Both the position numbers and the translations under genes were made by a program. The notes below the pieces were generated by a model, which had not been told where the DNA came from, searched no databases, and saw only the letters and a program-made list of their open reading frames with translations. 64,000 nucleotides of DNA from Escherichia coli. Lineage in GTDB: Bacteria; Pseudomonadota; Gammaproteobacteria; Enterobacterales; Enterobacteriaceae. This document shows positions 1 through 64,000 of the stretch, piece by piece; positions within the stretch are counted from its first letter, which is position 1, and each line of letters begins with the position of its first letter. Where the stretch lies: NCBI RefSeq assembly GCF_013122565.1, contig NZ_CP053258.1. One strand, given 5' to 3'.

Positions 1-3000
1 CTTTGCCGTATCTTCTGCCACGGCGGTAATGGTCACCGTCACTGGCTTCATTTCGTACCCGCCATAGGTCAGGGCGTTAAATGTGAACGTATAGACACCA
101 GGCTTGCTGGTACTAAATGTACGCGTGATTTTTCCGCTCACGAAATGGTCATTTTTCGACGGCAGGAACTGATAATCCTTCTCCGTCACCCCTTCCGGCG
201 TCTGAATGTCGACCCACATATTCCCCCCAACGGGGTTGTTTGCCGACATCAGTGTCACCTCCAGCTTCGCAGTCGATTTCCCATCCGCCACCAGAGATTG
301 CACATCAGATGATGCGGTGAGTACCGCATTTTTATCATCCGCGACGAATTTAGATTCGGCAGTTTTCGTCGATACCTGACCGTTGTTCTGACTCACTTGC
401 GCCGTGAGTGTATATGTCGCCGCAACAGTAGTGGTAGCGGTGAAAATAGCCTGCCCTTGCTCATTCGTTGTCGCAGTGCCATTCGGTTCCAGGTTTAACG
501 AAGCCGGGCTGGCAGTCAGCGTCACTTCGCTATCTTTCAACAGGTTGTTATTGGCATCAGTCACCGTAACTTTATACGTTTGTTTGGCTTTGCCGTCCGC
601 CAGCGCATAGTTGCCAATCACCTCAATACCGGAGACGGTTGCGGTAGCCTTATCGGCTACAAACGTTATAGTCTGCGTATTCGAAGGCTGGCTATTCCCT
701 GCCGATGCCGTGATCTCATACGTTCCGGCAGTCACTGAAACCACCTGCAACTCTGCTTTCCCCTCATCGTTGGCTTTCACCCAGACATTATCGCCTGTAA
801 GCGGCTTGACACCCCGGGGCAGATTAAAGGTCACCAGGCTCCCTGGAACAGGGTTACCATTTTTATCCTCAACGGTCGCCGTCAGCGTAAAGGCATCTTT
901 GCCGTTTGCCACTTTTTGAACGGCGGTGTCTACCTGCAGGTTTGCCTGACCGGTGCTGGCATCCGCGTTGAATTTCACCGTGACCGTCTTCTGAGCACCA
1001 TTCACCGAAGCGGAAATATTGTGTTCTCCCGCAACCGTTGACATAAGCTCAATGTCCACTTTCCCTGCCGCATTGGTTGTTACTGTATTCCCCGTCTTGC
1101 TGGTCACACCCTGCGGTAAAGTCAGCGTAACTTCTTGCCCCTGCAACGGGTTACCATAGCTGTCCACGACGGTCAGGGTTATCTGGTTAGCAGACTGTCC
1201 ATTAGCCAGTTGGTTATTAACCTTCACTGTCATATCACGAATATCAGCCTGAGAAGCGTCCCCTGCAACGTTCAGCACCAGTGGCTGAGCAACAGCATTT
1301 TGGCCGTTCACTCGCGGCATCACAGACAACTGACCCGCAGCCGATCCCAGCGTTAAGGTCGCCACGTAGACCCCATTACCTTTCTCTGTCCAGTTTCCTG
1401 CTGAAGGACGCTCACTCCCCGTGCTGGCGGCACCGCTAAACACTGGTGCATCTGGCTTCAGCCCGGTGACCGGGTTCCCGTACGCATCCTTCACGGTGAA
1501 GGTGAGTTCCGTCGTCGTTTTGACGGTCGGAGCCTTATTGTCCGCAACAAGCGTAGAGTTCGCTGATGACATCTCTCCGGCGATGACCGTCAACTGCGCG
1601 GCTTCGGTGGCTGCTGGCTGGCCGTTGAAGAGCGGCATGACACGAAGCTCGCCCGTCTTTCCGCCTGTAGTCAACGTAGCAACATAGGAACCGTCACCTT
1701 TTTCGGTCCAACTGGAAACGGTCGCCCCTTCAGAGGCGGTCCCCGTCAAACTTGCCGACAACGCAAGACCACTGATAGCGTTGCCATGCGCATCTTTCGC
1801 CACCAGCATCACGGTTGTGCTTTCGCCGGCTTTTACGTGATCTTCTGCGACAGAGACTTTCGACTGGTTTGAAGATAACGCATCAGCCACCACGGTTACT
1901 TTTGCCGCATTTGCTGCCGCATCCTGTCCATTTAGCTTCGGCATAACTTCTAATTCACCCGCCGTAGAGCCGAGAGTAATCTGCGCAGTCCACGTCCCAT
2001 CACCATTATTTGTCCAGCCCGATGCCGTAGAACCTACAGCAGCGGCACCCGCTAATGACGGCGCTTCCGGCGTGAGGCTGGTCACAGGGTTGTCATAGGC
2101 ATCTTTTACCGTCCAGATTGCCGTAACTGTACCCCCAACCACCGGTTTATCAGGATTCAGGGTGATGGACGAATGTGCTGCATCAAGCGGCCCGGCAACA
2201 AACTTCAGCGTTTGTTGTAATGTGCCCAGCTGATACTGCTCGCTGAAGGCACGCACAACAACATTTCCTGCGCGAGTCGAAGAAACCGTAGCGCTGTAAA
2301 CCCCTGGTTTTATTTCCGAAATGGCACCAACGGTAACACCATTAATGTCTTGCGGAACAAGTCGCAGGCGGCTGGCTTCTCCCGTCACCGGATTACCCTC
2401 GGAGTCCACCGCAGTCAACGTCAACGTATAGGCTTGCTGACCATCAGCAACCACGTCACCTGACGGCTCGTTAGCGCTCAGGGTGGAGTTTGCCACATCC
2501 ATCATCGTGGCCCGCAGTTCTGCAGTGACGGTTTTGCTCATGCCATCAACGCTAACAGTAATCGTTGCCTCACCTGACTGCGTTCCGGTAGTAAAGACAG
2601 ACTGATACACCCCTGCTTCAGTTTCGGTGAACTCACCCAGTGTTGGCTTTGCCTGTGATTTAGTGGACTTCAGGGAACGAGTCACAATATTTCCAGCCGG
2701 TTTGAAGGCTAGTTCAGTCTTGATCTGATCTTTCATGCCCGTGACTGGCTGGCCCTCGGCGTCGCGCAGAGACAGCACCAGCGGTCTTTGCTCATTACCG
2801 TTAGCAAGCATTTGAATACGGCTCTGACCGTCAAGCGTTAACGCCGTGCGATCGGCACTCATACCTGCTCCGGTAATGACCACCTCTGTCTGCACGCGTT
2901 TTGAGGCATTGCCTTTGTTATCGTAGGCAACCGCAGAAATCGCATAATAATTGTCTTTGCCTGCCTGGTAAGCCGGGAGCGTCACTTGCCACTGATTACC

Positions 3001-4233
3001 CTGCCCCGTAATTTTTCCGCCTGCGGCCAGCAAAGACGGCGCTTCCCATTGAACATTTTTCAGACCGTGAGTTGCTTTACTCACCACAAGCCCCAGGGAA
3101 ACCGTCTGCCCGCCCTTGCCTTCAATACGTTCAGGCAGAGCAATACGGATCACTTCAGATTTGCGGTACTCAAGAACGATGTTGTTATTACGCTCAACCA
3201 GGTCATAGCGGCTGCCTGCCAGCATTCGACGCTCGCGAATGCTGTCTGTATCGAGTTGTTTTTGCAGAGGTTCGCCAATCCGATAATTAACTTCCAGGCC
3301 AAAGCGAGTGTCATTCTCACCACTCTTGCCCTGCTTATGCCCGGCACTCAGGGTCAGAAGAGGCACTGGCGTATAGGTCACCTCGGCAGAAATAGCATGC
3401 GGGTCTTTCTGGCGTTTATCTTTACCAAACAGCCCGACTTCATCGCCATAATACTGTTCATACATCAGGCTTGCGCCAAGCTGCGGCCAGGCGGGTAAAT
3501 AGCCCTCAGCACGAATATCCCAGCCATTCGCCGGGCGTTCCTGATAATCCTCAACATCCGGCGATTTTTTCCAGCCAGAAGCCCGGATATAACCATTGGC
3601 GCTCAGTTTCAAATAATCACGCCAGTATTCCGCACCAACACCAATGCGGGTATGACTACGGGATAAATCATGGTCGATAAAGGTGTTCACCCCCGCCATC
3701 CAGTCATTTCCTGAAAAATGACGCCAGCCAAAACCAATATTTGACTGAGTGCGATCATCTGTACGATGTATTGCCCCCTGAGTGAACAACATATTTGTCG
3801 GCGTATCATAAATAGGATAAAGCATTTCCAGAGAAGAATCCTTCAGCGAGAAATCTTTATCGACATTGAGTTTGACGCGCGCAGTACCGTATTTCCCGAG
3901 CCACTCCTGTATTTCCTGGTTAGCTTTAGCGGTGGCCATTCCGGTAATAAAGTTACGTGTCGCATCGCTATCTGGCTGACTGCTTAAAAAATTCCCAGCA
4001 TTTGCGGCAAACGACGCGACATTTTTCTCCACATTATTATCAGCAGCTACTGTGGTATTTTCCATGCTCAACCGTGGCTGAACCGCATGCTGCGCGCGTG
4101 CCGCCATTACTGGGGTAAAGGTGACCGCGAGTGGAAAAAGAACCTGAACAGAGATATTTGCCCACGCCACACAGCGGGCCAGAACTGAATAACGAAATCG
4201 TGGTTGTTTATGACCTGTTTTATAACGCGACAT
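1..4233 (-). CDS. eaeH: Intimin/invasin-like inverse-autotransporter adhesin with tandem bacterial Ig-like (Big) domains (EaeH/FdeC-like); start ATG at 4233-4231, 3' end runs off the window (>=1411 codons in window)
   Basis: Hand translation of minus strand from ATG at 4233 (AGGAAA RBS ~10 nt upstream) gives MSRYKTGHKQPRFRYSVLARCVAWANISVQVLFPLAVTF... then a beta-barrel-like region (GFGWRHFSGNDWMAGVNTFIDHD...) and many ~100-aa repeats of the type ...TLTVVDSYGNPLQGQEVTLTLPQG.... The ORF track omits it because it has no stop in the window. Frame continuity to position 1 was not checked codon by codon. Confidence 0.8.
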   Translation of the reverse strand, partial: MSRYKTGHKQPRFRYSVLARCVAWANISVQVLFPLAVTFTPVMAARAQHAVQPRLSMENTTVAADNNVEKNVASFAANAGNFLSSQPDSDATRNFITGMATAKANQEIQEWLGKYGTARVKLNVDKDFSLKDSSLEMLYPIYDTPTNMLFTQGAIHRTDDRTQSNIGFGWRHFSGNDWMAGVNTFIDHDLSRSHTRIGVGAEYWRDYLKLSANGYIRASGWKKSPDVEDYQERPANGWDIRAEGYLPAWPQLGASLMYEQYYGDEVGLFGKDKRQKDPHAISAEVTYTPVPLLTLSAGHKQGKSGENDTRFGLEVNYRIGEPLQKQLDTDSIRERRMLAGSRYDLVERNNNIVLEYRKSEVIRIALPERIEGKGGQTVSLGLVVSKATHGLKNVQWEAPSLLAAGGKITGQGNQWQVTLPAYQAGKDNYYAISAVAYDNKGNASKRVQTEVVITGAGMSADRTALTLDGQSRIQMLANGNEQRPLVLSLRDAEGQPVTGMKDQIKTELAFKPAGNIVTRSLKSTKSQAKPTLGEFTETEAGVYQSVFTTGTQSGEATITVSVDGMSKTVTAELRATMMDVANSTLSANEPSGDVVADGQQAYTLTLTAVDSEGNPVTGEASRLRLVPQDINGVTVGAISEIKPGVYSATVSSTRAGNVVVRAFSEQYQLGTLQQTLKFVAGPLDAAHSSITLNPDKPVVGGTVTAIWTVKDAYDNPVTSLTPEAPSLAGAAAVGSTASGWTNNGDGTWTAQITLGSTAGELEVMPKLNGQDAAANAAKVTVVADALSSNQSKVSVAEDHVKAGESTTVMLVAKDAHGNAISGLALSASLTGTASEGATVSSWTEKGDGSYVATLTTGGKTGELRVMPLFNGQPAATEAAQLTVIAGEMSSANSTLVADNKAPTVKTTTELTFTVKDAYGNPVTGLKPDAPVFSGAASTGSERPSAGNWTEKGNGVYVATLTLGSAAGQLSVMPRVNGQNAVAQPLVLNVAGDASQADIRDMTVKVNNQLANGQSANQITLTVVDSYGNPLQGQEVTLTLPQGVTSKTGNTVTTNAAGKVDIELMSTVAGEHNISASVNGAQKTVTVKFNADASTGQANLQVDTAVQKVANGKDAFTLTATVEDKNGNPVPGSLVTFNLPRGVKPLTGDNVWVKANDEGKAELQVVSVTAGTYEITASAGNSQPSNTQTITFVADKATATVSGIEVIGNYALADGKAKQTYKVTVTDANNNLLKDSEVTLTASPASLNLEPNGTATTNEQGQAIFTATTTVAATYTLTAQVSQNNGQVSTKTAESKFVADDKNAVLTASSDVQSLVADGKSTAKLEVTLMSANNPVGGNMWVDIQTPEGVTEKDYQFLPSKNDHFVSGKITRTFSTSKPGVYTFTFNALTYGGYEMKPVTVTITAVAEDTAK

Positions 4234-5128
4234 TGAGATAATTTCCTGATGAACGAATTAACGAACATATGCAGACACAAATAATGGCGTCTGCTTGTCA
4301 GAAAAACCGGGAATTTCCCGGTTTCCTTTTCCGCAGAAAAGGAAATACCTTTATGTAAGAAAGTGCACCGCCACCTAATATATTCAGTGTCTGTAGCCAC
4401 TCATCAGGTGGTTGGGCGCGGGATTATATTTTTATTTATGGGTGAAAATTTAGCTTTTTGTGCAAGTCATTAAAGTATGATTGTCACACTATATTCTCCG
4501 TTTAAATACAGTGAATATATTTTTATTTAAAGTGAATAATGATGTTCTGCTTTTAGTGACCACGATTAGAATTACGCCTAAAGAGGTATATGTTCATAAT
4601 AAGCCAATATTTTTTAAGGGTATTTATTTTCTTTCATCGGGCTATAAAATCCCGAAATATCGGATTTGCACAGCACCGATCAACAGTGCTTAAGCAGGCG
4701 GGTGCTGTTTACGACCAGGATAGTTAAGATAATATCCGGGAAAAGTTGGACATCAGCCCTGTAGAACCTGAATAAGTTCGCCTGACTTTACATAATCATG
4801 AACCGCGTTTTCGGAGCCACAGGCGGTACCAAAGTAAAAGGCTGGTGATGGGTACCTTTAGCCGAATCAGGTAGAAGTCATGAAATTCCCCCCTTAATCC
4901 ACAGCGTGTTCCTGAACTAACCATTCCGGATAGACTATTGGATCAAATTCAGGCATCGAAAGGAACAGGCTGTTTCCCGTTAAGGGATTAATTATCTATT
5001 TTCCTTAATAGATAACTGATGTAATACCTCTATTCAAATTTGTGATACATGTCAAAAAATTGGTTGACCAAACTCGTTATTTATATAAGGACACTTACGA
5101 AGTGCATTTTTAAAGCGAGGAAGTACCA

Positions 5129-5230
5129 ATGAAAGAGAATAAAGTACAGCAAATCAGTCATAAACTGATCAATATCGTTGTTTTTGTTGCAATAGTAGAA
5201 TACGCCTATTTATTTCTCCATTTCTATTAA
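5129..5230 (+). CDS. Small hydrophobic 33-aa protein (MKENKVQQISHKLINIVVFVAIVEYAYLFLHFY), predicted single-TM small membrane protein
   Basis: ATG preceded by GAGGAAG 8 nt upstream; polar N-terminus followed by one hydrophobic helix; inside an AT-rich intergenic region. Resembles the class of small membrane proteins annotated in the E. coli ykg region (possibly ykgR-like, from memory only). Confidence 0.4.
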   Translation: MKENKVQQISHKLINIVVFVAIVEYAYLFLHFY

Positions 5231-5290
5231 TAACGGCAATAAACTGTTCACTTTAGTGATATTTAAAATATGCATCCTTTTTCTGCTTTT

Positions 5291-5320
5291 CAAGCTGTTC
5301 AAGCTGTTCAAGCTGTTCAG
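5291..5320. repeat. Tandem repeat, 3.3 copies of the 9-bp unit CAAGCTGTT
   Basis: caagctgtt caagctgtt caagctgtt cag read directly in the AT-rich spacer. Confidence 0.9.
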
Positions 5321-5657
5321 CGGCGTAAGAGAAAGTATTGAGTATGAATTCGACGATTTAACCATATCTGTTTGATTGGTAATCATCCGTGATTAATGCT
5401 GGTCTATTGATTACGCCAGCATTAACCGCTTAGGGATGTATTCTTCCTGTTCATATACAGCCCTCGAAAAAGAGAGCAAATAAAACTGTGTCCAATATTA
5501 CTCTACCACTCCAGACCGAAGTATCGGTAGAATTAGCAGAACGGCTGGTACAGTAGATTGGGATAGCGTCATTTGTCAGGCATTCCATTGCCATAATAAT
5601 AATTATGAATCAATAGACGTGCTTCTTGATCATGTCTTAAAAATTATACCACGAGCC

Positions 5658-5888
5658 TTATGAAGCATCATTTTTACTGACTGGTGTTAACTTTGCTATC
5701 ATATAAACTCTGTTCTTAAAAAACGCGCCCAGAATTTTATATGATTTTCCTTGTTTTTCTGCCTGTAAAGAAATTTCTTTTTCAGTGCTGTCAATGGTTG
5801 AACCGACGGCAGTAATCGTTTTGGCGACGCTACTGAAAGATAATAAAGACAGTGTCATCACAACAATTAAAGAACAGATAGTATTCAT
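5658..5888 (-). CDS. Small secreted protein, DUF1471/YhcN-like (signal peptide + ~55-aa mature domain)
   Basis: ORF track 5658..5930; internal Met gives MNTICSLIVVMTLSLLSFSSVA (signal-peptide-like) then ...AEKQGKSYKILGAFFKNRVYMIAKL, matching the pattern of YahO/YjfY-type small periplasmic stress proteins. Start chosen at the internal Met; the printed sequence and ORF track appear to disagree by 1 nt here. Confidence 0.4.
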   Translation of the reverse strand: MNTICSLIVVMTLSLLSFSSVAKTITAVGSTIDSTEKEISLQAEKQGKSYKILGAFFKNRVYMIAKLTPVSKNDAS

Positions 5889-6103
5889 GCTAATTCTCCT
5901 GACAATTGAGAGGATGAGTTTTATATACATAGATATTAAACATGAGTCATATTTACTCCAAGAGAAAATACCCCTTCTGTAATTAAACCTTCATCTCCTT
6001 CGGAATGAGTAATGCATAATATAATGCATCTTGCTATGCAAAACAGTGGATATAAATTTTCCTCCCGACCTATTTAATAAAACGTGAATGTAAAAGTTAT
6101 TCT

Positions 6104-6841
6104 TCAGTTTGCAGATGCAGTGGGTCTGATGGTAATTTCGGTTGTATCAACGCTTTCGGGCGATTCAATAATATGCCTTACAGCACGGGCAATATCCGCA
6201 GGTTGAAGTGCAACAGAACGGTAGACATCCATTGCCTTCATGGTTTCCACATGGGTAATGGTTGAAGCCAGTTCACTTTCGACAACGCCAGGATTTACGC
6301 ATGTCACACGGATTTTCGAGCTTTCCTGCCGTAAGCCATCAGAAATAGCCCTTACTGCAAATTTTGATGCGCAATAGACTGCGCCTGTGGGCACAACAGA
6401 AAGGGCACCAATAGAACCAAGATTGATTATCTGACCGGAACCCTGTGCTTCCATCACCGGAAGTACAGCGCCAATTCCCCAAAGTACACCTTTGATATTC
6501 ACGTCTATAGTGAGCTCCCATTCATCCTGTTTTCCTGCTGCAAGCGGTGAAAGCGGCATAACGCCCGCATTATTGATAAGAACATCAACTCGCCCCCAGC
6601 TATCCAGCGCTGCTTGCACGAAATCGGCCATGGACTGTCGGTTTGTGACATCCAACTCCCGCGCTTTAGCAATTCCTCCTGCGCGGCAGATTTCGGTTGC
6701 AATGGCTTCGATACGCTCAACTCTGCGTGCGCCCAGTAAAACCTTTGCACCTGTCGTTCCCAGCGCTCTGGCAATACCTTCCCCAATACCACTTGATGCG
6801 CCGGTAATTAATATGACCTTATCCATTACGTTCTCCTTCAA
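6104..6841 (-). CDS. Short-chain dehydrogenase/reductase (classical SDR)
   Basis: ITGASSGIG Rossmann motif near N-terminus, NNAG, YCASK catalytic motif; 245 aa (alternative start at MDKVILITG). Confidence 0.85.
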   Translation of the reverse strand: MKENVMDKVILITGASSGIGEGIARALGTTGAKVLLGARRVERIEAIATEICRAGGIAKARELDVTNRQSMADFVQAALDSWGRVDVLINNAGVMPLSPLAAGKQDEWELTIDVNIKGVLWGIGAVLPVMEAQGSGQIINLGSIGALSVVPTGAVYCASKFAVRAISDGLRQESSKIRVTCVNPGVVESELASTITHVETMKAMDVYRSVALQPADIARAVRHIIESPESVDTTEITIRPTASAN

Positions 6842-6924
6842 ATGTGTTCGGAGAGAGAATAGAACTTTATGATTGGTTCCAGTATCCTGCTTTCAATGTA
6901 CTCAGTGGTTAGCGGCATTAAACA

Positions 6925-7824
6925 ATGAAAATCGATCTTAATCTTTTACCCATTTTTATCGCGGTAGCAGAAGAGAGTAATTTTAGTAAAGCCGCCGCAC
7001 GACTGGGCGTTACCCGTTCAGCGGTCAGTCAGGGAATAAGACGCCTTGAAGATGCATTCGGGACAATGCTTGTAATGCGGACCACGCGCTCAGTTAATTT
7101 GACGGAAGCGGGAGAACGGCTGCATAAATCGTTGTCATTACCTTTATCCGGTATTGAGGCAACGTTCGAAGAGATGGTTTCTGACCATGTGCCACGCGGA
7201 CTTCTCAGAATCGCGGTGACGTCGATAGCAGAAGAATTTCTTTCAGGTCCGCTAATCGCTTCGTTTGCAGCTGCCAATCCAGCCGTTACGCTTGATATTG
7301 TTGTAACGGATGAGGAATTCGATATCGTGGCCGCAGGTTACGATGCTGGCGTAAGGCTCGGAGAGGTCATTGAAAAAGACATGATTGCTGTGCCCATTAC
7401 CGGCAGGCAGCGTGAAATGGTCGTTGCCTCTCCCTCCTATCTCGCAGCCAACAGCACTCCTGTTCATCCGCGTGAACTTGTGAATCATAAGTGTATCGGC
7501 TGGCGTCAGTCCCCGGAGGTTGCGCCTTATCGCTGGCCATTTGAAGAAAACGGGAGAGCTTTCGACCTTGCGATTGAACCGCAGATTACGACTAATGATC
7601 TGCGTCTGATGTTGCGGCTGGCTCTTGCCGGTGGAGGAATAACAATTGCCACTCAGGAAACTTTCAGGCCGTATATTGAAAGCGGTAAGCTTGTATCGCT
7701 GCTTGATGACTTTCTTCCACAATTTCCGGGCTTCTATCTGTATTTCCCACAGCGTCGCAATATTGCACCAAAGCTCCGCGCCCTGATTGACCACGTCAAA
7801 GAATGGCGGCAGCAATTGACTTAA
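6925..7824 (+). CDS. LysR-family transcriptional regulator, divergent from the SDR gene
   Basis: N-terminal HTH (LNLLPIFIAVAEESNFSKAAARLGVTRSAVSQGIRRLE), 299 aa, LysR substrate-binding-like C-terminus; divergent 83-bp intergenic region with the SDR gene. Confidence 0.9.
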   Translation: MKIDLNLLPIFIAVAEESNFSKAAARLGVTRSAVSQGIRRLEDAFGTMLVMRTTRSVNLTEAGERLHKSLSLPLSGIEATFEEMVSDHVPRGLLRIAVTSIAEEFLSGPLIASFAAANPAVTLDIVVTDEEFDIVAAGYDAGVRLGEVIEKDMIAVPITGRQREMVVASPSYLAANSTPVHPRELVNHKCIGWRQSPEVAPYRWPFEENGRAFDLAIEPQITTNDLRLMLRLALAGGGITIATQETFRPYIESGKLVSLLDDFLPQFPGFYLYFPQRRNIAPKLRALIDHVKEWRQQLT

Positions 7825-8389
7825 ATGTCTGCACCTGCACGGCCTGATGTCAGAACAATATTTTGATGAATTGCCTACACCAGCTAGCCGCAGCACATTC
7901 TTGCATACGACATGTCTGCGGTTTACTTTTCACGCTCAAACCTTATGGTAAAGCACAATAATGATCCCCAGGGCTATATAAATGTTTTGTAATTAGCTCT
8001 TAAGACGAACTTTTCAGACTAACTTCTTTATTCATCCATAATGAAGACTGTATTAGGAAGTTCTCTAAAAACATGAATAACCACTGTCTTACAATGAATT
8101 TAGTTTACAGAACATTCTTATTGAGAAAAAACAACACTGTACACACCCAATAATATAGAAATGTAAATTTAAGTTTATTAATCTTTTGAATTATAATCAT
8201 AACTTTCTGTTAACCATTAGAATATCAATAGATTATAATCACTGAACACACATTTTTATAATTGCTATTCCCACACTCAAAATGCGCATCCCAATATCTT
8301 ATTTGACACTTTGTTGTTTGCTACTAGAGTTAATTGGGTGCTGACAAGGCACATGTTATTTACAAATTGGAAATCAGAGGAGAAATGAT

Positions 8390-8572
8390 ATGACCGAACA
8401 TCGTGGCGGTGCAGGTAATTTCGCTGAAGATCGACAAAAAGCTTCTGACGCAGGTCGTAAAGGTGGCCAACAAAGTGGTGGTAATTTTAAAAACGATCCA
8501 CAAAGAGCATCAGAAGCAGGGAAAAAAGGTGGTCAGAATAGCCATGGCGGCGGTCGTAAATCTGACTCTTAA
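8390..8572 (+). CDS. yciG: YciG/YmdF-like KGG-repeat general stress protein
   Basis: 60 aa, repeated GG..K...A.EAG.KGGQ motifs (RKGGQQSGGNF, KKGGQNSHGGGRK); preceded by 560 bp of AT-rich non-coding DNA; RBS GGAGAA. Confidence 0.8.
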   Translation: MTEHRGGAGNFAEDRQKASDAGRKGGQQSGGNFKNDPQRASEAGKKGGQNSHGGGRKSDS

Positions 8573-8645
8573 TTTTTCATCTCCCTAAATTCGTGAATAA
8601 CTGCAGCTAACTGCGAGCCTACGGGCTCGCAGGGACAACTCTGGA

Positions 8646-9152
8646 GTGATTATGCAAATTAAATCTGTTGAAGATATCTTCATCCATTTATTATCTGACA
8701 CATATAGTGCTGAGAAACAACTAACCAAGGCACTATCTAAACTTACTCGCTCCGCATATAGTGATAAATTAACCGCTGCTTTTCAGTCACATCTTGATGA
8801 GACACATGGTCAAATTGAACGCATCGACCAGGTTGTTGATTCTGAAGATGGTATTAAACTAAAAAGAATTAAGTGCGCCGCAATGGAAGGCCTTATTGAA
8901 GAGGCGAATGAGGTAATTGAAAGCACTGACAAAAATGAAATACGTGATGCTGCGTTGATTGCAGCAGCACAAAAAGTAGAACACTATGAAATTGCCAGTT
9001 ATGGCACCCTGGTAACACTTGCTGAGCAATTAGGATTTAAAAAAGCGGCTCAACTCCTGAAAGAAACTCTGGAAGAGGAAAAAGCTACTGATGTCAAATT
9101 AACAGACCTGGCATTTAATAATGTTAATAAAAAAGCTCAGGATAACTCCTGA
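8646..9152 (+). CDS. yciF: YciF-like DUF892 ferritin-like stress protein
   Basis: 168 aa; paralogous to the next gene; operon order yciG-yciF-yciE as in the known yciGFE(-katN) stress operon. Confidence 0.8.
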   Translation: MIMQIKSVEDIFIHLLSDTYSAEKQLTKALSKLTRSAYSDKLTAAFQSHLDETHGQIERIDQVVDSEDGIKLKRIKCAAMEGLIEEANEVIESTDKNEIRDAALIAAAQKVEHYEIASYGTLVTLAEQLGFKKAAQLLKETLEEEKATDVKLTDLAFNNVNKKAQDNS

Positions 9153-9186
9153 ACTATAGACTTCACTTTTTTAGGAGAAATATATT

Positions 9187-9693
9187 ATGAATAGCATTGA
9201 ACATTATCATGACTGGCTTCGTGACGCACACGCAATGGAGAAACAAGCGGAATCAATGTTGGAGTCTATGGCCAGCAGGATAGAAAACTATCCTGAGTTA
9301 CGTTCCAGAATTGAGCAGCACATTAGCGAAACAAAGAACCAGCTTTCACAGCTTGAAAGCATACTTGATCGTAATAATATTTCTCGCTCTGTCATTAAAG
9401 ACTCTATGAGTAAAATGGCCGCGTTTGGGCAATCTATTGGTGGAATTTTTCCATCTGATGAAATTGTCAAAGGTTCGATCAGTGGCTATGTTTTTGAACA
9501 ATTTGAAATTGCGTGCTACACATCTCTTCTCGCAGCAGCCAAAAATGCGGGTGATACAGCTTCAGTACCAATTATTGAAGCAATTCTTAATGAAGAAAAA
9601 CAAATGGCTGAATGGCTTCTTAACCATATTCCAGACACCACTGAGCAGTTTATGGTCAGATCTGAAATTGATGGCGCTGAAGCAAAAAAATAA
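9187..9693 (+). CDS. yciE: YciE-like DUF892 ferritin-like stress protein
   Basis: 168 aa, MNSIEHYHDWLRDAHAMEKQAESMLESMASRIENYPEL...; tight spacing to flanking genes. Confidence 0.8.
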   Translation: MNSIEHYHDWLRDAHAMEKQAESMLESMASRIENYPELRSRIEQHISETKNQLSQLESILDRNNISRSVIKDSMSKMAAFGQSIGGIFPSDEIVKGSISGYVFEQFEIACYTSLLAAAKNAGDTASVPIIEAILNEEKQMAEWLLNHIPDTTEQFMVRSEIDGAEAKK

Positions 9694-9711
9694 TTCTTTA
9701 GAGGAGGAATT

Positions 9712-10602
9712 ATGTTTAGACACGTGAAAAAACTTCAATATACAGTACGTGTAAGTGAACCAAACCCAGGCTTAGCTAATCTACTTTTAGAACAATTCGG
9801 CGGCCCACAGGGTGAGCTTGCAGCTGCATGCCGATACTTCACTCAAGGTTTAAGTGATGAAGATGCAGGTCGAAGGGATATGCTGATGGACATAGCAACA
9901 GAAGAACTAAGCCATCTCGAAATTATTGGTTCTCTTGTTGGTATGCTCAACAAAGGTGCAAAAGGAGCACTCGCTGAAGGAACTGAGAATGAAGCGGAGC
10001 TTTACCGTTCCTTAACTCAAAATGGCAATGACAGCCATATAACTTCTCTTCTCTACGGAGGAGGCCCAGCATTAACTAATTCAGCTGGAGTACCCTGGAC
10101 TGCAGCTTATGTTGATACTATTGGCGAAGTCACAGCCGATCTTCGTTCAAATATTGCAGCTGAAGCTCGTGCAAAGATCATTTACGAGCGTCTCATTAAT
10201 GTTACTGATGATCCTGGAGTGAAAGACACTCTGGCATTTTTAATGACCAGGGAAGCAGCACATATGCTTTCTTTTGAAAAAGCATTACATTCAATTCGTA
10301 ACACTTTTCCACCAGGAAAATTACCACCGATTGAGAAGTACAAAAACGTATATTACAACATGTCAGAAGGTGAAGATGTCAGAGGTAGTTGGAACAGTGA
10401 TGAAAACTTTGATTATGTTTCCGATCCAGTTCCAGCTGTTGACGGTGGGGATGGGAAGGCCTCGATAATTCTTTCGACCAAGCAAGAAGCTATGATAAAA
10501 GCTATGGCAACAAGGTTGAAATCCCATGAAGATATCAATCCTGTCACTGGCGCTGAGCTTGCTGAAGGAGAGCCACAAACAAAGGTAAATAGTAAAAACT
10601 AA
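9712..10602 (+). CDS. Manganese (non-haem) catalase, KatN-like
   Basis: 296 aa, ferritin-like di-metal fold with EELSHLEIIG and REAAH motifs typical of Mn catalases; fourth gene of a yciGFE-katN-type arrangement (known from Salmonella). Confidence 0.8.
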   Translation: MFRHVKKLQYTVRVSEPNPGLANLLLEQFGGPQGELAAACRYFTQGLSDEDAGRRDMLMDIATEELSHLEIIGSLVGMLNKGAKGALAEGTENEAELYRSLTQNGNDSHITSLLYGGGPALTNSAGVPWTAAYVDTIGEVTADLRSNIAAEARAKIIYERLINVTDDPGVKDTLAFLMTREAAHMLSFEKALHSIRNTFPPGKLPPIEKYKNVYYNMSEGEDVRGSWNSDENFDYVSDPVPAVDGGDGKASIILSTKQEAMIKAMATRLKSHEDINPVTGAELAEGEPQTKVNSKN

Positions 10603-10692
10603 TTATCTTCTGGTATTTAGCTATCTCTCATAAATTTTAATGGCCGCAGAGATATCCTAAGCTCTAGCCACTGAAAATACATTTATATTTCG

Positions 10693-10727
10693 AAGCCCGC
10701 GATATTATAAGCGGGCTTTTATTTTAA
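10693..10727 (+). terminator. Rho-independent terminator after the Mn-catalase gene
   Basis: AAGCCCGC-gatattataa-GCGGGCTT followed by TTATTTT. Confidence 0.6.
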
Positions 10728-11050
10728 CCTTCTGGTATTACAGGCCACTCAATATCCGGTGCTACTGATGGCTCAACACGATTCAACAACATCCGATATG
10801 TCTTCCATGCGGCCATTCAACATTTCGCAGAAATGCAACTAAGAGACATTACTGAATCAAAAATTTATTCAGCAATGCAGAAAATGACGAACCGGCGTCA
10901 TGAGGAAAACTGGAAACTCAGGGCAGAAGCATGCAGAAAAAAGGGAAACCTGTTCCAGAATACACGCCAAACCCAGCGTCTGTTGCAACGAAGGCTACGC
11001 ATCTTTCATTTATAAAAGCCCTGCTAAGAGCCGCAGAGCGTGAATAGAAA

Positions 11051-11718
11051 ATGCTGGATAAGGCACCAATTATTAAAGTGCCTCAACCGAAGAATAAACG
11101 GATCCGCTGGCTGGAACCTCATGAAGCACAAAGGCTGATTGATGAATGTCCGGATCCATTAAAGTCTGTTGTTGAATTTGCACTGGCAACAGGTTTAAGA
11201 CGCTCGAACATCATCAACCTTGAATGGCAACAAATAGACATGCAGCGCCGGGTGGCCTGGATAAACCCGGAAGAGAGTAAATCAAACTGCGCGATTTGCG
11301 TTGCGCTGAATGATACTGCATGTCGAGTATTGAAAAAACAAATCGGGAATCACACCGTTGGGTATTTGTGTAAAAGGAAAGCTGTACAAAACCAGACGGA
11401 ACGAAAGCGCCAACAGTCAGGAAGATGCAGTATGACGCAAACACAGCCAGGAAAACGGCGCTGAGACGAGCTGGTATTGATGATTTCAGATTTCACGACT
11501 TGAGACACACCTGGGCAAGTTGGCTGGTTCAAGCCGGAGTCCCGTTGTCAGTGTTACAGGAAATGGGAGGCTGGGAGTCTATCGAAATGGTTCGACAATA
11601 TGCTCACCTCGCACCTAATCACCTTACCGAACACGCACGGCAAATAGACTCGATCCTAAACCCATCGGTCCCAAATTTGTCCCAGTCAAAAAATAAGGAA
11701 GGTACTAACGATGTGTAA
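11051..11718 (+). pseudogene. Tyrosine-recombinase (phage integrase) remnant: catalytic C-terminal half only, with a frameshift near 11425-11464
   Basis: Two overlapping frames (11051..11464 and 11425..11718) together give an integrase catalytic domain ([19 protein letters not shown]...; [39 protein letters not shown]); N-terminal ~200 aa absent; ends 15 bp from the tRNA 3' end in convergent orientation. Confidence 0.7.
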
Positions 11719-11732
11719 CTTATTGATTTAAA

Positions 11733-11808
11733 TGGTGCCGATAAGAGGAGTCGAACCTCCGACCTTCGCATTACGAATGCGCTGCTCTACCAACTGAGCT
11801 ATATCGGC
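11733..11808 (-). tRNA. thrW: tRNA-Thr (anticodon CGU)
   Basis: Minus-strand sequence GCCGATATAGCTCAGTTGGTAGAGCAGCGCATTCGTAATGCGAAGGTCGGAGGTTCGACTCCTCTTATCGGCACCA folds as a canonical cloverleaf with CGT anticodon and CCA end. Confidence 0.95.
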
Positions 11809-11922
11809 CCTGAAAGGACATGTTCACGAACGTGAATCACGGTGGACAAGGTTAAAACTAACCGGGCGATGCGTCAATGGCCTTGTGAATCAAATGGCTA
11901 CTTTTGCATCACCCGGTTTTAT

Positions 11923-13176
11923 TTACGCACGAATGGTGTAATCACCAATGCCGATCCACTTGTAAGTGGTCAGTGCTTCCAGCCCCATTGGGCCACGCGC
12001 GTGGAGTTTTTGTGTGCTTACCGCCACTTCCGCACCCAGACCAAACTGGCCGCCGTCGGTAAAACGCGTAGAGGCGTTAACGTAAACAGCGGACGAATCC
12101 ACTTCGTTAACAAAACGCTGGGCGTTGCGCATATCGCGGGTCAGGATCGCATCGGAGTGTTGTGTGCCGTGTTCACGAATATGGGCGATGGCATCGTCAA
12201 GATCGCTGACGATTTTGACGTTCAAATCTAATGACAGAAACTCATCGTCATACTCTTCGGCTTTAACCGCCACCACCTTCGCGGGGCCTGTCTGCAACTG
12301 CGCCAGCGCAGCAGCATCTGCGTGTAACGTCACGCCGCTTTCCGCCATTTGCTTGCTTAATGCGGGCAGGAAGCTATCGGCGATGTTTTTATTTACCAGC
12401 AACGTTTCTACCGTATTACATGTGCTCGGACGCTGAGTTTTCGCGTTGACGATCACTTTTAATGCTTCAGCGATCTCTGCACTTTCATCAACGTAAATAT
12501 GGCATACGCCTATACCACCAGTGATCACCGGGATTGTCGACTGTTCGCGGCACAGTTTATGCAAACCAGCGCCACCACGCGGGATCAGCATGTCGATGTA
12601 TTTATCCATACGCAGCATTTCACTGACCAGCGCACGGTCAGGATTATCAATCGCCTGCACGGCACCCGCCGGTAAGCCACAGGATTTCAGGGCGTCCTGA
12701 ATCACCGCCACCGTTGCCGCGTTAGTGCGACAGGTTTCTTTGCCACCACGCAGGATCACCGCATTACCGGTTTTCAGGCACAGCGAAGCGACATCAACCG
12801 TCACGTTCGGGCGCGCTTCATAAATCACGCCAATAACCCCCAGCGGTACGCGACGACGCTCAAGACGCAGGCCGCTGTCCAGTACGCCGCCATCGATTAC
12901 CTGCCCCACCGGATCGGCGAGATTGCACACCTGGCGCACATCGTCGGCAATGCCTTTCAGCCGTGCGGGCGTCAGTGCCAGACGGTCAAGCATCGCTTCG
13001 CTAAGGCCATTGGCACGCGCGTCAGCAACATCCTGGGCGTTAGCGTTGAGGATGATTTCGCTTTGTGCTTCCAGTTCATCGGCGATTTTTTCCAGCACGC
13101 GATTTTTTTCGCGGCTGGAGAGTTGCGCTAATTTATACGAGGCTTGCTTCGCGGCAATGCCCATTTGTTCCAGCAT
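11923..13176 (-). CDS. proA: Gamma-glutamyl phosphate reductase
   Basis: 417 aa full-length match to ProA by recollection ([38 protein letters not shown]...); 11-bp spacing from proB. Confidence 0.95.
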
Positions 13177-13187
13177 CAGCCTGCTCC

Positions 13188-14291
13188 TTAACGGGTAATC
13201 ATGTCATCACGGTGAACGGCAACCGGGCCGTATTCATATCCCAGTATTGCATCAATTTCTTGCGAGTGGTGTCCGGCAATACGGCGTAATGCATCGCTGT
13301 TGTAACGACTGACGCCGTGAGCGATATCGCGACCTTCGAGGTTGCAAATGCGGATGACTTCACCACGCGAGAAATTGCCAGTCACGCTTTTAATGCCTTT
13401 CGGCAACAGGGAGCTGCCGCGTTCAAGAATGGCGGCAGTTGCCCCTTCATCTACCGTGATTTCACCCGCCGGCGGCGCACCGAAAATCCAGCGTTTACGG
13501 TTTTCAAGCGGAGTCGCCTGGGCATGGAACAACGTACCGACGGAAATGCCTTCCATCACATCACCAATAACGCCCGGCTTGCTGCCCGCGGCAATAATGG
13601 TGTCGATACCCGCACGGCAAGCCACGTCTGCGGCCTGCAATTTGGTACTCATGCCGCCAGTTCCGAGGCCTGAAACGCTGTCACCGGCAATCGCGCGCAG
13701 TGCGTCATCAATGCCGTAAACATCTTTAATCAGTTCTGCCTGCGGATTGCTGCGCGGGTCAGCGGTATACAAACCTTTTTGATCGGTCAGCAGCAACAGT
13801 TTATCGGCACCCGCCAGAATCGCCGCCAGCGCAGAAAGGTTATCGTTATCGCCGACCTTAATCTCTGCCGTAGCGACAGCATCGTTCTCATTGATTACCG
13901 GAACGATATTGTTATCGAGCAACGCTCGCAGGGTGTCGCGGGCGTTCAGGAAGCGTTCACGGTCTTCCATATCAGCACGGGTCAGCAGCATCTGCCCGAC
14001 GTGAATGCCATAAATCGAAAACAGCTGTTCCCACAGTTGAATCAGTCGACTCTGCCCTACCGCCGCCAGCAGTTGTTTCGAGGCGATAGTCGCTGGCAGT
14101 TCCGGGTAACCCAGGTGCTCACGTCCGGCGGCGATCGCGCCCGACGTCACAATAACAATCCGATGCCCGGCGGCATGTAACTGCGCGCACTGGCGAACAA
14201 GTTCAACGATATGGGCACGGTTCAGGCGGCGCGATCCGCCTGTTAGCACACTGGTGCCGAGTTTTACCACCAGCGTCTGGCTGTCACTCAT
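13188..14291 (-). CDS. proB: Glutamate 5-kinase
   Basis: 367 aa starting [19 protein letters not shown]; the ORF-track start (14378) is an upstream in-frame extension. Confidence 0.95.
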
Positions 14292-14479
14292 GATTCTCTG
14301 CCATTCAATTTTAGGAAAAATGATATCAAACGAACGTTTTAGCAGGACTGTCGTCGGTTGCCAACCATCTGCGAGCAAAGCATGGCGTTTTGTTGCGCGG
14401 GATCAGCAAGCGTAGCGGCAGTTGTTTACGCTTTTATTACAGATTTAATAAATTACCACATTTTCAGAATATTATTAAT

Positions 14480-14498
14480 CTGTAATATATCTTTAACA
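14480..14498 (+). promoter_or_regulatory. Pho box (PhoB binding site) upstream of phoE
   Basis: CTGTAATATATCTTTAACA matches the CTGTCATA-type direct-repeat Pho box about 80 bp upstream of the phoE start. Confidence 0.6.
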
Positions 14499-14578
14499 AT
14501 CTCAGGTTAAAAACTTTCCTGTTTTCAACGGGACTCTCCCGCTGAATATTCGCGCGTTAATTAAAATCAGGAATGAAA

Positions 14579-15634
14579 ATGAAAAAGAGCACTCTGGCAT
14601 TAGTGGTGATGGGCATTGTGGCATCTGCATCCATACAGGCCGCAGAAATATATAACAAAGATGGTAATAAACTGGATGTCTATGGCAAAGTTAAAGCCAT
14701 GCATTATATGAGTGATAATGACAGTAAAGATGGCGACCAGAGTTATATCCGTTTTGGTTTTAAAGGTGAAACACAAATTAACGATCAACTGACTGGTTAT
14801 GGTAGGTGGGAAGCAGAGTTTGCCGGTAATAAAGCGGAGAGTGATACTGCACAGCAAAAAACACGTCTCGCTTTTGCCGGATTGAAATATAAAGATTTGG
14901 GTTCTTTCGATTATGGTCGTAACCTGGGCGCGTTGTATGACGTGGAAGCCTGGACCGATATGTTCCCGGAATTTGGTGGCGACTCCTCCGCACAGACCGA
15001 CAACTTTATGACCAAACGCGCCAGCGGTCTGGCGACGTATCGGAACACCGACTTCTTCGGCGTTATCGATGGCCTGAACTTAACCCTGCAATATCAAGGG
15101 AAAAACGAAAACCGCGACGTTAAAAAGCAAAACGGCGATGGCTTCGGCACGTCATTGACATATGACTTTGGCGGCAGCGATTTCGCCATTAGTGGGGCCT
15201 ATACCAACTCAGATCGCACCAACGAGCAGAACCTGCAAAGCCGTGGCACAGGCAAGCGTGCAGAAGCATGGGCAACAGGTCTGAAATACGATGCCAATAA
15301 TATTTATCTGGCAACTTTCTATTCTGAAACACGCAAAATGACGCCAATAACTGGCGGCTTTGCCAATAAGACACAGAACTTTGAAGCGGTCGCTCAATAC
15401 CAGTTTGACTTTGGTCTGCGTCCATCGCTGGGTTATGTCTTATCGAAAGGGAAAGATATTGAAGGTATCGGTGATGAAGATCTGGTCAATTATATCGATG
15501 TTGGTGCTACGTATTATTTCAACAAAAATATGTCAGCCTTTGTTGATTATAAAATCAACCAACTGGATAGCGATAACAAATTGAATATTAATAATGATGA
15601 TATTGTCGCGGTTGGCATGACCTATCAGTTTTAA
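14579..15634 (+). CDS. phoE: Phosphate-starvation-inducible outer membrane porin PhoE
   Basis: 351 aa with signal peptide [21 protein letters not shown] and porin C-terminal ...VGMTYQF. Confidence 0.95.
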
Positions 15635-15642
15635 TGGATATT

Positions 15643-15663
15643 GCCGGATGTGATGCATCCGGC
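15643..15663. terminator. Hairpin between convergent phoE and crl (likely bidirectional terminator)
   Basis: GCCGGATG-tgatg-CATCCGGC inverted repeat immediately after the phoE stop. Confidence 0.45.
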
Positions 15664-15672
15664 ACATTTCAC

Positions 15673-16131
<459 letters not shown>

Positions 16132-17376
16132 TTAACACAAACGTTTTTCGATCCAGTCGGTGATTTCCTGAAGACCTTTGTCAAAATTCCGATACACCGG
16201 GTTAAATGGGATCTCTAATAATTTACCGTCAGCAGATGATGAGGTGATTAAGCGTGAGTCCTCTTCCGGGCTGAACGGATCGTTCTTCCAGTAGCCTGAT
16301 AACATTGGCGTTGGGCAGCGACGTCCCAGCAATCCTTGCACTTTTAATGAATAGCGATTCAGCTCCACGCGCAACGCTTCGTCGGAAGCATCATGCATCC
16401 CCAAACGACTCGCCAGAACGTCAAGATACATTTCCGGCACCTGTTGCTGGCACTTAAAATCACTCAACAGGGTATGAACTACCGGACCAAGACAGGCAAC
16501 CGCTTTCAGACGCGGCGATTCAAGGTATGCCAGACGCACTGCAACGTTAGCGCCGAAACGGAAACCAAAGGCCGCGACGCGAGTGTGATCCACCCACGGT
16601 ACGTTAGGCAGCGCCTTTAAGACGTGCTGATGCAACAGGCTGGAGTCCTGGGTGAGCTTCCATTTTGAAGAAAAGCCCACCGACGGCATATCAATAGTCA
16701 GCATCGCAATGCCGCGCGGCGCAAAATAACGTTCATACAGGCTGTAATAGTCCGTCTGCATCGCATCCAGACCACCACACATTAATACTGTCGGGAACGG
16801 GCCATCGCCTTTCGGCATATGCAAAAAGCCGGTGATGGGCGCACCGCCGGGTACGGTAAACTCCATCTGCCGCATCGTGCCCGGCAGACGCTGAGCGGCC
16901 TCTTCATAGGCGCGGTTTGACAAAGCCTGCGCTTGCTCAGCCAGGTCATCTCCTTTCAGATGAGGATAGGCGGCAATGTTGTACAACGTAGCCGCATGAA
17001 GCCAGTGTCGACCACTGAGTTGCGGATCTTCTTCCGCACAGGCTTTTTGTTGCCACACCATCGCCTGGGTGGCCCACTCATAAATCCAGTTGCCGCCGCG
17101 GTAGCCAATCACCGTATCGTATAAATCATCGTCGGTACGTTCGGCATCGCTCATCACAATACGGGCCTGGACGTCGAGGATTTCACGTGGGTCAATGCCG
17201 CGCCAGATCCACATCAGACGGTTAATCATGCGATACCAGTGAGGGATGGTTTTACCATCAAGGGCCGACTGCACAGGCGGTTGTGCGCCGTGATTAAAGC
17301 GGCGGACTAGCGTCGAGGTTTCAGGATGTTTAAAGCGGGGTTTGAACAGGGTTTCGCTCAGGTTTGCCTGTGTCAT
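16132..17376 (-). CDS. frsA: Esterase FrsA (alpha/beta hydrolase)
   Basis: 414 aa, [30 protein letters not shown].... Confidence 0.95.
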
Positions 17377-17467
17377 GGATGCAGCCTCCAGAATACTTAC
17401 TGGAAACTATTGTAACCTGCCTGAAGTTAAAAAGAACAACGCCCGGCAGTGCCAGGCGTTGAAAAGA

Positions 17468-17926
17468 TTAGCGACCGGAGATTGGCGGGACGAATACGAC
17501 GCCCATATCCCACGGCTGTTCGATCCAGGTATCTTGTGGGATATCAACAACATAATCATCAACCAGCGGACGACCAGCCGGTTTTGCGAAGATGGTGACA
17601 AAGTGCGCTTTTGGATACATTTCGCGGATTGCCACTGCAGTACCACCGGTATCCACCAGGTCATCAATTACGATGAAGCCTTCGCCATCGCCTTCTGCGC
17701 GTTTCAGCACTTTAAGCTCGCGCTGGTTGTCGTGATCGTAGCTGGAAATACAAACGGTATCGACATGACGAATACCCAGTTCACGCGCCAGTAACGCACC
17801 CGGTACCAGACCGCCACGGCTTACGGCAATAATGCCTTTCCATTGTTCAGAAGGCATCAGTCGGCTTGCGAGTTTACGTGCATGGATCTGCAACATGTCC
17901 CAGGTGACGATGTATTTTTCGCTCAT
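17468..17926 (-). CDS. gpt: Xanthine-guanine phosphoribosyltransferase
   Basis: 152 aa, [39 protein letters not shown].... Confidence 0.95.
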
Positions 17927-18186
17927 GTGAAGTGTCCCAGCCTGTTTATCTACGGCTTAAAAAGTGTTCGAGGGGAAAATAGGTTGCGCGAGATTATAGA
18001 GATCTGGCGCACTAAAAACCAGTATTTCACATGAGTCCGCGTCTTTTTACGCACTGCCTCTCCCTGACGCGGGATAAAGTGGTATTCTCAAACATATCTC
18101 GCAAGCCTGTCTTGTGTTGACAACATTTTCTGCTAACCCTGTGACCTGCAATACTGTTTTGCGGGTGATCGACAAGGAGACTTAAC

Positions 18187-19644
18187 GTGTCTGAACTGTC
18201 TCAATTATCTCCACAGCCGCTGTGGGATATTTTTGCCAAAATCTGTTCTATTCCTCACCCGTCCTATCATGAAGAGCAACTCGCTGAATACATTGTTGGT
18301 TGGGCAAAAGAGAAAGGTTTCCATGTCGAACGCGATCAGGTAGGTAATATCCTGATTCGTAAACCTGCTACCGCAGGTATGGAAAATCGTAAACCGGTCG
18401 TCTTACAGGCCCACCTCGATATGGTGCCGCAGAAAAATAACGACACCGTGCATGACTTCACGAAAGATCCTATCCAGCCTTATATTGATGGCGAATGGGT
18501 TAAAGCGCGCGGCACCACGCTGGGTGCAGATAACGGCATTGGTATGGCGTCTGCGCTGGCGGTTCTGGCTGACGAAAACGTGGTTCACGGCCCGCTGGAA
18601 GTGCTGCTGACCATGACCGAAGAAGCCGGTATGGACGGTGCGTTCGGCTTACAGAGCAACTGGTTGCAGGCTGATATTCTGATTAACACCGACTCCGAAG
18701 AAGAAGGTGAAATCTACATGGGTTGTGCGGGGGGTATCGACTTCACCTCCAACCTGCATTTAGATCGTGAAGCGGTTCCAGCTGGTTTTGAAACCTTCAA
18801 GTTAACCTTAAAAGGTCTGAAAGGCGGTCACTCCGGCGGTGAAATCCACGTTGGCCTGGGTAATGCCAACAAACTGCTGGTGCGCTTCCTGGCGGGTCAT
18901 GCAGAAGAACTGGACCTGCGTCTTATTGATTTCAACGGCGGCACACTGCGTAACGCCATCCCGCGTGAAGCCTTTGCGACCATTGCTGTCGCAGCTGATA
19001 AAGTCGACGCCCTGAAATCTCTGGTGAATACTTATCAGGAGATCCTGAAAAACGAGCTGGCAGAGAAAGAGAAAAATCTGGCCTTGTTGCTGGACTCTGT
19101 AGCGAACGATAAAGCTGCCCTGATTGCGAAATCTCGCGATACCTTTATTCGTCTGCTGAACGCCACCCCGAACGGTGTGATCCGCAATTCCGACGTGGCA
19201 AAAGGTGTGGTCGAAACCTCCCTGAACGTCGGTGTTGTAACCATGACCGACAACAACGTAGAAATTCACTGTCTGATCCGTTCTCTGATCGACAGCGGTA
19301 AAGACTACGTGGTGAGCATGCTTGATTCGCTGGGTAAACTGGCTGGCGCGAAAACCGAAGCGAAAGGCGCATATCCTGGCTGGCAGCCGGACGCTAATTC
19401 TCCGGTGATGCATCTGGTACGTGAAACCTATCAGCGCCTGTTCAACAAGACGCCGAACATCCAGATTATCCACGCGGGCCTGGAATGTGGTCTGTTCAAA
19501 AAACCGTATCCGGAAATGGACATGGTTTCTATCGGGCCAACAATCACCGGTCCACACTCTCCGGATGAGCAAGTTCACATCGAAAGCGTAGGTCACTACT
19601 GGACACTGCTGACTGAACTGCTGAAAGAAATTCCGGCGAAGTAA
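18187..19644 (+). CDS. pepD: Cytosol non-specific dipeptidase (aminoacyl-histidine dipeptidase), GTG start
   Basis: 485 aa, MSELSQLSPQPLWDIFAKICSIPHPSYHEEQLAEY...; M20 peptidase motifs. Confidence 0.95.
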   Translation: MSELSQLSPQPLWDIFAKICSIPHPSYHEEQLAEYIVGWAKEKGFHVERDQVGNILIRKPATAGMENRKPVVLQAHLDMVPQKNNDTVHDFTKDPIQPYIDGEWVKARGTTLGADNGIGMASALAVLADENVVHGPLEVLLTMTEEAGMDGAFGLQSNWLQADILINTDSEEEGEIYMGCAGGIDFTSNLHLDREAVPAGFETFKLTLKGLKGGHSGGEIHVGLGNANKLLVRFLAGHAEELDLRLIDFNGGTLRNAIPREAFATIAVAADKVDALKSLVNTYQEILKNELAEKEKNLALLLDSVANDKAALIAKSRDTFIRLLNATPNGVIRNSDVAKGVVETSLNVGVVTMTDNNVEIHCLIRSLIDSGKDYVVSMLDSLGKLAGAKTEAKGAYPGWQPDANSPVMHLVRETYQRLFNKTPNIQIIHAGLECGLFKKPYPEMDMVSIGPTITGPHSPDEQVHIESVGHYWTLLTELLKEIPAK

Positions 19645-19700
19645 TTATTTGATTTGCTGCCGGATGGCGTTCAATCACCTTCCGGCAGTTTCATCCTTCA

Positions 19701-20315
19701 TTATCCTTCGATAAAAGCCATCCCTGTAAATGTCCGTCGCGGGTTGCCACGTTCAATCTGGTGATGGAACATTCGCCGCTGCGATTTCAGCACCGCGCTA
19801 TTCTCCTGTTGCTGTTGTTCCAGCTTCCAGGCAATCAGCAATCGCGCCAGCCGTTTGTTAGCATGCTGGCTGCGCTCTGACTGAACCTTCACGCTAATAC
19901 CGGATGCCAGATGCGTGGCACGTACCGCCGAGTCGGTTTTATTGACATGTTGACCGCCCGGCCCCGACGAACGCAGCGTCTCATACCGGATCGCATCGGA
20001 TTGCCCCTGCTCATCAGCGGTAAAACGCCCAATGCCCAGAAACCAGTTTTTACGCCCGTGATGTGGGCGATACGGGCTCGGGCAAATCCACTGAATAGTG
20101 CCACACCAGCTTTCGCTTAACGCCCATGCGTTGTCGCCATCCAGAGAAATCAGCGCCGAACGCAGCGTGTCAGAGTAGCGGCCTGTTTCTGTTTCCAGCA
20201 CCGTTACCGCGACGTCTTGTCGGGCAGTTTCTTTAATTAGCCTGTCCAGCGCCTTTTTCACTGCGAGACAACATTCTTCCGGCCCCTGCGCTGAGGAGAG
20301 TTGTAGCAAGATCAT
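19701..20315 (-). CDS. prfH: Peptide chain release factor homologue PrfH (apparently full length, ~204 aa)
   Basis: Starts [19 protein letters not shown]...; contains GGQ motif ([17 protein letters not shown]); ATG overlaps the stop of the upstream RtcB-like gene (ATGA). ORF-track start at 20399 is an upstream extension. Confidence 0.85.
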
Positions 20316-21463
20316 CCTTTTTTCCCTCCACTGTTTTTGAGCGTTAGCACCGGACGCAGTCGCGCGACAGGAATAATTAACCCAGCCTGCACCAGACATT
20401 GCACCACGCTTTCAGCCGATTTATAAGCTTGTGGCGCTTCTTCAAAGATGAGTTGTTTATCGCGACAAATTACCCGGCTGCCAAGTTCAGTACGCGAGAG
20501 TTGCGTCACCGTGTATTTCGCTGCCAGACGCCCTTTACAATCGGTGCGCCCCCATTTACGCCCAGCCCCATGCGCCAGCGAATGCAATGTTTCCTCACTC
20601 CTGACGGGCTGAACCAGCCAGGAGTAATCACCGCGTGAACCGGGAATAACCACCAGACCACAGTCATCAGGCGTGGCACCTTTACGATGTAAGACCCCTT
20701 GTTGATCACCGATTCGACACGCGCTAACAAAGTTATGCGCCACATCCAGAACCGGACTTCCGGTGGCCTTAACCTGTTGCATTATGCGCAAAGCGATCAG
20801 CTGGCGATTAATACGCGCAAACGCCAGCGCATCGTCATGTTCCGCAATATAACGTAGCGCGTCGTCACTGCCTTCAGGCAAACCATGATGCGAAAACGAG
20901 GCAATATGCCGCTGTAAAATAGACTGCCCTAAACCACGCGAGCCGCTATGAACCAACAGTTGCAGATGCTGCGCATCCAGACCTGCCAGTGCAAACAGTT
21001 CAGCGTTGATGATTTGATCAACTTGTTGCAGTTCAGCGAAATGATTGCCGCCACCGATAGAGCCAAGCGAGCTGCGCCACGGATGCTGTGCAAATGCTGA
21101 CGGCAGGTTTTCCTCCAGCCAGCTTTCTTCAGCAACGTCATCCAAAGCTGATAATCGCTTTTCAAACTTATCGGCGTTGTATTTGCGAGCGAGAATATCT
21201 GTTTGCCATAGCGCCATGCCGCAGCCGATATCATTGCCGACCAGTGCCGGGTAAAAACGACCAACTGAGAAGAACGCTGCGCCAATCGGGTAGCCGCGTC
21301 CGGGATGTAAATCTGGCATCCCCACTACGCGCTGCATGTTGGGTAAATTTGCCGTGGTGTGTAATTGTTGGATCGCTAAACTCTCGATCCACAGGTCATC
21401 AGATGCGATGGTAAATACCGCATCGGATAAGGGACGAATATATTTGCCCATGTACCATTCCAT
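20312..21463 (-). CDS. RtcB-family RNA ligase paralogue (RtcB2-like), partner of PrfH
   Basis: 383 aa with RtcB hallmarks ([36 protein letters not shown]...HRKGA); translationally coupled to prfH. Confidence 0.85.
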
Positions 21464-21768
21464 TTATACTCGTCATACTTCAAGTTGCATGTACTGCGAC
21501 TGCGTTCGTTCACCCCAGTCACTTACTTTAGTAAGCTCCTGGCGATTCACTCGCTTGTCACCTTCCTGCAACTCGAATTATTTAGAGTATATAAATATTA
21601 AAAATCAGGAAATGGCAGACGAATCCAGGGCAAGAAAAAAGAATTAATCCTGGAAAGGTCTGCAAAGAGTCATTGATAAAGGATTTGTCATGATTTACCT
21701 CCTTGCAGTTTGTGGAATCAGAAAACGCGCACATACTAGGCGGGCGTTATTTTCATTGCAAGCTGGAT

Positions 21769-22221
21769 TTAATGTTGCGGTTTATATCGCATATAAAAAT
21801 TAGTAAACCACGCACCCCGGCATTCAACGCGCTGCTGCTTAACTGTCTGAAAACCATAACGTTCAAAAAAGGGTTTTGCGGTTATGCTGGCGTCCACCGT
21901 AAGTTCGGATTCAGACTTAATCCAAGGTTTTAACAAAGCACTGGCAACCCCACGGCGGGTGTATTCAGGGTCAACAAATAACATATCGATATAATGTTCA
22001 ATGCGGGAAATAAAACCAACCGGTTGTGCATTAATGACTGCAACCCGCACTTGTGATTTCGCGAGTTTCTCCTTCCAGCGAGATTCGTCAATCTGCGCCC
22101 AGACTGCAATTTGTTGTGGTGAATAATGCTCACTGGCTGTCATCGTAACCGCTCTAATGAAAATAGCGCATAGTTGCTGAAAATCGCCAGGCTGATAGTT
22201 TCTTATTTGTATGTTATTCAT
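21769..22221 (-). CDS. yafP: GNAT-family acetyltransferase YafP
   Basis: 150 aa, [25 protein letters not shown]...; start overlaps dinB stop by 4 nt. Confidence 0.9.
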
Positions 22222-23273
22222 AATCCCAGCACCAGTTGTCTTTCCATTTGAGGGTCAAGCAACGTCACATGCAGCCCCACCAGTCGCACACCGCGCCCGC
22301 CGCGGCGTTCATCCCAGGTTTTACGCGCGGTGGCGATTAGATCAGCTTTATTCAGCCGCGGCCAGACGTGCTCCTGGGTGGTTTGCTGAAAATCGTCGAA
22401 CTTTAATTTCACCCCCTGGCGAGCAATCAGTAAATCAGGTTTTACCTTTGCCAGACGGCGTTCAAGTTCCGGATACAGCCGCTCGATAATCGCTTCACAT
22501 TCAGACCAGTGATGAATATCTTCCGCCATCGTGCGTTCCACGCCGACGGATTTTCGCAACCGTTCGCTGTTAACATCGCGTTCGTCAATCCCCTGACTAC
22601 GCTCCCACAAAATGCGGCCAAATTTGCCAAAACGTTTAAGCAACGTCACCAGATCACACTTTTGTACATCACCGCAGGTCCGCAGCCCCATCGCTTCCAG
22701 TTTTGCCGCCGAGACTTTGCCGACGCCGGGGATTTTTGCCAGTGGTAAGGTTTGTAAAAATGCCGGAACTTCTGCCGGCGTAATCACAAACTGGCCGTTG
22801 GGTTTATTCATGTCGGAGGCGATTTTGGCGAGAAACTTTACTGGTGCCACGCCCGCAGACGCCGTCAGTTGCAGCTCGCTGAAAATCGTCTGGCGGATTT
22901 CCTGGGCGATGAGGGTCGCAGAACCGTGGCAATGGACGCTATCGGTGACATCGAGATAAGCCTCATCCAGTGACAACGGTTCAATACGCGAGGTGTAACG
23001 CGAGAAGATTTCACGGATATGATTTGAGGCTTCTTTGTAGGCGTCAAAGCGCCCCGGAAGCAAGGTGAGATGTGGGCATAATTTGAGCGCCATCCCAGTA
23101 GGCATAGCGCTACGTACGCCAAATTTACGCGCGGGATAATTGGCGGTGCTGATCACCCCCCGACGTTCGCGGCTGCCGCCAATAGCAATAGGGATATCGC
23201 GCAGGGCGGGATTGTCGCGCATCTCCACTGCGGCGAAAAAGCAGTCCATATCCACATGAATGATTTTACGCAT
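22218..23273 (-). CDS. dinB: DNA polymerase IV (Y-family translesion polymerase)
   Basis: 351 aa, [34 protein letters not shown].... Confidence 0.95.
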
Positions 23274-23289
23274 TGCTCACCTCTCAATA

Positions 23290-23305
23290 CTGGTAAAGTA
23301 TACAG
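23290..23305. promoter_or_regulatory. LexA (SOS) box in the dinB promoter
   Basis: CTGGTAAAGTATACAG (CTG-N10-CAG) about 17 bp upstream of the dinB start. Confidence 0.75.
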
Positions 23306-23343
23306 TGATTTCAGGGTTTGAGAAATGCGTAAAGATTCAGCAT

Positions 23344-23979
23344 TTAACGCGTTCGCTGCGAAAGCACCTGCTGCTTATCCAGCTTTTGCACCAGTGGCTG
23401 CACCACTTTATCCCCATGCTGACCAAAGTATTGATACAGCGTATCGGACGCACTTTTGGTCAGCACCATAATCTCAATACGCCGATTGCCCGCACTTTGC
23501 GGATTTTTCGCGTCCAGCAGCATCTGGTCCGCCATTGCGCTTACCTGCATCACTTTATCTTCCGGCATTCCTGCCTCTTCCAACACCCGACGAGCCGAAA
23601 GCGCGCGGTCACCCGAAAGGTTCCAGTTGTTGTAGATATTGTTTTTGTAAGCCATCGCATCGGTATGCCCGGTAATAATAATTTTGTTATCGAGCGAGTC
23701 GAACACTGGCGCGAGCTCCACCAGCAAAGTTTTAAAGAACGGCATAATCTGCGCGCTGCCGCGTTCGAACATATTGCGGTTCTGGTCGTCTTTAATCAGC
23801 ACGCGTAATCCCTGCGGGACAATCTCCATCTCCAGATTCGCTTCCATATGCGCATCACGGGCAATGGTGTTGATACTGGTTGCCAGCTCGCCAAGCTCGG
23901 TGGCGGATTTCTTCTTCAGCAGCGCCGTATTCTCGTTGACGTCGCGCGCTTTTTTCTCCGTCTCTTCCGGCACCGCCAC
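23344..23979 (-). pseudogene. lafU: lafU' remnant: MotB-like flagellar motor protein with OmpA-like C-terminal domain, 5'-truncated (Flag-2 deletion scar); upstream boundary approximate
   Basis: C-terminal OmpA/MotB peptidoglycan-binding domain (ITGHTDAMAYKNNIYNNWNLSGDRALSARRVLEEAGM...NRRIEIMVL); N-terminal part of the 296-aa ORF lacks a MotB-like TM segment. Confidence 0.65.
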
Positions 23980-24073
23980 GGTGGCAGGTTTTGGCGGATG
24001 AGACGGGCTGATTTTATTTAACGGCGACAACCCGCCACCATTGAAAATCGACTGCCCGTGCAGCGCGGCGATA

Positions 24074-25813
24074 ATGCTTTCACGCTCGGATTTACTGACG
24101 CTGTTGACAATCAACTTTATTGTCGTCACCAAAGGGGCCGAGCGTATTTCCGAGGTTTCCGCCCGCTTTACCCTGGACGCGATGCCCGGCAAACAGATGG
24201 CGATTGACGCCGACCTTAACGCCGGGTTGATCAACCAGGCGCAGGCGCAAACCCGGCGTAAAGATGTTGCCAGCGAGGCCGATTTCTACGGCGCGATGGA
24301 CGGGGCATCGAAGTTTGTGCGCGGGGACGCCATCGCCGGGATGATGATTCTGGCGATCAACCTGATCGGCGGCGTCTGTATCGGCATCTTCAAATACAAC
24401 CTGAGCGCCGACGCTGCCTTCCAGCAGTATGTGCTGATGACCATCGGCGACGGCCTGGTGGCGCAGATCCCTTCCCTGCTGCTCTCCACCGCGGCCGCGA
24501 TTATCGTCACCCGCGTCAGCGATAACGGCGATATCGCCCATGACGTGCGCCACCAGCTGCTGGCAAGCCCGTCGGTGCTCTACACCGCCACCGGGATCAT
24601 GTTCGTGCTGGCGGTGGTGCCGGGGATGCCGCATCTGCCGTTTTTGCTGTTCAGCGCCCTGCTTGGCTTTACCAGCTGGCGGATGAGCAAACGCCCGCAG
24701 GCGGCGGAGGCGGAAGAGAAAAGCCTCGAAACGCTGACCCGCACTATCACCGAAACCAGCGAGCAACAGGTCAGTTGGGAAACCATTCCACTGATCGAGC
24801 CCATCAGCTTAAGCCTTGGCTACAAGCTGGTGGCGCTGGTGGACAAAGCACAGGGTAACCCGCTCACCCAACGTATTCGCGGCGTGCGGCAGGTGATTTC
24901 TGACGGCAACGGCGTGCTGCTGCCGGAGATCCGCATTCGGGAAAACTTCCGCCTTAAGCCGAGCCAGTACGCCATTTTCATCAACGGCATTAAGGCTGAT
25001 GAAGCAGATATTCCGGCGGATAAACTGATGGCCCTGCCCTCCAGCGAAACCTACGGCGAGATTGACGGCGTGCTGGGGAACGACCCGGCGTACGGGATGC
25101 CGGTGACCTGGATCCAGCCCGCGCAGAAAGCGAAGGCGCTGAATATGGGGTATCAGGTAATCGACAGCGCCAGCGTGATTGCCACCCATGTGAACAAGAT
25201 TGTGCGCAGCTATATTCCTGATTTATTTAATTATGATGACATCACGCAGTTGCATAACCGTTTGTCGTCGATGGCACCGCGCCTGGCGGAGGATTTAAGC
25301 GCGGCGCTCAATTACAGCCAGTTGCTGAAAGTGTACCGGGCGCTGCTGACCGAAGGCGTTTCCCTGCGCGATATTGTCACCATCGCCACCGTGCTGGTCG
25401 CCAGTAGCACAGTGACCAAAGATCATATTCTGCTGGCGGCCGATGTGCGCCTGGCGCTGCGGCGCAGCATTACCCATTCGTTCGTTCGCAAGCAGGAGCT
25501 GGCGGTGTATACGCTGAATAATGAGCTGGAAAATCTGCTGACCAACGTGGTGAATCAGGCGCAACAGGGCGGCAAAGTGATGCTCGACAGCGTGCCGGTG
25601 GACCCGAATATGCTCAACCAGTTCCAGAGTACGATGCCGCAGGTAAAAGAGCAGATGAAAGCGGCGGGGAAAGACCCGGTGCTGCTGGTGCCGCCGCAGT
25701 TGCGCCCTTTGCTGGCGCGCTACGCAAGGTTGTTTGCGCCGGGGCTGCATGTGCTGTCGTATAACGAAGTGCCGGATGAGCTTGAGTTGAAGATTATGGG
25801 GGCGTTGAGTTGA
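24074..25813 (+). pseudogene. lfhA: lfhA' remnant: FlhA-like flagellar export protein lacking about 120 N-terminal residues (Flag-2 deletion scar)
   Basis: Homology to FlhA begins mid-protein (IVVTKGAERISEVSARFTLDAMPGKQMAIDADLNAGLI...); divergently oriented and overlapping the lafU' ORF. Confidence 0.7.
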
Positions 25814-25849
25814 TGGCTTTTAAGAAACGCAATACGATGACATCAATTT

Positions 25850-26248
25850 ATGACGTCAGGGATTGATAAGATGATGAAAACGCGTTCATTAATATCTCAA
25901 GCATCGAACATTATCACAATTAAAGGTCAACCAGCCGCAGTGACATTTGAAGCCGATATCAACGCATTTCGCGGCAAGTTCCTCAATGTAAACGGTTATT
26001 GTGACTTTGTAGCCACAAGTATTGAGGCATTATATCGTGAAGGCGAAAGCGCGCTGGATGAGTGGATGGCGGATTGTGAAGAGGACGGTATTGCCCCTTT
26101 TCGTGAAGAAGAAGAGCAAAAACGCCTGACGCTTCGTGTTCCTCATCACATTGATTCGCGGCTGACCATCGTCGCCAGACAACATTCCATTTCAAAAAAC
26201 CAGCTCATTATTGATGTCTTAGAACGTGAGTTTTCAGCCCAGATGTAA
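25850..26248 (+). CDS. HicB-like antitoxin-type protein with C-terminal ribbon-helix-helix DNA-binding domain (orphan; no hicA seen)
   Basis: 132 aa; N-terminal HicB-like segment (AAVTFEADINAFRGKFLNVNGYCDFVATSIEALYREGESALDEWMADCEEDGIAPF), C-terminal RHH-like KRLTLRVPHHIDSRLTIVARQHSISKNQLIIDVLEREF. Confidence 0.45.
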   Translation: MTSGIDKMMKTRSLISQASNIITIKGQPAAVTFEADINAFRGKFLNVNGYCDFVATSIEALYREGESALDEWMADCEEDGIAPFREEEEQKRLTLRVPHHIDSRLTIVARQHSISKNQLIIDVLEREFSAQM

Positions 26249-26250
26249 AC

Positions 26251-26282
26251 AGGTCGGATGCCGCGTGGCATCCGACCTTTTG
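26251..26282. terminator. Rho-independent terminator / REP-like hairpin between the HicB-like gene and yafL
   Basis: AGGTCGGATGCC-gcgt-GGCATCCGACCT followed by TTTT. Confidence 0.6.
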
Positions 26283-26304
26283 CCAGTTCGTCAATATTAC
26301 CCAT

Positions 26305-27054
26305 TTACAAAATCGTCTCTTCCGTCAAAATCCGCCGCGCGCCTAAAAAATGATCCTGCCAGAAAGGTTCAGCTAATCGGCTTATCCGAATGGTTTCGCC
26401 GGTACGTGGTGACTCGATAAACTGACCGTCTCCCAGATACACCCCCATATGATCGGCTATCTCGCGGCTGTGAATATGGAAAAACAGCAAATCTCCCCGG
26501 CGCAGGTCGTTATTCGCCACAATCGTTGCCCGACGGTAGTGATACATCTCATTAGCCGTGCGCGGGAGTTTCGCCTCGAGGATCTTGTTGTAGGCATAAA
26601 AAACCAACCCGCTACAGTCGAAGCCTTGATCGGGCCGTGTGCCGCCCCAGACGTAAGGCTTGCCAAGCTGCTGCTCCAGGCGGTGGATCGCCACTTCGGT
26701 GATGTTATGCAGGTGATCGCTGCTTAAAAAGTGGTTGTTTTCCGCCAGCGCCTGCCAGCGTCTGTCACTCGCCTTGAGCGGTGCAGGAAACCATTCTGGA
26801 TGCTGTTTTATCTGCTCCCGGTTGTGCTGGCGCAGCGCCCTTCTGCTTTCGGCATTGCCTTCCACAATATAGCTGGCCTGTTTTTTCAGATGGGTTTGGT
26901 ACTGTTTTAATAACCGCGCACGGTTTTGCATCCGCTGGCGGGCGGCGTAGCTGAAAGAGATGTGTGATGTGGTGGCGCTGGCAAATGAAGAAAACGGCAA
27001 GCAAAGCAACAGTAATCCCGACAACACAAAGGATGGAATCGACGGCAAGGACAT
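26305..27054 (-). CDS. yafL: NlpC/P60-family peptidoglycan endopeptidase lipoprotein YafL
   Basis: 249 aa from MSLPSIPSFVLSGLLLLCLPF...; NlpC/P60 motifs (GFDCSGLVFYAY, H...GVYLGDGQFIESP). Confidence 0.9.
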   Translation of the reverse strand: MSLPSIPSFVLSGLLLLCLPFSSFASATTSHISFSYAARQRMQNRARLLKQYQTHLKKQASYIVEGNAESRRALRQHNREQIKQHPEWFPAPLKASDRRWQALAENNHFLSSDHLHNITEVAIHRLEQQLGKPYVWGGTRPDQGFDCSGLVFYAYNKILEAKLPRTANEMYHYRRATIVANNDLRRGDLLFFHIHSREIADHMGVYLGDGQFIESPRTGETIRISRLAEPFWQDHFLGARRILTEETIL

Positions 27055-27231
27055 ACTCAATAATGGCTGGTCATGCTTTAATGTTGCAGTGTATCCCGGA
27101 TCGTTTCTGAACAAACTTAATAAACCATTATTATAAAATTAACAGATATATTTCAGTGGATTATGTAAATACATCAGTTTATTAAATTGCTCATGAATTG
27201 CCGCTGTTGCTCAATTGAGCTACAATTCAAG

Positions 27232-27247
27232 CTGAATATATATACAG
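27232..27247. promoter_or_regulatory. LexA (SOS) box upstream of dinJ-yafQ
   Basis: CTGAATATATATACAG, a near-consensus CTG-N10-CAG box about 17 bp upstream of the dinJ ATG. Confidence 0.8.
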
Positions 27248-27263
27248 CACAGGAGATACCCCA

Positions 27264-27524
27264 ATGGCTGCTAACGCATTTGTTCGCGCCCGAATCGATG
27301 AGGATTTGAAGAATCAGGCGGCGGACGTACTGGCCGGGATGGGGCTGACCATCTCTGACCTGGTTCGCATAACCCTCACAAAGGTCGCGCGTGAAAAGGC
27401 ATTGCCGTTTGATTTACGCGAGCCTAATCAATTAACTATTCAATCAATCAAAAACAGCGAAGCTGGCGTTGGTGTTCATAAGGCCAAAGACGCCGATGAT
27501 TTATTTGATAAATTAGGAATTTAA
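27264..27524 (+). CDS. dinJ: Antitoxin DinJ (RHH family)
   Basis: 86 aa, MAANAFVRARIDEDLKNQAADVLAGMGLTISDLVRITL.... Confidence 0.95.
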   Translation: MAANAFVRARIDEDLKNQAADVLAGMGLTISDLVRITLTKVAREKALPFDLREPNQLTIQSIKNSEAGVGVHKAKDADDLFDKLGI

Positions 27525-27526
27525 AT

Positions 27527-27805
27527 ATGATTCAAAGGGATATTGAATACTCGGGACAATTTTCAAAGGATGTAAAACTTGCACAAAAGCGTCATAAGGA
27601 TATGAATAAATTGAAATATCTTATGACGCTTCTTATCAATAATACTTTACCGCTTCCAGCTGTTTATAAAGACCACCCGCTGCAAGGTTCATGGAAAGGT
27701 TATCGCGATGCTCATGTCGAACCGGACTGGATCCTGATTTACAAACTTACCGATAAACTTTTACGATTTGAGAGAACTGGAACTCACGCGGCGCTCTTTG
27801 GGTAA
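27527..27805 (+). CDS. yafQ: Toxin YafQ (RelE-family ribosome-dependent mRNA interferase)
   Basis: 92 aa, MIQRDIEYSGQFSKDVKLAQKRHKDMNKLKYLM...; 2-nt spacing after dinJ. Confidence 0.95.
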   Translation: MIQRDIEYSGQFSKDVKLAQKRHKDMNKLKYLMTLLINNTLPLPAVYKDHPLQGSWKGYRDAHVEPDWILIYKLTDKLLRFERTGTHAALFG

Positions 27806-27960
27806 AGCCCGCTTCCGATGAAATTTGTAAACCCTGCGCCGACAGGCTTGCGTAAAACTCTTTTGGTGATAATGTGAGCCTTCCAAATCCAGACTATTCC
27901 GATTTGGGATCTATTTTGCCGTCCTGGCGTGTGTAACCGTTTTATCAAGGAATAAGCAGT

Positions 27961-28701
27961 ATGCGTAAAATCGCATTAATTCTTGCGATGTTGTTGATCC
28001 CGTGCGTTTCGTTTGCCGGTTTGCTGGGCAGCAGTAGCTCGACCACGCCAGTGAGCAAAGAGTATAAGCAGCAGTTGATGGGATCCCCTGTCTACATCCA
28101 GATCTTCAAGGAAGAACGTACGCTCGATCTCTACGTCAAAATGGGCGAGCAATATCAACTGCTCGACAGCTATAAAATCTGTAAATATTCCGGCGGCTTA
28201 GGGCCAAAACAGCGTCAGGGCGATTTCAAAAGCCCGGAAGGGTTTTATAGCGTCCAGCGTAATCAGTTAAAACCAGACAGCCGTTACTACAAAGCGATTA
28301 ATATTGGTTTCCCCAATGCCTATGACCGTGCGCATGGTTATGAAGGGAAATACCTGATGATCCACGGCGATTGTGTTTCCATCGGCTGCTACGCGATGAC
28401 CAATCAGGGTATTGATGAGATCTTCCAGTTCGTTACTGGTGCGCTGGTGTTTGGTCAGTCAAGTGTGCAGGTGAGTATTTACCCGTTCCGCATGACCGAC
28501 GCCAACATGCAGCGCCATAAATATTCCAACTTTAAGGACTTCTGGGAGCAACTGAAGCCGGGTTATGACTACTTTGAGCAAACCCGTAAGCCACCGACCG
28601 TTTCTGTGGTCAATGGTCGTTACGTGGTCAGCAAGCCGTTAAGCCACGAAGTTGTGCAGCCACAACTGGCATCAAACTACACGCTCCCCGAGGCAAAATA
28701 A
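27961..28701 (+). CDS. yafK: L,D-transpeptidase-like periplasmic protein YafK
   Basis: 246 aa with signal peptide; YkuD-like domain ([21 protein letters not shown]). Confidence 0.9.
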
Positions 28702-29439
28702 GCGCCATTCGCCTGGCATAATCTTTTGCCAGGTTTCATTGCCCGTCAGCGGCTGTGTCGCAATCACCGTGACCACATCATTCGGTGTGGTCTGCGAGCT
28801 GAAGTCGATTTCCACATCCTGATCCAGCAACGTTGCCACGCCAAACGGTGCGCGGCGGGTGATCCAGTGCAGATTGGTCGAGCAATACGCCATTACATAG
28901 CGCCCATCCGAAAGCAGCATGTTGAAAACGCCCTTCTGCCGCAGTTCGTCCGCCAGTGAAGCGATATATTTAAACACTGCTGCCATGTTGCCCGGCGTGC
29001 GCGGGTAACGCTGCGTTAATTTATGCAGCAGCCAGCAGAAGGCTTTTTCGCTGTCGGTTTCACCGACCGGGCGGAAGTTGCCGGTTTCCAGTGATTTGTA
29101 GCCCGTCAGTTGTCCGTTATGGGCATAAGTCCAGTTACGCCCCCATAACTCGCGGGTAAATGGGTGAGTATTTTCCAGCGCCACCTCGCCCCGATTAGCC
29201 TGGCGAATATGAGCCACCACCGAACAGGATTTTATCGGGTAGTCCTGGACAAGTTTGGCGATGGGGGAATTAAAGCTGGGTTGTGGATCTTTAAATGTGC
29301 GACAGCCTTTACCTTCGTAAAAGGTAATGCCCCAGCCATCTTTATGTGGCCCGGTTCCACCACCACGCTGTACAAGTCCGGTGAAACTAAAGCAGATATC
29401 GGTAGGGACGTTGGCGCTCATCCCGAGCAATTCGCACAT
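28672..29439 (-). CDS. yafJ: Class II glutamine amidotransferase-like protein YafJ
   Basis: 255 aa starting [19 protein letters not shown] (N-terminal Cys nucleophile); 3' ends of yafK and yafJ overlap convergently by 30 nt. Confidence 0.9.
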
Positions 29440-29501
29440 GGGTAACCTCCACAACAGCGGGAGCGCATGGCCCCCGGCGAAGATTGATTTAAGAATTTTC
29501 A

Positions 29502-29637
29502 GGTCGGATGCGGCGTGAACGCATTATTCGGCCTTCGGTTCGCGTACAGATTTGTAGGCATGATAAGACGCGTCAGCGTCGCATCAGGCATCAGCGCACA
29601 AATGCTGGATGCGGCGTAAACGCCTTATCCGGCCTAC
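29502..29637. repeat. REP/BIME cluster (repetitive extragenic palindromes) between yafJ and gmhA
   Basis: Three REP-like units: GGTCGGATGCGGCGTGAACGC..., inverted CGTCAGCGTCGCATCAGGCA, and GCTGGATGCGGCGTAAACGCCTTATCCGGCCTAC. Confidence 0.8.
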
Positions 29638-29644
29638 GCCAGAC

Positions 29645-30223
29645 TTACTTAACCATCTCTTTTTCAATTAACTGGATCAGGATATGGATCACTTTAATGT
29701 GGATCTCCTGAATGCGGTCGGCATAACCAAAGTGCGGAACGCGAATTTCGATATCCGCCGTGCCAGCCATTTTGCCGCCGTCTTTACCGGTCAGGGTGAT
29801 CACTTTCATCCCCTTCTCACGCGCCGCTGCGATCGCTTTGATCACGTTTGCAGAGTTACCGGAAGTGGAGATCCCCAGCAGTACATCGCCTTCGCGACCT
29901 ACCGCTTCAACGTAACGGGAGAAAATATCATTGAAACCGAAATCATTACCGACGCAGGAAATATGACTAACGTCAGAAATAGCAATCGCCGGGTAGCCCG
30001 GACGGTTTTCACGGTAGCGACCGGTCAACTCTTCGGCAAAGTGCATGGCGTCGCAATGGGAGCCGCCGTTGCCGCAGGAAAGCACTTTACCACCGGCTTT
30101 AAAGCTGTCTGCTAACAGGACCGCCGCGCGCTGAATGGCGTGAATATTGGCGTCATCTTTTAAAAAGTTAGCCAGCGTTTCCGCCGCTTCGTTCAGTTCG
30201 TTACGAATAAGATCCTGGTACAT
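29645..30223 (-). CDS. gmhA: Phosphoheptose (sedoheptulose-7-phosphate) isomerase
   Basis: 192 aa from [21 protein letters not shown]...; SIS domain. ORF-track start is an upstream extension. Confidence 0.95.
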
Positions 30224-30462
30224 GAGGATATCCTTCAGCATAAATGTAATAGACAAAATGCAGTGTACCGGATACCGCCAAAAGCGAGAAGTACGGGCAG
30301 GTGCTATGACCAGGACTTTTTGACCTGAAGTGCGGATAAAAACAGCAACAATGTGAGCTTTGTTGTAATTATATTGTAAACACATTGCTAAATGTTTTTA
30401 CATCCACTACAACCATATCATCACAAGTGGTCAGACCTCCTACAAGTAAGGGGCTTTTCGTT

Positions 30463-32907
30463 ATGATGATTTTGAGTATTCTCGCTACGGTTGTCCTGCT
30501 CGGCGCGTTGTTCTATCACCGCGTGAGCTTATTTATCAGCAGTCTGATTTTGCTCGCCTGGACAGCCGCCCTCGGCGTTGCTGGTCTGTGGTCGGCGTGG
30601 GTACTGGTGCCTCTGGCCATTATCCTCGTGCCATTTAACTTTGCGCCTATGCGTAAGTCGATGATTTCCGCGCCGGTATTTCGCGGTTTCCGTAAGGTGA
30701 TGCCGCCGATGTCGCGCACTGAGAAAGAAGCGATTGATGCGGGCACCACCTGGTGGGAGGGCGACTTGTTCCAGGGCAAGCCGGACTGGAAAAAGCTGCA
30801 TAACTATCCGCAGCCGCGCCTGACGGCTGAAGAGCAAGCGTTTCTCGACGGCCCGGTAGAAGAAGCCTGCCGGATGGCGAATGATTTCCAGATCACCCAT
30901 GAACTGGCGGATCTGCCGCCAGAGTTGTGGGCGTACCTTAAAGAGCATCGCTTCTTCGCGATGATCATCAAAAAAGAGTACGGCGGACTGGAGTTCTCGG
31001 CTTATGCCCAGTCTCGTGTGCTGCAAAAACTCTCCGGCGTGAGCGGGATCCTGGCGATTACCGTCGGCGTGCCGAACTCATTAGGCCCGGGCGAGCTACT
31101 GCAACATTACGGCACTGATGAGCAGAAAAATCACTATCTGCCGCGTCTGGCGCGTGGTCAGGAGATCCCTTGCTTTGCACTGACCAGCCCGGAAGCGGGT
31201 TCCGATGCGGGCGCGATTCCGGACAACGGGATTGTCTGCATGGGTGAATGGCAGGGCCAGCAGGTGCTGGGGATGCGTCTGACCTGGAACAAACGCTACA
31301 TTACGCTGGCACCGATTGCGACTGTGCTTGGGCTGGCGTTTAAACTCTCCGACCCGGAAAAATTGCTGGGTGGTGCAGAAGATTTAGGTATTACCTGTGC
31401 GCTGATCCCGACCACCACGCCGGGCGTGGAAATTGGTCGTCGCCACTTCCCGCTGAATGTGCCGTTCCAGAACGGACCGACGCGCGGTAAAGATGTCTTC
31501 GTACCGATCGACTACATTATCGGCGGGCCGAAAATGGCCGGGCAAGGCTGGCGGATGCTGGTGGAGTGCCTCTCGGTGGGCCGCGGCATCACCCTGCCTT
31601 CCAACTCAACCGGCGGCGTGAAATCGGTAGCGCTGGCAACCGGCGCGTATGCGCACATTCGCCGTCAGTTCAAAATCTCTATTGGTAAGATGGAAGGGAT
31701 TGAAGAACCGCTGGCGCGTATTGCCGGTAATGCCTATGTGATGGATGCTGCGGCGTCGCTGATTACCTACGGCATTATGCTCGGCGAAAAACCTGCCGTG
31801 CTGTCGGCTATCGTTAAGTATCACTGTACCCACCGCGGGCAGCAGTCGATTATTGATGCGATGGATATCACTGGTGGTAAAGGCATTATGCTCGGGCAAA
31901 GCAACTTCCTGGCCCGTGCTTACCAGGGCGCACCGATTGCCATCACCGTTGAAGGGGCTAACATTCTGACCCGCAGCATGATGATCTTCGGCCAGGGGGC
32001 GATTCGTTGCCATCCGTACGTGCTGGAAGAGATGGAAGCGGCGAAGAACAATGACGTCAACGCGTTCGATAAACTGTTGTTCAAACATATCGGTCACGTC
32101 GGTAGCAACAAAGTTCGCAGCTTCTGGCTGGGCCTGACGCGCGGTTTAACCAGCAGCACGCCAACCGGCGATGCCACTAAACGCTACTATCAGCACCTGA
32201 ACCGCCTGAGCGCCAACCTCGCCCTGCTTTCTGATGTCTCGATGGCAGTGCTGGGCGGCAGCCTGAAACGTCGTGAGCGTATCTCGGCACGTCTGGGTGA
32301 TATTTTAAGCCAGCTTTACCTCGCCTCTGCCGTTCTGAAGCGTTATGACGACGAAGGCCGTAATGAAGCCGATCTGCCGCTGGTGCACTGGGGCGTACAG
32401 GATGCGCTGTATCAGGCAGAACAGGCGATGGACGATTTACTGCAAAACTTCCCGAACCGCGTGGTTGCCGGGCTGCTGAATGTGGTGATCTTCCCGACCG
32501 GACGTCATTATCTGGCACCGTCTGACAAGCTGGATCATAAAGTGGCGAAGATTTTACAAGTGCCGAATGCCACCCGTTCACGTATTGGTCGCGGTCAGTA
32601 CCTGACGCCAAGCGAGCATAACCCGGTTGGTTTACTGGAAGAGGCGCTGGTGGATGTAATTGCCGCCGACCCAATTCATCAGCGGATCTGTAAAGAGCTG
32701 GGTAAAAACCTGCCGTTTACCCGTCTGGATGAACTGGCGCACAACGCGCTGGCGAAGGGGCTGATTGATAAAGATGAAGCCGCTATTCTGGTGAAAGCTG
32801 AAGAAAGCCGTCTGCGCAGTATTAACGTTGATGACTTTGATCCGGAAGAGCTGGCGACGAAGCCGGTAAAGTTGCCGGAGAAAGTGCGGAAAGTTGAAGC
32901 CGCGTAA
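30463..32907 (+). CDS. fadE: Acyl-CoA dehydrogenase FadE
   Basis: 814 aa from [24 protein letters not shown]...; N-terminal membrane segment and ACAD domains. Confidence 0.95.
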
Positions 32908-32913
32908 TTGAAT

Positions 32914-32940
32914 AACGGAGCCGAAAGGCTCCGTTTCTTT
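32914..32940. terminator. Bidirectional Rho-independent terminator between fadE and ivy
   Basis: AACGGAGCC-gaaa-GGCTCCGTT followed by TCTTT. Confidence 0.65.
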
Positions 32941-32949
32941 ATCGGCTAA

Positions 32950-33423
32950 TTATTTAAAATTAAAGCCATCCGGATGGTTTTCCAGGCTGCCGGTCAACGC
33001 CGCGAACAGCACCGTTTTACCATCAATCGAAAGCGCATCGTTCACATTCAACCAGGTGAGTTTCTCTTGCGACGTTTTCTCATCAATAGTCGAGAACAGC
33101 CCCGTCATCTGATTAGATTTCTCGGACCACATCACAGCGATACGTTGCGAGCCACAGTCATGCGGTTTGCACGCGCTCATCACCTGATACGTCTCATCTC
33201 CCAACGTTACGGTTTGTGCGGGAGTATAAGTACCGCCTTTCATCACCCAGGCAGGCAGCTTATGCCCTTGCACCATCTGATTAAACGCAGCTTTGGTGGT
33301 TTCGCCCTTTGCAAGGCTGCTAATGGTTAAATCATCCTGCGCCATTGCACTGGTGGCGATGACCAGAGCGGCGACTGTCGTTATTGCCTTAAACATCATT
33401 CCTCCCGGGCTTATCCTGCCCAT
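32950..33423 (-). CDS. ivy: Periplasmic inhibitor of vertebrate C-type lysozyme
   Basis: 157 aa with signal peptide; SACKPHDCGSQRIAV... Ivy loop motif region. Confidence 0.9.
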   Translation of the reverse strand: MGRISPGGMMFKAITTVAALVIATSAMAQDDLTISSLAKGETTKAAFNQMVQGHKLPAWVMKGGTYTPAQTVTLGDETYQVMSACKPHDCGSQRIAVMWSEKSNQMTGLFSTIDEKTSQEKLTWLNVNDALSIDGKTVLFAALTGSLENHPDGFNFK

Positions 33424-33576
33424 GTTATTAACCTCCTAAAGCCTGGCGATAACACGATAATTTGCAAATCAGATATTTCCAATATCAGCATTTGTTATCA
33501 ATTTATTCTGCGCTAAGGCAACTGCCTGATAAGGTGTTAAAGTTATAAAACCCTTCGCATAAAGGAGTTGTACACC

Positions 33577-34347
33577 GTGCCTGGTTTGAAGATTACGCTT
33601 TTGCAGCAACCACTGGTGTGGATGGATGGTCCTGCCAACCTGCGCCATTTTGATCGTCAACTGGAAGGTATTACCGGGCGCGATGTGATCGTTCTACCGG
33701 AGATGTTTACCAGCGGCTTTGCCATGGAAGCGGCAGCTTCGTCGCTAGCACAAGATGACGTAGTGAACTGGATGACAGCTAAGGCGCAGCAGTGCAATGC
33801 GCTGATTGCAGGCAGTGTTGCATTACAAACGGAGTCTGGTTCGGTTAACCGCTTTTTGCTGGTTGAGCCGGGCGGCACGGTACATTTTTATGATAAGCGT
33901 CATCTGTTCCGCATGGCAGATGAGCATCTACATTATAAAGCGGGCAATGCGCGAGTGATTGTGGAATGGCGCGGCTGGCGTATTTTGCCGTTGGTGTGCT
34001 ACGACTTACGTTTTCCGGTGTGGTCGCGCAATCTCAACGATTATGACCTCGCCATCTACGTTGCCAACTGGCCTGCTCCGCGCTCTCTGCACTGGCAGGC
34101 CTTGCTGACAGCCCGCGCGATTGAGAATCAGGCGTATGTGGCGGGATGCAATCGCGTCGGCAGCGATGGCAACGGCTGCCATTATCGCGGTGACAGCCGG
34201 GTGATTAACCCGCAGGGCGAGATTATCGCTACTGCCGACGCGCATCAGGCAACACGCATTGATGCGGAGCTGTCGATGGTGGCATTGCGGGAATATAGAG
34301 AAAAGTTTCCGGCATGGCGGGATGCGGATGAGTTTAGGTTGTGGTGA
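33577..34347 (+). CDS. yafV: Carbon-nitrogen hydrolase (omega-amidase, nitrilase superfamily) YafV, GTG start
   Basis: 256 aa; E-K-C catalytic triad context (LPEMF..., HYDKRHLF, VCYDLRFP); AAGGAG RBS 9 nt upstream of GTG. Confidence 0.9.
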   Translation: MPGLKITLLQQPLVWMDGPANLRHFDRQLEGITGRDVIVLPEMFTSGFAMEAAASSLAQDDVVNWMTAKAQQCNALIAGSVALQTESGSVNRFLLVEPGGTVHFYDKRHLFRMADEHLHYKAGNARVIVEWRGWRILPLVCYDLRFPVWSRNLNDYDLAIYVANWPAPRSLHWQALLTARAIENQAYVAGCNRVGSDGNGCHYRGDSRVINPQGEIIATADAHQATRIDAELSMVALREYREKFPAWRDADEFRLW

Positions 34348-34449
34348 GTGGGTGTTGTGTTTAAGGCCGGGGAAGACTACGAAAGCCCCTAACTTAAACA
34401 CAATATTACGCCAGAAGTCACCATTTCCAAAACACAGCGCCGCTGTACC

Positions 34450-34683
34450 GTGGGTTATCTGCCCAACCGCAGCGACACGCCGGTGATCAAAATCAGCGCC
34501 AAATGGCTGAGAGAAGCGGGATTTGCGATCGGCACGGGCGTTACCGTGAGGATCTCGGAAGGCTGCCTGATCCTGCTTGCGGATAACAACGAAGTACAGG
34601 AACTGCGCAGGGAACTTTATCAGGTTAAACAGTCAGTTAAGGGGATGCGTGACGGGATGTTTAGTGTGCTGAACGAGAGTTAA
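34450..34683 (+). CDS. SymE-like (AbrB/SpoVT-fold) toxin-family protein, short form (77 aa, GTG start); possibly an N-terminally shortened remnant
   Basis: PVIKISAKWLREAGFAIGTGVTVRISEGCLILLADN resembles the core of K-12 SymE ([34 protein letters not shown], from memory); followed by an imperfect hairpin at 34690-34725. Confidence 0.5.
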   Translation: MGYLPNRSDTPVIKISAKWLREAGFAIGTGVTVRISEGCLILLADNNEVQELRRELYQVKQSVKGMRDGMFSVLNES

Positions 34684-34729
34684 ATAATAAAAAGCCGGGA
34701 AGATTTTATTTCCTACCCGGCTTTTAACA

Positions 34730-35179
34730 TTAATGCTTCAAGGGGAATGACTTCATCAGTAATTCTTCTAAAGAAGAATATAAAAATTCCATTTCATAAG
34801 AGTCATGCAGAAAAACAAATATCTTACCATCTGTATTCATAAGAATAGGGTTTCCGCAGCCATCATCTGAAATAGCATAAAATGAATTCAATATATTTTT
34901 ATCAAGATCTTTATATATTTCCCTAAACTTCAGAGTAAGATCAACTACAGAAGCCTTTCCTACTAAGGAACCATTTTTAAAGGCATGTATAGCTATGCCA
35001 CCAAAGGCCCCACCAAATTTCTTAATAAACTCAATATATTGTATATTGAATTTAATATTTAATATTTTTTCAGCCTGAATGATCTCCTCATCAGAAGCTG
35101 GTATACCATATAGGACCATATCTTGGTCAGATGTTATCTCATCTCTGACTCTTGCTAGCAATTCTTCATTCATACGCAA
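34730..35179 (-). CDS. Predicted immunity protein for orphan toxin 4 (SMI1/KNR4, SUKH-like)
   Basis: 149 aa, AT-rich, directly downstream of an rhs C-terminal toxin module; IQYIEFIKKFGGAFGG motif typical of SUKH immunity proteins. Confidence 0.6.
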   Translation of the reverse strand: MRMNEELLARVRDEITSDQDMVLYGIPASDEEIIQAEKILNIKFNIQYIEFIKKFGGAFGGIAIHAFKNGSLVGKASVVDLTLKFREIYKDLDKNILNSFYAISDDGCGNPILMNTDGKIFVFLHDSYEMEFLYSSLEELLMKSFPLKH

Positions 35180-36297
35180 CCGCCCCCTCTATTGCTTAAA
35201 ACTTTTTCAGCTTGTGATTTCCAGAATTCTTTTTTCCACAGGTTAAATTCTTGACGATTATTTATACCTGAACCTTTTTTATTTCCATTTGGGTGCTGAC
35301 CAGCGTTATTTGTACTTGAACCATGATGTTTATCTGGCATAGCAGTAATTGGCCCTTGTGATTGCTGCCTGTCATGGTGCAATACTATTACATTCCCTTG
35401 CCTATCGCTCGGAGATAAACCAAATGGATGAGGAGCATCATCACTGTTCATAAAAATAATTCTATTAAGCTCGGAATCACTTAAGTGACTTAAATCCGTG
35501 TAACCTGATACATCTAAAGTTAATCCTCTGCTATCAGTAAAAGTAACAGTTAAACCCAGAGGATCGATCCAACTTATTGGATTAGGCGCATATTGGTATA
35601 AGTTTATCCCACCCGCCAGCCCTATCGGGTCCTGACTGATAAACCTCCCGCACTCCGGCGCATAATACCTGAACAGATTGTAATGCAGTCCCGTCTCTTC
35701 ATCATAATACTGCCCCGGCAGCCGCAGCGGTTGCTCAAAGTACGCCCCGCTGTTGCTGATGTCGCCCCGGTTTTCACCAAATCCCGCCTGATAGCCCGCC
35801 CACACCAGCGTCCCGTCCGCCGCGGTCACCTCCTGTACCGTGCCCGTCAGGTCCGTGTGGTAATACCAGATTTTTTGACTCTCTCCGCGCCCGGTGATGG
35901 CGGCCACCGGCGTGTACGGCTGTTCCGCGTCGTACAGGTATGTCCGCTTTCCCTGCCACGTTGTCTCCTGCAACAGCCGGAACCCTTCCCACACAAACGT
36001 TGTCCGGCTTCGTTCTCCCCGGTCGGTATGGAGATTGCTGGTCGCCTTGCTGATGCGCCTGCCCAGCGCATCATACTGATACCGCGTCTCGCTGTTGCTG
36101 CTGATGACCCGCGTTAACTGACCCTGCGCGTTCCACTCCAGCTGTTGGTCCCTGCGCTCTGTCAGTTCGCCCCATTCGTTATAGCGGTAACGGTCACGCC
36201 CGTAGCCCGGCAGGCGGTTATCCGGCACCGCTCCCTGATGCTCATCCGTCAGCAGGTTGCCCGCTTTGTCGTAATAATAATGGTCATGGTCGTACAT
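35170..36297 (-). CDS. Orphan rhs C-terminal toxin module 4: 5'-truncated Rhs core (to DPLGL) plus LHH/HNH-like nuclease-type tip
   Basis: Rhs core homology from about 36345 down to the DPxGL motif, then a divergent ~125-aa tip containing VIVLHHDRQ...KHHG...N...H (HNH/LHH-like). Confidence 0.65.
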   Translation of the reverse strand: MYDHDHYYYDKAGNLLTDEHQGAVPDNRLPGYGRDRYRYNEWGELTERRDQQLEWNAQGQLTRVISSNSETRYQYDALGRRISKATSNLHTDRGERSRTTFVWEGFRLLQETTWQGKRTYLYDAEQPYTPVAAITGRGESQKIWYYHTDLTGTVQEVTAADGTLVWAGYQAGFGENRGDISNSGAYFEQPLRLPGQYYDEETGLHYNLFRYYAPECGRFISQDPIGLAGGINLYQYAPNPISWIDPLGLTVTFTDSRGLTLDVSGYTDLSHLSDSELNRIIFMNSDDAPHPFGLSPSDRQGNVIVLHHDRQQSQGPITAMPDKHHGSSTNNAGQHPNGNKKGSGINNRQEFNLWKKEFWKSQAEKVLSNRGGGCV

Positions 36298-36376
36298 CTG
36301 CCCCGTGCGACTGGTCAGCCAGCCGCTGCGATCATACGCAAAATGCCCCCATCCGCATGCAAGCAGTATTTATCCT

Positions 36377-36682
36377 TTAGGAAAAGAGATTTATAGCTTT
36401 CTCTTGAAGTTCTATACCTATATCCTCAAGTTTGATCAGCTCGTCCTTACTGTACATTCCCTCCCGAAAAGAAAACATTCCATATACATCCATTAGTGCC
36501 AATCCTAAAACTTTTGGAACCATAATTTCATCAGCATATATTTCCGCCAAAAAATCCAGCGCCTTATATAATTCTTCAATTTCATTATCAAAAAAATCTT
36601 TCTTGAGTCTTAATCTAACAGGTATTGAATCATCTCCTAATAATTTATCGACCACTATTTTCAATGCAATCTCTTTATCCAT
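36377..36682 (-). CDS. Predicted immunity protein for orphan toxin 3
   Basis: 101 aa, AT-rich, immediately downstream of orphan module 3. Confidence 0.55.
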   Translation of the reverse strand: MDKEIALKIVVDKLLGDDSIPVRLRLKKDFFDNEIEELYKALDFLAEIYADEIMVPKVLGLALMDVYGMFSFREGMYSKDELIKLEDIGIELQEKAINLFS

Positions 36683-36698
36683 ATATCATTTCCTGTCT

Positions 36699-38315
36699 TT
36701 AACAAGATCTAATAGCATTTGATGGGACATGGCCTTCCACAAGTACTTCTCCAGAACTAACTGCATAGTTACGGGCTGGTCCTTTTAATCCAGCATCCGT
36801 TGCTTTCTCTACCGTGGATAAGTCAATAATATTCCGATTACCTTTAACATCAGGAATAACATCGTCAGTATCAAATGTAACTGTAGTTTGGCCTGGTTCA
36901 CGGTATCGTACTGCTACATATTCATTTACGGTAGTTGAAATGAATTGTGAGCCTTTAAACGAATCATTACTACCATTTCTAACATGACCAGCAGCGCTCA
37001 TTCCTCGCCCCGGGTTCTTTGCAGATAGCCCCTCACTAATAGATTCATCCGCACGAATATTTCGAAATACCTTGATTAAGCCAAGAGGATCAATCCAGCT
37101 AATCGGATTCGGCGCATACCTGTAAAGATTCAGACCGCCACGGATCGAAATCGGATCCTGACTGATAAACCTCCCGCACTCCGGCGCATAATACCTGAAC
37201 AGATTGTAATGCAGCCCCGTCTCTTCATCATAATACTGCCCCGGCAGCCGCAGTGGTTGCTCAAAGTACGCCCCGCTGTTGCTGATGTCGCCCCGGTTTT
37301 CGCCAAATCCCGCCTGGTAGCCCGCCCACACCAGCGTCCCGTCCGGCGCGGTCACCTCCTGTACCGTGCCCGTCAGGTCCGTGTGGTAATACCAGATTTT
37401 TTGACTCTCTCCGCGCCCCGTGATGGCTGCCACCGGCGTGTACGGCTGTTCCGCGTCGTACAGGTATGTCCGCTTCCCCTGCCACGTTGTCTCCTGTAAC
37501 AGCCGGAACCCTTCCCACACAAACGTCGTCTGCCGCTGTTCCCTCTGGTCCGTATGGCGGCCATATGTCGCCTTGCTGATGCGCCTGCCCAGCGCATCAT
37601 ACTGATACCGCGTCTCGCTGTTGCTGCTGATGACCCGCGTTAACTGGCCCTGCGCGTTCCACTCCAGTTGCTGGTCCCTGCGCTCTGTCAGTTCGCCCCA
37701 TTCGTTATAGCGGTAGCGGTCACGCCCGTAGCCCGGCAGGCGGTTATCCGGCACCGCTCCCTGATGCTCATCCGTCAGCAGATTGCCCGCTTTGTCGTAA
37801 TAATAATGGTCATGGTCGTACATCTGACCCGTGCGACTGGTCAGCCAGCCGCTGCGGTCATAGCTGAACACCAGGCAACCGCGCAGTTTGTCATTGATGC
37901 CGCCGACTTCACCGTCTGCGTTCCAGATATAATCCCGCGCTGTCACGCTGTCTTTCTGCGCCGGGGGGTTACCGGCCTGCTGCGGATTCTGGCTGCCGCC
38001 TGGCAGGCTGCGCTGCCAGCTTAACCGGTTATCGGCGTTGTAGCCGCTGAACGTCGCCAGTTTCCCCTGGGTGCGCATCACCTGACGGTGCAGGCTGTCA
38101 CGCTCATATTCACTGACCGTGATACCGTCCAGTGCCGTCTGGAGCAGATGCCCGCTGCCGTAGTAAAGATGGCTGAGATGCTGCCCGTCCGGCAGGGTAA
38201 TGCCGGTGGGATTGCCCAGCGCGTCACGCTGATATTTTATGCTGCCGTGCACGCTGTGCTCTGCCGTCAGCCAGCCGCTGCGGTCATACGCAAAACGCAC
38301 CGTGTCCGCCTGCAA
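36699..38315 (-). CDS. Orphan rhs C-terminal toxin module 3: 5'-truncated Rhs core plus unique ~125-aa tip (possible ADP-ribosyltransferase-like R/STT motifs)
   Basis: Starts inside the rhs core ([17 protein letters not shown]...), ends DPLGL + IKVFRNIRADESISEGL...GSQFISTTVNEY.... Confidence 0.65.
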   Translation of the reverse strand: MQADTVRFAYDRSGWLTAEHSVHGSIKYQRDALGNPTGITLPDGQHLSHLYYGSGHLLQTALDGITVSEYERDSLHRQVMRTQGKLATFSGYNADNRLSWQRSLPGGSQNPQQAGNPPAQKDSVTARDYIWNADGEVGGINDKLRGCLVFSYDRSGWLTSRTGQMYDHDHYYYDKAGNLLTDEHQGAVPDNRLPGYGRDRYRYNEWGELTERRDQQLEWNAQGQLTRVISSNSETRYQYDALGRRISKATYGRHTDQREQRQTTFVWEGFRLLQETTWQGKRTYLYDAEQPYTPVAAITGRGESQKIWYYHTDLTGTVQEVTAPDGTLVWAGYQAGFGENRGDISNSGAYFEQPLRLPGQYYDEETGLHYNLFRYYAPECGRFISQDPISIRGGLNLYRYAPNPISWIDPLGLIKVFRNIRADESISEGLSAKNPGRGMSAAGHVRNGSNDSFKGSQFISTTVNEYVAVRYREPGQTTVTFDTDDVIPDVKGNRNIIDLSTVEKATDAGLKGPARNYAVSSGEVLVEGHVPSNAIRSC

Positions 38316-38488
38316 CTAGCTGTTCAGATGGTGAATTTAACTACACCTTCTGGTTATCACCGTATTCAAGTGCCGCGATGCAACTACTGGGAAACTACAC
38401 TCATTCTCTTATTATTTTTAGAAATTTTCATCTATTAAATAATACACATGACCGATATTATTTAACCCTGCTGGGTATAACTGAAAAA

Positions 38489-39340
38489 TTATTTATTTTT
38501 AATTAAATTCATTAAATCCCAAACATTGCTATCATAATGATTGAAACCTTGAATCACAAGATAAGACAATGCTTTCATATCCAACAAAAATCTGATTTTC
38601 CCGTCTATAATTTTTGTATTTTCCGTTATAAACAATCGTTCCAATTTAACAAGATTACTTATTTTAGCTACGCTTGGAATATCACCCATTTTTGAAAAAG
38701 ATATTTTTTTAATTGAAGGTAATTTACTTACATCTTCAATGATTGACACTGCCATTTTTTTGCATAAAGATAAAGACACTTCTTCTATATTTTTCAAACC
38801 ATCTAAAAAAGTCGTGTCCGAAGCCTTAGATAATCCAGATAACTTGATGCTCCTTAAAGTCTTGATAGATGATAAATTAGGGATTGTTTGAATATTGCTA
38901 TTTTTTATCTCTAATGATTGCAAGAATGATCTCCCCGCAACATGCTCTTTTTTTTCTTTAAAATCTATCAATGTTATTTTTTCCAGAGTTCTGTGATTAA
39001 ACAAATTATCAATTCCATTTCGACCTATTAATACAGCCTCTTTTAAAAATGGGAAATATGATAAATCAAGTCTCATTTTATCATCATTCAAAAGATGGAT
39101 GAGTTGTATTTTTTTCAACGAATACAGTTGTGATATATCCTTTATTTTATTGCCTGTGATATATATTTCATTAATGAAATTAATTTCATCAAGAAATGAT
39201 AAATCAGTTATAAGCGGTGACAAAACCAACCCGTTAACTTTCTTTTCCTTCATCGTGTCAACAATATGACTTGTATCGTCATGCTTTTCATACACAAGGA
39301 CACGACTTCCCCGTACACCATAATTTTCCACTAGTCTCAT
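38489..39340 (-). CDS. Leucine-rich-repeat protein (283 aa), positioned as the immunity gene of orphan toxin 2
   Basis: AT-rich; repeated L..L..L.L..N.I LRR-like units (LSFLDEINFINEIYITGNKIKDISQLYSLKKIQLIHLLND..., IQTIPNLSSIKTLRSIKLSGL); 20 bp downstream of orphan module 2. Confidence 0.55.
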   Translation of the reverse strand: MRLVENYGVRGSRVLVYEKHDDTSHIVDTMKEKKVNGLVLSPLITDLSFLDEINFINEIYITGNKIKDISQLYSLKKIQLIHLLNDDKMRLDLSYFPFLKEAVLIGRNGIDNLFNHRTLEKITLIDFKEKKEHVAGRSFLQSLEIKNSNIQTIPNLSSIKTLRSIKLSGLSKASDTTFLDGLKNIEEVSLSLCKKMAVSIIEDVSKLPSIKKISFSKMGDIPSVAKISNLVKLERLFITENTKIIDGKIRFLLDMKALSYLVIQGFNHYDSNVWDLMNLIKNK

Positions 39341-39359
39341 ATATTTCCCCTTAAATAAA

Positions 39360-40820
39360 TCAACACTCCCCCTTCACTCTAAAATCTTGATCTGAAACAT
39401 TTCCTGTATTTGGTGGTCGTTTTTCATTACTGGTTACTCCTCTTCCTCCATTTTTAGCTATTTTCATTGCCTCTAAATTATTTAGCCATTGTTTACTAAT
39501 TCCAGCATATTTATCAAAATTCAACGAATCCAACATTGCCTGAGTTAACTTTCCACTTCGGGCATGTTGCAACATTCTCTGATATAGATTTTTTGTTTGA
39601 CCTGCATACATTTTACCCGCACCTTCATCAAAAAACTCATAAATTGCTTGCCCTTTATATTTTGCAGTAACATCTCTTATTTGTTCTAAAAAATCACTAG
39701 CGAGTCTTACTAATCCCCAAGGATCAATCCACCTCAGCGGATTCGGCGCATACCTGTAAAGATTCAGCCCACCCCGGATCGAAATCGGGTCCTGGCTTAT
39801 GAACCTTCCGCACTCCGGCGCATAATACCTGAACAGATTGTAATGCAGCCCCGTCTCTTCATCATAATACTGCCCCGGCAGCCGCAGCGGTTGCTCAAAG
39901 TACGCCCCGCTGTTGCTGATGTCGCCCCGATTTTCTCCAAATCCCGCCTGGTAGCCCGCCCACACCAGCCTCCCGTCCGGCGCGGTCACCTCCTGTACCG
40001 TGCCCGTCAGGTCCGTGTGGTAATACCAGATTTTTTGACTCTCTCCGCGCCCGGTGATGGCCGCCACTGGCGTGTACGGCTGTTCCGCGTCGTACAGGTA
40101 TGTCCGCTTTCCCTGCCACGTTGTCTCCTGCAACAGCCGGAACCCTTCCCACACAAACGTCGTCCGCCGCTGTTCCCTCTGGACCGTATGGCGGCCATAT
40201 GTCGCCTTGCTGATGCGCCTGCCCAGCGCATCATACTGATACCGCGTCTCGCTGTTGCTGCTGATGACCCGCGTTAACTGGCCCTGCGCGTTCCACTCCA
40301 GTTGCTGGTCCCTGCGCTCTGTCAGTTCGCCCCATTCGTTATAGCGGTAACGGTCACGCCCGTAGCCCGGCAGGCGGTTATCCATCACCGCGCTCTGATA
40401 CTCGTCCGTCAGCAGATTGCCCGCTTTGTCGTAATAATAATGGTCATGGTCGTACATCTGCCCCGTGCGGCTGGTCAGCCAGCCGCTGCGGTCATACGCA
40501 AAGCGCACCGTGTCCGCCTGCATGTGGTGCAGCCGTTCCCCTTCTTTCGTCGGGGTGAGCGTCACTTCCGTTATCTGGTCAAGACGGTTGTAGCTGAAGG
40601 TCCGTGTACTGTGCTGCGTGTCACTGCGCAACAGGCGGCCCAGCGCATCACGCTCCTGCCGCTCATTACGCCCCCCGCCTTCTGTACCCTGCGTCTGGAT
40701 GATGACCGGATACCCGCCCGCATTCAGCGCCAAATGGCTGAGAGAAGCGGGATTTGAGATCGGCACGGGCGTTACCGTGAAGATCTCGGAGGGATGTCTG
40801 ATCCTGCTTGCGGATAACAA
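39360..40820 (-). CDS. Orphan rhs C-terminal toxin module 2: 5'-truncated Rhs core with an internal deletion, plus GIY-YIG nuclease-like tip
   Basis: Core homology starts at ...[14 protein letters not shown] (40727); lacks ~130 codons between the two YDRSGWLT repeats; after DPWGL the tip reads AIYEFFDEGAGKMYAGQTKNLYQRMLQH (GIY...YIG...R...H pattern). Confidence 0.65.
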   Translation of the reverse strand: MLSASRIRHPSEIFTVTPVPISNPASLSHLALNAGGYPVIIQTQGTEGGGRNERQERDALGRLLRSDTQHSTRTFSYNRLDQITEVTLTPTKEGERLHHMQADTVRFAYDRSGWLTSRTGQMYDHDHYYYDKAGNLLTDEYQSAVMDNRLPGYGRDRYRYNEWGELTERRDQQLEWNAQGQLTRVISSNSETRYQYDALGRRISKATYGRHTVQREQRRTTFVWEGFRLLQETTWQGKRTYLYDAEQPYTPVAAITGRGESQKIWYYHTDLTGTVQEVTAPDGRLVWAGYQAGFGENRGDISNSGAYFEQPLRLPGQYYDEETGLHYNLFRYYAPECGRFISQDPISIRGGLNLYRYAPNPLRWIDPWGLVRLASDFLEQIRDVTAKYKGQAIYEFFDEGAGKMYAGQTKNLYQRMLQHARSGKLTQAMLDSLNFDKYAGISKQWLNNLEAMKIAKNGGRGVTSNEKRPPNTGNVSDQDFRVKGEC

Positions 40821-40914
40821 CGAAGTACAGGAACTGCGCAGGGAGCTTTATCAGGTTAAACAGGCAGTTAAGGGGATGCGGGACGGGATGTTTAGTGTGC
40901 TGAACGAAAGTTAA
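40728..40914 (+). pseudogene. SymE-like gene, 5'-truncated copy (3' ~190 bp plus hairpin duplicated from 34497-34725)
   Basis: ...SAKWLREAGFEIGTGVTVKISEGCLILLADNNEVQELRRELYQVKQAVKGMRDGMFSVLNES nearly identical to the 34450 copy; upstream part of the track ORF is antisense rhs sequence; perfect hairpin at 40923-40955. Confidence 0.55.
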
Positions 40915-40975
40915 ATAATAAAAAAGCCGGGAAGGTAAATAAGCTTCCCGGCTTTCCACAACAATTTTAACTTAA

Positions 40976-41464
40976 TTAATCATAAGCATCGCCGTAATTT
41001 TCATATTTCCAATAAATATATTTACCACCTGAGCTATATAATTTATGCAATAATTCTGTAAAAGTCATTGCAATAATTGGACAACTACCTACAACGCCAT
41101 GTATCTCATAATTGCTATCATAACAGCGTCCATTTCTTTCTGTAGAAAAATCAATGGATAAATAATCATTATTATCGGTCCTGCAAATTAAGTACCATGA
41201 AGATGATATATCATCCTCACATGGCTCACCAACTATAAATTTATTTGCCTGTAATATTTCATTATTTTTCAAAATAGTGAAGGAGATTTCCTGCTCTTCA
41301 GAGCAAAACAATTTTATTCCATTACATATTTTGTAAAAACGAACAACATCATCAGGATATTTTAAATAATCAGATGGTAATAAAGGCAAATTACCATCTG
41401 GTGGAATAACTTCACATCTGTTATCATTTTTTATCAAGTCAAGTAATTCATCAATGCCATTCAT
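40976..41464 (-). CDS. Predicted immunity protein for orphan toxin 1
   Basis: 162 aa, AT-rich, immediately downstream of orphan module 1. Confidence 0.55.
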   Translation of the reverse strand: MNGIDELLDLIKNDNRCEVIPPDGNLPLLPSDYLKYPDDVVRFYKICNGIKLFCSEEQEISFTILKNNEILQANKFIVGEPCEDDISSSWYLICRTDNNDYLSIDFSTERNGRCYDSNYEIHGVVGSCPIIAMTFTELLHKLYSSGGKYIYWKYENYGDAYD

Positions 41465-41473
41465 ATTACCACC

Positions 41474-43312
41474 TTAAAAAATAACAGTATCAAACTTCCC
41501 AGAGTATATAAACTGGTTCAATGCCCGGTAATATGCTTCCCTACTGGCAACAGGAACATTTGCGGCATCAAACATTCGTTCAGTAAGATCTTTCATTTCT
41601 CTGCTACTTACTGTTGTCCAATCCACTTTCCCACCAACTCTTCTTCCGGTTTTCTGCTCTAACCAATCTCTATATACTTTTTTTGTTGCAGCATGATTAG
41701 CCTCGGATAATGCAATTGTTGGTGACTTTGAAGGATATTTCCCTCCATAAGATGGCACATTCTTAGACATCCAAATATCAAGCACACCATGATGGTTTTC
41801 TAAAGAGGAATTAATTGGTCGATAAGGAACAACATCAAACTCTTTAACTTCACCGCACTTAAGTCCAAGGGGATCTATCCACCCCAGCGGATTCGGCGCA
41901 TAAGCATACTGGTTCAGCCCACCCGCCAGCCCTATCGGGTCCTGGCTTACGAACCGCCCGCACTCCGGCGCATAATACCTGAACAGATTATAGTGCAGCC
42001 CCGTCTCTTCATCATAATACTGCCCCGGCAGCCGCAGCGGCTGTTCAAAGTACGCCCCGCTGTTGCTGATATCGCCCCGGTTTTCGCCAAATCCCGCCTG
42101 GTAGCCCGCCCACACCAGCGTCCCGTCCGCCGCGGTCACCTCCTGTACCGTGCCCGTCAGGTCCGTGTGGTAATACCAGATTTTTTGACTCTCTCCGCGC
42201 CCCGTGATGGCGGCCACCGGCGTGTACGGCTGTTCCGCGTCGTACAGGTATGTCCGCTTTCCCTGCCACGTTGTCTCCTGCAACAGCCGGAACCCTTCCC
42301 ACACAAACGTTGTCCGGCTTCGTTCTCCCCGGTCCGTATGGCGGCCATATGTCGCCTTGCTGATGCGCCTGCCCAGCGCATCATACTGATACCGCGTCTC
42401 GCTGTTGCTGCTGATGACCCGCGTTAACTGGCCCTGCGCGTTCCACTCCAGCTGCTGGTCCCTGCGCTCTGTCAGTTCGCCCCATTCGTTATAGCGGTAG
42501 CGGTCACGCCCGTAGCCCGGCAGGCGGTTATCCATCACCGCTCCCTGATATTCATCCGTCAGCAGGTTGCCCGCTTTATCGTAATAATAATGGTCATGGT
42601 CATACATCTGCCCCGTGCGGCTGGTCAGCCAGCCGCTGCGGTCATAGCTGAACACCAGGCAACCGCGCAGTTTGTCATTGATGCCGCCGACTTCACCGTC
42701 TGCGTTCCAGATATAGTCCCGCGCTGTCACGCTGTCGCTGTGTGACGGGGGTGTGGCTGTCTGCTGTGGGTTCTGGCTGCCGCCTGGCAGGCTGCGCTGC
42801 CAGCTTAACCGGTTGTCGGCGTTGTAGCCGCTGAACGTCGCCAGTTTCCCCTGGGTGCGCATCACCTGACGGTGCAGACTGTCACGCTCATATTCACTGA
42901 CCGTGATACCGTCCAGTGCCGTCTGGAGCAGATGTCCGCTGCCGTAGTAAAGATGGCTGAGGTGCTGCCCGTTCGGTAACGTGATGTCGGTGGGATTGCC
43001 CAGCGCGTCACGCTGATATTTTATGCTGCCGTGCACGCTGTGCTCTGCCGTCAGCCACCCGCTGCGGTCATACGCAAAGCGCACCGTGTCCGCCTGCATG
43101 TGGTGCAGCCGTTCCCCTTCTTTCGTCGGGGTGAGCGTCACTTCCGTTATCTGGTCAAGACGGTTGTAGCTGAAGGTCCGTGTACTGTGCTGCGTGTCAC
43201 TGCGCAACAGGCGGCCCAGCGCATCACGCTCCTGTCGCTCATTACGCACCCCGCCTTCTGTACCCTGCGTCTGGATGATGACCGGATACCCGCCCGCATT
43301 CAGCACAAACAT
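41474..43312 (-). CDS. Orphan rhs C-terminal toxin module 1: 5'-truncated Rhs core (~1.6 kb retained, homology up to ~43468) plus unique ~130-aa tip
   Basis: Core identical in register to the main rhs from ...[12 protein letters not shown] to DPLGL; tip KCGEVKEFDVVPYRPINSSLENHHGVLDIWMSK... (possible xHH nuclease-like motif, weak). Confidence 0.65.
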   Translation of the reverse strand: MFVLNAGGYPVIIQTQGTEGGVRNERQERDALGRLLRSDTQHSTRTFSYNRLDQITEVTLTPTKEGERLHHMQADTVRFAYDRSGWLTAEHSVHGSIKYQRDALGNPTDITLPNGQHLSHLYYGSGHLLQTALDGITVSEYERDSLHRQVMRTQGKLATFSGYNADNRLSWQRSLPGGSQNPQQTATPPSHSDSVTARDYIWNADGEVGGINDKLRGCLVFSYDRSGWLTSRTGQMYDHDHYYYDKAGNLLTDEYQGAVMDNRLPGYGRDRYRYNEWGELTERRDQQLEWNAQGQLTRVISSNSETRYQYDALGRRISKATYGRHTDRGERSRTTFVWEGFRLLQETTWQGKRTYLYDAEQPYTPVAAITGRGESQKIWYYHTDLTGTVQEVTAADGTLVWAGYQAGFGENRGDISNSGAYFEQPLRLPGQYYDEETGLHYNLFRYYAPECGRFVSQDPIGLAGGLNQYAYAPNPLGWIDPLGLKCGEVKEFDVVPYRPINSSLENHHGVLDIWMSKNVPSYGGKYPSKSPTIALSEANHAATKKVYRDWLEQKTGRRVGGKVDWTTVSSREMKDLTERMFDAANVPVASREAYYRALNQFIYSGKFDTVIF

Positions 43313-43517
43313 CCGTATCAGACCGTCCGGGCGCTGTTCTCCCGTCAGCCGTCCGTCCGCATCGTGACTGAACCGGTAAAGCGCTCCGTTGCCGTTGCTC
43401 AGACTGGCAATCCATCCCTCCGCGGTATAATGCCAGCGCGTCTCCCGTTTCTCTTCATCCGTGTGGCACGCCAGTTAACATACGTCTACTGACAAAACCA
43501 TTAGTCCAAACAAAATC

Positions 43518-48474
<4,957 letters not shown>

Positions 48475-48497
48475 AGAAAAATTCCTTTTATATTTTT

Positions 48498-50711
48498 TTA
48501 TTCAGAAACGTCCGGGGTAGGTAACGGGGCAATATCATCCGCAGTCATGGCTGTGCCGCCATCCGGATTCATATCAATGCCACTGCCAATGAGTTGCATA
48601 ACATCGCTGGTGTGCAGTAAAAGTTGTTTTCCGCAAAACTCAATCGAGCCATCCTTGTGTAATACAAGCGCTGCATTGCCGCAACGAAGGGTAAATTGAT
48701 CGCCAACATCCAGACGATATGTCGTTCCGACATTGATGGTTTGAGCCAGTTTGACGGAAAGACCATCATTTTTTGTGATGGTGGCATTACGGTCTTCTCC
48801 CACGCTGATGGTTTCATTTTTGACAATGGTTTTTATGCGATCGACCATGACCGTGTGGGTTTCATTGTTTTTTACCGTGGTATTGAGGTCTTTTTCCGCA
48901 TGGAACTTCACCTCTTCTGCCCCCGTTTTATCGTCAAAGCGCAGCATGTTTCCGTTGGTCGGCCCGCCATACAGCGAGTGGCTGAATATCCCGCTCTGCG
49001 AGGCCATACCCGGCAGTCCCCACGGCGGCATGGTGTCCTGGTTATAGGTGCGCCCTACAATGATCGGTAAATCCGGGTCGCCGTTTTTGAAATCCACCAG
49101 CACTTCCTGACCGATGCGCGGGATCTGGATCATGCCGAATCCTTTCCCTGCCCACGGATAGCTGACGCGGATCCAGCAGGAGCTGTTTTCGTCATTATTA
49201 CCGTAACGATCCCAGCCAAACTGCACCTTCACCCGTCCATATTTGTCCGTCCAGATTTCCTGCCCCGCCGGGCCGGTGACGATGGCGCTCTGCGGGCCTT
49301 TGGTGTGGGGTTTGCTCAGGGTTCGCTGTGGGCGGTAAACTTCGCTGGTTGGGTGCAGTTCAAACGTGGTGACATAGGTAAAATGCTGATCCTGGCCGCT
49401 GTGCTGCGCATTGTCCCGTAAAAACAGCGTGGTCTGTACCAGCAGGTATTCCTGATTAATTTCTGCCGTCGGGTGATTCATCAATGTAAAGGTGTACCCG
49501 GTCATGAGGGTACGGATATGACCGGCCCCATGTGCCCGGCTGCCTGGGCTACGCTGCGCTTCCATACGAATACGCGTCAACATCTCGCCTTCGCCCGTAG
49601 TGAAGTAATCACCAGGCCATTCGTAATGCTCGTATTCAGCATGACCGGTATCACGCGGACTGGCCACGGTACTTTTAAGCAGCGAACGAGGCTTCATAAA
49701 ATCAAAATCGTCCATCACCCACTTTCCAGTACGCAGCCTCTCACTGGCCGTAATGGTGTGAATAAATTCCTTATCCAGTTTCAGCCCTTCCTGGTGCCAC
49801 TCCACCAGTGGCGAGTCAGGGCACGCTTTATGACCATTGATGGCATCCGCCAGCACCAGCGTGTGGCTGTTCTCGCTGTGCTCAAACCACCAGTAAATTC
49901 CCCACTCCTGCATCAGGCGCTGGATGAAATCAAAATCCGTTTCACCGTACTGTACCTGCCAGGCACGAGGTGGATAATTTTCCACCAGCCGTTTTTCCAC
50001 CGGAAAGGAATATTCATCCAGTACTTCATCGAGAATATCCACCACGGTTTTATTCTGGAACGCTTTGTAGTCGCTGGTGTGGGTCAGCAGTTTCAGCCAC
50101 GGTTCAATGCGTAATTCATACGTTACCGAGCGGCCCTCATGGCCCACCACCCGCGCCGCTGTCACCAGCCCGCTGATATGCCGTTTGCCGCCGCCGTCCA
50201 GTTCGATATTGACGCACAGATCTTTGCCCACCATGGGCTGAAGCGGCAGGTTAGCAGCGGGGGAAACGTACCCCAGGTTCAGGGCGTCCGGCGTTTTAAG
50301 CTGTACTGTGTAGGAAAACAGATTCCCAAGCCCTTCCGAACCATTCATGCCTGCAAACAAAAGCATCTGCGGCGGCACCGCACTACCACTTACTGTGACG
50401 TTATGCGCCCCCGGACCACCTGCAGCAAGCGACGCCGCCGCATCCTGAACTGCACCAGCCATATCCGATATCCCTGCTGCGGCGGCTGCGGCTTGCGCAG
50501 CAGCTACTGCGGCTTTAACCAGACCTGACGGTTCCGGCAACGCACCAAACAGGTCCGCCGCTGCCTGTTCTACCATCTGCTCGGCTGCATCAGCTACATC
50601 GGTTGCGGCTGAACCAGGGCTTATACCACCACTTTCGCCAGCTATTGGTGGTGTGGTGATGACGGGTCCACCGTTTCCAACTGGTTTATTACCCGTAGAT
50701 ACAAAACTCAT
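48498..50711 (-). CDS. vgrG: T6SS spike protein VgrG (737 aa as the longest ORF, includes a ~100-aa Ala/Gly-rich N-terminal extension; true start uncertain)
   Basis: gp27/gp5-like VgrG body ([25 protein letters not shown]..., C-terminal ...[19 protein letters not shown]...); N-terminal [22 protein letters not shown]...[10 protein letters not shown] segment precedes the conserved start of the VgrG fold. Confidence 0.85.
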
Positions 50712-50735
50712 GATATTTGCTCCTTTAATACCGGA

Positions 50736-51122
50736 TTAAAATCTAGCCCCTGGTGGCCAAAAAATATAAGTAATAACTCTCCATTGCCCGTCTTTATAAT
50801 GAAACCAACATGTCAGATTCAAATCCCCCTGCAAATTCCAGAACATTTCCTTAATAGGAACATCTTGAAATTCAGGATCTGTTATGCGATAAGTTTGATT
50901 CAAGCCGATATAATACTCACCAACAAATTTATATCGTGGCCTCACGAACTCATGAGCAGGCGGCCCATATTTTTTCATAAAAAAGATGTCATTACTTCCA
51001 TCATGTATATCATTTTCTTCATAATATTTGGTGGATTGAGCAACTGCAGAAGGCTTGAAAACATTCACTGTAGTTATGTAAGTTATTGAAAGAAAAATCA
51101 CTATAATGCAGAAAAATTTCAT
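50736..51122 (-). CDS. Predicted periplasmic immunity protein 1 (signal peptide; paralogue of 52819..53181)
   Basis: 128 aa, MKFFCIIVIFLSITYITTVNVF... signal peptide; shares ...EFQDVPIKEMFWN..DLNLTCW.HYK.GQW.VI...WPPG..F with the paralogue; 4-nt overlap with upstream effector gene. Confidence 0.6.
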   Translation of the reverse strand: MKFFCIIVIFLSITYITTVNVFKPSAVAQSTKYYEENDIHDGSNDIFFMKKYGPPAHEFVRPRYKFVGEYYIGLNQTYRITDPEFQDVPIKEMFWNLQGDLNLTCWFHYKDGQWRVITYIFWPPGARF

Positions 51123-51820
51123 TTGGTTACATTCAATAAAGTAAATTTAGTTTCAGGCATTATGACATTCAACGTTATAGTTGCGTTTTTAAGGTATCGT
51201 TCCCGAAGCTCCATTCCCACATTCATCAACCCACTAATATCTCCAACATACGGAGACGAAGAATCATAATCATCATCTAAGTAACCAAGTACATGTCCGG
51301 CTTCATGAGGTATATTTACTTGCAACGTATTGTTACAGTTAATACATTTCGCTACTTTTTCCAGGTCCGCTGAATCAACATGAACCGTACTGTTTTTAAA
51401 ATCAACATATGTTCTTAAATCAGCACCAGGCAAAACCTTTGTTGCAATAACCAACCAGTCTTCATTCTGAGATGCAGAAATTATTCTTACATCAAAAGGC
51501 AAAGCTTTACCCTGAAATTTTTTAGCGAACTCAGATTCACCGGAAACAGAATAAGTTATTTTCCCATTCCATGCCTGCTGAACAGATAAATATATCGCTC
51601 GCATAAAAATAGCTTTTTCCCATATAGTCCAGTCATCTGTAACGGTATTATCCTTATACCACTCATACTTCCATCTTATCACAGCCGTAATCGAACCAGT
51701 ATTTTGATTTAATAAATACGTCCTCCTACCATCCTTATGTATAATGATATCGCCATCAATATTTGTTTTTTCATAGTATTCGGCCAGCAAACTATTCTCA
51801 TCATATTTAAGCTTGGTCAT
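51119..51820 (-). CDS. Candidate T6SS effector 1: HExxH zinc-metallopeptidase-like protein (233 aa)
   Basis: HEAGHVLGY motif plus conserved block LMNVGMELRERYL shared with the 268-aa paralogue; AT-rich; no signal peptide; followed by a signal-peptide protein. Confidence 0.6.
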   Translation of the reverse strand: MTKLKYDENSLLAEYYEKTNIDGDIIIHKDGRRTYLLNQNTGSITAVIRWKYEWYKDNTVTDDWTIWEKAIFMRAIYLSVQQAWNGKITYSVSGESEFAKKFQGKALPFDVRIISASQNEDWLVIATKVLPGADLRTYVDFKNSTVHVDSADLEKVAKCINCNNTLQVNIPHEAGHVLGYLDDDYDSSSPYVGDISGLMNVGMELRERYLKNATITLNVIMPETKFTLLNVTK

Positions 51821-52032
51821 TTTACTCTCATTAAATAATAATTATTTGTATCGAAAATATTATTTTATATATTACGAGTATTGCCCCTTCAGCCGCAGCG
51901 CATCCACATACCGTCCTTCACTGCAGGGCAAGATTACGAAAGCCCGCCCCCCGCAAGGACTGACGCGAGGTAGTTTCTGTCCATGGCTGCTTTTCTCATC
52001 TTACGTCTTAACCCTGCCTTGGTTTCGCCGTA

Positions 52033-52794
52033 CTACACCTGCCAGGCGCGGGGGGGATAATTTTCCACCAGCCGTTTTTCCACCGGAAAGGAATATTCAT
52101 CCAGTACTTCATCGAGAATATCCACCACGGTTTTATTCTGGAATGCTTTGTAGTCGCTGGTATGGGTCAGCAGCTTCAGCCATGGCTCAATGCGTAATTC
52201 ATACGTTACCGAACGGCCCTCATGGCCGACCACCCTCGCCGCCGTCACCAGCCCGCTGATATACCGTTTTCCGCCACCGTCCAGTTCAATGTTGACGCAC
52301 AGGTCTTTGCCCACCATGGGCTGAAGCGGCAGGTTAGCAGCGGGGGAAACGTACCCCAGGTTCAGGGCGTCCGGCGTTTTAAGCTGTACTGTGTAGGAAA
52401 ACAGATTCCCAAGCCCTTCCGAACCATTCATGCCTGCAAACAAAAGCAGCTGCGGCGGCACCGCACTACCACTTACTGTGACGTTATGCGCCCCCGGTCC
52501 ACCGGCAGCAATCGACGCCGCCGCATCCTGAACTGCACCAGCCATATCCGATATCCCTGCTGCGGCGGCTGCGGCTTGCGCAGCAGCTACTGCGGCTTTA
52601 ACCAGACCTGACGGTTCCGGCAACGCACCAAACAGGTCCGCCGCTGCCTGTTCTACCATCTGCTCGGCTGCATCAGCGACATCGGTTGCGGCTGAACCAG
52701 GGCTTATACCACCACTTTCGCCAGCTATTGGTGGTGTGGTGATGACGGGTCCACCGTTTCCAACTGGTTTATTACCCGTAGATACAAAACTCAT
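52033..52794 (-). pseudogene. vgrG: vgrG 5' fragment (N-terminal ~255 codons duplicated; body replaced)
   Basis: Near-identical to the first ~780 bp of vgrG at 49935-50711, including the Ala-rich N-terminal segment; homology breaks near 52017-52036. Confidence 0.75.
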
Positions 52795-52818
52795 GATATT
52801 TGCTCCTTTAATACCGGA

Positions 52819-53181
52819 TTAAAATTTGGATCCTGGCGGCCAATAAACTCGGGATATAACTATCCATTTACCATTTTTATAATGAAGCCAACATGTTAAA
52901 TTTAGATCTTTATTAACATTCCAAAACATCTCCTTAATAGGAACATCTTTAAATTCAGGATTATTTGAAGGGTAAGTCCGTTCTATGCCACCATAATAAA
53001 TACCTACAAAATCATGCCTTGGGTTTATAAAATAATGTTCAGGAGAACCATATTTTCTCACTAGTGAATCTTCATCATCCCCCCACTGAACATCTTTGTT
53101 ATGCATCTCACTGGCAAAAATATCTAGAGTTACAAGCAATATCAATAACGTAAAAAATAGAGCGATTTTCTTCTGGATCAT
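52819..53181 (-). CDS. Predicted periplasmic immunity protein 2 (signal peptide; paralogue of 50736..51122)
   Basis: 120 aa, MIQKKIALFFTLLILLVTLDIFA signal peptide; conserved C-terminal block with paralogue. Confidence 0.6.
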   Translation of the reverse strand: MIQKKIALFFTLLILLVTLDIFASEMHNKDVQWGDDEDSLVRKYGSPEHYFINPRHDFVGIYYGGIERTYPSNNPEFKDVPIKEMFWNVNKDLNLTCWLHYKNGKWIVISRVYWPPGSKF

Positions 53182-53984
53182 TTTATTACACTCGCAACAG
53201 AAAACGTAGTTAAGGGATATACTAAATTCAAGTCAATACAGACACCTTCCAGGTAGCGTTCCCGAAGTTCCATCCCAACATTCATTAACGCGGCAGTATC
53301 TATTTTATATTTAGACACAGGCTTACCAAACTTATCAAGTTCATATTCATCCTCCAGATAACGAATCATATGTCCAATTTCATGAACTATATTTACCTGA
53401 TAAAAACCACATATTGACTGATTCTCTGGAGCACATTTTTCTGATAACGAAGTATCTTTAAAATAAAAATGAGCAAACCGATTTTTCCAGTTAACATAAG
53501 GCCTGCCATCATCATTACCAGGAACGGTTCTTAATACGTCTACATTCCAGTGTTCTTTTTGATGGACCGGAATCATATTTATGCTGAAAGGCAATCTTTT
53601 ACTCTTGAATTTCTCAGCAAAATCAGAGTCCCCTGAGACAGATAAAAATATCTTATCATTCCATCCATAACAGATTGCAGAAAATGATTCATATATAAAA
53701 CTAACTTCATCCAGGTATGTCCAGTTATCTCCTACATTGTTCTGATTCACCCAGTTAAATTTCCATCTCATTAATAATGCAATGTCGCCTGTATCACTAT
53801 TCAGGATATATTCGCCATGTTCTGTATTCATCCTGAGACACTTCCCATCTTCTACGGTGTCAGGGCAAAACTTATGCATGAGTTTAATAAAGAATTCATG
53901 CGATAGATTTATTTTACTCTCTCCAACAACACCATCTACATGTGTTGTGAGCGAACCAGATTTATTCCCTGAAGAAGAACTCAT
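53178..53984 (-). CDS. Candidate T6SS effector 2: HExxH zinc-metallopeptidase-like protein (268 aa)
   Basis: HEIGHMIRY motif and LMNVGMELRERYL block; first ~10 codons and the 25 bp upstream resemble the vgrG 5' end (MSSSSGNKSGS vs [11 protein letters not shown]). Confidence 0.6.
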   Translation of the reverse strand: MSSSSGNKSGSLTTHVDGVVGESKINLSHEFFIKLMHKFCPDTVEDGKCLRMNTEHGEYILNSDTGDIALLMRWKFNWVNQNNVGDNWTYLDEVSFIYESFSAICYGWNDKIFLSVSGDSDFAEKFKSKRLPFSINMIPVHQKEHWNVDVLRTVPGNDDGRPYVNWKNRFAHFYFKDTSLSEKCAPENQSICGFYQVNIVHEIGHMIRYLEDEYELDKFGKPVSKYKIDTAALMNVGMELRERYLEGVCIDLNLVYPLTTFSVASVIK

Positions 53985-54311
53985 GCTATTGACTCCTTTA
54001 ATACTGGGGTAGAGATTTAGCCCACGACAGTCGTATTCCTGTTTTTTACATCCAATAAAATAGAATATTAATAAATTAGGATAATATTTTTACTTTACTC
54101 ACTCTACTTTCAATCTGAGTTCTCCGTACAATCGGGTTCTGACATTGAACCTTCCGACTGAAATACACCACTCCCCCCTCTATCCAGTCGCAACGCATCC
54201 ACATACCGCCCCCTTGCTGTTCTGCTGCCAGAACCATCCATGCCCCTGCTGCGCCTGCGTTAACATTTTTGCTAGCCAGCACGGTCACGGCAGGCAATTC
54301 CATGACATGTA

Positions 54312-54773
54312 CTACTCATCCGTACAACCCAGCCCCCGGCGCTGAACCACTTCACTGGCAAACGTTGCTCCGGTTTTTTTCATTATTCCCTGCTGGATTT
54401 TTTGTAACTCCGGGTATACAACCCGCTCACATTCATTTATTTCCCATATGTCACCCGTCTTAGGACTAACCGAAAACAACCCTAAATAGTCTGTTGCTCC
54501 AGCAGTCGGCGTATCATAGCCAAGACTAAAATCATAATATCCGGGATGAGGCGCATTGCCCTGACCATCCTGTAAATCTCCATCAATAAAAATCCCTTCC
54601 AGCGATAAATTATACTTTTGGTGCCTGAGTACAATAATAAGCAGTTTTTCCGCCTGTGCTTTCGTCATCCCTTCGCGGTTTATATCTGATAAATTAAATT
54701 CAGACGTATTCCCCTGAACGTAGCAAACCGCAGAGGCAAGAAGAAAAAAAACAAATATTATTTTACGGGGCAC
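54312..54773 (-). CDS. Predicted periplasmic immunity protein for the glucosaminidase-like effector (signal peptide)
   Basis: 153 aa, MPRKIIFVFFLLASAVCYVQG signal peptide; overlaps the upstream effector stop. Confidence 0.55.
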   Translation of the reverse strand: MPRKIIFVFFLLASAVCYVQGNTSEFNLSDINREGMTKAQAEKLLIIVLRHQKYNLSLEGIFIDGDLQDGQGNAPHPGYYDFSLGYDTPTAGATDYLGLFSVSPKTGDIWEINECERVVYPELQKIQQGIMKKTGATFASEVVQRRGLGCTDE

Positions 54774-55228
54774 GCCATTCTCCTTCCGACCATAATAATA
54801 ATGTCAGCAGTTTTTTTGGCATAATTATCTGTTCCGCCTGTGCTACTATCTCCAGAATTAAATCCGGCCTTTACCAGAGCATCACAGAAAGCCAAAGCAT
54901 CCTTTATGTCTCTGGCTGCATTACCATATTTTATTGCAAAAGATCGTGCACAGATTGAAAAAGACGGAAAAGTAGCCACCCGGGTTTTCTTGTTACCGTG
55001 CGGACGGATTTCGCCTGACTGAAATGATGCAGGGGCATGCAGGGAGAAATAGTTGTTATATTCCCTGGCAATACGGCCTGTACCATACTGGCTCTCCGCC
55101 GCGGCAAGCCCCAGAATATTTTCCACAGGAACATTAAGTTGTTTAGCGATTAATTCACATTCTTTCAGATGCTGCTGAACAAACCTTACTGCATTAACAT
55201 CATTACAGGCTTTGTCATAAGACCCCAT
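54758..55228 (-). CDS. Candidate T6SS glycoside-hydrolase effector (GH73 / FlgJ-type glucosaminidase-like, Tge-like)
   Basis: 156 aa; ILGLAAAESQYGTGRIAREYNNYFSLHA matches the GH73 catalytic-Glu region pattern (A..ES.wG.......NN.FG); no signal peptide; followed by a signal-peptide protein. Confidence 0.55.
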   Translation of the reverse strand: MGSYDKACNDVNAVRFVQQHLKECELIAKQLNVPVENILGLAAAESQYGTGRIAREYNNYFSLHAPASFQSGEIRPHGNKKTRVATFPSFSICARSFAIKYGNAARDIKDALAFCDALVKAGFNSGDSSTGGTDNYAKKTADIIIMVGRRMACPVK

Positions 55229-55255
55229 GATCCACTACTCCTTATCTGATTATTT

Positions 55256-56029
55256 TTAATGCTGCCGGATATCCAGCCGCAACGCATCCACATACCGCCC
55301 CTCGCTGTTCTGCTGCCAGAACCAGCCCTGCCCCTGCTGCGCCTGCGTCAGCATTTTGTCCGGCCAGCCCGGCCACGGCAGGTGGCGCACACCGGGCAGT
55401 TCCACTACCGGCACGTCCGGCAGGCCGGTGAGTTCCCGGCTACGCTGCGGTACACGTCGTAAGCCGCGTAGCCACTGCGCCCAGCGCGGCCCCGGTCGCC
55501 ACATCGCCCAGAGCTGGTCTGTCTGCTCCGCCAGTCGACCGCAGCGTTCTGTCTGTGGTGAGACATGAGCTGCCGTCAACTGCGCCAGCCAGTACAGCCA
55601 GCCCTTTGTGTCATCCAGGCTCTCTTCCAGCCATTCCCGCCCGGCACGCTGGTAAATCACCAGTGGCCACGACCTGCCCGTACTGTCACGTGAGGCGGTC
55701 AGCACCCCGGTCAGCCACTCATCGCGCCCGCCAATGGGGAGAAATCCCGGCGATAATACAAAGCTCCACGGTAGCGGATGGTGTTCCGGCACCTCCGTTT
55801 TCTCGCGCGGTGACAGGTGCATCCAACCGTCATTTACTCCGGTTTTCGCAGCATCCGTTCCTTCCGGCAGAACAATATGCCGCCCCTGTCCCAGCCACGT
55901 CTGCTGGTTCAGCCACGCCTGCCACACCTGCCCATCGTTCGCGCTCACCCGCCAGCGCACGTAGTCCCGCTGATCCGGCAGTCTGCCGAACATCGCCGGA
56001 ACCGATACCACCGCAGCCCGGCGCATCAC
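55256..56029 (-). CDS. tagF: T6SS-associated protein TagF-like (DUF2094)
   Basis: 257 aa directly downstream of and overlapping tssM; 3'-end sequence recurs as ~30-100 bp remnants at 54196-54300 and 51888-51912. Confidence 0.6.
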   Translation of the reverse strand: MMRRAAVVSVPAMFGRLPDQRDYVRWRVSANDGQVWQAWLNQQTWLGQGRHIVLPEGTDAAKTGVNDGWMHLSPREKTEVPEHHPLPWSFVLSPGFLPIGGRDEWLTGVLTASRDSTGRSWPLVIYQRAGREWLEESLDDTKGWLYWLAQLTAAHVSPQTERCGRLAEQTDQLWAMWRPGPRWAQWLRGLRRVPQRSRELTGLPDVPVVELPGVRHLPWPGWPDKMLTQAQQGQGWFWQQNSEGRYVDALRLDIRQH

Positions 56030-59000
56030 AGCGCTCGCTCCGGGCAGGCGAAGCGTTGCAGTAGCCCACGGTTCACCGGGTCAAAATCCCGTCCTGCGGT
56101 GATTTCCAGCACCACCCGCCGCCCGTCAAAGCTATATTCAACCTGCTGTGTTCCCCGTACCGCCGTCTCCTGCGCGTTACCCGCATCCAGCAGGTGAAAC
56201 AGCGCCCACGGTCCGTTAGTCAGCAGCGTCGAGGTGTCCTGGCGGATGCGCGGGCTGGCGGTGATTTCCGCCATTGAGCCGTTGCGCGGCCCCGGCCAGT
56301 TCACTTTCAGCGGTCTGACCGGGCCGTGAGCGTAACGCAGCACCTGACCGTCGATATCAATCACCAGTTCAGTGATTGCAGGGTCCATATCCACGACGCG
56401 GACCTGCATCGCCCAGGAAAACTTTTTCCCGCCTTCACCGTTAAAAAAAACGCTGCGGATCTGTTTCGCCTCCTGAAACGGCGTCAGGTCCGGCCCCTGT
56501 AAGGTCATGTTGCCTTCGGTCGGTTTGTAGCGCCACGGGTTGCTGGCGGTGTCCGCCAGCGGGGCCAGTTGCTTCGTCCAGAACGCATCCAGCACACCGC
56601 CGCTGGCAAAGATATGGTTAAAATCGTCCGCGCTGACCTCCTGCGGGCTGTCGGTAAAGGGGTAGCGCCCGTCAATAGCATCACGGCACTCATCGCCAAT
56701 CACCGCTTCCATCTGCGCGTTCAGCACTTCACCGGTGCCGGCGTTGATTTTGCGCGTTCCCTGCTGCGTGAGATCCAGCAAAATATTTTTCAGCGGTGCG
56801 GGCAGTTTTGCCGCCTCCAGTTGCAGTTTATCCGCCGCCGAAATACGGCCAGGTAATGTGCTCGCTGCCAGCGCGCTGTCGGCGATGGTGAGCTGGGTGT
56901 AATATTCATTGAGCATTGTCAGCAGCGAATTTAACTGCGGCGCGCCACCAGTCTGCCCGCTGTCTGTCCGCCCGGAAACCACTTCCCGCAAGGCGGCGAA
57001 ACGGTCATCCACCAGTGATTTCTCCAGCCGCTCTTCCGGGTGGATGTCCTGTAACAGCTTTGCCGTCTGCCCCGCTTTTCCCACATTGCCGGAGAGCCGG
57101 TCCTGCGCACGCTGGGCCATCTGCTTTTGTCTGGCCTGCGCATCCAGCGGCGGCACCAGCGTGGTCTGCTCCACCACCGCTTTACTCAGGCGCATCAGCG
57201 GGGAATCCGGCGAGGCCAGGGTACGCAGCACCTGAAGGTCATACGCCAGCCCGGGACTGCCGTCTTCCCCGGCACTGTTGATGCTGTGAATACTTGCCAG
57301 AAAATCCTGCCAGCGGCGGGCATATTCAGCCAGGTACAGGCGGCGTACCTCACGGGTAACCGGGAGTTCCTGCCCCGGCAACTGGCTCATCACAATATCC
57401 GTTGTTTTTTTTTGCGCGTTTTCCCGGCCCATCACCCAGGCATCGTCCGCTGATGCGGCTGCGACAAACTCCGACAGCCGTTTGTCGAACAGTTCCCGGT
57501 AGCCTTCGCGAGTGAAGATGCCGGGCACGCCCCTATCCAGCGGCGCGCCATCCGTGCGGACAAAAACCGTTCCCGCATCCGCGCCCACAGCGCGAACCAG
57601 CGAAAACTCCTGCGGTGCTTCGCTCTCCATGGAAGCCAGGGCTCGAGTGTAGATACGCTCGGTGCTGGTATGGCCGTCAAGGAAGGCTCGCGCCTGGCGG
57701 ATCAGCCCCTCATCTTTTTCCCAGGGCGAATGCACCACGCGGCTGCCGTCAAACAGGGCATCGATATGCTCCAGCACGGCGGCGCGACCGCCGAACTCCG
57801 CCACGCTGTCGCGGTTGTCCAGGTCGTTCAGCACCCAGGCGTGGATCTCCGCCGCGTTGTATTTATCCTCGTGGTCCTTATCGAGGTTCAGCAACAGATA
57901 AACATGCAGGGCGTCATAGGCGGCTTTGCTGTCCTGACGCGCAATCGCATCCGAAAGCACGTATTCCATGCGTTTCACCAGCGGTGGCAGCAGTAACTGG
58001 TCCAGCAGGCGGTCATACAGGGATGCGACGCTCTCCATCACCGGCGGAACGCTGTAAAGACCATAACGCCAGGCCAGCGGCGGCGAGTCCGGGTCCAGTC
58101 CCGGCCAGGCAGAGAGCGCCCGTGCCTGGTTCAGCAGGGCCGGAACAGGCTGCATAGCAGGTTTTCCGGTATAGGCTTTGACATCACCATCCAGTTGGGT
58201 CGTCCGGCTGGCGATTTCATTCAGATAACCGCTGTTACCCTGCTGGCTGCCCTGCATTCCCTGCCACAACCAGAAAGCCAGCGCCAGTACCAGCAGATGC
58301 CCGCCAGTGCGCAGCAGGCGGTAACGCCAGGCCCACTGAAGGTTCGGCTCCACCAGGTGCGCTTCGCGGAAGATAAACTGCGTCAGTAGATCGTGCAGGA
58401 AATAGCTGCGGTTGCCGTCCGGCAGGGTATGGGATGGGGAATCAGCCTTCCCTTTGATAGCACGGACAAAACGCTGCCAGATGCCCGTCTTGTCAGCCAC
58501 GGCGTCTGCCTGCGCCTGCGCGGCGCTGGTAAAAAATACGCCGCGCAGGGTGTTGTTAAGCTGGGTGGCGTCAAATTTTGAATCGAGGAAAATCTGCTCA
58601 ATGGCTTCCAGCAGCGGCGCACCCAGCGCGGCAAATTCACGCGGGAAGCGATAGAGCCGCTGGCGGCTTTTAAGGTCGTACTCTTCCTGCAACCGGGTAT
58701 CCAGCCCCTGATCCAGCCGCAGGGTCAGGTTTGCCAGTTCCTGGCTACAGAGCGCATGCAGCGACTGCGGATCGCTGGCGTGACGCCTGCGGCTGTATGG
58801 CAGAGTAAAGCCCCAGACCTGGGCGCGCAGGTGGCTGGTCAGCCCGTGGAAATACTCCGTAAAGCCCGGCAGCAGATCCATCTTGGTGACAACCAGATAG
58901 ACCGGAAAACGAATACCCAGCGTCTCCCGCAGTTCCGCCAGCCGCGCACGCAGGGCCGCACAGGCAGCCAGCCGTTCCGCCGGGGACTGCGCAGTCAGAT

Positions 59001-59892
59001 CCGCCACGTTCAGCGTCAGGATCACGCCGTTGAGCGGTGCGCCGGGGCGGTGTTTACGCAGCAGTCCCAGAAACCCGTGCCACTCCCCGGCGTTGCGCTG
59101 GGTCGCGCTGATTTCGCCACCGTCATCGTGACGGGCATAGCGCCCGGCGGTGTCAATAAGCACTGCTTCGTTGGTAAACCACCAGTCGCAATGCAGCGTT
59201 CCGCCGCCCGGCACGGTGAGGATATGCGCGGTTTGCTCCATCTGCTCCGCCAGCGGAAACTGCAATCCGGTGTTGAGCAGTGCTGTGGTTTTACCGTCGC
59301 CGGGGCTACCGATAACCATGAACCAAGGCAGTTCGTACAGAAAACGTTTTCCTTCCAGTACGTTACGCCAGCCCGGCAGGTCTACGCGCAGCTGTTTCAG
59401 TTGCCGAATAGCGCGAGTGACAATATGGCTGACGGTGCGTAAGTCGGCTTTAATTTCCCCGGCCACCGGTACGTCTTCCCCGCGCGGATGCAGGAAACGG
59501 CGCAGCAGTTGTTCGTCCAGACGCAGCGCCCGCCACAGCCGGTACAGGCCATACAGCGCATAAGACAGAAGGATCAGGCCGATAAGCGTCAGACGCAGCC
59601 ACAGCGGCGCAAATGGATGAACATCACCGAAAGCCAGCAACGGTGAGACAAAGCCGATAACCAGGCACAGAACCGTAACGCCAATGATGCTCATAGACCA
59701 GTTAACCAGCCACAGTGCGAGGAACATCAGTAACAGAACGATGGTGACTAACCGACTTCCCACGGACGCGAGTGGATGCAGGGTGTCAAACGCGACCAGC
59801 GGCCCAATAAACCAGACCAGCAACGCCAGCATTACCAGGCCAACAATGGCCAGCGCGCGGCGGGAAAACAGCATACTGAGAAATTTTTGCAT
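56026..59892 (-). CDS. tssM: T6SS membrane core protein TssM (IcmF-like)
   Basis: 1288 aa; N-terminal TM helices, Walker A GSPGDGKTT, large periplasmic C-terminal region; GC-rich. Confidence 0.9.
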   Translation of the reverse strand: MQKFLSMLFSRRALAIVGLVMLALLVWFIGPLVAFDTLHPLASVGSRLVTIVLLLMFLALWLVNWSMSIIGVTVLCLVIGFVSPLLAFGDVHPFAPLWLRLTLIGLILLSYALYGLYRLWRALRLDEQLLRRFLHPRGEDVPVAGEIKADLRTVSHIVTRAIRQLKQLRVDLPGWRNVLEGKRFLYELPWFMVIGSPGDGKTTALLNTGLQFPLAEQMEQTAHILTVPGGGTLHCDWWFTNEAVLIDTAGRYARHDDGGEISATQRNAGEWHGFLGLLRKHRPGAPLNGVILTLNVADLTAQSPAERLAACAALRARLAELRETLGIRFPVYLVVTKMDLLPGFTEYFHGLTSHLRAQVWGFTLPYSRRRHASDPQSLHALCSQELANLTLRLDQGLDTRLQEEYDLKSRQRLYRFPREFAALGAPLLEAIEQIFLDSKFDATQLNNTLRGVFFTSAAQAQADAVADKTGIWQRFVRAIKGKADSPSHTLPDGNRSYFLHDLLTQFIFREAHLVEPNLQWAWRYRLLRTGGHLLVLALAFWLWQGMQGSQQGNSGYLNEIASRTTQLDGDVKAYTGKPAMQPVPALLNQARALSAWPGLDPDSPPLAWRYGLYSVPPVMESVASLYDRLLDQLLLPPLVKRMEYVLSDAIARQDSKAAYDALHVYLLLNLDKDHEDKYNAAEIHAWVLNDLDNRDSVAEFGGRAAVLEHIDALFDGSRVVHSPWEKDEGLIRQARAFLDGHTSTERIYTRALASMESEAPQEFSLVRAVGADAGTVFVRTDGAPLDRGVPGIFTREGYRELFDKRLSEFVAAASADDAWVMGRENAQKKTTDIVMSQLPGQELPVTREVRRLYLAEYARRWQDFLASIHSINSAGEDGSPGLAYDLQVLRTLASPDSPLMRLSKAVVEQTTLVPPLDAQARQKQMAQRAQDRLSGNVGKAGQTAKLLQDIHPEERLEKSLVDDRFAALREVVSGRTDSGQTGGAPQLNSLLTMLNEYYTQLTIADSALAASTLPGRISAADKLQLEAAKLPAPLKNILLDLTQQGTRKINAGTGEVLNAQMEAVIGDECRDAIDGRYPFTDSPQEVSADDFNHIFASGGVLDAFWTKQLAPLADTASNPWRYKPTEGNMTLQGPDLTPFQEAKQIRSVFFNGEGGKKFSWAMQVRVVDMDPAITELVIDIDGQVLRYAHGPVRPLKVNWPGPRNGSMAEITASPRIRQDTSTLLTNGPWALFHLLDAGNAQETAVRGTQQVEYSFDGRRVVLEITAGRDFDPVNRGLLQRFACPERAL

Positions 59893-60179
59893 TATTGTTC
59901 AGAACTCCATGCGATAATCAGTAATAGCAAAATGCCGCAAGCTGAAAAAATCCTTCCAGTACGGGCTACTGAAAGAAAATAAAGAGCAATCTGAACAATT
60001 ATCAAAATAAAATAAATCAACATTTTGATTATTTCTCTGTTCCCATTTCCCTGAGGCAACGTTGTCATTGAAGGATCCATATCCTGCATCCATTGATACT
60101 CATTCCCGGAAAAAAGCATGATGATGATCAGACCCATAATGAATAACAACCATCCTGATATCTGAATTATTCTTCTCAC
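59892..60179 (-). CDS. Small polytopic membrane protein (95 aa), candidate immunity/accessory protein
   Basis: Two to three hydrophobic helices (WLLFIMGLIIIMLF, IYFILIIVQIALYFL, ACGILLLLIIAW); AT-rich; stop overlaps the tssM start. Confidence 0.5.
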   Translation of the reverse strand: MRRIIQISGWLLFIMGLIIIMLFSGNEYQWMQDMDPSMTTLPQGNGNREIIKMLIYFILIIVQIALYFLSVARTGRIFSACGILLLLIIAWSSEQ

Positions 60180-60187
60180 GAAGACTC

Positions 60188-60871
60188 CTAATGGGCGATG
60201 AGTAAATTAGAGAAATGCAACCAGTTGTTGACAATAAAATTGCCATAGCTGGTATCTTCCTTTATTTTCTCCAGAGTAAGCGACATACCCCGGTTATAAC
60301 GGGCACCAATAATTCTTATCTGCTCTTTCGTCAGGTGTGGTAAGGAGGACTGAAATTCATCTCTTTCAGCTAATTTATAAATATGTCTGGCCACAAGTTG
60401 AATATTAAAAATATCATGCTGGAGGCAATTTGCCAGTTCACGCAATTGAGAGGTATCCATTTTTGACTCATCAAGCCCAAGCGTTCTGGCTGCGGTTCGC
60501 AATTGCATACTCACTGCACCAAAAGATGTTTTTTCTGGTCTCGAAGTTATTGTGATATGTTCATCAATCCACTCAGGCCCACTCCAGTCAATAGTCCGAG
60601 CATCAAATGCCAGCATATCTACAATACTGGGATCCCCCCCGACTTCTATCCAACACACACCTGCCAGTAAAGGTGCTGGCAAATTATATGTATTGGCAGC
60701 CGACGTTATCAGAAGATGGTTATGTTTTACCCAGCCATCTTTGAAATAACGCCCAAACGGTACACCACCGCCCCATTTTTTTGGCGCTAATTTCCAGAAA
60801 AGAAATTCGGTCACGCCCCATACCGGTGAATGATTCGATGCATTGCAGTCCAGATTATTCATTTTTCTCAC
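60188..60871 (-). CDS. Unknown 227-aa protein inserted between tssL and tssM (candidate effector or peptidoglycan-remodelling accessory protein)
   Basis: AT-rich (~40% GC) in a GC-rich operon; contains LLAGVCWIEVGG and FGAVSMQLRTA, loosely reminiscent of lytic transglycosylase / Cys-hydrolase motifs; no confident family assignment. Confidence 0.5.
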   Translation of the reverse strand: MRKMNNLDCNASNHSPVWGVTEFLFWKLAPKKWGGGVPFGRYFKDGWVKHNHLLITSAANTYNLPAPLLAGVCWIEVGGDPSIVDMLAFDARTIDWSGPEWIDEHITITSRPEKTSFGAVSMQLRTAARTLGLDESKMDTSQLRELANCLQHDIFNIQLVARHIYKLAERDEFQSSLPHLTKEQIRIIGARYNRGMSLTLEKIKEDTSYGNFIVNNWLHFSNLLIAH

Positions 60872-62184
60872 TCCACCACCAGAATTTCCACCCGACGGTT
60901 CTGCGCCCGTCCGGTTTTAGTGCTGTTATCGGCCACCGGTACGGTATCTCCTTTCCCGACGACCCGAATCCGGCTGACCGGAACACCACCGGACGTCAGC
61001 AGTGAAGCCACTTCCGTCGCCCGTTTTTCCGACAACACCTGGTTGGAGGGGAATTCAGCGGAGTGGATCGGCTGACTGTCGGTGTGTCCGGTCACCGTCA
61101 CCGCGCCGCCCACACGCGCAATCTCTCGCGCGGCCTTATCAATCACCGGGCTTAGCGCATCATTCACGGTTTTCTGCCCTGGTATAAACATCGTATCGCC
61201 ACGAAAGATTACACGGCTGTGATGGTCATCTTCCTCCACCGTCAGCAGGCCACGGGCGATTTCGTTCGCCAGCAGGATTTTCAGCCGCAGTTTATGCACT
61301 GGAACGGGTGGCGGCGGTAGATTTTTACCAATGGCGTCGATACGCTGTTGTACGGTTTCGGTAGCGAGGTTCATCCGGTGGCTGTAAAGGCCAAACAGCG
61401 TCAGCATCACCAGCAGAGCGATTCCGGCGCTCAGCCAGACCGGCACCCGGCGCATCCGCCGCATTCGCCCACTGACGGCACCGGCAAAACCCGGCGAGAG
61501 CATCGGCGTGATTGGATCGCGACGCTGGACCAGTTGAGTCAGCAGTTGCTGACGGATATCGTCCAGTTGCTTACGCCCGTCAGGCCGTACACTGTAGCGG
61601 CCTTCAAAACCCAGCCCCAGAATGTGGTAGATGATCTCCAGTACATCGTTGTGCTCCTGGAAGCTTGCGGCCAGACGCCCAATTATCTGAAACAGCTTGA
61701 TGCCGCCTTCACTTTCGCCATGAAAAGTGACCAGCAGGCTTTTTCCAGCCCAGACACCGCGCCGTCCCCAGGTGGTGTTGTTGGCGGCTTCGTCCAGCGA
61801 AGTGCATAGGCAATAACGCACAGCCAGCACATGTTCGCGGCGAAGGTTTGCTTGATCGCATAACGTCTGATATCGACGAACTTCACGCTCCAGTAGGGCG
61901 CGATAATGTTCGACAAAACCAGGGGATAGTTCACGGGGCATTTGCGCCAGCGCGCATAACAGAGGGCTGGCCGCCGCCAGGAGAGGATTCACAGCACCAG
62001 TGATCTCAGCCAAACGGAGCTTCAAATCTGGCCCGTCTTCAACCACCACCTTTATATCTTCCCTGCGAAGGCTGTCCTGGATGAGCGTATCGTAACCTTC
62101 ATTATCAGGCGACCTTGTTCCCTTCATTGAAGTCTGTAATGGCAGAGTATTCACCGCAGGTTGCGTCAGAATATCGTCGGTCAT
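60868..62184 (-). CDS. tssL: T6SS membrane protein TssL (DotU-like) with C-terminal OmpA-like peptidoglycan-binding extension
   Basis: 438 aa; DotU-like N-terminal domain, TM helix (VWLSAGIALLVMLTLFGL), C-terminal OmpA-like domain (VTVTGHTDSQPIHSAEFPSNQVLSEKRATEVASLL...NRRVEILVVE). Confidence 0.85.
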   Translation of the reverse strand: MTDDILTQPAVNTLPLQTSMKGTRSPDNEGYDTLIQDSLRREDIKVVVEDGPDLKLRLAEITGAVNPLLAAASPLLCALAQMPRELSPGFVEHYRALLEREVRRYQTLCDQANLRREHVLAVRYCLCTSLDEAANNTTWGRRGVWAGKSLLVTFHGESEGGIKLFQIIGRLAASFQEHNDVLEIIYHILGLGFEGRYSVRPDGRKQLDDIRQQLLTQLVQRRDPITPMLSPGFAGAVSGRMRRMRRVPVWLSAGIALLVMLTLFGLYSHRMNLATETVQQRIDAIGKNLPPPPVPVHKLRLKILLANEIARGLLTVEEDDHHSRVIFRGDTMFIPGQKTVNDALSPVIDKAAREIARVGGAVTVTGHTDSQPIHSAEFPSNQVLSEKRATEVASLLTSGGVPVSRIRVVGKGDTVPVADNSTKTGRAQNRRVEILVVE

Positions 62185-63524
62185 TTATCGCGAACTCCCC
62201 ACAGCTCCAGCTCCAGGCCTGGAAACTCTCCGGCGGTATGCATTGCCATACCGCCATAGCGGGCGATATGTTCCCACAACACGCCGTCGCGGCGGATGTC
62301 GTAATAGATGTAACCGGACTGAAACGGGATCTGACGCGGTGGCACTGGCAGCACCTGTAGAACAAGACCAGGAAGGTGCGAGCGAATTAGTTCCGGCAGG
62401 CGTTCTGACGGCCCTATTTTGGTCTGAGCCGAAAAATGTTGTAGTAAGGTGTCGGCGGACATCTGTGCCTTCACCGCCAATACTAACGAGCTGAAATCTG
62501 ACAGTTCGGTAGGTTCAACCACCGCATTGAGAATACCGTAAATTCCCTCTTCCAGAGGGATTCGCTGCGCCCCACGTATTAGCACAGCATTCAGCAGATA
62601 CTGAACCTCGTCCACTACCGATTTCAGCCCGGCATAGGGCGTCAAATGCTTATATTCTTTATATTCTTCCGGACGGCGTGTTTGCGGGCGCACGTAGGTA
62701 GAGAGTTCTCCGGCAAGTGCGCAGAGGTTACGATACAGCACCTCAGGCGACAGCGGTGTTTTCGACATATGGATCAGTAAGGGGCCGAAACGATTAAGAA
62801 CTTGCAGAAGCAGGTAATCAGACACTTCCGCCGCTTCATGACCGTGTTTGTCGCTCCCCGTCAATCGTTCCGCCAGTGAATTTGCACGCATTTTTATCAG
62901 ATCGTTAATCCACGATAGCCAGGTACATATCAGCGTACTGGCCTGGTAGTTCGCCACTGGCGGGATCAACTCTTTGTCTATATCGACCCGACCATCGGGA
63001 TGCAGCGCCGTGATGCGTGTCAGCGGCAGGCCGATCCACGCGTCTGTCACCGCCTTTTCCGGTAATAGTCGCAAGCGTAGGTGGCTAAGTTGCAGCAGTT
63101 GCGCGCCGCGCCCTAGCGAATTGGCATCACGGATTTCATTTTCATGCACCGAAAAGCGTGCCAGTGATTCAGGGTTATTGTCGAAGCTTGTTTCTTCACT
63201 GTTCGGCGTACGTATTGGCACAGCCAGATAAATCAACTGGTTAAGATGTTCTGGAAGGATGGTCAGAGGCGGCGGGAGTGGTGTGTGACCCGGCGCATTA
63301 AAAGGAGTACCGTCAGCAAATACTCCGGAAGCCTTTGTAAGTACCAGTTTTCCGATGTTCAGCGCCTCACTACCAATTCCATACTCATTGAACCCCCAGA
63401 AAAAAGGTGAAAGAGGCAAACTGCGATAATGAATGACATGTTCCAGATAGCGTTCCTGCTGCTGAAACATCTGTGGCAGCAAAAATTGTCCTTCACTCCA
63501 GACCACCCGGTTATTCCAACTCAT
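62181..63524 (-). CDS. tssK: T6SS baseplate protein TssK
   Basis: 447 aa, MSWNNRVVWSEGQFLLPQMFQQQERY... typical TssK N-terminus. Confidence 0.9.
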   Translation of the reverse strand: MSWNNRVVWSEGQFLLPQMFQQQERYLEHVIHYRSLPLSPFFWGFNEYGIGSEALNIGKLVLTKASGVFADGTPFNAPGHTPLPPPLTILPEHLNQLIYLAVPIRTPNSEETSFDNNPESLARFSVHENEIRDANSLGRGAQLLQLSHLRLRLLPEKAVTDAWIGLPLTRITALHPDGRVDIDKELIPPVANYQASTLICTWLSWINDLIKMRANSLAERLTGSDKHGHEAAEVSDYLLLQVLNRFGPLLIHMSKTPLSPEVLYRNLCALAGELSTYVRPQTRRPEEYKEYKHLTPYAGLKSVVDEVQYLLNAVLIRGAQRIPLEEGIYGILNAVVEPTELSDFSSLVLAVKAQMSADTLLQHFSAQTKIGPSERLPELIRSHLPGLVLQVLPVPPRQIPFQSGYIYYDIRRDGVLWEHIARYGGMAMHTAGEFPGLELELWGVRDK

Positions 63525-63527
63525 AAT

Positions 63528-64000
63528 TTACTCATCCCGTTCTTTAATCACTATGGCGCTTTGCTCTATGCCAGCATCCAGTTCGACTTTTTTCTTCGGC
63601 ATAAAGCGGCTGTACCAACTTTTTTCCGGTGGCTCAGGAATTTTATATGTAGCCCGCCAGACCGATTTTCCCAGATTGCGGTATCCGGCGAGGATCCCCA
63701 GCGTGGTGGTTTCCTTATTGAGGGCGCGGCGCAATTTTTTCTCCTCGCCCGGACGCAGGATAAAGCTGTCGCGGTGGAGTAAATCATCAGCAAGAACAGC
63801 CTTGTCATTGTCCTGAAGGGACCACCAGTCCGCCGCCGTGAAAGCTGCATCATTTTTCAGTTCATAAACGCGTATCTCTATGGGCGCGGCTTTTTTCTGA
63901 TTGTCAGGATTCACCTTATCGGAAGCCTTAATCACCAGATCGAGTCTTTGTGACATCAGGTCCGGCACGTCGTCGCTGTCAATGCTGCACCCGGAAAGCA
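63528..64000 (-). CDS. tssJ: T6SS outer-membrane lipoprotein TssJ (5' end off-window)
   Basis: Minus-strand frame continues past the window end through a lipobox (...LSGCSIDSDDVPDLMSQ...); the track ORF start MPDLMSQ is internal. Confidence 0.75.
   Translation of the reverse strand, partial: LSGCSIDSDDVPDLMSQRLDLVIKASDKVNPDNQKKAAPIEIRVYELKNDAAFTAADWWSLQDNDKAVLADDLLHRDSFILRPGEEKKLRRALNKETTTLGILAGYRNLGKSVWRATYKIPEPPEKSWYSRFMPKKKVELDAGIEQSAIVIKERDE

Follow-up and report, generated by a model that had tools for sequence, protein, structure and literature searches.

The stretch of DNA analysed here, hereafter the window, comprises 64,000 nucleotides of the Escherichia coli contig NZ_CP053258.1 (assembly GCF_013122565.1). 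Our subject is the vgrG (tssI) gene at 48498..50711 on the minus strand, which is defined by the ORF listing and by family matches and encodes a protein of 737 amino acids that includes an N-terminal tail; its N-terminus reads as quoted in a preliminary description of the window. The T6SS genes tssK, tssL, tssM and tagF lie upstream of vgrG, and downstream of it, also on the minus strand, are a gene for an Eag-type chaperone of the DcrB/DUF1795 family (48031-48474; Pfam DcrB, E 2.4e-35) and one for a PAAR-Rhs toxin (43871-48010), in which an Rhs core, YD repeats and a PAAR domain are recognised.

Directly upstream of vgrG there is a pair of minus-strand genes (50736..51820). The first (51119-51820) encodes a 233-amino acid protein with a HEAGH motif and the second (50736-51122) a 128-amino acid protein with a signal-like N-terminus, and neither protein gave a match in Pfam, NCBIfam or the PDB. 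Next comes a second, truncated copy of the 5' end of vgrG, a 253-amino acid ORF at 52033..52794 (minus strand) that holds a second copy of the tail at 52495-52794, followed by a second pair of genes (52819-53984) that is paralogous to the first (39% and 44% identity); in the window, the upstream pair has been duplicated together with the 5' end of vgrG. The duplicate is about 98% identical to vgrG from -40 to +770 relative to the ATG and the two tail copies differ by a single amino acid, which agrees with the earlier remark that the tail is conserved in the duplicated fragment. Its equivalent in two other E. coli loci (L002 and L008) is a pseudogene, annotated as 'phage late control D family protein', whose C-terminus is missing.

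The domain content of the protein is that of a complete VgrG. Specifically, Pfam recognises the gp27-like hub domain (Phage_GPD) at residues 126-434 (49410..50336, minus strand; E 1.9e-101), by which point the canonical fold is under way, the OB-fold (Phage_base_V) at residues 489-556 and the C-terminal beta-helix (Gp5_trimer_C) at residues 573-680. The curated models TIGR03361 (554.6 bits, cutoff 186) and TIGR01646 (415.5 bits, cutoff 122) are both matched far above their cutoffs. With the hub, OB-fold and beta-helix predicted, the curated cutoffs exceeded and the gene lying in a T6SS cluster, the product of 48498..50711 is assigned as VgrG/TssI, and an E. coli protein in the public collections (P0069) is 100% identical to it. 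Beyond Gp5_trimer_C there remain 57 residues, and no family match was found with Pfam or the curated models between residue 680 and the end of the protein at residue 737, so that it lacks the hallmark of an 'evolved' VgrG.

At the other end of the protein there is a long segment ahead of the canonical fold. The TIGR03361 match runs from residue 112, which is model position 7; residues 13-16 of two VgrGs of solved structure (PDB 4MTK and 7Q5P) pair with residue 112 of the query; and the tssI coding sequence of Burkholderia ambifaria starts 14 codons ahead of the site that matches residue 104. The onset of the conserved fold is therefore near residue 100-112 and, by these alignments, the window VgrG exceeds the canonical VgrG N-terminus by about 90-100 residues. 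The preliminary description had stated that the longest ORF begins some 100 codons before the conserved fold, and Pfam, TIGR03361, the solved structures and the Burkholderia gene all confirm this. We treat codons 1-100 (50412..50711, minus strand) as the tail.

Translation start of vgrG

The ATG at 50711 is almost certainly the translation start of vgrG, which makes the tail part of the protein. A Shine-Dalgarno sequence, AAGGAG, is found 8 nt upstream of this ATG (50720..50725, minus strand) and has a predicted anti-Shine-Dalgarno duplex energy of -7.9 kcal/mol, a value equalled or beaten at just 1.2% of in-gene positions. The Shine-Dalgarno sequence (AAGGAG or AAGGAA) and the ATG are kept at eight E. 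coli loci, at an Escherichia sp. locus, in Citrobacter amalonaticus and in Salmonella. The end of the upstream gene lies 24 nt from the ATG, and an in-frame stop 9 codons 5' of the ATG means that no earlier start of the ORF is possible. The NCBI/RefSeq annotation uses the long start in all eight of the E. coli loci inspected.

The alternative is that translation starts at Met84 (50460..50462, minus strand), the internal methionine of MAGAVQD that had been suggested earlier as the possible true start, or at another downstream codon, in which case the roughly 100 codons upstream would be an untranslated leader. There is indeed an in-frame ATG at 50462 with a weak GGGA upstream of it, and canonical VgrGs start near this point. 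However, the pairing at Met84 (-4.9 kcal/mol) is unremarkable, with 24% of in-gene positions as strong or stronger, and a start there would leave an operon gap of about 270 nt or larger. Moreover, Met84 is replaced by isoleucine in two E. coli alleles (L006 and L007), is absent or shifted in further alleles, and in Salmonella the nearest methionine is displaced relative to it. The tail is retained in 120 of 120 full-length homologues. No promoter-like site was found on the gene strand within the tail, codons 1-83 show purifying selection in the vgrG frame with all indels in frame, and the Shine-Dalgarno sequence and ATG of codon 1 are conserved across three genera. Taken together, these observations make an internal start extremely improbable, and the suggestion that MAGAVQD marks the true start is not upheld. 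The long form in the annotation is thus almost certainly the correct one, which is relevant to the cloning or modelling of this VgrG.

Composition, layout and predicted structure of the tail

Residues 1-105 contain 29 alanines and 15 glycines, in keeping with the earlier account of an Ala/Gly-rich N-terminal extension of about 100 amino acids, and the net charge of the tail is -7. The same account called the segment GC-rich like the gene body, and this stands only in part. The tail has a GC content of 58.7%, against 53.2% in the body, but the first two codon positions account for the excess, and at the third the tail has less GC than the body (GC3 0.41 compared with 0.61); the richness therefore reflects Ala/Gly codons rather than general base composition.

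From the N-terminus the tail starts with a conserved cap, MSFVSTxNK, of which MSFVST..K is invariant, and continues with a variable Gly/Ser/Thr/Pro-rich stretch that contains TTPPIxGE, where TTPP and GE are conserved. These first 30 or so residues are coil-like and are followed by three helix-prone, Ala-rich segments. An acidic helix-prone segment (..AEQMAEQAA..LFG) leads to a motif of 12 residues (codons 58-69; 50505..50540, minus strand) and then to a poly-Ala/Gln tract (codons 70-79; 50475..50504, minus strand), while the third helix-prone segment has GGPGAH at its end, after which the canonical fold begins. The 12-residue motif is the most conserved stretch of the tail and shows no variation in any of three alignments (A1, A2 and A3) covering Escherichia, Salmonella and Citrobacter; in the tail, column entropy reaches its minimum in the block of residues 61-75. 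The poly-Ala/Gln tract, in contrast, has an allele-dependent length, with in-frame indels among 43 distinct tails, and is largely deleted in some alleles and duplicated in others. The MSFVST cap, TTPP and the 12-residue motif, in that order ahead of a 16-residue stretch, place the window protein in the SPI-6-type VgrS group.

The Pfam scan found no significant family in the tail (best match Bromo_coat, E 0.14, compositional), and neither did the scan against PHROGs, where the best match was a tape-measure family (E 0.055, 13 bits, also compositional). AlphaFold2 (AF2) run on the tail alone returned a pLDDT of 51 and a pTM of 0.23, with coil at residues 1-31 and helices at 32-56, 64-78 and 85-96, a low-confidence result that we use for helix propensity only; the full-length protein, modelled on an alignment of 16 sequences, had a mean pLDDT of 31. 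On these grounds, namely the lack of a Pfam family, the low AF2 confidence and an invariant motif set amid variable flanks, the tail is probably a flexible one that has no stable fold of its own and carries a docking motif.

A membrane-inserting or glycine-zipper character was also considered for the tail and is rejected on hydropathy and charge. The maximum of the Kyte-Doolittle mean over 19 residues is 1.47 (residues 64-82), which is below the transmembrane level, the runs of small-xxx-small spacing are made of alanine and not glycine, no regular GxxxG zipper is seen, and the net charge is negative.

Selection and variation in the tail

The homologue set consisted of 120 full-length proteins of 723-738 amino acids from E. 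coli and Salmonella, with 43 distinct tail sequences. The differences among their tails are substitutions and in-frame indels, the latter mainly in the poly-Ala tract, and in the alignment of the 120 proteins the column entropy of the tail is several-fold above that of the body. Pairwise dN/dS was calculated for tail codons 1-100 by the method of Nei and Gojobori. For the window against E. coli L006, dS is 0.67 and dN 0.066, a ratio of 0.10 (0.19 for the body); against Salmonella, dS is 1.52 and dN 0.257, a ratio of 0.17; and against Citrobacter the ratio is 0.18, with dS saturated in both of the latter comparisons. Overall the ratio for the tail ranges from 0.10 to 0.25, with dS from 0.7 to above 1 and up to saturation. 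Codons 46-72 have values of 0.02-0.18, and some sub-segments of the tail in some pairs reach 0.39-0.7. By these ratios, codons 1-100 are under purifying selection in the vgrG frame.

Antisense ORFs run across the tail, at 50139-50528 on the plus strand and as a copy at 52222-52611. They are probably a by-product of GCN-rich codons, and the pattern of selection fits the vgrG frame.

Distribution of the tail

When residues 1-102 were searched with phmmer against 1.84 billion cluster representatives, 26 proteins were returned with E ≤ 0.001. Their identity to the query is 58% or more and, with few exceptions, the alignment starts at their first residue (many are fragments); we therefore take them to belong to the same VgrG lineage; no relative of the tail outside this lineage was found among the 1.84 billion representatives. 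Word-indexed single-sequence searches and profile searches gave matches solely in E. coli, Salmonella and Shigella. When a single genome of each species was scanned with strict peptide patterns, two loci were found, in an Escherichia sp. and in Citrobacter amalonaticus, and the narrow distribution was later confirmed by phmmer. In a tblastn search of plasmids and chromids with residues 1-290, VgrG matches were obtained in 500 records, and among the 30 of these that were listed none of the matches outside Escherichia and Salmonella (Ralstonia, Burkholderia, Rhizobium and others) extends upstream of residue 103, where their alignments begin. The 5' region of vgrG is present in 144 of 5426 complete E. 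coli genomes. By all of these searches, the tail is confined to a single VgrG lineage, present in Escherichia, Salmonella and Citrobacter, and has no detectable source.

The genomic context of this lineage is an SPI-6-type cluster with the order tssM-tagF-...-vgrG-eag-PAAR-rhs. In Escherichia and Citrobacter, the tailed vgrG is always preceded by a gene pair encoding an HE[AIL]GH-protein and a small protein. The Salmonella locus examined keeps the tail, the Shine-Dalgarno sequence and the ATG, but the HExxH pair is absent from it.

Comparison with related spike proteins

The tail was already known, in that it is annotated in RefSeq for E. coli and Salmonella and has been remarked on for Salmonella VgrS. 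The VgrS protein of Salmonella Typhimurium (STM0289, or SL1344_0284) is an orthologue of the window VgrG, with 86-91% identity over 100% of the length, and its crystal structure (PDB 9MLP) is the closest solved structure. It shares with the window VgrG the layout of the tail, the invariant motif, the Shine-Dalgarno sequence with ATG and the tssM-tagF-...-vgrG-eag-PAAR-rhs context. In the poly-Ala and GISD region the E. coli tail has a few residues more, and the VgrS locus examined has no upstream pair of the HExxH type, unlike the window.

Full-length VgrS was insoluble, and residues 1-80 were removed as "predicted disorder" to leave a soluble protein, VgrS(81-729); the removed segment is not discussed further by the authors (bioRxiv 10.1101/2024.12.20.629533). 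The construct does not contain the invariant motif of the tail. In crystals, VgrS(81-729) is a trimer with an unusually wide (~52 Å), open and domain-swapped gp27 cup, and in gel filtration it did not bind Hcp2 (bioRxiv 10.1101/2024.12.20.629533). The authors argue that the open conformation may come from crystal packing or from the absence of PAAR, suggest that the large gp27 cup could hold cargo, and suspect the N-terminal tag of interfering with Hcp binding (bioRxiv 10.1101/2024.12.20.629533); if that suspicion is right, the N-terminal end of VgrS would be near the Hcp face. In Serratia VgrG1, an N-terminal His6 tag is compatible with function (PMC13373197), and additions at the N-terminal end can therefore be compatible with firing.

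Canonical VgrGs, such as P. aeruginosa VgrG1 (PDB 4MTK and 4UHV) and the VgrG of PDB 7Q5P, have the same hub, OB-fold and gp5-like beta-helix, corresponding to residues 112-724 of the query, but they start just 13-16 residues ahead of the point where the alignment begins and lack an N-terminal tail. The 'evolved' VgrGs, such as VgrG1 and VgrG3 of V. cholerae, carry C-terminal effector or adaptor-binding extensions at the tip that enters the target first. They resemble the window VgrG in having an extra segment beyond the structural core; however, their extensions are folded enzymes or adaptor sites, whereas the tail described here lies at the other, tube-proximal end, and no fold is predicted for it. 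Known elaborations of VgrG are thus at the C-terminal tip, while this conserved tail would sit where the spike joins the Hcp tube.

The phage tail tape measure proteins lie in the tube lumen with one end in the hub. The tail is like them in its Ala/Gly-rich, helix-prone composition, but it has about 100 residues rather than many hundreds and is fused to the hub. We have rejected the idea that the tail is itself a tape measure, as the best PHROG match is the 13-bit one given above and nothing points to the measuring of length. Our search of the literature on N-terminal extensions of VgrG turned up only PAAR/IglG cases and the VgrS preprint. Of these, the PAAR-like protein IglG of Francisella has, according to the title of the report, a unique N-terminal extension that is required for virulence (PMC5014421). 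IglG is thus an earlier case of a T6SS spike component whose N-terminal extension is peculiar to one lineage, although it is a different protein in a different position in the spike and shows no sequence similarity to the window VgrG.

Possible roles of the tail

We propose, with slightly more confidence than doubt, that the best explanation as a whole is a translated, flexible tail that docks at the tube-proximal base of the spike. Canonical VgrG begins at the base of the hub, on the face that takes up the first Hcp ring (a passage in a review that cites Renault et al. bears on this point), and the tail would therefore emerge at the tube-proximal end. There the invariant 12-residue motif may dock onto a partner, for which the hub cup, the first Hcp ring and the surrounding baseplate are candidates, and such docking could help the hub to reach or keep a closed, assembly-competent state. 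That the tail acts by an interaction inside the machine, at the junction of hub, tube and baseplate, is in our view its most likely role, put forward tentatively.

Four published observations on VgrS fit with a role at the junction, namely the insolubility of the full-length protein, the open cup of VgrS(81-729), its failure to bind Hcp2, and the suspected interference of the tag. On the other side, the tail varies more than the body in column entropy and, in places, in dN/dS, the length polymorphism of the poly-Ala tract speaks against a tightly packed element, and the open cup may have the causes that the VgrS authors propose.

Another reading, which we consider unlikely, is that the tail is a lineage-specific plug or primer that faces the lumen or the cup and gates or primes initiation of the Hcp tube. 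Three tail copies, together about 30 kDa, would occupy the enlarged gp27 cup or else the first Hcp ring and hold the hub closed, and the open, domain-swapped structure of VgrS(81-729) and its lack of Hcp2 binding would then be consequences of deleting the tail. To our knowledge, the T6SS has no tape-measure or tube-initiator protein, and a plug or primer function would be without precedent there.

The motif could instead tether cargo by bringing to the spike base an effector, an adaptor or Hcp loaded with an effector; the upstream HExxH protein or another effector of the cluster would be examples. In favour of this, the HE[AIL]GH and small-protein pair always precedes the tailed vgrG in Escherichia and Citrobacter, in the window the duplication takes in the pair as well as the vgrG 5' end, and the authors of the VgrS study see room for cargo in the large gp27 cup (bioRxiv 10.1101/2024.12.20.629533). 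Yet Salmonella loci keep the tail, Shine-Dalgarno sequence and ATG without this pair, and in the window the two tails are nearly identical behind pairs that share only 39-44% identity. For these two reasons we have lowered our estimate that the tail and the HExxH pair are functionally linked, and recruitment of cargo in general seems to us a minority prospect, if one to be taken seriously. Less probable again is that the tail has no specific function and is a tolerated low-complexity appendage, kept because nothing is gained by losing it. No other part of the protein varies as much, it shows indels and lacks both a fold and homologues, and VgrGs of the canonical kind function without it; but a neutral appendage sits badly with a 12-residue motif and an MSFVST cap that are invariant in three genera despite saturated synonymous sites, with an overall dN/dS of 0.1-0.25, and with the loss of the tail in none of the 120 natural full-length alleles.

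The tail might instead be cargo that is itself delivered, an Ala-rich and weakly hydrophobic peptide held in the lumen of the hub or tube that would act on the membrane of the target cell much as glycine-zipper translocation segments do. A parallel is offered by the effector Tde1, whose translocation is reported to be aided by a glycine-zipper segment (PMC10240207), and the mean hydropathy of residues 64-82, the small-xxx-small runs and the insolubility of full-length VgrS (bioRxiv 10.1101/2024.12.20.629533) could be read in the same way. Against this, the hydropathy is under the usual transmembrane threshold and the tail is negatively charged (net -7). Moreover, the poly-Ala tract differs in length between natural alleles and can be mostly missing from them, and neither Pfam nor phmmer, the latter among the 1.84 billion representatives, showed a similarity to known translocation domains. 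We regard delivery of the tail as very unlikely.

The choice between docking at the spike base and these other roles has differing consequences. Were the tail merely a tolerated appendage, nothing would change. If it controls closure of the hub or priming of the tube, T6SS assembly in E. coli and Salmonella would have a lineage-specific step and the structural interpretation of VgrS would need to be revisited, as the sole structure of this type of VgrG was obtained with most of the tail, including the invariant motif, cut off.

Gene pairs and a duplicated vgrG 5′ end

Directly upstream of the tail-bearing type of vgrG in Escherichia and Citrobacter lies an unnamed gene pair, which in the window is found on the minus strand both next to vgrG (50736-51820) and as a second, paralogous pair (52819-53984), and which is also present in locus L010 (1865-2976). 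The larger member (233-268 aa) has a conserved, zinc-metallopeptidase-like HE[AIL]GH motif, and the smaller (120-128 aa) has a signal-like N-terminus; between the two window pairs the members are 39% and 44% identical. The corresponding pairs in the eight E. coli comparison loci (L001-L008) are annotated as 'hypothetical protein', and we found no match for the pair in Pfam, NCBIfam, PHROG or PDB. Judged from sequence, the pair resembles a T6SS effector/immunity family that is yet to be characterised.

The vgrG 5′ end is itself duplicated, with window positions 52033-52834 being ~98% identical to 49940-50751, a stretch that comprises ~770 nt of vgrG and 40 nt upstream; two of the E. coli loci, L002 and L008, have the equivalent arrangement, and there its annotation is that of a pseudogene. 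Each copy is preceded by a different effector/immunity-like pair and, because the duplicated 5′ ends follow different pairs, the pair together with the vgrG 5′ end behaves as an exchangeable cassette.

In the Salmonella locus L012, the region 5′ of vgrS, the orthologue of vgrG, is an AT-rich gap of ~400 nt (3604-4000), which still holds a 3′-end remnant of the small signal-bearing gene of the pair (..ggctggttgcattataaag..) and keeps the same SD as the window vgrG. This suggests that the HExxH-type pair was lost from the Salmonella lineage of L012.

Probable vgrG remnants and neighbouring genes

In at least eight E. coli genomes (H53-H60, among the matches listed), similarity to the vgrG 5′ region query is confined to its first 160 nt, namely the upstream region and approximately the first 24 vgrG codons, after which an Rhs C-terminal region follows. 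The protein P0068 joins VgrG residues 1-24 (...TTPPIA) straight to Rhs sequence, an arrangement that looks like the outcome of a deletion which took out vgrG, the chaperone gene eag and most of rhs. In the protein P0066, VgrG tail residues 1-35 run into an unrelated C-terminal sequence rich in Lys and Glu, which opens like a VgrG C-terminal tail (..TADEVAPPPP..); this protein, too, probably arose by an internal deletion.

The main PAAR-Rhs gene is followed downstream by four orphan C-terminal fragments of Rhs (375-612 aa; 35170-43312, minus strand), which each carry the Rhs-associated core and all differ in their tips; a neighbouring 283-aa protein gives a weak, leucine-rich-repeat-like (internalin) match. 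Between tagF and the vgrG cassettes sit two genes (54312-55228, minus strand) whose products are a protein with a glucosaminidase domain and an immunity protein of the Tgi2PP family; the same two are found in the Salmonella locus.

Follow-up and report, generated by a model that had tools for sequence, protein, structure and literature searches.

Salmonella papers of 2023 and 2026 list, by prediction only, 243-aa candidate cargo proteins of the SPI-6 type VI secretion system (T6SS) (PMC10469887, PMC11669294, PMC12994826). The cargo candidates of SPI-6 variable region 2 are the 'Reprolysin_4' protein SESEF3709_03438 and the 'Peptidase_M64' protein NCTC7411_03656 (PMC10469887, PMC11669294), and the entry 'STox_19, metallopeptidase' in S2 Table has EOV2532878.1 as its representative (PMC12994826). 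The SPI-6 candidates are probably STox_19; we matched our family to the published entries by description, not by sequence. The published 'amidase' label in Salmonella is backed by no test, and we found no experimental evidence in the literature for toxicity, secretion, immunity or zinc binding of any family member. The metzincin clan, with the adamalysins, pappalysins/ulilysin, astacins, snapalysin, serralysins, MMPs and igalysins/M64, is also a near known system. A further one is VgrG2b of Pseudomonas aeruginosa, a T6SS-delivered periplasmic HExxH metallopeptidase with the exported immunity protein PA0261, whose C-terminal domain was assigned to M35- or M91-type families (PMC6899460).

The window analyzed here is a 64,000-nucleotide stretch of Escherichia coli DNA. 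The minus strand of an E. coli-type T6SS locus in it carries two adjacent intact gene pairs, each consisting of a predicted effector gene (Eff) and a predicted immunity gene (Imm). Cassette 1 is Eff1 with Imm1, and cassette 2 is Eff2 with Imm2. The features of the locus are as follows.

43871..48474, minus strand: downstream module, DcrB/Eag-type chaperone (48031-48474) and Rhs effector (43871-48010), from RefSeq annotation
48498..50711, minus strand: full-length vgrG, 737 aa, 24 nt downstream of Imm1, from RefSeq annotation of near-identical loci
50736..51122, minus strand: Imm1, 128 aa, predicted exported immunity paralogue
51119..51820, minus strand: Eff1, 233 aa, predicted zinc metallopeptidase effector; HEAGH at residues 172-176, nt 51293-51307
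51924..52021, no strand assigned: transposase gene remnant, ISAs1 family (H-repeat), directly beside the point where the vgrG copy breaks off
52022..52818, minus strand: truncated vgrG 5' copy (ORF 52033-52794, 253 codons) with a 24-nt spacer (52795-52818)
52819..53181, minus strand: Imm2, 120 aa, predicted exported immunity; signal-type N-terminus and predicted BLIP/BamE-like alpha-beta domain
53178..53984, minus strand: Eff2, 268 aa, predicted zinc metallopeptidase effector; HEIGH at residues 201-205, nt 53370-53384
54181..54294, minus strand: duplicated tagF 3' end, now a relic, lying between Eff2 and the glucosaminidase cassette
54312..55228, minus strand: third periplasm-acting cassette, glucosaminidase (Tge2-like, 54758-55228) and its exported immunity (54312-54773)
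55256..59892, minus strand: tagF (55256-56029; TIGR03373 TagF match, RefSeq) and tssM (56026-59892), the upstream bound of the variable region

The glucosaminidase gene has a weak FlgJ-type NCBIfam match and is called 'glucosaminidase domain-containing protein' in RefSeq; the Salmonella counterpart of this cassette carries Pfam T6SS_Tgi2PP. The C-terminus of the Rhs effector is deaminase-like (Pfam Deam_C, E=1.9e-15). The sole tRNA in the 64-kb window is a tRNA-Thr at 11733-11808.

A first-pass annotation had described two paralogous, AT-rich gene pairs with 4-nt overlaps and shared sequence blocks, and this description was borne out. All four ORFs lie on the minus strand, and the Eff and Imm ORFs overlap by ATGA in both pairs. 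The GC content is 0.33-0.36 in the four genes, versus 0.54 in vgrG and 0.65 in tagF. Eff1 and Eff2 are 39% identical (E=3e-55), and Imm1 and Imm2 are 44% identical (E=8e-42). Both effectors contain the block LMNVGMELRERYL (53250-53288 in Eff2, 51191-51229 in Eff1), and both small proteins contain the block PIKEMFW...DLNLTCW. Promoter and terminator scans gave no signal above the shuffled expectation, and Rfam matched nothing in 48000-56500.

The same annotation did not recognize the pair as a named effector family, a view corrected by the Salmonella SPI-6 surveys, which already list candidates. In Salmonella Okatie (loci L007 and L008), two homologous 243-aa cargo proteins encoded between tagF/Tge2 and vgrG are 47-56% identical to Eff1/Eff2, and homologous immunity genes lie there in the same synteny as in the E. 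coli cassettes. The published SPI-6 candidates have the same position (after tagF/Tge2, before vgrG), a similar length (243 aa versus 233-268 aa here) and a small downstream gene with a signal peptide or TM segment. The Salmonella proteins likewise occur as two tandem paralogues with an ISAs1-type transposase between them. The weak Pfam labels used in the Salmonella papers are those we saw for some family members, and the serovars named there (Senftenberg, Sanjuan) occur among the immunity clusters. In contrast, the Escherichia variants are absent from those papers.

The two pairs had also been placed just upstream of vgrG. This is true of cassette 1, which precedes the full vgrG (48498-50711), likely the spike partner of the locus, but cassette 2 precedes the truncated vgrG 5' copy (52022-52794). 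Segment 52022-52818 duplicates 49939-50735 with 96.6% identity over 773 nt and 100% identity in the spacer, and tblastn of VgrG against the truncated copy gave 95% identity over 268 aa. About 2,600 E. coli genomes carry ISAs1/ISEc1/ISEc5 transposase genes that share 95-97% identity with the IS remnant. No relic immunity gene was found upstream of Eff2; the sequence there is the tagF 3' relic, which matches 55270-55382 with 88.6% identity over 114 nt and is labelled a pseudogene in loci L001 and L002. That cassette 2 precedes a truncated vgrG and not the full gene suggests that the cassettes were stacked by recombination. The exchange may have taken place within the conserved 5' end of vgrG, with the involvement of an ISAs1 element, and would have left the truncated vgrG copy between both cassettes.

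The truncated vgrG and IS remnant following cassette 2 would also fit a displaced relic: cassette 2, possibly both cassettes, would have lost its dedicated spike partner when a newer vgrG-linked cassette recombined in, and would be kept mainly for immunity against neighbours still using this toxin. Of 5,426 complete E. coli genomes, only 3 have cassette 2. In public data, immunity-family genes are far commoner than full effectors and many effector entries are partial, and in Enterobacter locus L010 an additional immunity homologue stands without a reported effector match next to it. However, neither effector ORF is disrupted or lacks a catalytic residue, and Eff2 has a strong ribosome-binding site. 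Both cassettes belong to the string of genes from tssM to rhs, share its strand and show no excess of terminators, the full vgrG is only 2.1 kb downstream, and Escherichia sp. E1V33 keeps the same arrangement of two cassettes. We therefore consider a relic unlikely.

The HExxH motif of the effectors reads HEAGHVLGYLD in Eff1 (nt 51293-51307 onward) and HEIGH in Eff2. These H, E and H residues never vary among the aligned homologues (93 of 93), so the motif is no chance match. In Eff2 the motif is followed by D212-E213-Y214, with the invariant Asp at +12; Gly at +8 of HExxH is found in 66 of the 93 homologues. Across this alignment the spacer between HExxH and the conserved Asp ranges from 5 to >20 residues. 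The candidate Met, M234, placed from sequence alone, is kept in 80 homologues and replaced by Leu in 9. Because the spacing varies and the Met is not invariant, the effector departs from the strict metzincin signature. Structure prediction and fold search gave a predicted zincin/metzincin catalytic domain. The first ~25 residues of Eff2 are of low confidence in the model and resemble the VgrG N-terminus. Neither effector has a hydrophobic signal-type N-terminus by the Kyte-Doolittle scale.

Effectors and immunities had no match in NCBIfam, PADLOC and PHROGs, in single-sequence Pfam searches, or in PDB searches with single sequences and the immunity profile. There was no significant profile match to Peptidase M64 (igalysin, PF09471), and Eff1 and Eff2 did not match Reprolysin/M12B (PF13574, PF13583); among the 93 relatives at E<=0.001, Reprolysin_2 was found in 3 and Reprolysin_4 in 2. 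The Pfam models Tox-MPTase, M91, M35 and DUF4157 matched neither the window proteins nor the 93 relatives, and DUF4157 proteins appeared in the Foldseek list only in its distant tail (ranks 48-50, 14-16% identity). As T6SS-delivered, periplasm-acting HExxH metallopeptidases with an exported immunity, the predicted cargo proteins would resemble VgrG2b, but they differ from it in being separate from VgrG, to which the VgrG2b domain is fused, and in having no Pfam match to its M35/M91 families; homology to VgrG2b was not detected.

The nearest solved folds to the effector are eukaryotic and pathogen extracellular proteases. This would suit an anti-eukaryotic protease, similar to ADAM/MMP-type metzincins or NleD-type effectors, that cleaves host proteins. 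Such a role is extremely unlikely, since a host-directed toxin needs no dedicated, exported, co-evolving immunity protein, members of the family occur in free-living Flavobacterium and environmental metagenomes, and the flanking cassettes are antibacterial.

The N-termini of Imm1 and Imm2 are strongly hydrophobic (12-residue Kyte-Doolittle maximum 2.95 and 3.24) and continue with VAQ/S or IFA/S, which suggests an export signal. The first-pass annotation had proposed a signal peptide on the small proteins and a zincin-like HExxH enzyme as their partner; the motif was found as described, and the predictions agree on the rest. The modelled fold of the small proteins is BLIP/BamE-like, although neither PDB nor Pfam gave sequence similarity to proteins of this fold. 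Inhibitors with the BLIP/BamE (SmpA_OmlA) fold include Bacteroides fragilis BtiO (PDB 9uu1), which, unlike the predicted Imm, counters a non-enzymatic OmpA-targeting effector, not a protease (PMC12541434). An MMP-like 'cysteine switch' formed by Cys97 of the enteric immunities was rejected, as this residue is lacking in the Flavobacterium and metagenome homologues. Effector and immunity divergence correlated with r=0.76 over 55 non-independent pairs and r=0.51 within enterics, but shared phylogeny alone can yield such a correlation, so it supports effector-immunity co-evolution weakly. Conservation of the immunity domains is unusually high (54-75%), so Imm1 and Imm2 might cross-protect; a conserved stretch of Imm is the I-K-E / W87 region.

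Genomic contexts were sampled via exact-protein look-ups, and a locus search with an 8-sequence alignment gave 5 loci. A small-protein homologue lay downstream of the effector gene in 11 of 11 loci (Enterobacteriaceae, Bacteroidota, metagenomes). The homologues occupy the tagF-vgrG interval in E. coli, Enterobacter and Salmonella SPI-6, and adjoin Hcp (TssD) in Flavobacterium and a metagenomic T6SSiii locus. Four types of Escherichia variants were seen, in 3 to 88 of the 5,426 complete genomes, and single members of three Salmonella immunity clusters were each on ~950 to 1000+ contigs. The family, with 557 representatives, is widespread, and so far it has been flagged only by computer, in Salmonella.

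Two distant loci (L003, L017) have no T6SS genes within their visible 8-kb flanks, Foldseek also listed a homologue of the Gram-positive genus Mogibacterium, and the immunity fold is common to housekeeping BamE/OsmE. It could be supposed from this that the pair is no T6SS toxin, but an endogenous envelope protease and the inhibitor that regulates it, or else a toxin with a different export route, and that it just happens to reside in T6SS variable regions. This is very improbable. The enzyme has no export signal while its partner has one, a combination that marks injected toxins. Linkage to T6SS core, Hcp or VgrG genes recurs independently in different phyla, in T6SSi loci of Enterobacteriaceae and T6SSiii loci of Bacteroidota, and the distribution of the cassettes is patchy and polymorphic, with low GC.

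We estimate a probability of about three in four that each cassette encodes a T6SS cargo zinc metallopeptidase acting in the periplasm and its exported inhibitor. The signal-type Imm N-termini and the T6SS linkage support the earlier reading of the pairs as T6SS effectors with periplasmic immunity. The analysis itself establishes the structure of the genes, their paralogy, the conservation of the family, the fold predictions, the association with T6SS loci and the duplication. We infer secretion, periplasmic action and inhibition by direct binding, as well as the substrate. Eff1 and Eff2 would be ~27-31 kDa zinc metallopeptidases with a metzincin-type fold and no signal peptide, fired by the T6SS spike/tube into a neighbouring Gram-negative cell to act in its periplasm. 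Their catalytic centre would consist of H-E-x-x-H on the active-site helix and the conserved Asp of D-E-Y as the third zinc ligand, with the mostly conserved Met further along. The producer would make the small Sec-exported Imm with a BLIP/BamE-type inhibitor fold, which would bind and block the toxin arriving from sister cells. The most probable candidates for the substrate are the peptide portion of peptidoglycan and envelope proteins associated with the wall, such as Lpp, OmpA or Pal. To our knowledge, known metzincins cleave proteins, not peptidoglycan. The domain PG_binding_1 is also the MMP pro-domain. For the latter reason, and because the LysM and PG_binding_1 domains at the N-terminus of T6SS toxins may, according to one proposal, serve for loading onto VgrG and not for binding the wall (PMC10673891), the case for peptidoglycan is weak.

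Specialists will not be surprised by the family, because it is already among the candidates of the Salmonella surveys. Its practical value is modest, namely a candidate that can be tested with clear point mutants. Known periplasm-acting T6SS toxins include amidases, glycosidases, transpeptidases and lipases. If confirmed, a metzincin protease would be a biochemically new class of such toxins, one that comes with a matched inhibitor family, and names could be given to 'hypothetical' genes in E. coli, Salmonella, Enterobacter, Citrobacter and many Bacteroidota. The growth of a T6SS arsenal can also be read plainly from the locus: cassettes recombine in via the conserved tagF and vgrG ends, and truncated copies remain.

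The first-pass annotation had described two paralogous cassettes just upstream of vgrG, each with an HExxH effector gene and a gene for a small protein. On rechecking the window sequence, its coordinates, motifs and 4-nt ATGA overlaps were all correct. The paralogy is confirmed by 39% identity between the effectors Eff1 and Eff2 (E=3e-55) and 44% identity between the small immunity proteins Imm1 and Imm2 (E=8e-42). The GC content of these four genes is 33-36%, compared to 54-65% in the core genes of the locus. The locus is arranged as follows.

Gene order at the locus in the window
56026-59892, minus strand, tssM
55256-56029, minus strand, tagF
54758-55228, minus strand, glucosaminidase gene
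54312-54773, minus strand, exported partner of the glucosaminidase
53178-53984, minus strand, Eff2
52819-53181, minus strand, Imm2
52033-52794, minus strand, vgrG 5' fragment, 253 codons
51924-52021, between the vgrG fragment and Eff1, ISAs1-family transposase remnant, 98 nt
51119-51820, minus strand, Eff1
50736-51122, minus strand, Imm1
48498-50711, minus strand, full vgrG
48031-48474, minus strand, DcrB/Eag-type chaperone gene
43871-48010, minus strand, Rhs gene

The C-terminus of the Rhs effector 3' of vgrG (window 43871-44350) is a deaminase-like toxin domain (HAE...CxxC; Pfam Deam_C, E=1.9e-15).

Eff1 and Eff2 have no match in Pfam (even at E<=10), NCBIfam, PADLOC, PHROGs or any PDB sequence. 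A word-indexed search with the effector returned six clusters only. When a profile was run exhaustively against 1.84 billion representatives, 557 relatives passed E<=1e-3 and 246 passed E<=1e-10; most are about 215 aa long and stand alone. In a 93-sequence alignment (Eff2 numbering), H201, E202, H205 and G237 are invariant (93/93), followed by D212 and Y214 (92/93 each), E213 (91/93), R243 (90/93), R241 (87/93) and M234 (80/93). The zincin reading of the effectors is therefore upheld. More precisely, they are predicted zinc peptidases of an unclassified family with a metzincin-like fold. The effector reaches the profile threshold of no named family, and compared to the strict metzincin signature the spacer from HExxH to Asp is variable and the Met is not invariant in this alignment.

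At their N-termini, Imm1 and Imm2 have a strongly hydrophobic stretch and then a small-x-small site, in agreement with the signal peptide proposed for them; Eff1 and Eff2 lack such an N-terminal segment. All 11 loci examined have an immunity-family gene immediately 3' of that for the effector, and in most cases the two genes overlap by 4 nt. These loci are the two window cassettes, E. coli types C and D, two Salmonella cassettes, Enterobacter, two Flavobacterium species, Capnocytophaga and one metagenome contig. Immunity proteins of enterics start with a Sec-type signal; those of Bacteroidota and of the metagenome contig have a lipobox at the N-terminus. The sole apparent exception is the type C immunity protein of E. 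coli R32_14_1F (RefSeq; L002 9413-9470), whose annotated start appears to lie too far downstream: when translation begins at an in-frame ATG 57 nt earlier, the protein gains a signal peptide (MKLIYAVIIFLIVGGAKNS) and the ATGA overlap with the effector gene returns. We read the small protein as a probable inhibitor that is exported and inherited together with the effector.

Among the enteric paralogues (window, L002, L008, L010 and L014), identity is 54-75% in the immunity C-terminal domain versus 36-56% in the effectors, except in the orthologous pair of window type A and Enterobacter (effectors 77%, immunity 74%). Polymorphic toxin systems usually show the opposite pattern, and cross-protection is therefore conceivable. 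About 1.5 kb upstream of the pair in Enterobacter sp. ENT03 lies a second immunity-family homologue (L010 6219-6491), perhaps an orphan or what is left of a cassette that decayed.

The pair of E. coli, Escherichia sp. E1V33, Enterobacter sp. ENT03 and Salmonella Okatie sits between tagF and vgrG in every case. Flavobacterium sp. 1355 and F. zhairuonense carry the genes for TssD(Hcp), effector and immunity protein in that order, and VgrG lies a further 1-3 kb away. In the metagenomic locus L015 the pair stands amid three TssD genes within a full T6SSiii cluster, and one further homologue has PAAR-like, DUF2169 and TsiV genes nearby. At two distant loci the visible flanks are free of T6SS genes. 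An unexported enzyme, an exported partner and repeated independent T6SS linkage together are the signature of a putative periplasm-acting T6SS cargo effector. Every computational test available supports the proposed cargo effector with periplasmic immunity.

An N-terminal LysM is found on 3-4 effector homologues and PG_binding_1 on one, another has a long C-terminal tail that is OmpA-like by eye, and the adjoining cassette encodes a peptidoglycan glucosaminidase. These features hint weakly at wall-proximal action. Known metzincins cleave proteins. N-terminal LysM and PG_binding_1 of T6SS toxins are proposed to be VgrG-loading modules (PMC10673891). Because both points weaken the hint, we go no further than calling the effector a periplasmic zinc peptidase; its foremost candidate substrates are peptidoglycan stem peptides or wall-tethering proteins.

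The window also holds traces of how the cassettes were stacked. Window 52022-52818 duplicates 49939-50735: identity is 96.6% over the 5' 773 nt of vgrG and 100% over the 24-nt spacer. Past the spacer, into the immunity genes, only paralogue-level similarity remains (74%, 66%, then noise). The vgrG copy ends at 52022, exactly where the abutting ISAs1/H-repeat transposase remnant (51924-52021) starts. In Salmonella, an intact ISAs1-type transposase (L008 7672-8844) lies between the cassettes of two paralogous 243-aa proteins, which suggests that the ISAs1 family takes part in stacking. Arrangements of this design occur elsewhere too: Escherichia sp. E1V33 (L009) carries types A and B, as the window does, at 95-97% identity, the vgrG relic that separates them being much shorter, and E. 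coli R32_14_1F carries types A and C with a vgrG pseudogene. Downstream of the glucosaminidase/immunity cassette, window 54181-54294 is a 114-nt relic of the tagF 3' end, 88.6% identical to 55270-55382. The tagF end and its relic bracket this cassette, in parallel with the vgrG 5' repeats around the metallopeptidase cassettes. Thus, judging from these repeats, the conserved ends of core genes seem to be the points where cassettes recombine in.

The N-terminal extension of Eff2 (MSSSSGNKSGSL..., residues 1-25, window 53910-53984) resembles the VgrG N-terminus, is low-confidence in the model and is missing from the Salmonella orthologue; DNA at 53961-54023 is 76% identical to 50685-50749 over 66 nt. 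The extension probably marks a recombination event that brought in the start and ribosome-binding site of vgrG.

Among 5,426 complete E. coli genomes (RefSeq), type A occurs in 34, type B (cassette 2) in 3, type C in 19 and type D in 88, and the A+B combination of the window in none. All four types are always annotated as "hypothetical protein".

A Salmonella survey predicted two 243-aa cargo candidates in SPI-6 VR2, "Reprolysin_4" and "Peptidase_M64", both with downstream genes encoding a signal peptide or TM segment (PMC10469887). In a later paper, "Tge2 and Peptidase M64" are named jointly for VR2 (PMC11669294), and a 10k-genome study, citing that survey, lists "STox_19, metallopeptidase" as an antibacterial cargo effector in 164 genomes and 198 loci (PMC12994826 S2 Table). 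The Salmonella proteins that we recovered at the SPI-6 VR2 position are likewise 243 aa long, in tandem and homologous to Eff1 and Eff2. Judged by position, length, homology and tandem arrangement, the window family is therefore almost certainly the published Salmonella family. We found no experimental work on any family member in the literature searched. New here are the Escherichia members; Salmonella studies had already listed the family among candidate effectors. The main interest lies in an uncharacterised putative T6SS toxin of metzincin type, paired with a conserved immunity protein of predicted BLIP fold, and in a locus that is a clear example of cassette stacking.

Follow-up and report, generated by a model that had tools for sequence, protein, structure and literature searches.

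Repeated tagF 3′ ends in an Escherichia type VI secretion locus as probable scars of effector-immunity cassette accretion

The window analysed here, the whole of a 64-kb stretch of Escherichia coli DNA, carries a SPI-6-like type VI secretion system (T6SS) locus of Escherichia. The slot between tagF and vgrG holds three effector-immunity (E-I) cassettes in the window: Tge-Tgi, E2-I2 and E3-I3. All parts lie on the minus strand and are given in the order in which that strand is read.

56026-59892, minus strand: tssM, a 1288-amino-acid open reading frame, conserved, upstream of the variable slot and annotated as tssM in all E. coli comparators.
55256-56029, minus strand: full-length tagF, 257 amino acids (Pfam TagF_N, E=1.1e-13).
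55270-55382, minus strand: last conserved stretch of tagF, the reference copy of the repeat.
54758-55228, minus strand: cassette 1 effector, a Tge-type glucosaminidase of 156 amino acids (Pfam Glucosaminidase, E=9e-10).
54312-54773, minus strand: cassette 1 immunity protein of the Tgi2PP family, 153 amino acids (Pfam T6SS_Tgi2PP, E=1.4e-17).
54295-54311, minus strand: 17-nt junction spacer from the Tgi stop codon to tagF′, without homology to tagF.
54181-54294, minus strand: tagF′ remnant (copy 2), the last conserved 114 nt of tagF by local alignment.
53985-54180, minus strand: cassette-2-specific tagF tail and intergenic region.
53178-53984, minus strand: cassette 2 effector E2, 268 amino acids with a HEIGH motif, a putative zinc metallopeptidase.
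52819-53181, minus strand: cassette 2 immunity protein I2, 120 amino acids, 44% identical to I3.
52024-52817, minus strand: vgrG′ fragment, the 5′ untranslated region and first ~770 nt (253 codons) of vgrG, duplicating 49941-50734.
51925-52023, minus strand: 99-nt stub, the right (3′) end of an ISAs1-family insertion sequence (IS; ISEc1/ISEc5, H-repeat).
51872-51924, minus strand: tagF″ remnant (copy 3), the last 17 codons and stop of an L003-type allele.
51821-51871, minus strand: native tagF-to-E3 intergenic region, collinear with locus L003, where full-length tagF precedes it.
51119-51820, minus strand: cassette 3 effector E3, 233 amino acids with a HEAGH motif.
50736-51122, minus strand: cassette 3 immunity protein I3, 128 amino acids.
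48498-50711, minus strand: full-length vgrG, conserved and downstream of the slot (Pfam Phage_GPD, Gp5_trimer_C, Phage_base_V).

Local alignment of tagF (query 55200-56029) against two target regions matched copy 2 (54181-54294) to 55270-55382, with 100 of 114 positions identical and a 1-nt insertion, and matched copy 3 (51890-51923) to 55274-55307 within the window, with 30 of 34 identical. Both scores were far above those of shuffled sequence (161 versus a null mean of 19.6 and maximum of 30 for copy 2; 48 versus a mean of 18.9 and maximum of 35 for copy 3), and both alignments extend beyond the short core, the test set beforehand. This 24-nt core, CAGCCGCAACGCATCCACATACCG, codes for the conserved TagF C-terminal motif RYVDALRL and is found at three places in the 64 kb when one mismatch is allowed, compared with no occurrence in 100 dinucleotide shuffles. 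Chance similarity as a source of the repeats was ruled out by the shuffles. A preliminary description of this DNA had reported that the tagF 3′ end recurs downstream, and this is confirmed; the positions it gave, 54196-54300 and 51888-51912, were the right places but slightly off.

Only the full gene, which ends in SEGRYVDALRLDIRQH and a stop codon, has the TagF_N domain in an intact frame, and tagF′ and tagF″, which both lack it, are pseudogene fragments rather than tagF genes. The tagF′ remnant is dead: its third codon is an in-frame TGA, and its frame is shifted by +1. In its 5′ 48 nt, 8 positions set it apart from all full-length alleles compared over that segment, and over the full remnant it is 82-89% identical to the alleles examined; no full-length tagF allele above 89% was found in E. 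coli, Escherichia sp. E1V33, Enterobacter or Citrobacter. Aligned with tagF of E. coli 06-00048 (L003), copy 3 comprises the last 17 codons and stop (51872-51924; SEGRYVDALRLKGQYS, then stop) in frame; the native tagF-to-effector intergenic region of the L003 allele and its effector come next. Copy 3, called degenerate in the preliminary description, keeps its frame and was cut by an IS. The full-length gene is itself a mosaic, as its 3′ 305 nt are 99-99.7% identical to L009 and L002 yet over its full length no complete E. coli genome exceeds 95% identity.

Both remnants were found again in independent complete genomes and are therefore not assembly artefacts. As pseudogenes they are already present in NCBI PGAP annotation, which calls the tagF′ equivalent 'TagF domain-containing protein, incomplete' in L002, L004 and L007; no paper on these E. 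coli tagF remnants came up in our literature search. A 75-amino-acid open reading frame at 54076-54303 was rejected as a gene: it is an out-of-frame reading of tagF′ without a Pfam match, its tail varies between strains and PGAP places a pseudogene there.

The shortness of copy 3 is due to an ISAs1-family element, which inserted there and now lies directly against it. The stub at 51925-52023 is 96-97% identical over 97-99 nt to the end of K-12 ydcC/ISEc5. We set the IS terminus by comparing five IS copies; an intact copy has termini CAGGG(C/A)AAGAT at both ends. The terminal inverted repeat of the stub adjoins tagF″, the upstream boundary of which is the IS terminus. Two BLAST hits had suggested a longer terminus overlapping tagF″, but alignment of the five copies showed the extra bases to be chance matches. 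In Escherichia sp. E1V33 (L016), a full 1.26-kb IS stands at an identical IS/tagF″ junction, and copy 3 was therefore cut by the IS and did not decay.

There was no target-site duplication: the flanks of the intact L016 copy, GTGCGGTG and CAGTGAAG, are unrelated, and at least one side has therefore been rearranged. The left junction also varies between lineages: in the window, vgrG breaks off at nt ~794 and runs into IS-internal sequence (with at most 2 nt of microhomology at the vgrG′/IS junction), and in E1V33 it breaks off at nt ~333 and runs into an intact IS terminus. Given this variability and the missing duplication, the IS may be a secondary insertion that was followed by adjacent deletions.

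H-repeat/ISAs1 elements are classically linked to the Rhs elements of E. coli. The IS family of the stub adjoins rhs fragments in comparator genomes. As an independent parallel, a classical rhs orphan array is also present in the window, where four additional rhs-core fragments lie at 36000-43474.

Each tagF remnant is contiguous with the cassette downstream of it and is therefore the original tagF end of that cassette, not debris of the cassette upstream. The tagF″ remnant and its intergenic region are collinear with the tagF-E3-I3-vgrG locus of E. coli 06-00048, in which tagF is full-length. The tail and intergenic region after tagF′ in L010, L007 and L004 are identical at 193-197 of 203 positions to the stretch in L009 and L014 that follows full-length tagF and precedes the same effector (the E244 cassette). 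Contiguity of a tagF fragment with its cassette was also seen when L015 was compared with L017. No genome was found with full-length tagF directly before E2, so the exact pre-insertion state of the middle cassette of the window is unobserved. The tail and intergenic stretch of this cassette (53985-54180) is unrelated to its equivalents in other cassettes (72/219), and it includes a stretch, 53961-54023, that resembles the vgrG 5′ untranslated region and start (76% over 66 nt, E=3e-8) and provides the ribosome-binding site and first codons of E2.

Among 5426 complete E. coli genomes, the 12 that carry Tge-Tgi are precisely the 12 that carry tagF′, with one breakpoint, which points to a single origin for the Tgi/tagF′ junction; the vgrG′/tagF″ junction occurs in 33 of the 5426, and the junctions are also found in another species, Escherichia sp. 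E1V33. The 17-nt spacer is identical in E1V33 and absent after Tgi in Enterobacter L017. By this distribution, the junctions are old and shared, not serial events in this strain.

Related E. coli normally hold one cassette between tagF and vgrG. One-cassette loci, consisting of tagF, one E-I pair and vgrG, are L003, L013, L014 and L015; two cassettes are found in L001, L004 and L009, and three in L002, L007, L010 and L016. All intact loci inspected had one or more E-I pairs in the slot, so that the cassette-free T6SS locus proposed earlier for comparison was not among them. No E. coli genome covers at least 80% of the region with the exact three-cassette combination of the window, the closest being that of Escherichia sp. 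E1V33. In the degraded locus L008, E3-I3 and tagF″ are intact and the upstream core genes tssM and tagF are gone; this type of arrangement appears to lie behind most of the 33 junction-bearing genomes.

The preliminary description had read the repeats as footprints of serial cassette insertion next to tagF. Cassette addition in the tagF-vgrG slot holds up, as one- and two-cassette relatives are seen, but serial insertion in this strain does not, given the shared junctions and the reassortment of the modules since then by homologous recombination. The remnants still recombine with full-length tagF: the tagF′ of L002 is chimeric, matching the remnant type at its 5′ end (48/48) and the full-length tagF of L009 at its 3′ end (77/79). 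Two Tge-Tgi alleles were found, 99.7% and about 74% identical in nucleotides to that of the window, and alleles only ~74% identical adjoin identical tagF′ 5′ parts. Independent parallels come from outside E. coli, where our survey was thin (four loci in the cross-species TagF scan). In Enterobacter, Tge-Tgi is joined inside an effector gene, so that a C-terminal piece of this effector and an orphan immunity gene remain, and a cassette moved to a site upstream of tssM has a tagF remnant in front of it; in Citrobacter, cassettes are flanked by tssM and vgrG 5′ remnants.

Within the window, E2 and E3 are full-length open reading frames that share 39% amino acid identity. Pfam, NCBIfam and PDB sequence searches returned nothing significant for this family, and its relatives gave sub-threshold matches to Peptidase_M64. 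The vgrG′ fragment retains a partial Pfam Phage_GPD match, and PGAP calls its equivalent 'phage late control D family protein, incomplete'; it differs from vgrG at 26 positions (768/794 identical), 21 of them within the distal 280 nt. The repeated flanks are thus far closer (97% nucleotide identity for vgrG′/vgrG and 88% for tagF′/tagF) than the cassettes between them, indicating import of alleles rather than duplication and drift.

This divergence bears on the strongest alternative, in which a unit running from the tagF 3′ end through an E-I pair to the 5′ part of vgrG was duplicated in tandem and in place, spontaneously or by the IS, and homologous recombination then replaced one copy with another allele. 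The boundaries expected of such a unit are present (the tagF 3′ end on one side and the vgrG 5′ part on the other), the IS sits exactly at the joint and vgrG′ is 100% identical to vgrG over long stretches. However, 39% identity between E2 and E3 against flanks at 88-100% excludes plain duplication and divergence, so that the additional allele replacement is needed; moreover, a genome with two identical cassettes was never seen, and the Tgi/tagF′ junction, at which only the tagF end is duplicated, goes unexplained. We consider this history unlikely.

The reading we prefer, to which we give a probability of roughly 80%, is that the tagF repeats are inert scars, without a function of their own, of E-I segments that were added rather than exchanged. 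The anatomy, the shared junctions, the identity of the IS, the single-cassette and intermediate states and the chimeric remnants are direct observations; the course of events would be as follows. The slot normally holds one E-I pair, and an old pair is usually swapped for a new one by homologous recombination within the conserved flanking sequence. On two occasions, the incoming segment would have been added instead. In one event, a [tagF-Tge-Tgi] segment would have been set before the resident tagF by a non-homologous join 114 nt before its stop codon, leaving tagF′. In the other, a [tagF-E-I-vgrG 5′ part] segment would have been set before the E3-I3 locus, leaving half of vgrG as vgrG′ and the final 53 nt of the resident tagF as tagF″, bounded by an ISAs1-family element that was later reduced to the 99-nt stub. 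Both junctions probably arose once, long ago, and were spread and combined by homologous recombination, for which the remnants still provide crossover substrates. The IS may have made the vgrG′/tagF″ junction or have arrived there later. By analogy with Vibrio cholerae (PMC5361080), we infer that the additive joins were products of one-sided, homology-anchored illegitimate recombination; at the Tgi/tagF′ junction, the only one of its kind to judge from, the 17-nt spacer has no recognisable origin.

In another alternative, the remnants might have been kept as cis elements (promoter, RNA processing or translational coupling) for expression of the downstream pair. Every cassette does retain its own tagF tail and intergenic region, and E3-I3 and tagF″ are intact in the degraded L008 despite the loss of tssM and tagF. 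Yet promoter-like sites are not enriched (7 found versus 11.8 expected), and the coding strand of tagF″ and of the conserved portion of tagF′ has none; tagF′ is broken by a stop codon and a frameshift and is substituted at 12% of its positions, and the remnants vary freely in length. A regulatory role is very improbable. An attC- or dif-like site in the 24-nt core, used by a site-specific recombinase for integron-style insertion, is the least credible explanation of all: the cassettes are stacked in one orientation and all remnants, that of Enterobacter included, share an end point with at most two changes in the core, but core conservation among alleles is explained by its coding for RYVDALRL, the upstream ends differ (114, 53 and about 75 nt) and those characterised are a non-homologous join and an IS terminus, the core forms no hairpin (folding z-scores of +0.8, +0.5 and -0.2, not more stable than shuffled sequence), the annotation tables of twelve comparator T6SS loci list no recombinase, and the crossover within a remnant lies upstream of the core, as is typical of general homologous recombination.

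If the repeats are scars of accretion, they might in addition have a use in further exchange. As a tentative proposal, less likely to be right than wrong, each E-I pair may bring along the duplicated ends of tagF, vgrG and tssM as portable homology arms. This is hinted at by the crossover inside a remnant, the Tge-Tgi alleles exchanged between tagF and tagF′, and the tagF remnant that accompanies the relocated cassette in Enterobacter. Were it true, cassettes could be added, swapped and moved between slots and genera with no dedicated recombinase, and the SPI-6-like T6SS of Enterobacteriaceae would contain an integrase-free cassette array.

Accretion as we describe it matches both Rhs C-terminal displacement and the effector-displacement model of V. 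cholerae. For sequential displacement of T6SS effectors in V. cholerae, homology-facilitated illegitimate recombination was proposed (Kirchberger et al. 2017, PMC5361080). In that model, E-I modules are anchored by a conserved upstream region with a non-homologous join downstream, older modules are pushed away from the conserved gene, and arrays are spread later by ordinary homologous recombination (PMC5361080); the Escherichia locus would have been built in a similar way. Unlike in V. cholerae, the old effectors here are untruncated and whole E-I pairs survive, the scars are the tagF 3′ end and the vgrG 5′ half rather than effector 3′ ends, and one junction bears an IS remnant. A truncated displaced effector with an orphan immunity gene, the form seen in V. 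cholerae and Rhs systems, is not present in the window; this V. cholerae-type outcome was seen only in Enterobacter L017. With orphan rhs toxin arrays formed by C-terminal displacement (Jackson et al. 2009, cited in PMC5361080), the locus shares partial copies of conserved sequence before each displaced module, although the repeated sequence here comes from separate neighbouring genes and not from the toxin gene itself. Exchange of vgrG-linked effector modules also reportedly diversifies the T6SS effector collections of agrobacteria, in a different T6SS lineage and with different flanks.

The closest counterpart by position, downstream of tssM, is variable region 2 of Salmonella SPI-6, described by the Blondel group (PMC10469887). 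Its cargo includes Tge2/Tgi2P, Tlde1 and candidate zinc-peptidase effectors of ~243 amino acids with periplasmic immunity proteins, and is similar to the cargo here (PMC10469887). The Salmonella study regarded a recombination hot spot as possible but unsupported, as no mobile elements were found around the region (PMC10469887). The Escherichia loci, in contrast, carry duplicated flank fragments, chimeric remnants and an IS, and the equivalent of variable region 2 thus does bear the footprints of recombination and mobile elements noted as lacking in Salmonella (PMC10469887).

The locus reveals no new mechanism or function and is a clear but ordinary case of a known route by which toxin loci grow. 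Our analysis provides a base-by-base account of how three peptidoglycan-targeting toxin/immunity pairs (putatively so for E2 and E3) came to stand where relatives hold one. The remnants account for pseudogene calls in automated annotation, and they can serve as markers when effector repertoires are typed or the order of cassette acquisition is reconstructed.

The genes of this SPI-6-like type VI secretion region all lie on the minus strand, and three effector-immunity pairs (cassettes), Tge-Tgi, E2-I2 and E3-I3, occupy the slot between tagF and vgrG.

Features of the region in the direction of transcription (window positions, strand, identity)
59892-56026, minus: tssM
56029-55256, minus: tagF (Pfam TagF_N)
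55228-54758, minus: Tge-type glucosaminidase
54773-54312, minus: Tgi2PP immunity gene
54311-54295, minus: spacer, 17 nt
54294-54181, minus: tagF', first remnant
54180-53985, minus: tail and intergenic sequence, 196 nt
53984-53178, minus: E2, 268 aa, HEIGH motif
53181-52819, minus: I2, 120 aa
52817-52024, minus: vgrG', truncated vgrG
52023-51925, minus: insertion-sequence stub, 99 nt
51924-51872, minus: tagF'', second remnant
51871-51821, minus: intergenic, 51 nt
51820-51119, minus: E3, 233 aa, HEAGH motif
51122-50736, minus: I3, 128 aa
50711-48498, minus: vgrG, full length
48474-48031, minus: DcrB/Eag-like protein (name from comparator annotation)
48010-43871, minus: Rhs protein, 1379 aa (name from comparator annotation)

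The tagF 3' end does recur at the two downstream sites named in the preliminary description, with slightly different exact ends on alignment. In local alignments with tagF, tagF' (54181-54294) matches 55270-55382 at 100 of 114 positions with one inserted base (score 161; shuffle maximum 30), and part of tagF'' (51890-51923) matches 55274-55307 at 30 of 34 (score 48; shuffle maximum 35). A 24-nt core is present three times in the window at ≤1 mismatch, where chance predicts none. Read in the tagF frame, tagF' has TGA as its third codon as well as a +1 frameshift, and is a dead fragment. In PGAP annotation the remnants already appear as pseudogenes, labelled incomplete tagF or 'phage late control D'. 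A 75-aa open reading frame (54076-54303) spans tagF' out of the tagF frame; having no family match and a 3' part that is not kept between strains, it is best taken as spurious.

Comparison with other loci suggests that each remnant is the tagF end native to the cassette that follows it. In E. coli 06-00048 (locus L003) the gene order is tssM, Tai4, Tae4, tagF, an E3-type effector, an I3-type immunity gene and vgrG, and window positions 51821-51924 are collinear with the last 17 codons, stop and intergenic region of that tagF allele. tagF'' thus keeps its frame, reading SEGRYVDALRLKGQYS*, and is the end of the tagF that originally preceded E3-I3. It had been described as a degenerate tagF 3' end; the origin stands, whereas the shortness and degeneracy are apparent only against the window's own tagF, whose C-terminal tail differs (LDIRQH*). 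Similarly, in three other strains (L010, L007 and L004) the tail and intergenic sequence after tagF' are identical at 193-197 of 203 positions to the sequence after the full-length tagF of AR_0077 (L009), which precedes the same 244-aa effector; their tagF' is likewise native to its cassette. E2 itself was found in only three complete E. coli genomes, each time behind tagF', and a full tagF directly before E2 was not found in complete E. coli genomes.

The interval at 51925-52023, previously treated as unremarkable, is the 3' (right) end of an ISAs1-family element (ISEc1/ISEc5, H-repeat; K-12 ydcC and yhhI), matched at 96-97% identity in >2400 E. coli genomes. When five IS copies are compared, the terminus (CAGGGCAAGAT...) falls exactly at 51925 and abuts tagF''; at the opposite end of the stub, the sequence is internal to the IS and meets vgrG near nt 794, with ≤2 nt of microhomology. 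Escherichia sp. E1V33 (L016:13464-14722) carries a complete 1.26-kb IS between vgrG' and tagF'', 95% identical to K-12 ISEc5 and with no target-site duplication around it. Its junction with tagF'' is identical to that of the window, so a single ancestral IS insertion sets the length of tagF'', and the deletions that came after it differ by lineage. The IS may have created the vgrG'/tagF'' junction, perhaps through recombination among IS copies, or may have entered one that already existed. In the same E1V33 locus (L016:12064-13439), E2 carries a frameshift near codon 60, and the vgrG fragment lacks codons ~30-77 internally and stops around nt 333, where it abuts the intact left IS terminus; the same scaffold thus decays differently by lineage.

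Among 5426 complete E. coli genomes, only 114 have the window-type tagF. Intact loci contain one (L003, L013, L014 and L015), two (L001, L004 and L009) or three cassettes (L002, L007 and L010), with no cassette-free locus among those inspected. tagF' has one and the same breakpoint in all 12 genomes that carry it, and these are exactly the 12 with Tge-Tgi; the vgrG'-IS stub-tagF'' junction is present in 33. In E. coli L73 (L008:5868-8052), a decayed T6SS island between yafV and tRNA-Asp has lost tssM, tagF and most core genes and keeps the vgrG'-IS stub-tagF''-E3-I3 block with E3 and I3 as intact open reading frames. Judging from hit tables and this one inspected degraded locus, a similar arrangement appears to be present in most of the 33 genomes. 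The survival of E3-I3 in L73 may be a case of an orphan immunity gene being kept.

Divergence is far greater between the cassettes than between their flanks: amino-acid identity is 39% for E2/E3 and 44% for I2/I3, against nucleotide identities of 97% for vgrG'/vgrG (21 of 26 mismatches clustered in the distal 280 nt) and 88% for tagF'/tagF. This contrast rules out simple duplication and drift; for the vgrG'/tagF'' junction, IS-mediated tandem duplication followed by allele replacement is possible. The window tagF is itself mosaic: identity to L009 and L002 is 99-99.7% over the 3' 305 nt, but the gene as a whole is ≤95% identical to that of any genome. The tagF' of L002 is a chimera, the product of a functional tagF crossing over with a remnant: over the 5' 48 nt it is the same as every other remnant (40/48 to the full tagF of L009), and over the 3' 79 nt it matches that full tagF at 77/79 and the other remnants at 67/79. 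Tge-Tgi occurs as two alleles (99.7% and about 74% nucleotide identity to the window's), both followed, in the strains compared, by an identical 5' portion of tagF', and the same vgrG'-IS-tagF'' junction is found with three different upstream cassettes. Collectively, these patterns indicate that cassettes were added in two old events, each of single origin, and that ordinary homologous recombination then reassorted the modules. The proposal that the repeats are footprints of serial cassette insertion holds in part, for cassette addition, with the modules since reassorted around old junctions.

Site-specific, integron-like insertion is an unlikely source of the repeats. The conservation of the core, which might suggest a recombination site, is explained by its encoding the TagF C-terminal motif; the core forms no hairpin, the remnants differ in length and, where characterised, are bounded upstream by a non-homologous join or by an IS terminus, and no comparator has an annotated recombinase. 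A cis-regulatory role for the remnants found no support in a promoter scan.

Scars parallel to those left by cassette addition occur in other genera and at other sites. In Enterobacter sp. ENT03, what comes after Tge-Tgi, in place of tagF', is the C-terminal third of an E-family gene and an orphan immunity gene; the insertion is independent and its right-hand breakpoint differs. ENT03 also has a dead tagF 3' remnant of ~75 nt with an in-frame TAG (L017:3377-3456), upstream of tssM between tssL and Tai4/Tae4. The effector directly after it shares 76-84% identity with the effector that full-length tagF immediately precedes in E. coli A20 (L015), so the tagF end travels with its cassette, which was apparently relocated along with it. 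Citrobacter amalonaticus shows the same type of scar in another slot of the cluster, where a duplicated tssM 5' fragment (~130 codons), followed by a Tlde1-domain effector and a small open reading frame (L019:4555-5037 and 5106-5474), lies immediately upstream of full tssM. A separate 114-nt vgrG 5' remnant there (L019:11999-12112) precedes an E gene, in the same relative position as the E2 start in the window. At 53961-54023, the ribosome-binding site and ~13 initial codons of E2 are similar to the 5'UTR and start of vgrG (76% over 66 nt; MSSSSGNK versus MSFVSTGNK), and its N terminus is ~24-35 aa longer than those of its relatives; this start is probably a fused vgrG 5' scar, a further case of the same sort. 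Four extra rhs-core fragments (0.3-1.6 kb) lie at 36000-43474, downstream of the main rhs gene; they are 93-98% identical to 44257-45871 of that gene, are each followed by different open reading frames, and form a classical orphan Rhs toxin array.

The scars fit the patterns of effector displacement in V. cholerae, modelled as homology-facilitated illegitimate recombination, and of Rhs C-terminal displacement (PMC5361080); unlike in those systems, effector-immunity pairs survive whole here, and the scars consist of fragments of the neighbouring tagF and vgrG. We found no description of these particular remnants in the literature; they are a clear, well-documented example of a known evolutionary process and appear to have no function of their own. 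The slot is the counterpart of variable region 2 in Salmonella SPI-6, a region whose cargo includes Tge2, Tlde1 and zinc-peptidase candidates of ~243 aa (PMC10469887). E2 and E3 are members of a single uncharacterised effector family (motifs HExGHxxGYLxDEY and LMNxGMELRxRY) that has no sequence match in Pfam, NCBIfam or PDB; two relatives have sub-threshold Peptidase_M64 matches, and the family probably corresponds to those candidates. A recombination hot spot in variable region 2 was considered plausible by its authors but unsupported for want of mobile elements (PMC10469887); the Escherichia loci provide the footprint missing there.

Follow-up and report, generated by a model that had tools for sequence, protein, structure and literature searches.

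The stretch of Escherichia coli DNA that we analysed, hereafter the window, is 64,000 nucleotides long and contains two small genes, tge2 and tgi2, located just downstream of the tssM and tagF genes of a T6SS cluster. Reading of the sequence gave an ORF of 156 amino acids starting with ATG (tge2) followed by an ORF of 153 amino acids starting with GTG (tgi2), at the positions given by an earlier note on this DNA, and the motifs AAAESQYG and NNYF quoted there were found in the first product. The two ORFs overlap by 16 nt, and tge2 starts 27 nt past the end of tagF. As indicated in Table 1, each start codon is preceded by a Shine-Dalgarno sequence; that of tgi2 lies inside the 3' end of tge2, an arrangement of translational coupling.

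Table 1. Features of the tge2-tgi2 locus (positions in the window)
Feature	Position	Strand	Description and evidence
tssM	56026..59892	-	T6SS membrane-complex subunit; TIGR03348, 1058 bits (cut-off 388)
tagF	55256..56029	-	T6SS accessory gene, 257 aa, directly upstream of tge2; TIGR03373, RefSeq name
Direct-repeat copy, upstream	55270..55382		3' end of the intact tagF; repeat search (87% identity), alignments
Shine-Dalgarno of tge2, AAGGAG	55238..55243	-	9 nt 5' of the ATG, in the 27-nt tagF-tge2 spacer; sequence reading
tge2	54758..55228	-	Predicted GH73-type T6SS cargo effector, 156 aa; PDB, Pfam, fold, motif
Shine-Dalgarno of tgi2, AAGGAG	54780..54785	-	6 nt 5' of the GTG, within the tge2 3' end; sequence reading
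tgi2	54312..54773	-	Predicted periplasmic immunity protein, 153 aa; PDB 4KT3_B, PF21576, N-terminus
Direct-repeat copy, downstream	54181..54294		Non-coding remnant of the tagF 3' end; repeat search, alignments

The position beside tagF in a T6SS cluster, also proposed in the earlier note, was borne out. The tagF product matched TIGR03373 (E 5e-10) with 39.6 bits, slightly below the cut-off of 41.2; in a genome with 99.7% identity, RefSeq labels the gene 'TagF domain-containing protein', and Pfam finds TagF_N in the Salmonella orthologue. The surrounding cluster is intact in the window (tssK-tssL-tssM-tagF...vgrG-rhs), with tssK, tssL, tssM, tagF and vgrG all full-length and with TssM, TssL, TssK and VgrG each passing its curated cut-off. 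The window covers part of the T6SS, tssA-H and hcp lying outside it. A scan for promoters and terminators around tge2-tgi2 gave no signal above the shuffled expectation, and thus no evidence of a separate transcription unit; tge2 and tgi2 probably share a transcript with tssM-tagF. For a neighbouring 268-aa protein with an HExxH motif, no Pfam family was found, even at E 10.

We then looked at the family to which the first product belongs. Tge2 aligned without gaps over residues 6-153 with chain A of PDB entry 4KT3 (E 9e-49, 82 of 148 residues identical, 55%), and this chain was reached with an E of 3e-77 in the Tge2-family profile search. The second product matched chain B of the same entry, so that a single solved complex contains the counterparts of both Tge2 and Tgi2. 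In Pfam, Tge2 was assigned to the Glucosaminidase/GH73 family PF01832 (E 1.2e-9, residues 27-144, model positions 7-118 of 123), which is the sole significant family in the protein and is present in all full-length homologues; NCBIfam holds no family-specific model for either Tge2 or Tgi2. The profile built from 32 homologues also picked up the FlgJ structure 2ZYC (E 8.5e-6). The GH73 HMM search and the profile reaching FlgJ structures are in agreement with the GH73-like enzyme announced in the earlier note, and so is the fold. The AlphaFold (AF2) model of Tge2 (pLDDT 89.6, pTM 0.85) has the expected GH73/lysozyme-like fold: Foldseek placed 4KT3_A at the top (E 4.7e-15, TM 0.85/0.94, rmsd 2.6), and the matches that followed were GH73 enzymes only (FlgJ, Auto, TM0633, AtlA and LytB). 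Judged from these sequence comparisons, the similarity of both proteins to 4KT3 and to their Pfam families is far beyond chance.

The motif AAAESQYG, read in the earlier note as the catalytic-Glu region, corresponds to residues 42-49 of Tge2. Its Glu45 is invariant in the 32 homologues, and the Glu45 column aligns with the catalytic Glu185 of FlgJ, the residue replaced by Ala in 3K3T ('E185A mutant'), which supports that assignment. In NNYF (residues 58-61), N59 and F61 never vary across the family alignment, and at least 90% of its sequences keep N58 and Y60; this stretch aligns with 'YNLFNI' of FlgJ and 'NNFFGI' of LytB. The second catalytic carboxylate, on the beta-hairpin (Glu224 in FlgJ, Glu156 in Auto), is known to vary within GH73. 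The FlgJ segment that contains Glu224, 'TVEYEN', has no counterpart in the Tge2 profile, which shows a gap of 6 residues there, in a region where the alignment is weak. No invariant Asp or Glu was found in the family alignment over the hairpin (residues 66-90), and where Tge2 of the window has E73, relatives have Q, R, K or A. Another acidic residue, E36, is invariant and specific to the Tge2 family.

The N-terminal 30 residues of Tge2 are hydrophilic (Kyte-Doolittle 9-residue maximum of 0.26) with no signal peptide, and the protein stands alone, with no PAAR, VgrG or Rhs fusion. At 156 aa, it has the features of the small stand-alone cargo effector that had been suggested. FlgJ proper was considered and rejected: with 20.2 bits, the match to TIGR02541 was far short of the cut-off of 193, and no part of the profile outside the hydrolase region (positions 147-211) was matched; Tge2 is 156 aa long with no rod-binding N-terminal domain, and there are no flagellar genes nearby.

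The overlapping gene had been described as encoding a signal-peptide immunity protein, and its product indeed matched 4KT3_B over residues 29-153 (E 1.4e-44, 70 of 125 identical, 56%) and the Pfam family T6SS_Tgi2PP, PF21576 (E 1.9e-17, residues 35-139). Its N-terminus, which starts MPRKIIFVFFLLASAVCYVQG, consists of MPRK followed by IIFVFFLLASAV, with a Kyte-Doolittle 9-residue maximum of 3.44 at residues 5-13. By a heuristic reading, this is a Sec-type signal peptide with a classic n-region and h-region extending over about residues 1-21; ASA|V and VQG|N are the candidate cleavage sites, and the match to the crystallised mature domain starts at residue 29. The lipobox [LVI][ASTVI][GAS]C was absent even with a relaxed pattern, Cys17 being preceded by S-A-V. 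We thus rejected a lipoprotein on the lack of a lipobox, lipoprotein anchoring not being a defining trait of the family; from its N-terminus, Tgi2 is probably soluble in the periplasm.

Taken together, the homology, the fold, the motif conservation, the gene arrangement and the signal peptide directly support the reading of tge2-tgi2 as an E. coli member of the T6SS Tge2/Tgi2 effector-immunity family, to which, with the mechanism set out below, we give a probability of about 0.9. The founding pair is that of Pseudomonas protegens Pf-5. As cited in PMC10469887, PMC4832377 and PMC11114119, Tge2/Tgi2 were named and crystallised by Whitney et al. 2013 (J Biol Chem 288:26616); 4KT3 is reported as a 1:1 effector-immunity complex (PMC4832377, Table 1), and Tge2 of P. 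protegens as an antibacterial effector that the T6SS delivers and Tgi2 neutralises (PMC4832377, PMC11114119). The E. coli proteins resemble this pair over the full mature length (55% and 56% identity), in fold, in the catalytic-Glu motif, in the order of effector then immunity gene and in the link to a T6SS, and the alignment retains the Cys pair of the immunity protein, C115 and C150. They differ in that the host is an enterobacterium, in that E. coli Tge2 lacks the N-terminal extension of about 20 residues found in some Pseudomonas entries, and in that the Pseudomonas Tgi2 is a 'putative lipoprotein' according to the depositors of 4KT3 whereas the E. coli one has no canonical lipobox.

By analogy with the 55%-identical Pseudomonas homologue, secretion, T6SS dependence, bond specificity, toxicity and neutralisation may be proposed for the E. 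coli pair as follows. Tge2 would be synthesised in the cytoplasm without a signal peptide. As a small cargo effector, it would be taken up by the T6SS whose genes surround tge2; its size of 17 kDa makes the lumen of the Hcp tube the most likely place. Firing of the apparatus would then bring it into the periplasm of adjacent Gram-negative cells, where its GH73-type site is expected to cut the glycan backbone of peptidoglycan, with Glu45 as general acid assisted by the aromatic motif NNYF, and the weakened wall would lead to lysis or arrest of the target. The predicted cut, by family, is the GlcNAc-beta-1,4-MurNAc bond. Tgi2, coupled in translation to tge2, would be exported by its Sec signal peptide into the periplasm of the producer, where it may bind Tge2 arriving from sister cells 1:1 and block the active site. 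In the work of Whitney and colleagues, Tgi2 reportedly occludes the active site of Tge2.

Other explanations of the same locus have to be weighed against this reading. The pair could be the one we propose, but with Tge2 as a muramidase or lytic transglycosylase that cuts the MurNAc-GlcNAc bond, and not as an N-acetylglucosaminidase. The beta-N-acetylglucosaminidase specificity of the Tge2 family is only predicted (PMC10469887), and a review classes Tge1-3 as 'glycoside hydrolase (muramidase) effectors' (PMC4832377). The second catalytic acid that FlgJ-type GH73 enzymes typically have is not conserved, which points the same way, as do a weak Pfam match to SLT_2 (E 0.018) and the presence of g-type lysozymes and lytic transglycosylases low on the fold list. 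However, every significant fold or profile match is a GH73 protein, the SLT and lysozyme matches having E > 0.3, and PF01832 is alone in reaching significance in Pfam, so we consider this other specificity unlikely, if still the strongest of the alternatives. Less probable again is a silent or decaying cassette, whose genes are intact but whose delivery has been lost with an inactive or unexpressed T6SS, only tgi2 remaining useful, against Tge2-armed competitors. In strain VE-T9, which is 99.7% identical, tssL and tssK are pseudogenes, the former through a frameshift and the latter through an internal stop, meaning that the machine is not functional in every strain, and only part of the T6SS is seen in the window. 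Against such decay, the T6SS genes of the window are full-length and score above curated cut-offs, and both ORFs have kept strong Shine-Dalgarno sites and all family-invariant residues.

The position of tge2 directly after tssM-tagF, which encode a membrane-complex subunit and an accessory protein, could also suit a housekeeping hydrolase opening the producer's own wall for assembly of the T6SS membrane complex, in the manner of MltE or TagX, with tgi2 as a regulator or inhibitor; outside the family, the closest enzyme to have been characterised is FlgJ, which serves the flagellar rod in this way. Yet with no signal peptide Tge2 cannot reach its own periplasm via Sec, and tge2 is missing from about 102 E. 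coli genomes in which this tagF and T6SS are present, so that the gene is dispensable for T6SS assembly. Moreover, the partner is of the Tgi2 family of immunity proteins, for which a crystal structure with the effector exists, and the low GC content and allelic diversification are typical of toxin-immunity cassettes. A cis-acting assembly hydrolase was therefore rejected on the absent signal peptide, the dispensability and the immunity-family partner, and it is the least probable of these readings.

Among the known systems closest to the effector-immunity pair proposed here is that of Salmonella enterica, where the slot is named SPI-6 variable region 2 (VR2) and the gene Tge2 (PMC10469887, PMC12288458; also PMC11669294), with Tge2 reported in 150-240 Salmonella serotypes (PMC10469887). 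The Salmonella Tge2 differs from that of E. coli at 7 of 156 residues (96% identical) and Tgi2 at 11 of 153; the two loci are identical in gene order (tssM-tagF-tge2-tgi2), in the overlap of 16 nt and in having a tagF-3' repeat behind tgi2, and their DNA is about 92% identical over 1.9 kb. The loci diverge beyond the pair, with a DUF2195 gene and a gene for a 170-aa protein in Salmonella, and HExxH-type pairs and a vgrG fragment in E. coli. The GH73 domain of FlgJ (2ZYC and 3K3T from Sphingomonas, 5DN4 from Salmonella) shares the lysozyme-like alpha/beta fold (TM about 0.6-0.7) and the general-acid Glu in A-x-x-E-[ST]-x-[WY]-G followed by NN[LY]F. It differs by the rod-binding N-terminal domain missing from Tge2 and by the Glu224 hairpin segment, which is 6 residues shorter in Tge2; FlgJ works on the cell's own wall whereas Tge2 is proposed, by analogy, to act on other cells. 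Tge1 (Tse3)/Tgi1 (Tsi3) of P. aeruginosa is likewise a small T6SS cargo that cuts glycan strands, with a 1:1 periplasmic immunity protein (PMC4832377). It is of a different lysozyme-type family (muramidase), its immunity protein has a different fold, and no sequence match between Tge1 and Tge2 was found in the PDB or profile searches.

Because the family is named and crystallised and already catalogued at the Salmonella SPI-6 slot, the earlier reading of the locus is right but not new. The analysis adds little to the biology, as Tge2/Tgi2 were defined in 2013, the names exist in Pfam and NCBI and the near-identical Salmonella SPI-6 genes have been catalogued; it does confirm that a GH73 T6SS effector can be recognised without tools, from a short catalytic motif and the gene context. 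A modest use is to show that the E. coli T6SS has Tge2/Tgi2 as an accessory cassette, rare and in two diverged alleles. Indeed, tge2-tgi2 was present in 12 of 5426 complete E. coli genomes, and about 102 other complete genomes had the same tagF without the pair. The GC content of the pair is 0.44 (compare 0.65 for tagF and 0.61 for tssM). With its low GC and its rarity in E. coli, the pair is an accessory cassette in a variable region downstream of tssM-tagF. The effectors of the two E. coli alleles are 62% identical and their immunity proteins 49%; because the immunity proteins are this distant, the alleles may not be cross-protective, which would allow intraspecific killing.

A separate observation concerns the ends of the cassettes. 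Copies of the tagF 3' end of about 115-130 bp flank each effector/immunity cassette, here as well as in Salmonella. The downstream copy of the window begins 17 nt past the tgi2 stop codon and is annotated by RefSeq as a partial TagF or as a hypothetical pseudogene. The window, the second E. coli allele and three of four Salmonella loci have two copies each, the Salmonella locus with two cassettes has three, and the 'empty' E. coli loci have one. Every cassette carries its own short tagF C-terminal tail, which, with the repeat copies, suggests a repeat-bounded array. It is conceivable, at somewhat less than even odds, that the variable region as a whole is such an array, possibly undescribed, whose cassettes are gained, lost or swapped by homologous recombination in the tagF 3' end. 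A literature search of limited scope for cassettes bounded by tagF repeats found nothing relevant, which does not by itself prove novelty; the arrangement may be new. These repeats would offer a simple and testable mechanism for the exchange of toxin-immunity modules in the variable region, and the exchange of cassettes at the tagF 3' end can be likened to the displacement of 3' tips at rhs and cdiA loci.

The two proteins of the pair each matched one chain of PDB 4KT3: the effector aligned without gaps to chain A over residues 6-153 (E 9e-49, 82/148 identical) and the immunity protein, encoded by an overlapping gene, to chain B over residues 29-153 (E 1.4e-44, 70/125 identical). This match of both proteins to the two chains of one solved complex is the decisive identity result. 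The Foldseek title of 4KT3 reads 'Structure of a type VI secretion system effector-immunity complex from Pseudomonas protegens', and reviews give it as the Tge2/Tgi2 pair of Whitney et al. 2013 (PMC4832377). The GH73 HMM search suggested by the earlier note returned the Pfam Glucosaminidase/GH73 model PF01832 for the effector (E 1.2e-9), and the immunity protein matched T6SS_Tgi2PP (PF21576, E 1.9e-17). For the other allele found in E. coli, RefSeq already gives the product names 'glucosaminidase domain-containing protein' (effector) and 'Tgi2PP family T6SS immunity protein' (immunity protein). Every tested feature that defines the Tge2 and Tgi2 families was found in the pair; a family-model test rejected FlgJ membership of the effector. 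We consider it highly probable (about 0.9) that the pair is an E. coli member of the Tge2/Tgi2 family. The identity of the locus is already known, and the earlier note's interpretation, a GH73-like T6SS cargo effector with a periplasmic immunity protein, is supported.

A database search gave 59 effector homologues from Salmonella, Enterobacter, E. coli, Pseudomonas and metagenomes, and PF01832 was present in every full-length one. In the family alignment, built from 32 of the 59, residues E36, E45, S46, G49, N59 and F61 were invariant, as were C8 and C153, one near each terminus. The profile made from these 32 homologues matched Sphingomonas FlgJ in its GH73 domain (2ZYC, E 8.5e-6). E45, which lies in the motif AAAESQYG read earlier as the catalytic-Glu region, aligned with FlgJ E185, the residue that is alanine in 3K3T ('E185A mutant'), meaning that E45 is the counterpart of the experimentally probed FlgJ general acid. 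The AlphaFold2 model of the effector (mean pLDDT 89.6, pTM 0.85) retrieved 4KT3_A first in a structure search (E 4.7e-15, TM 0.85/0.94), and the next matches were GH73 enzymes only (FlgJ of two species, Listeria Auto, Thermotoga TM0633, Enterococcus AtlA and pneumococcal LytB), so that the GH73-like fold first proposed from the motif is borne out.

Direct reading of the sequence confirmed the two ORFs, their motifs and their overlap (see table). AAGGAG precedes both starts, by 9 nt for tge2 and 6 nt for tgi2. The N-terminus of the effector is not hydrophobic (9-residue hydropathy maximum of 0.26 within the first 30 residues) and its 156 residues carry no PAAR, VgrG or Rhs fusion, so that it stands alone as a cargo effector. 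The first residues of the immunity protein are MPRK-IIFVFFLLASAV-CYVQG (hydropathy 3.44), and from residue 29 onward it is homologous to crystallised mature Tgi2; both observations fit Sec export to the periplasm and agree with the signal peptide noticed earlier. Whereas 4KT3_B of P. protegens is labelled 'putative lipoprotein', the E. coli immunity protein has no canonical lipobox and is therefore probably soluble. Its C115 and C150 are conserved with P. protegens Tgi2. It is plausible that effector C8/C153 and immunity C115/C150 are periplasmic disulfides, and these may form solely in that compartment.

The neighbouring gene is tagF, as the earlier note had it, according to its TIGR03373 match and to the RefSeq name of the same gene in a 99.7%-identical genome (TagF domain protein). 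The genes tssM (1288 aa), tssL (438 aa) and tssK (447 aa) are intact upstream of tagF, and vgrG (737 aa) is found on the downstream side; each of the four scores above its NCBIfam curated cut-off. The segment is E. coli chromosome, with the T6SS island adjoining yafV, and is matched at 99.6% identity or more by three complete genomes (VE-T9, LHM10-1 and CP52E). Since only 27 nt separate the tagF stop from the tge2 start and no promoter or terminator signal above chance was found around tge2-tgi2, tge2 is probably co-transcribed with tssM-tagF.

Features of the tge2-tgi2 locus and of related loci (window coordinates unless a locus is named)
Feature	Coordinates	Strand	Description
tge2	54758-55228	-	ATG start, 156 aa; AAAESQYG residues 42-49, NNYF residues 58-61
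tgi2	54312-54773	-	GTG start, 153 aa; 16-nt overlap with tge2
tagF	55256-56029		TIGR03373 E 5e-10, 39.6 bits, just below the cut-off of 41.2
tagF 3'-end copy, intact	~55270-55382		upstream side of cassette
tagF 3'-end remnant, non-coding	54181-54294		17 nt after tgi2 stop; 87% identity to intact copy
tagF 3'-end copies, L002 (E. coli, diverged allele)	7991-8101, 9086-9200
tagF 3'-end copies, L004 (Salmonella)	5847-5959, 6922-7050
tagF 3'-end copies, L006 (Salmonella)	4007-4133, 5846-5959, 6922-7050
HExxH pair 1	53178-53984 + 52819-53181	-	268 aa + 120 aa
HExxH pair 2	51119-51820 + 50736-51122	-	233 aa + 128 aa
vgrG 5' fragment	52033-52794	-	253 aa; between the two HExxH pairs
vgrG, full	48498-50711	-
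Two small ORFs	59892-60871	-	227 aa + 95 aa; between tssL and tssM

We propose that Tge2 would be made in the cytoplasm, with tgi2 translationally coupled to tge2, and that the surrounding T6SS would export it into the periplasm of neighbouring cells. There it would hydrolyse the glycan strands of peptidoglycan, and the periplasmic Tgi2 of sister cells would bind and inactivate it. The homology of the pair, its fold and motif, the gene arrangement and the targeting signals were observed directly; T6SS dependence, toxicity, neutralisation and Hcp loading of E. coli Tge2 are inferred from the work on P. protegens (summarised in PMC4832377 and PMC11114119) and from the abstract of Whitney et al. 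As to the chemistry, the second carboxylate of FlgJ-type enzymes lies in 'TVEYEN', a segment at which HMMER leaves a 6-residue gap in the Tge2 profile, and the effector hairpin (model strands 72-74 and 84-86) contains no invariant acidic residue in the 32-homologue alignment. The precise mechanism and the bond cleaved are therefore predictions. Muramidase or lytic-transglycosylase chemistry is possible; goose-type lysozymes and lytic transglycosylases gave only non-significant E-values in the structure search.

A cis-acting wall hydrolase serving T6SS assembly is unlikely, since the effector cannot reach the periplasm of its own producer, about 102 E. coli genomes have the same tagF and T6SS but not the effector (in CI5, for example, the next gene pair directly follows tagF), and its partner belongs to an immunity family. 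The cassette could possibly be silent in some strains: in the 99.7%-identical VE-T9 (L001 18870-21525) both tssL, through a frameshift, and tssK, through an internal stop, are pseudogenes, and some carriers of the cassette thus seem to have a decaying T6SS, but both genes are intact in the window.

The closest relative of the pair is Tge2/Tgi2 of Salmonella enterica SPI-6, which differs at 7/156 effector and 11/153 immunity residues. Its gene order, tssL-(224 aa)-(81 aa)-tssM-tagF-tge2-tgi2, and its 16-nt overlap are identical to those of the window, and the DNA is about 92% identical across 1.9 kb. This slot has been described as variable region 2 (VR2) 'downstream of tssM', for which Tge2 is listed in 150-240 serotypes (PMC10469887, PMC11669294, PMC12288458). 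Among E. coli genomes tge2-tgi2 is rare (12/5426 complete genomes) and occurs as two alleles with protein identities of 62% (effector) and 49% (immunity). When the alleles were compared (window 54312-55228 and L002 8169-9061), identity reached 92-98% in the flanks, that is the tagF end with the tge2 5' end and the tgi2 3' end with the remnant, and the interior was only about 74% identical in DNA. The window allele lies close to Salmonella (96%), whereas the other E. coli allele is much farther away, at about the distance of Pseudomonas. The GC content of tge2-tgi2 is 0.44, compared with 0.65 for tagF and 0.61 for tssM.

The tagF 3' end recurs as a direct repeat of about 115-130 bp on both sides of the cassette. 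In the diverged E. coli allele the remnant is also present, at an identical junction and with identical derived substitutions, and in the Salmonella loci, too, tgi2 is followed by a copy. Where the pair is absent there is a single copy, within a normal tagF; one cassette goes with two copies and two cassettes with three, as in L006, where an extra 279-aa + 89-aa pair lies between tagF and tge2 and one copy follows each unit. The last few tagF codons vary with the cassette that comes next. The pattern resembles an array of cassettes that is bounded by repeats and maintained through homologous recombination, which suggests that cassettes are gained, lost and exchanged by this route. According to PMC10469887, no mobile elements explain VR2 variability, and our literature search found no description of such tagF-repeat-bounded cassettes; this bracketing is the sole part of the locus that is possibly new, and a modest one.

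Downstream of the remnant (50736-53984, minus strand) we observed two paralogous bicistronic pairs, in each of which the gene for a protein with an HExxH motif precedes one for a small protein with a signal peptide (the two HExxH proteins are 39% identical, the two small proteins 44%). For the 268-aa HExxH protein, neither Pfam nor NCBIfam gave a match. Both pairs probably encode T6SS effectors of metallopeptidase type with their immunity proteins, and they may be the candidate Reprolysin_4 or M64 effectors reported in Salmonella VR2. The vgrG fragment shares 93% DNA identity with the 5' region of full-length vgrG across a 300-nt repeat (49939-50238 and 52022-52321). VE-T9 has only one HExxH pair and lacks the fragment, so the extra module seems to have entered by recombination between homologous vgrG 5' sequences. 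Between tssL and tssM, the 227-aa ORF matched no NCBIfam family and the 95-aa product is hydrophobic, its Salmonella counterpart having a weak DUF2645 match; these ORFs may be another uncharacterised effector/immunity pair. In E. coli VCSW7 the same slot holds a Tlde1-domain effector and its partner.

Follow-up and report, generated by a model that had tools for sequence, protein, structure and literature searches.

The membrane-complex segment of a probable i3, SPI-6-type type VI secretion system at aspV in Escherichia coli

The type VI secretion systems (T6SSs) of E. coli are sorted into three classes, T6SS-1 (i2), T6SS-2 (i1) and T6SS-3 (i4b) (Journet & Cascales, as cited in PMC10562709 and PMC12282107). 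Two i3 systems described in other bacteria, the well-studied Salmonella SPI-6 (SCI) and the prototype H1-T6SS (HSI-I) of Pseudomonas aeruginosa, offer further points of comparison. SPI-6 is inserted at the tRNA-Asp gene aspV (PMC2907695) and holds three cargo regions, VR1-VR3, with Tge2 located in VR2, together with orphan Rhs toxins and a tssI-eagR-rhs module (PMC11669294). These features of site and layout are shared by the E. coli island described here, which reaches the right end of the 64,000-nucleotide stretch that we analysed (the window). We conclude that positions 55256-64000 are very probably the membrane-complex segment, tssJ-K-L-[cargo pair]-tssM-tagF, of an i3 T6SS that looks intact and is the Escherichia equivalent of SPI-6 in Salmonella; the i3 assignment was made from best matches and the order of the genes.

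Relation to described T6SS classes

An earlier note on this DNA, made from the sequence alone, had suggested comparison with representatives of T6SS-1, -2 and -3, and none of the three fits. The 13 components of the island are 19-48% identical to those of the i1, i2 and i4b systems of E. coli 042 (42-48% for the sheath proteins TssB/TssC), and the gene orders of all three 042 systems differ from that of the island. TssC is 73.5% identical to H1 TssC1 of P. aeruginosa (5n8n; 803 bits, versus 375 bits for the i1 protein VipB of V. cholerae), and TagJ matches HsiE1 (4uqx) at 1e-47. Of the accessories typical of i3, TagJ (ImpE/HsiE1) and TagF are present, as is a TssL of the long form that includes a peptidoglycan-binding domain. 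Among SPI-6 proteins identity was measured on Hcp and VgrG only: Hcp shows 95.7% identity to Hcp1 of S. Typhimurium SPI-6 (STM0276, 5xhh), and VgrG matches S. Typhimurium VgrS (PDB 9mlp) at 88.6% identity over 643 aa. The island reads tssA-G-F-E-tagJ-tagK, divergent from clpV-tssB-tssC-(cargo)-hcp-tssJ-K-L-(cargo)-tssM-tagF-(cargo)-vgrG-eag-rhs, and the order of its core genes is presumably that of the SPI-6 sci genes.

Cargo families are also held in common with SPI-6, Tge2/Tgi2 in the window and a Tae4/Tai4 or BPSL0067/STY0301 pair in the VR1 of relatives. The island differs from SPI-6 in its host genus, Escherichia, in the use of the tssL-tssM gap as an extra variable cargo slot (orf227/orf95) and in its VR2, which includes a duplicate 5' fragment of vgrG as well as two uncharacterised HExxH pairs. 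Moreover, the visible part of the E. coli island has no saf or tcf fimbrial operon, and in other E. coli (the E2 and JNE151685 lineage) the same island lies at aspU, adjoining integrase fragments. With the H1-T6SS it shares, besides TssC, TagJ, the long TssL (TssL1) and TagF, the use of periplasm-acting cell-wall enzymes as effectors, the apparent fold of orf227 resembling Tse3. Unlike H1, the E. coli cluster lacks the threonine-phosphorylation genes (Fha1, PpkA/PppA, TagQRST), no homologue of Fha (TagH), PpkA or PppA being annotated in E. coli LHM10-1 or the near-identical contigs viewed; it also has TagK and Rhs/Eag cargo, and the order around hcp/tssJ is not alike.

Two known E. coli systems could be mistaken for this one. 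T6SS-2 (i1; OI#7/AGI-1 of EHEC, APEC O1, UMN026 and EAEC 042, EC042_0210-0226) is the island usually found at aspV in E. coli and occupies the identical chromosomal site (PMC2808357, PMC5363993), in the yafV-aspV hotspot, likewise with a Rhs element on the yafV side. However, it belongs to an unrelated subclass: the 042 aspV island is ordered tssBCEFG-tagH-tssJK-icmH-tssH-vasI-tssA-tssM-vasL-hcp, with TagH/VasI/VasL instead of TagJ/TagK/TagF, and protein identity is 25-42%. A more sensitive ('distant') blastn search gave no DNA similarity to it; tssK-tssL matched in 115 of 5426 genomes, every time at 90% identity or above. We therefore regard identity with T6SS-2 as refuted and its probability as negligible. 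The T6SS-1 class (i2; EAEC Sci-1, CFT073 PAI-metV, ST131) is tied to Salmonella SCI by the history of the name 'sci', and both are antibacterial, their cargo being linked to vgrG, but Sci-1 combines a short TssL with a separate OmpA-family protein, has a single orientation and another gene order, and the identities are low (TssK 24.6%, TssM 21.8%, TssC 44%). The TssK of the island scores only 85 bits against EAEC Sci-1 TssK (5m30), versus 282 bits against the TssK structure 5y0e. On these matches, the Sci-1 organisation and the protein identities, this reading is likewise refuted and can be given almost no weight.

Gene content and predicted working

The features of the locus are collected in Table 1. 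The earlier note had read tagF, tssM, tssL, tssK and a partial tssJ as colinear on the minus strand, with an OmpA-like peptidoglycan-binding domain fused to TssL. The domain was borne out, and the five genes are indeed colinear and uninterrupted, with profile scores far beyond chance. Two small ORFs between tssL and tssM had been missed, and the left limit given, 55256, marks where tagF ends; the island itself extends further, with T6SS cargo and vgrG running left to 34374.

Table 1. Features of the T6SS locus in the window (positions are those of the 64,000-nucleotide stretch)
Feature	Position	Strand	Description and matches
tssJ (partial)	63528..64000	-	Outer-membrane lipoprotein; residues 21-177 of 177, cut at window end; PF12790 at 2.5e-37, TIGR03352 123 bits
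tssK	62181..63524	-	Baseplate subunit; PF05936 at 1.5e-134, TIGR03353 400 bits
tssL	60868..62184	-	438 aa, long ('evolved') form; PF09850 (DotU) 1.9e-60, PF00691 (OmpA) 2.2e-16; TIGR03350 'TssL long form' 164 bits (cutoff 140)
orf227	60188..60871	-	224-227 aa; candidate peptidoglycan glycosidase effector, Tge/Tse3-like, putative SLT-like fold
orf95	59892..60179	-	95 aa, 3 TM helices; candidate immunity partner of orf227
tssM	56026..59892	-	1288 aa; TIGR03348 1058 bits (cutoff 388); PF14331, PF06761, PF06744, PF21070
tagF	55256..56029 (start 56026/56029)	-	PF09867 at 1.1e-13; TIGR03373 39.6 bits, slightly under cutoff 41.2
Tge2-like glucosaminidase effector	54758-55228	-	PF01832 at 9e-10
Tgi2PP-family periplasmic immunity protein	54312-54773	-	PF21576 at 1.4e-17; signal peptide
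o268 + o120	52819..53984	-	o268 HEIGH (HExxH), candidate metallopeptidase effector; o120 signal peptide, candidate immunity
vgrG 5' fragment	52033-52794	-	253 codons; PF05954 model positions 2-121 only
ISAs1/H-repeat remnant	51935-52021	-	87 bp, ends vgrG fragment; 96.6% identical to K-12 yafF region
o233 + o128	50736..51820	-	Diverged paralogues of o268/o120; HEAGH motif, signal peptide
vgrG (tssI)	48498..50711	-	Full-length spike, 737 aa; PF05954 at 1.9e-101, PF22178, PF04717
Eag/DcrB chaperone	48031-48474	-	PF08786 at 2.4e-35
Main Rhs effector	43871-48010	-	prePAAR, PAAR, YD shell, C-terminal deaminase-like toxin
Candidate Rhs immunity protein	43518-43877	-	119 aa
Orphan Rhs cassette 1: Tox-SHH + SUKH immunity	41474-43312; 40976-41464	-	Pfam
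Orphan Rhs cassette 2: GIY-YIG-like + LRR protein	39360-40820; 38489-39340	-	Pfam
Orphan Rhs cassette 3: unassigned toxin + 101-aa ORF	36699-38315; 36377-36682	-	
Orphan Rhs cassette 4: LHH nuclease + SUKH immunity	35170-36297; 34730-35179	-	Pfam
SymE-family ORF	34402-34683	+	Pfam

The full-length tssJ, read from the near-identical contig L003 (GCA_052983875.1; 9464-9997), encodes 177 aa, with the lipobox LSGC at residues 22-25. TssL consists of a cytoplasmic DotU domain, one TM segment (at about residues 246-264, judged by hydropathy) and, in the periplasm, an OmpA-like peptidoglycan-binding domain, whose best match is P. aeruginosa TssL1 (4b62). In TssM, N-terminal TM helices are joined to a cytoplasmic NTPase domain, with the Walker A motif GSPGDGKT at residue 195, and to a periplasmic IcmF C-terminal domain. 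PGAP names the tagF orthologue 'TagF domain-containing protein'; in other T6SSs TagF is a post-translational repressor of firing.

From what is generally known of T6SSs, TssJ at the outer membrane together with TssM and TssL would form a trans-envelope channel, in which TssM would be an inner-membrane protein with an NTPase domain and a periplasmic domain, and TssL, anchored in the same membrane, would tether the complex to peptidoglycan by its fused domain. Thus, a separate TagL would not be needed. TssK would dock the TssEFG-VgrG baseplate onto the TssJLM channel. Inside the TssBC sheath an Hcp tube, capped by VgrG and a PAAR-Rhs tip, would be fired into a neighbouring cell as the sheath contracts, ClpV would recycle the sheath and TagF would probably restrain the system post-translationally.

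The predicted cargo comprises antibacterial cell-wall enzymes (the Tge2-like protein, the Tse3/SLT-like orf227 and two HExxH proteins) and a deaminase-tipped Rhs protein, each of these putative effectors adjoining a predicted immunity gene. The putative immunity proteins carry signal peptides or TM segments and the effectors have none. The Tge2-like/Tgi2PP pair, downstream of tagF, opens the part of the island that corresponds to VR2 of SPI-6. The o268/o120 pair had no family match in profile searches, and o233/o128 is 38-40% and 44% identical to it (tblastn); the o233/o128 module is 96.8% identical in L024, one of the strains in which the island is reduced to a scar. The stretch 52022-53060 is a duplicate of 49939-50977 at 90.6% identity. 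Pfam matches of the Rhs module are PF25799, PF05488, PF05593 and PF24241.

Island boundaries, integrity and the orf227/orf95 pair

Sequence past 64000 comes from near-identical strains and not from the window's own genome. Contig L003 differs from window positions 52826-64000 at 2 of 11,175 bases, and L005 and L021 are 100% identical to positions 62232-64000. Past 64000 these contigs carry tssJ, hcp, two small ORFs, tssC, tssB, two small ORFs and clpV, followed in the divergent orientation by tagK, tagJ, tssE, tssF, tssG and tssA. The earlier note had placed the remaining core genes (tssA-G, hcp, clpV) there, which these contigs support; tssI (vgrG) lies inside the window. [quoted passage not shown]

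The suggested link to aspV was found as well. L021 ends inside a tRNA-Asp gene 129 bp past tssA, and its 159-bp tail is identical to L004, a 98.5% relative, in which dnaQ and rnhA come next, so that the tRNA-Asp gene is aspV. E. coli LHM10-1 (97.3% identical) shows the full layout yafV ... T6SS ... tRNA-Asp-dnaQ. K-12 was rightly said to lack the island: the aspV-yafV interval of MG1655 is 2.4 kb long (yafT, ykfM, yafU', yafF'), its yafT being a remnant of the T6SS-2 aspV island and not of the SPI-6-type island. K-12 homology to the window ends 26 bp past yafV; the left edge of the island, adjoining yafV, is at 34374 (K-12 and LHM10-1 homology ends at 34373/34376). The whole island, of about 43 kb, fills the yafV-aspV interval, and the window holds 34374-64000 of it. 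Direct repeats bounding the island, which the earlier note had proposed to locate, were not found: no tRNA-Asp-derived repeat occurs in the window (up to 3 mismatches in 30 nt) or near yafV, and the tssA-aspV interval of L004 and L021 has no integrase gene, so that both marks of an integrase-mobilised tRNA-linked island (an integrase by the tRNA and direct repeats) were absent there.

Judging by its intact ORFs, the T6SS may function. Pseudogenes in close relatives, with internal stops in tssL and tagJ of LHM10-1 and one in tssK of JNE151685, indicate that the island decays in some lineages, and the segment could itself be a non-functional remnant, left from an island in decay that has ceased to build an apparatus. 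Some 30 complete genomes reduced to a scar tssA'-tssM'-vgrG', and the vgrG fragment and IS remnant within the window, agree with such decay. However, the core genes of the window (tssJ in part, tssK, tssL, tssM, vgrG) and of the contigs are full-length and of the expected size, and Walker A motif, lipobox and OmpA domain all survive, which makes a remnant quite unlikely. A second alternative concerns orf227, a candidate Tse3/SLT-like peptidoglycan glycosidase effector with orf95 as its candidate 3-TM immunity protein. By analogy with MltE, which is reportedly recruited by TssM in EAEC, orf227 might not be secreted but act as a housekeeping lytic transglycosylase, dedicated to the system, that opens the producer's wall for TssJLM insertion. 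Its apparent SLT-like fold and motifs and its place exactly between tssL and tssM would suit that role. On the other side, sequence reading finds neither signal peptide nor lipobox, hence no Sec route into the producer's periplasm, and the best structural match is Tse3, itself a T6SS effector. Nor is the slot constant: Escherichia sp. E1V33 and relatives in Enterobacter and Citrobacter keep the core genes but lack the pair or have others in its place, and other E. coli have a Rap1a/Tai immunity gene there. The low GC of the orf227/orf95 stretch (0.44 versus 0.61 in neighbouring genes) and the small membrane protein as partner, as in effector/immunity pairs, also argue against a housekeeping enzyme, which we consider unlikely. 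The candidate effector/immunity pair remains our preferred reading; orf95, with three hydrophobic segments and a weak DUF2645 match (0.013), co-varies in presence with orf227 across relatives, and orf227 has a homologue in Salmonella at 80% identity.

Distribution and meaning in E. coli

Among complete E. coli genomes the island is present in about 2%, and eroded scars in a further 0.5% or so. The SPI-6-type T6SS is an ordinary system that is rare in E. coli and missing from the three-class E. coli scheme. More tentatively, and with somewhat less than even confidence, we propose that a fourth T6SS class (i3, SPI-6-type), located at the tRNA-Asp genes aspV/aspU, has been overlooked in E. coli and its near relatives. 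It may be the older occupant of the hotspot, one that Salmonella, Citrobacter and Enterobacter have as well and that in most E. coli has been eroded or has given way to the i1 island. Its cargo would include uncharacterised families of effectors, namely a widespread SLT/Tse3-like protein of 222 aa encoded between tssL and tssM, and HExxH proteins whose immunity partners are periplasmic.

The locus leaves the view of how T6SSs work unchanged, and may supply a few candidate antibacterial effectors, as read from the sequence. The yafV-aspV hotspot holds two unrelated T6SS classes within one species; in Salmonella, SPI-6 and SPI-20 both lie at aspV. If the fourth class is real, large surveys that screen i1, i2 and i4b alone would miss it, and a survey of 131,610 E. 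coli genomes screens three classes only (PMC12282107). Since an intact-looking locus lies outside all three classes, strains recorded as 'T6SS-negative' or as 'aspV island present' may be misclassified.

Gene content of the island

The earlier note had placed tssJ (partial), tssK, tssL, tssM and tagF colinearly on the minus strand at 55256-64000, and this holds: the gene row is uninterrupted and profile matches agree with it. The list had missed only an ORF pair, orf227 and orf95, between tssL and tssM. TssM retains a Walker A motif, GSPGDGKT, at residue 195 as read from the sequence; a sequence search of TssM against the PDB gave nothing at E <= 1e-3 and did not inform the type. The 20 codons of tssJ lost at the window edge are readable in a near-identical contig, with a lipobox (LSGC) directly after. 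The T6SS genes of the proposed span are thus real, but the span itself was too short. Sequence homologous to K-12 and other E. coli begins again at 34373-34376, 26 bp past yafV, so that the island takes up 34374-64000 of the window and extends past its end.

Features of the island within the window
Feature	Position	Strand	Evidence or remark
SymE-family type I toxin ORF	34402-34683	+	PF08845 at 8.5e-15
Four orphan Rhs C-terminal cassettes	34730-43312	-	Tox-SHH, GIY-YIG-like, unknown and LHH tips
prePAAR-PAAR-Rhs protein	43871-48010	-	deaminase-like tip
DcrB/Eag chaperone	between full vgrG and Rhs protein, left of tagF	-	
vgrG, full	48498-50711	-	
o268/o120 and o233/o128, bicistronic pairs	within 50736-53984	-	no family match
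vgrG 5' fragment	52033-52794	-	
Tge2-like glucosaminidase and Tgi2PP-family immunity protein	54312-55228	-	
tagF	55256-56029	-	PF09867 at 1e-13
tssM, 1288 aa	56026-59892	-	TIGR03348, 1058 bits; IcmF N-terminal, middle, helical and C-terminal domains
orf95, 95 aa	59892-60179	-	
orf227, 224-227 aa	60188-60871	-	
tssL	60868-62184	-	DotU + OmpA; TIGR03350 "long form" above cutoff
tssK	62181-63524	-	TIGR03353, 400 bits
tssJ, cut by window end	63528-64000	-	TIGR03352, 123 bits

The region left of tagF is rich in cargo. The orphan Rhs cassettes share core-end repeats (89-95% identical) with different tips, and each is paired with an immunity gene of its own (SUKH, LRR or small). Unusually for an Rhs immunity gene, one of these candidates (38489-39340) encodes a leucine-rich-repeat protein of 283 aa. 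The o268/o120 and o233/o128 pairs flanking the vgrG fragment are diverged paralogues (38-44% identical), in which o268 and o233 carry an HExxH motif and o120 and o128 have signal peptides; they are candidate metallopeptidase effector/immunity modules. The SymE-family ORF lies beside yafV, at the very border of the island, and is absent from strain LHM10-1, the closest annotated relative.

A stretch of 1039 bp is duplicated (52022-53060 versus 49939-50977, 90.6% identity), taking in the 5' end of vgrG and the sequence upstream of it. An 87-bp ISAs1/H-repeat remnant (51935-52021) terminates the truncated vgrG copy and shares 96.6% identity with the yafF pseudogene region of K-12, and 50641-52367 is 96.8% identical to a module kept in strains with only a scar of the island, such as E. 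coli 2018-02-2CC. Together, the duplication, the remnant and the shared module suggest recombination between island variants.

Continuation beyond the window and insertion at tRNA-Asp genes

Contigs near-identical to the window were reached through an exact-sequence look-up of TssK. GCA_052983875.1 and window 52826-64000 disagree at 2 of 11,175 positions, and a Logan assembly (L005/L021) is 100% identical across 62232-64000. Onward from 64000, these contigs carry tssJ, hcp, a BPSL0067-family/STY0301-family pair, tssC, tssB, two small ORFs and clpV, then, divergent from clpV, tagK (NF033418, 550 bits), tagJ (ImpE), tssE, tssF, tssG and tssA. The remaining core genes, expected beyond 64000, are therefore present in near-identical strains and would be so in the window's own genome. 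Only vgrG departs from this expectation, as it lies to the left, inside the window.

L021 ends within tRNA-Asp, 129 bp beyond tssA, and its final 159 bp are identical to L004, a contig from a 98.5% relative, in which tRNA-Asp(GTC) is followed by dnaQ, rnhA, yafS, gloB and mltD. The right junction of GCA_052983875.1 was not recovered, its contig not being returned by an exact TssA look-up. LHM10-1, 97.3% identical over 93% of window 44000-64000, holds the full interval from yafV through the T6SS to tRNA-Asp and dnaQ in one annotated record, and the aspV-yafV interval of K-12 MG1655 measures just 2.4 kb (yafT, ykfM, yafU' and yafF' only). Taken together, the near-identical contigs, LHM10-1 and the MG1655 layout support the suggestion of an aspV-linked T6SS island that K-12 lacks. 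The direct repeats thought to bound it did not appear: no partial tRNA-Asp copy or junction repeat exists at the yafV end, where the sole shared word is a 10-mer expected by chance (E ~0.5), and no integrase lies between tssA and aspV in the window's lineage.

TssK relatives were sought in contigs, with one genome per species. They were found in Escherichia sp. E1V33 (96%), E. coli E69 (93%), Enterobacter sp. ENT03 (89%) and Citrobacter amalonaticus (89%), the other matches being only distant Thiomonas and MAG hits. Core proteins are 77-100% identical among these four, and the cargo slots vary. In the largest E. coli group (~95.2% DNA identity; e.g. E2 and JNE151685), the island sits not at aspV but at aspU, the other tRNA-Asp gene nearby, which closes rrnH. 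A truncated dkgB bounds it on the opposite side, and IS-disrupted integrase fragments and a HigA gene adjoin the tRNA; the yafV-aspV junction of these strains is empty. Two different tRNA-Asp genes have thus been used within E. coli. Moreover, 2018-02-2CC and ~30 other complete genomes keep only a scar at aspV, made of a tssA 3' fragment, 536 bp of tssM (window 59219-59754), vgrG', o233/o128 and an Rhs fragment. Taken together, the sites, the missing integrase and repeats and the scars suggest a formerly integrating element with tRNA-Asp genes as its targets, later fixed, rearranged or eroded. Internal stop codons occur in tssL and tagJ of LHM10-1 and in tssK of JNE151685; the window copies are intact. 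The SPI-6-type class is undergoing inactivation in some lineages.

Among 5426 complete E. coli genomes, the best identity to the flanks of the island is 95.9% (1-12000) and 97.3% (24000-34400), so the source is a somewhat divergent Escherichia lineage. Within the first 12 kb of the window lie fdeC, an integrase gene and a gene for manganese catalase by tRNA-Thr (11733-11808).

Class of the secretion system

Three T6SS classes are recognised in E. coli, T6SS-1 (i2), T6SS-2 (i1) and T6SS-3 (i4b) (PMC12282107, PMC10562709, PMC10711316), and the familiar aspV island of the species is T6SS-2 (PMC2808357, PMC5363993). Using strain 042, a carrier of each, as reference, 13 components were compared by BLASTP; the earlier note had proposed such a comparison for tssK/tssM. 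Identities were 19-48% throughout (to i1, i2 and i4b respectively: TssK 32, 25 and 25%; TssM 25, 22 and 19%; TssC 42, 44 and 48%) and the gene order differs from all three 042 systems, so the system belongs to none of them. Gene order and identity rule out both T6SS-2 (i1) and T6SS-1 (i2) membership. In sensitive blastn searches, tssK-tssL DNA matched 115 of 5426 complete E. coli genomes, all at >=90% identity and none at 65-90%; some part of 55256-64000 was matched in 145 genomes. The prevalence of the system is ~2% of complete E. coli genomes. Over its aspV-proximal 1.2 kb (yafT region), K-12 shares 88% identity with the beginning of the 042 i1 island and therefore retains, at the aspV hotspot, a remnant of that other T6SS class rather than of the window's class.

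Structural matches point elsewhere. TssC scores 803 bits (73.5% identity) against TssC1 of the P. aeruginosa H1 system (5n8n) and just 375 bits against VipB; TagJ and the C-terminal domain of TssL match HsiE1 and TssL1, respectively. Hcp shares 95.7% identity with Hcp1 of S. Typhimurium SPI-6 (5xhh) and also matches Hcp2 (5xeu), and VgrG shares 88.6% identity with 9mlp (VgrS) over 643 aa. The identities of 5xhh and 5xeu follow bioRxiv 10.1101/2024.12.20.629533, and the 9mlp chain includes an 11-residue segment given there for VgrS. SPI-6 is a Boyer group III (i3) system sited at aspV (PMC2907695), and its cargo layout, with VR1, VR2 and VR3, tssI-eagR-rhs modules and Tae, Tge and Rhs effectors (PMC11669294), is the layout found at the window locus. 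From these matches and this layout, we conclude that the system is probably i3, SPI-6-type, outside the three counted E. coli classes. The link to SPI-6 is drawn from the Hcp1, Hcp2 and VgrS structures in the PDB, since the TssK scan returned no Salmonella SPI-6 match. We found no literature description of a SPI-6-like or i3 T6SS in E. coli, although an earlier one may exist.

A variable slot between tssL and tssM, and the proposed mechanism

The orf227/orf95 region is a GC trough (0.44 versus ~0.61). The pair is kept in LHM10-1 (95%) and E69 (77%), different ORFs stand there in E1V33, Enterobacter and Citrobacter, and a Rap1a/Tai immunity gene occupies the position in other E. coli; between tssL and tssM lies a cargo slot of variable content. 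orf227 matches nothing in Pfam and NCBIfam and has no signal peptide in its sequence. It has 316 homologues of ~222 aa in Beta- and Gammaproteobacteria (51-63% identity; Salmonella 80%), a widespread and unannotated family, and an SLT/Tse3-like fold was noted for it. The invariant motifs of the family (CWIEVGGDP, TSFGxVSxQ, GARYNRG) resemble, in our own reading, the E-S, GLMQ and AYNxG motifs of family-1 lytic transglycosylases, and orf95 has three hydrophobic segments, read as three TM helices. Such motifs might also be borne by a cell-wall remodelling enzyme dedicated to the system; we regard this as unlikely beside a pair that is exchanged for other ORFs among relatives. orf227 and orf95 are rather a probable Tge-like effector and an immunity protein in the membrane, their site being a fourth variable slot.

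Following established T6SS biology and the domains found, TssJ, TssL and TssM would form an envelope-spanning complex, anchored to peptidoglycan by the OmpA-like domain of TssL and joined by TssK to a TssEFG-VgrG baseplate. Contraction of the TssBC sheath would drive Hcp and VgrG, tipped by PAAR-Rhs, into neighbouring bacteria, with periplasm-acting enzymes carried along, and ClpV would recycle the sheath. TagF of P. aeruginosa and Agrobacterium exerts post-translational repression via Fha; no Fha, PpkA or PppA is annotated in the cluster, in the near-identical contigs and LHM10-1.

To conclude, the cluster noticed at the window edge is real and its interpretation is supported; the apparatus is a textbook T6SS of a well-studied subclass. 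The novelty is modest, taxonomic and genomic: a probable SPI-6-type (i3) T6SS in Escherichia at tRNA-Asp sites, rare in E. coli and outside the three-class scheme, with a few uncharacterised cargo candidates.
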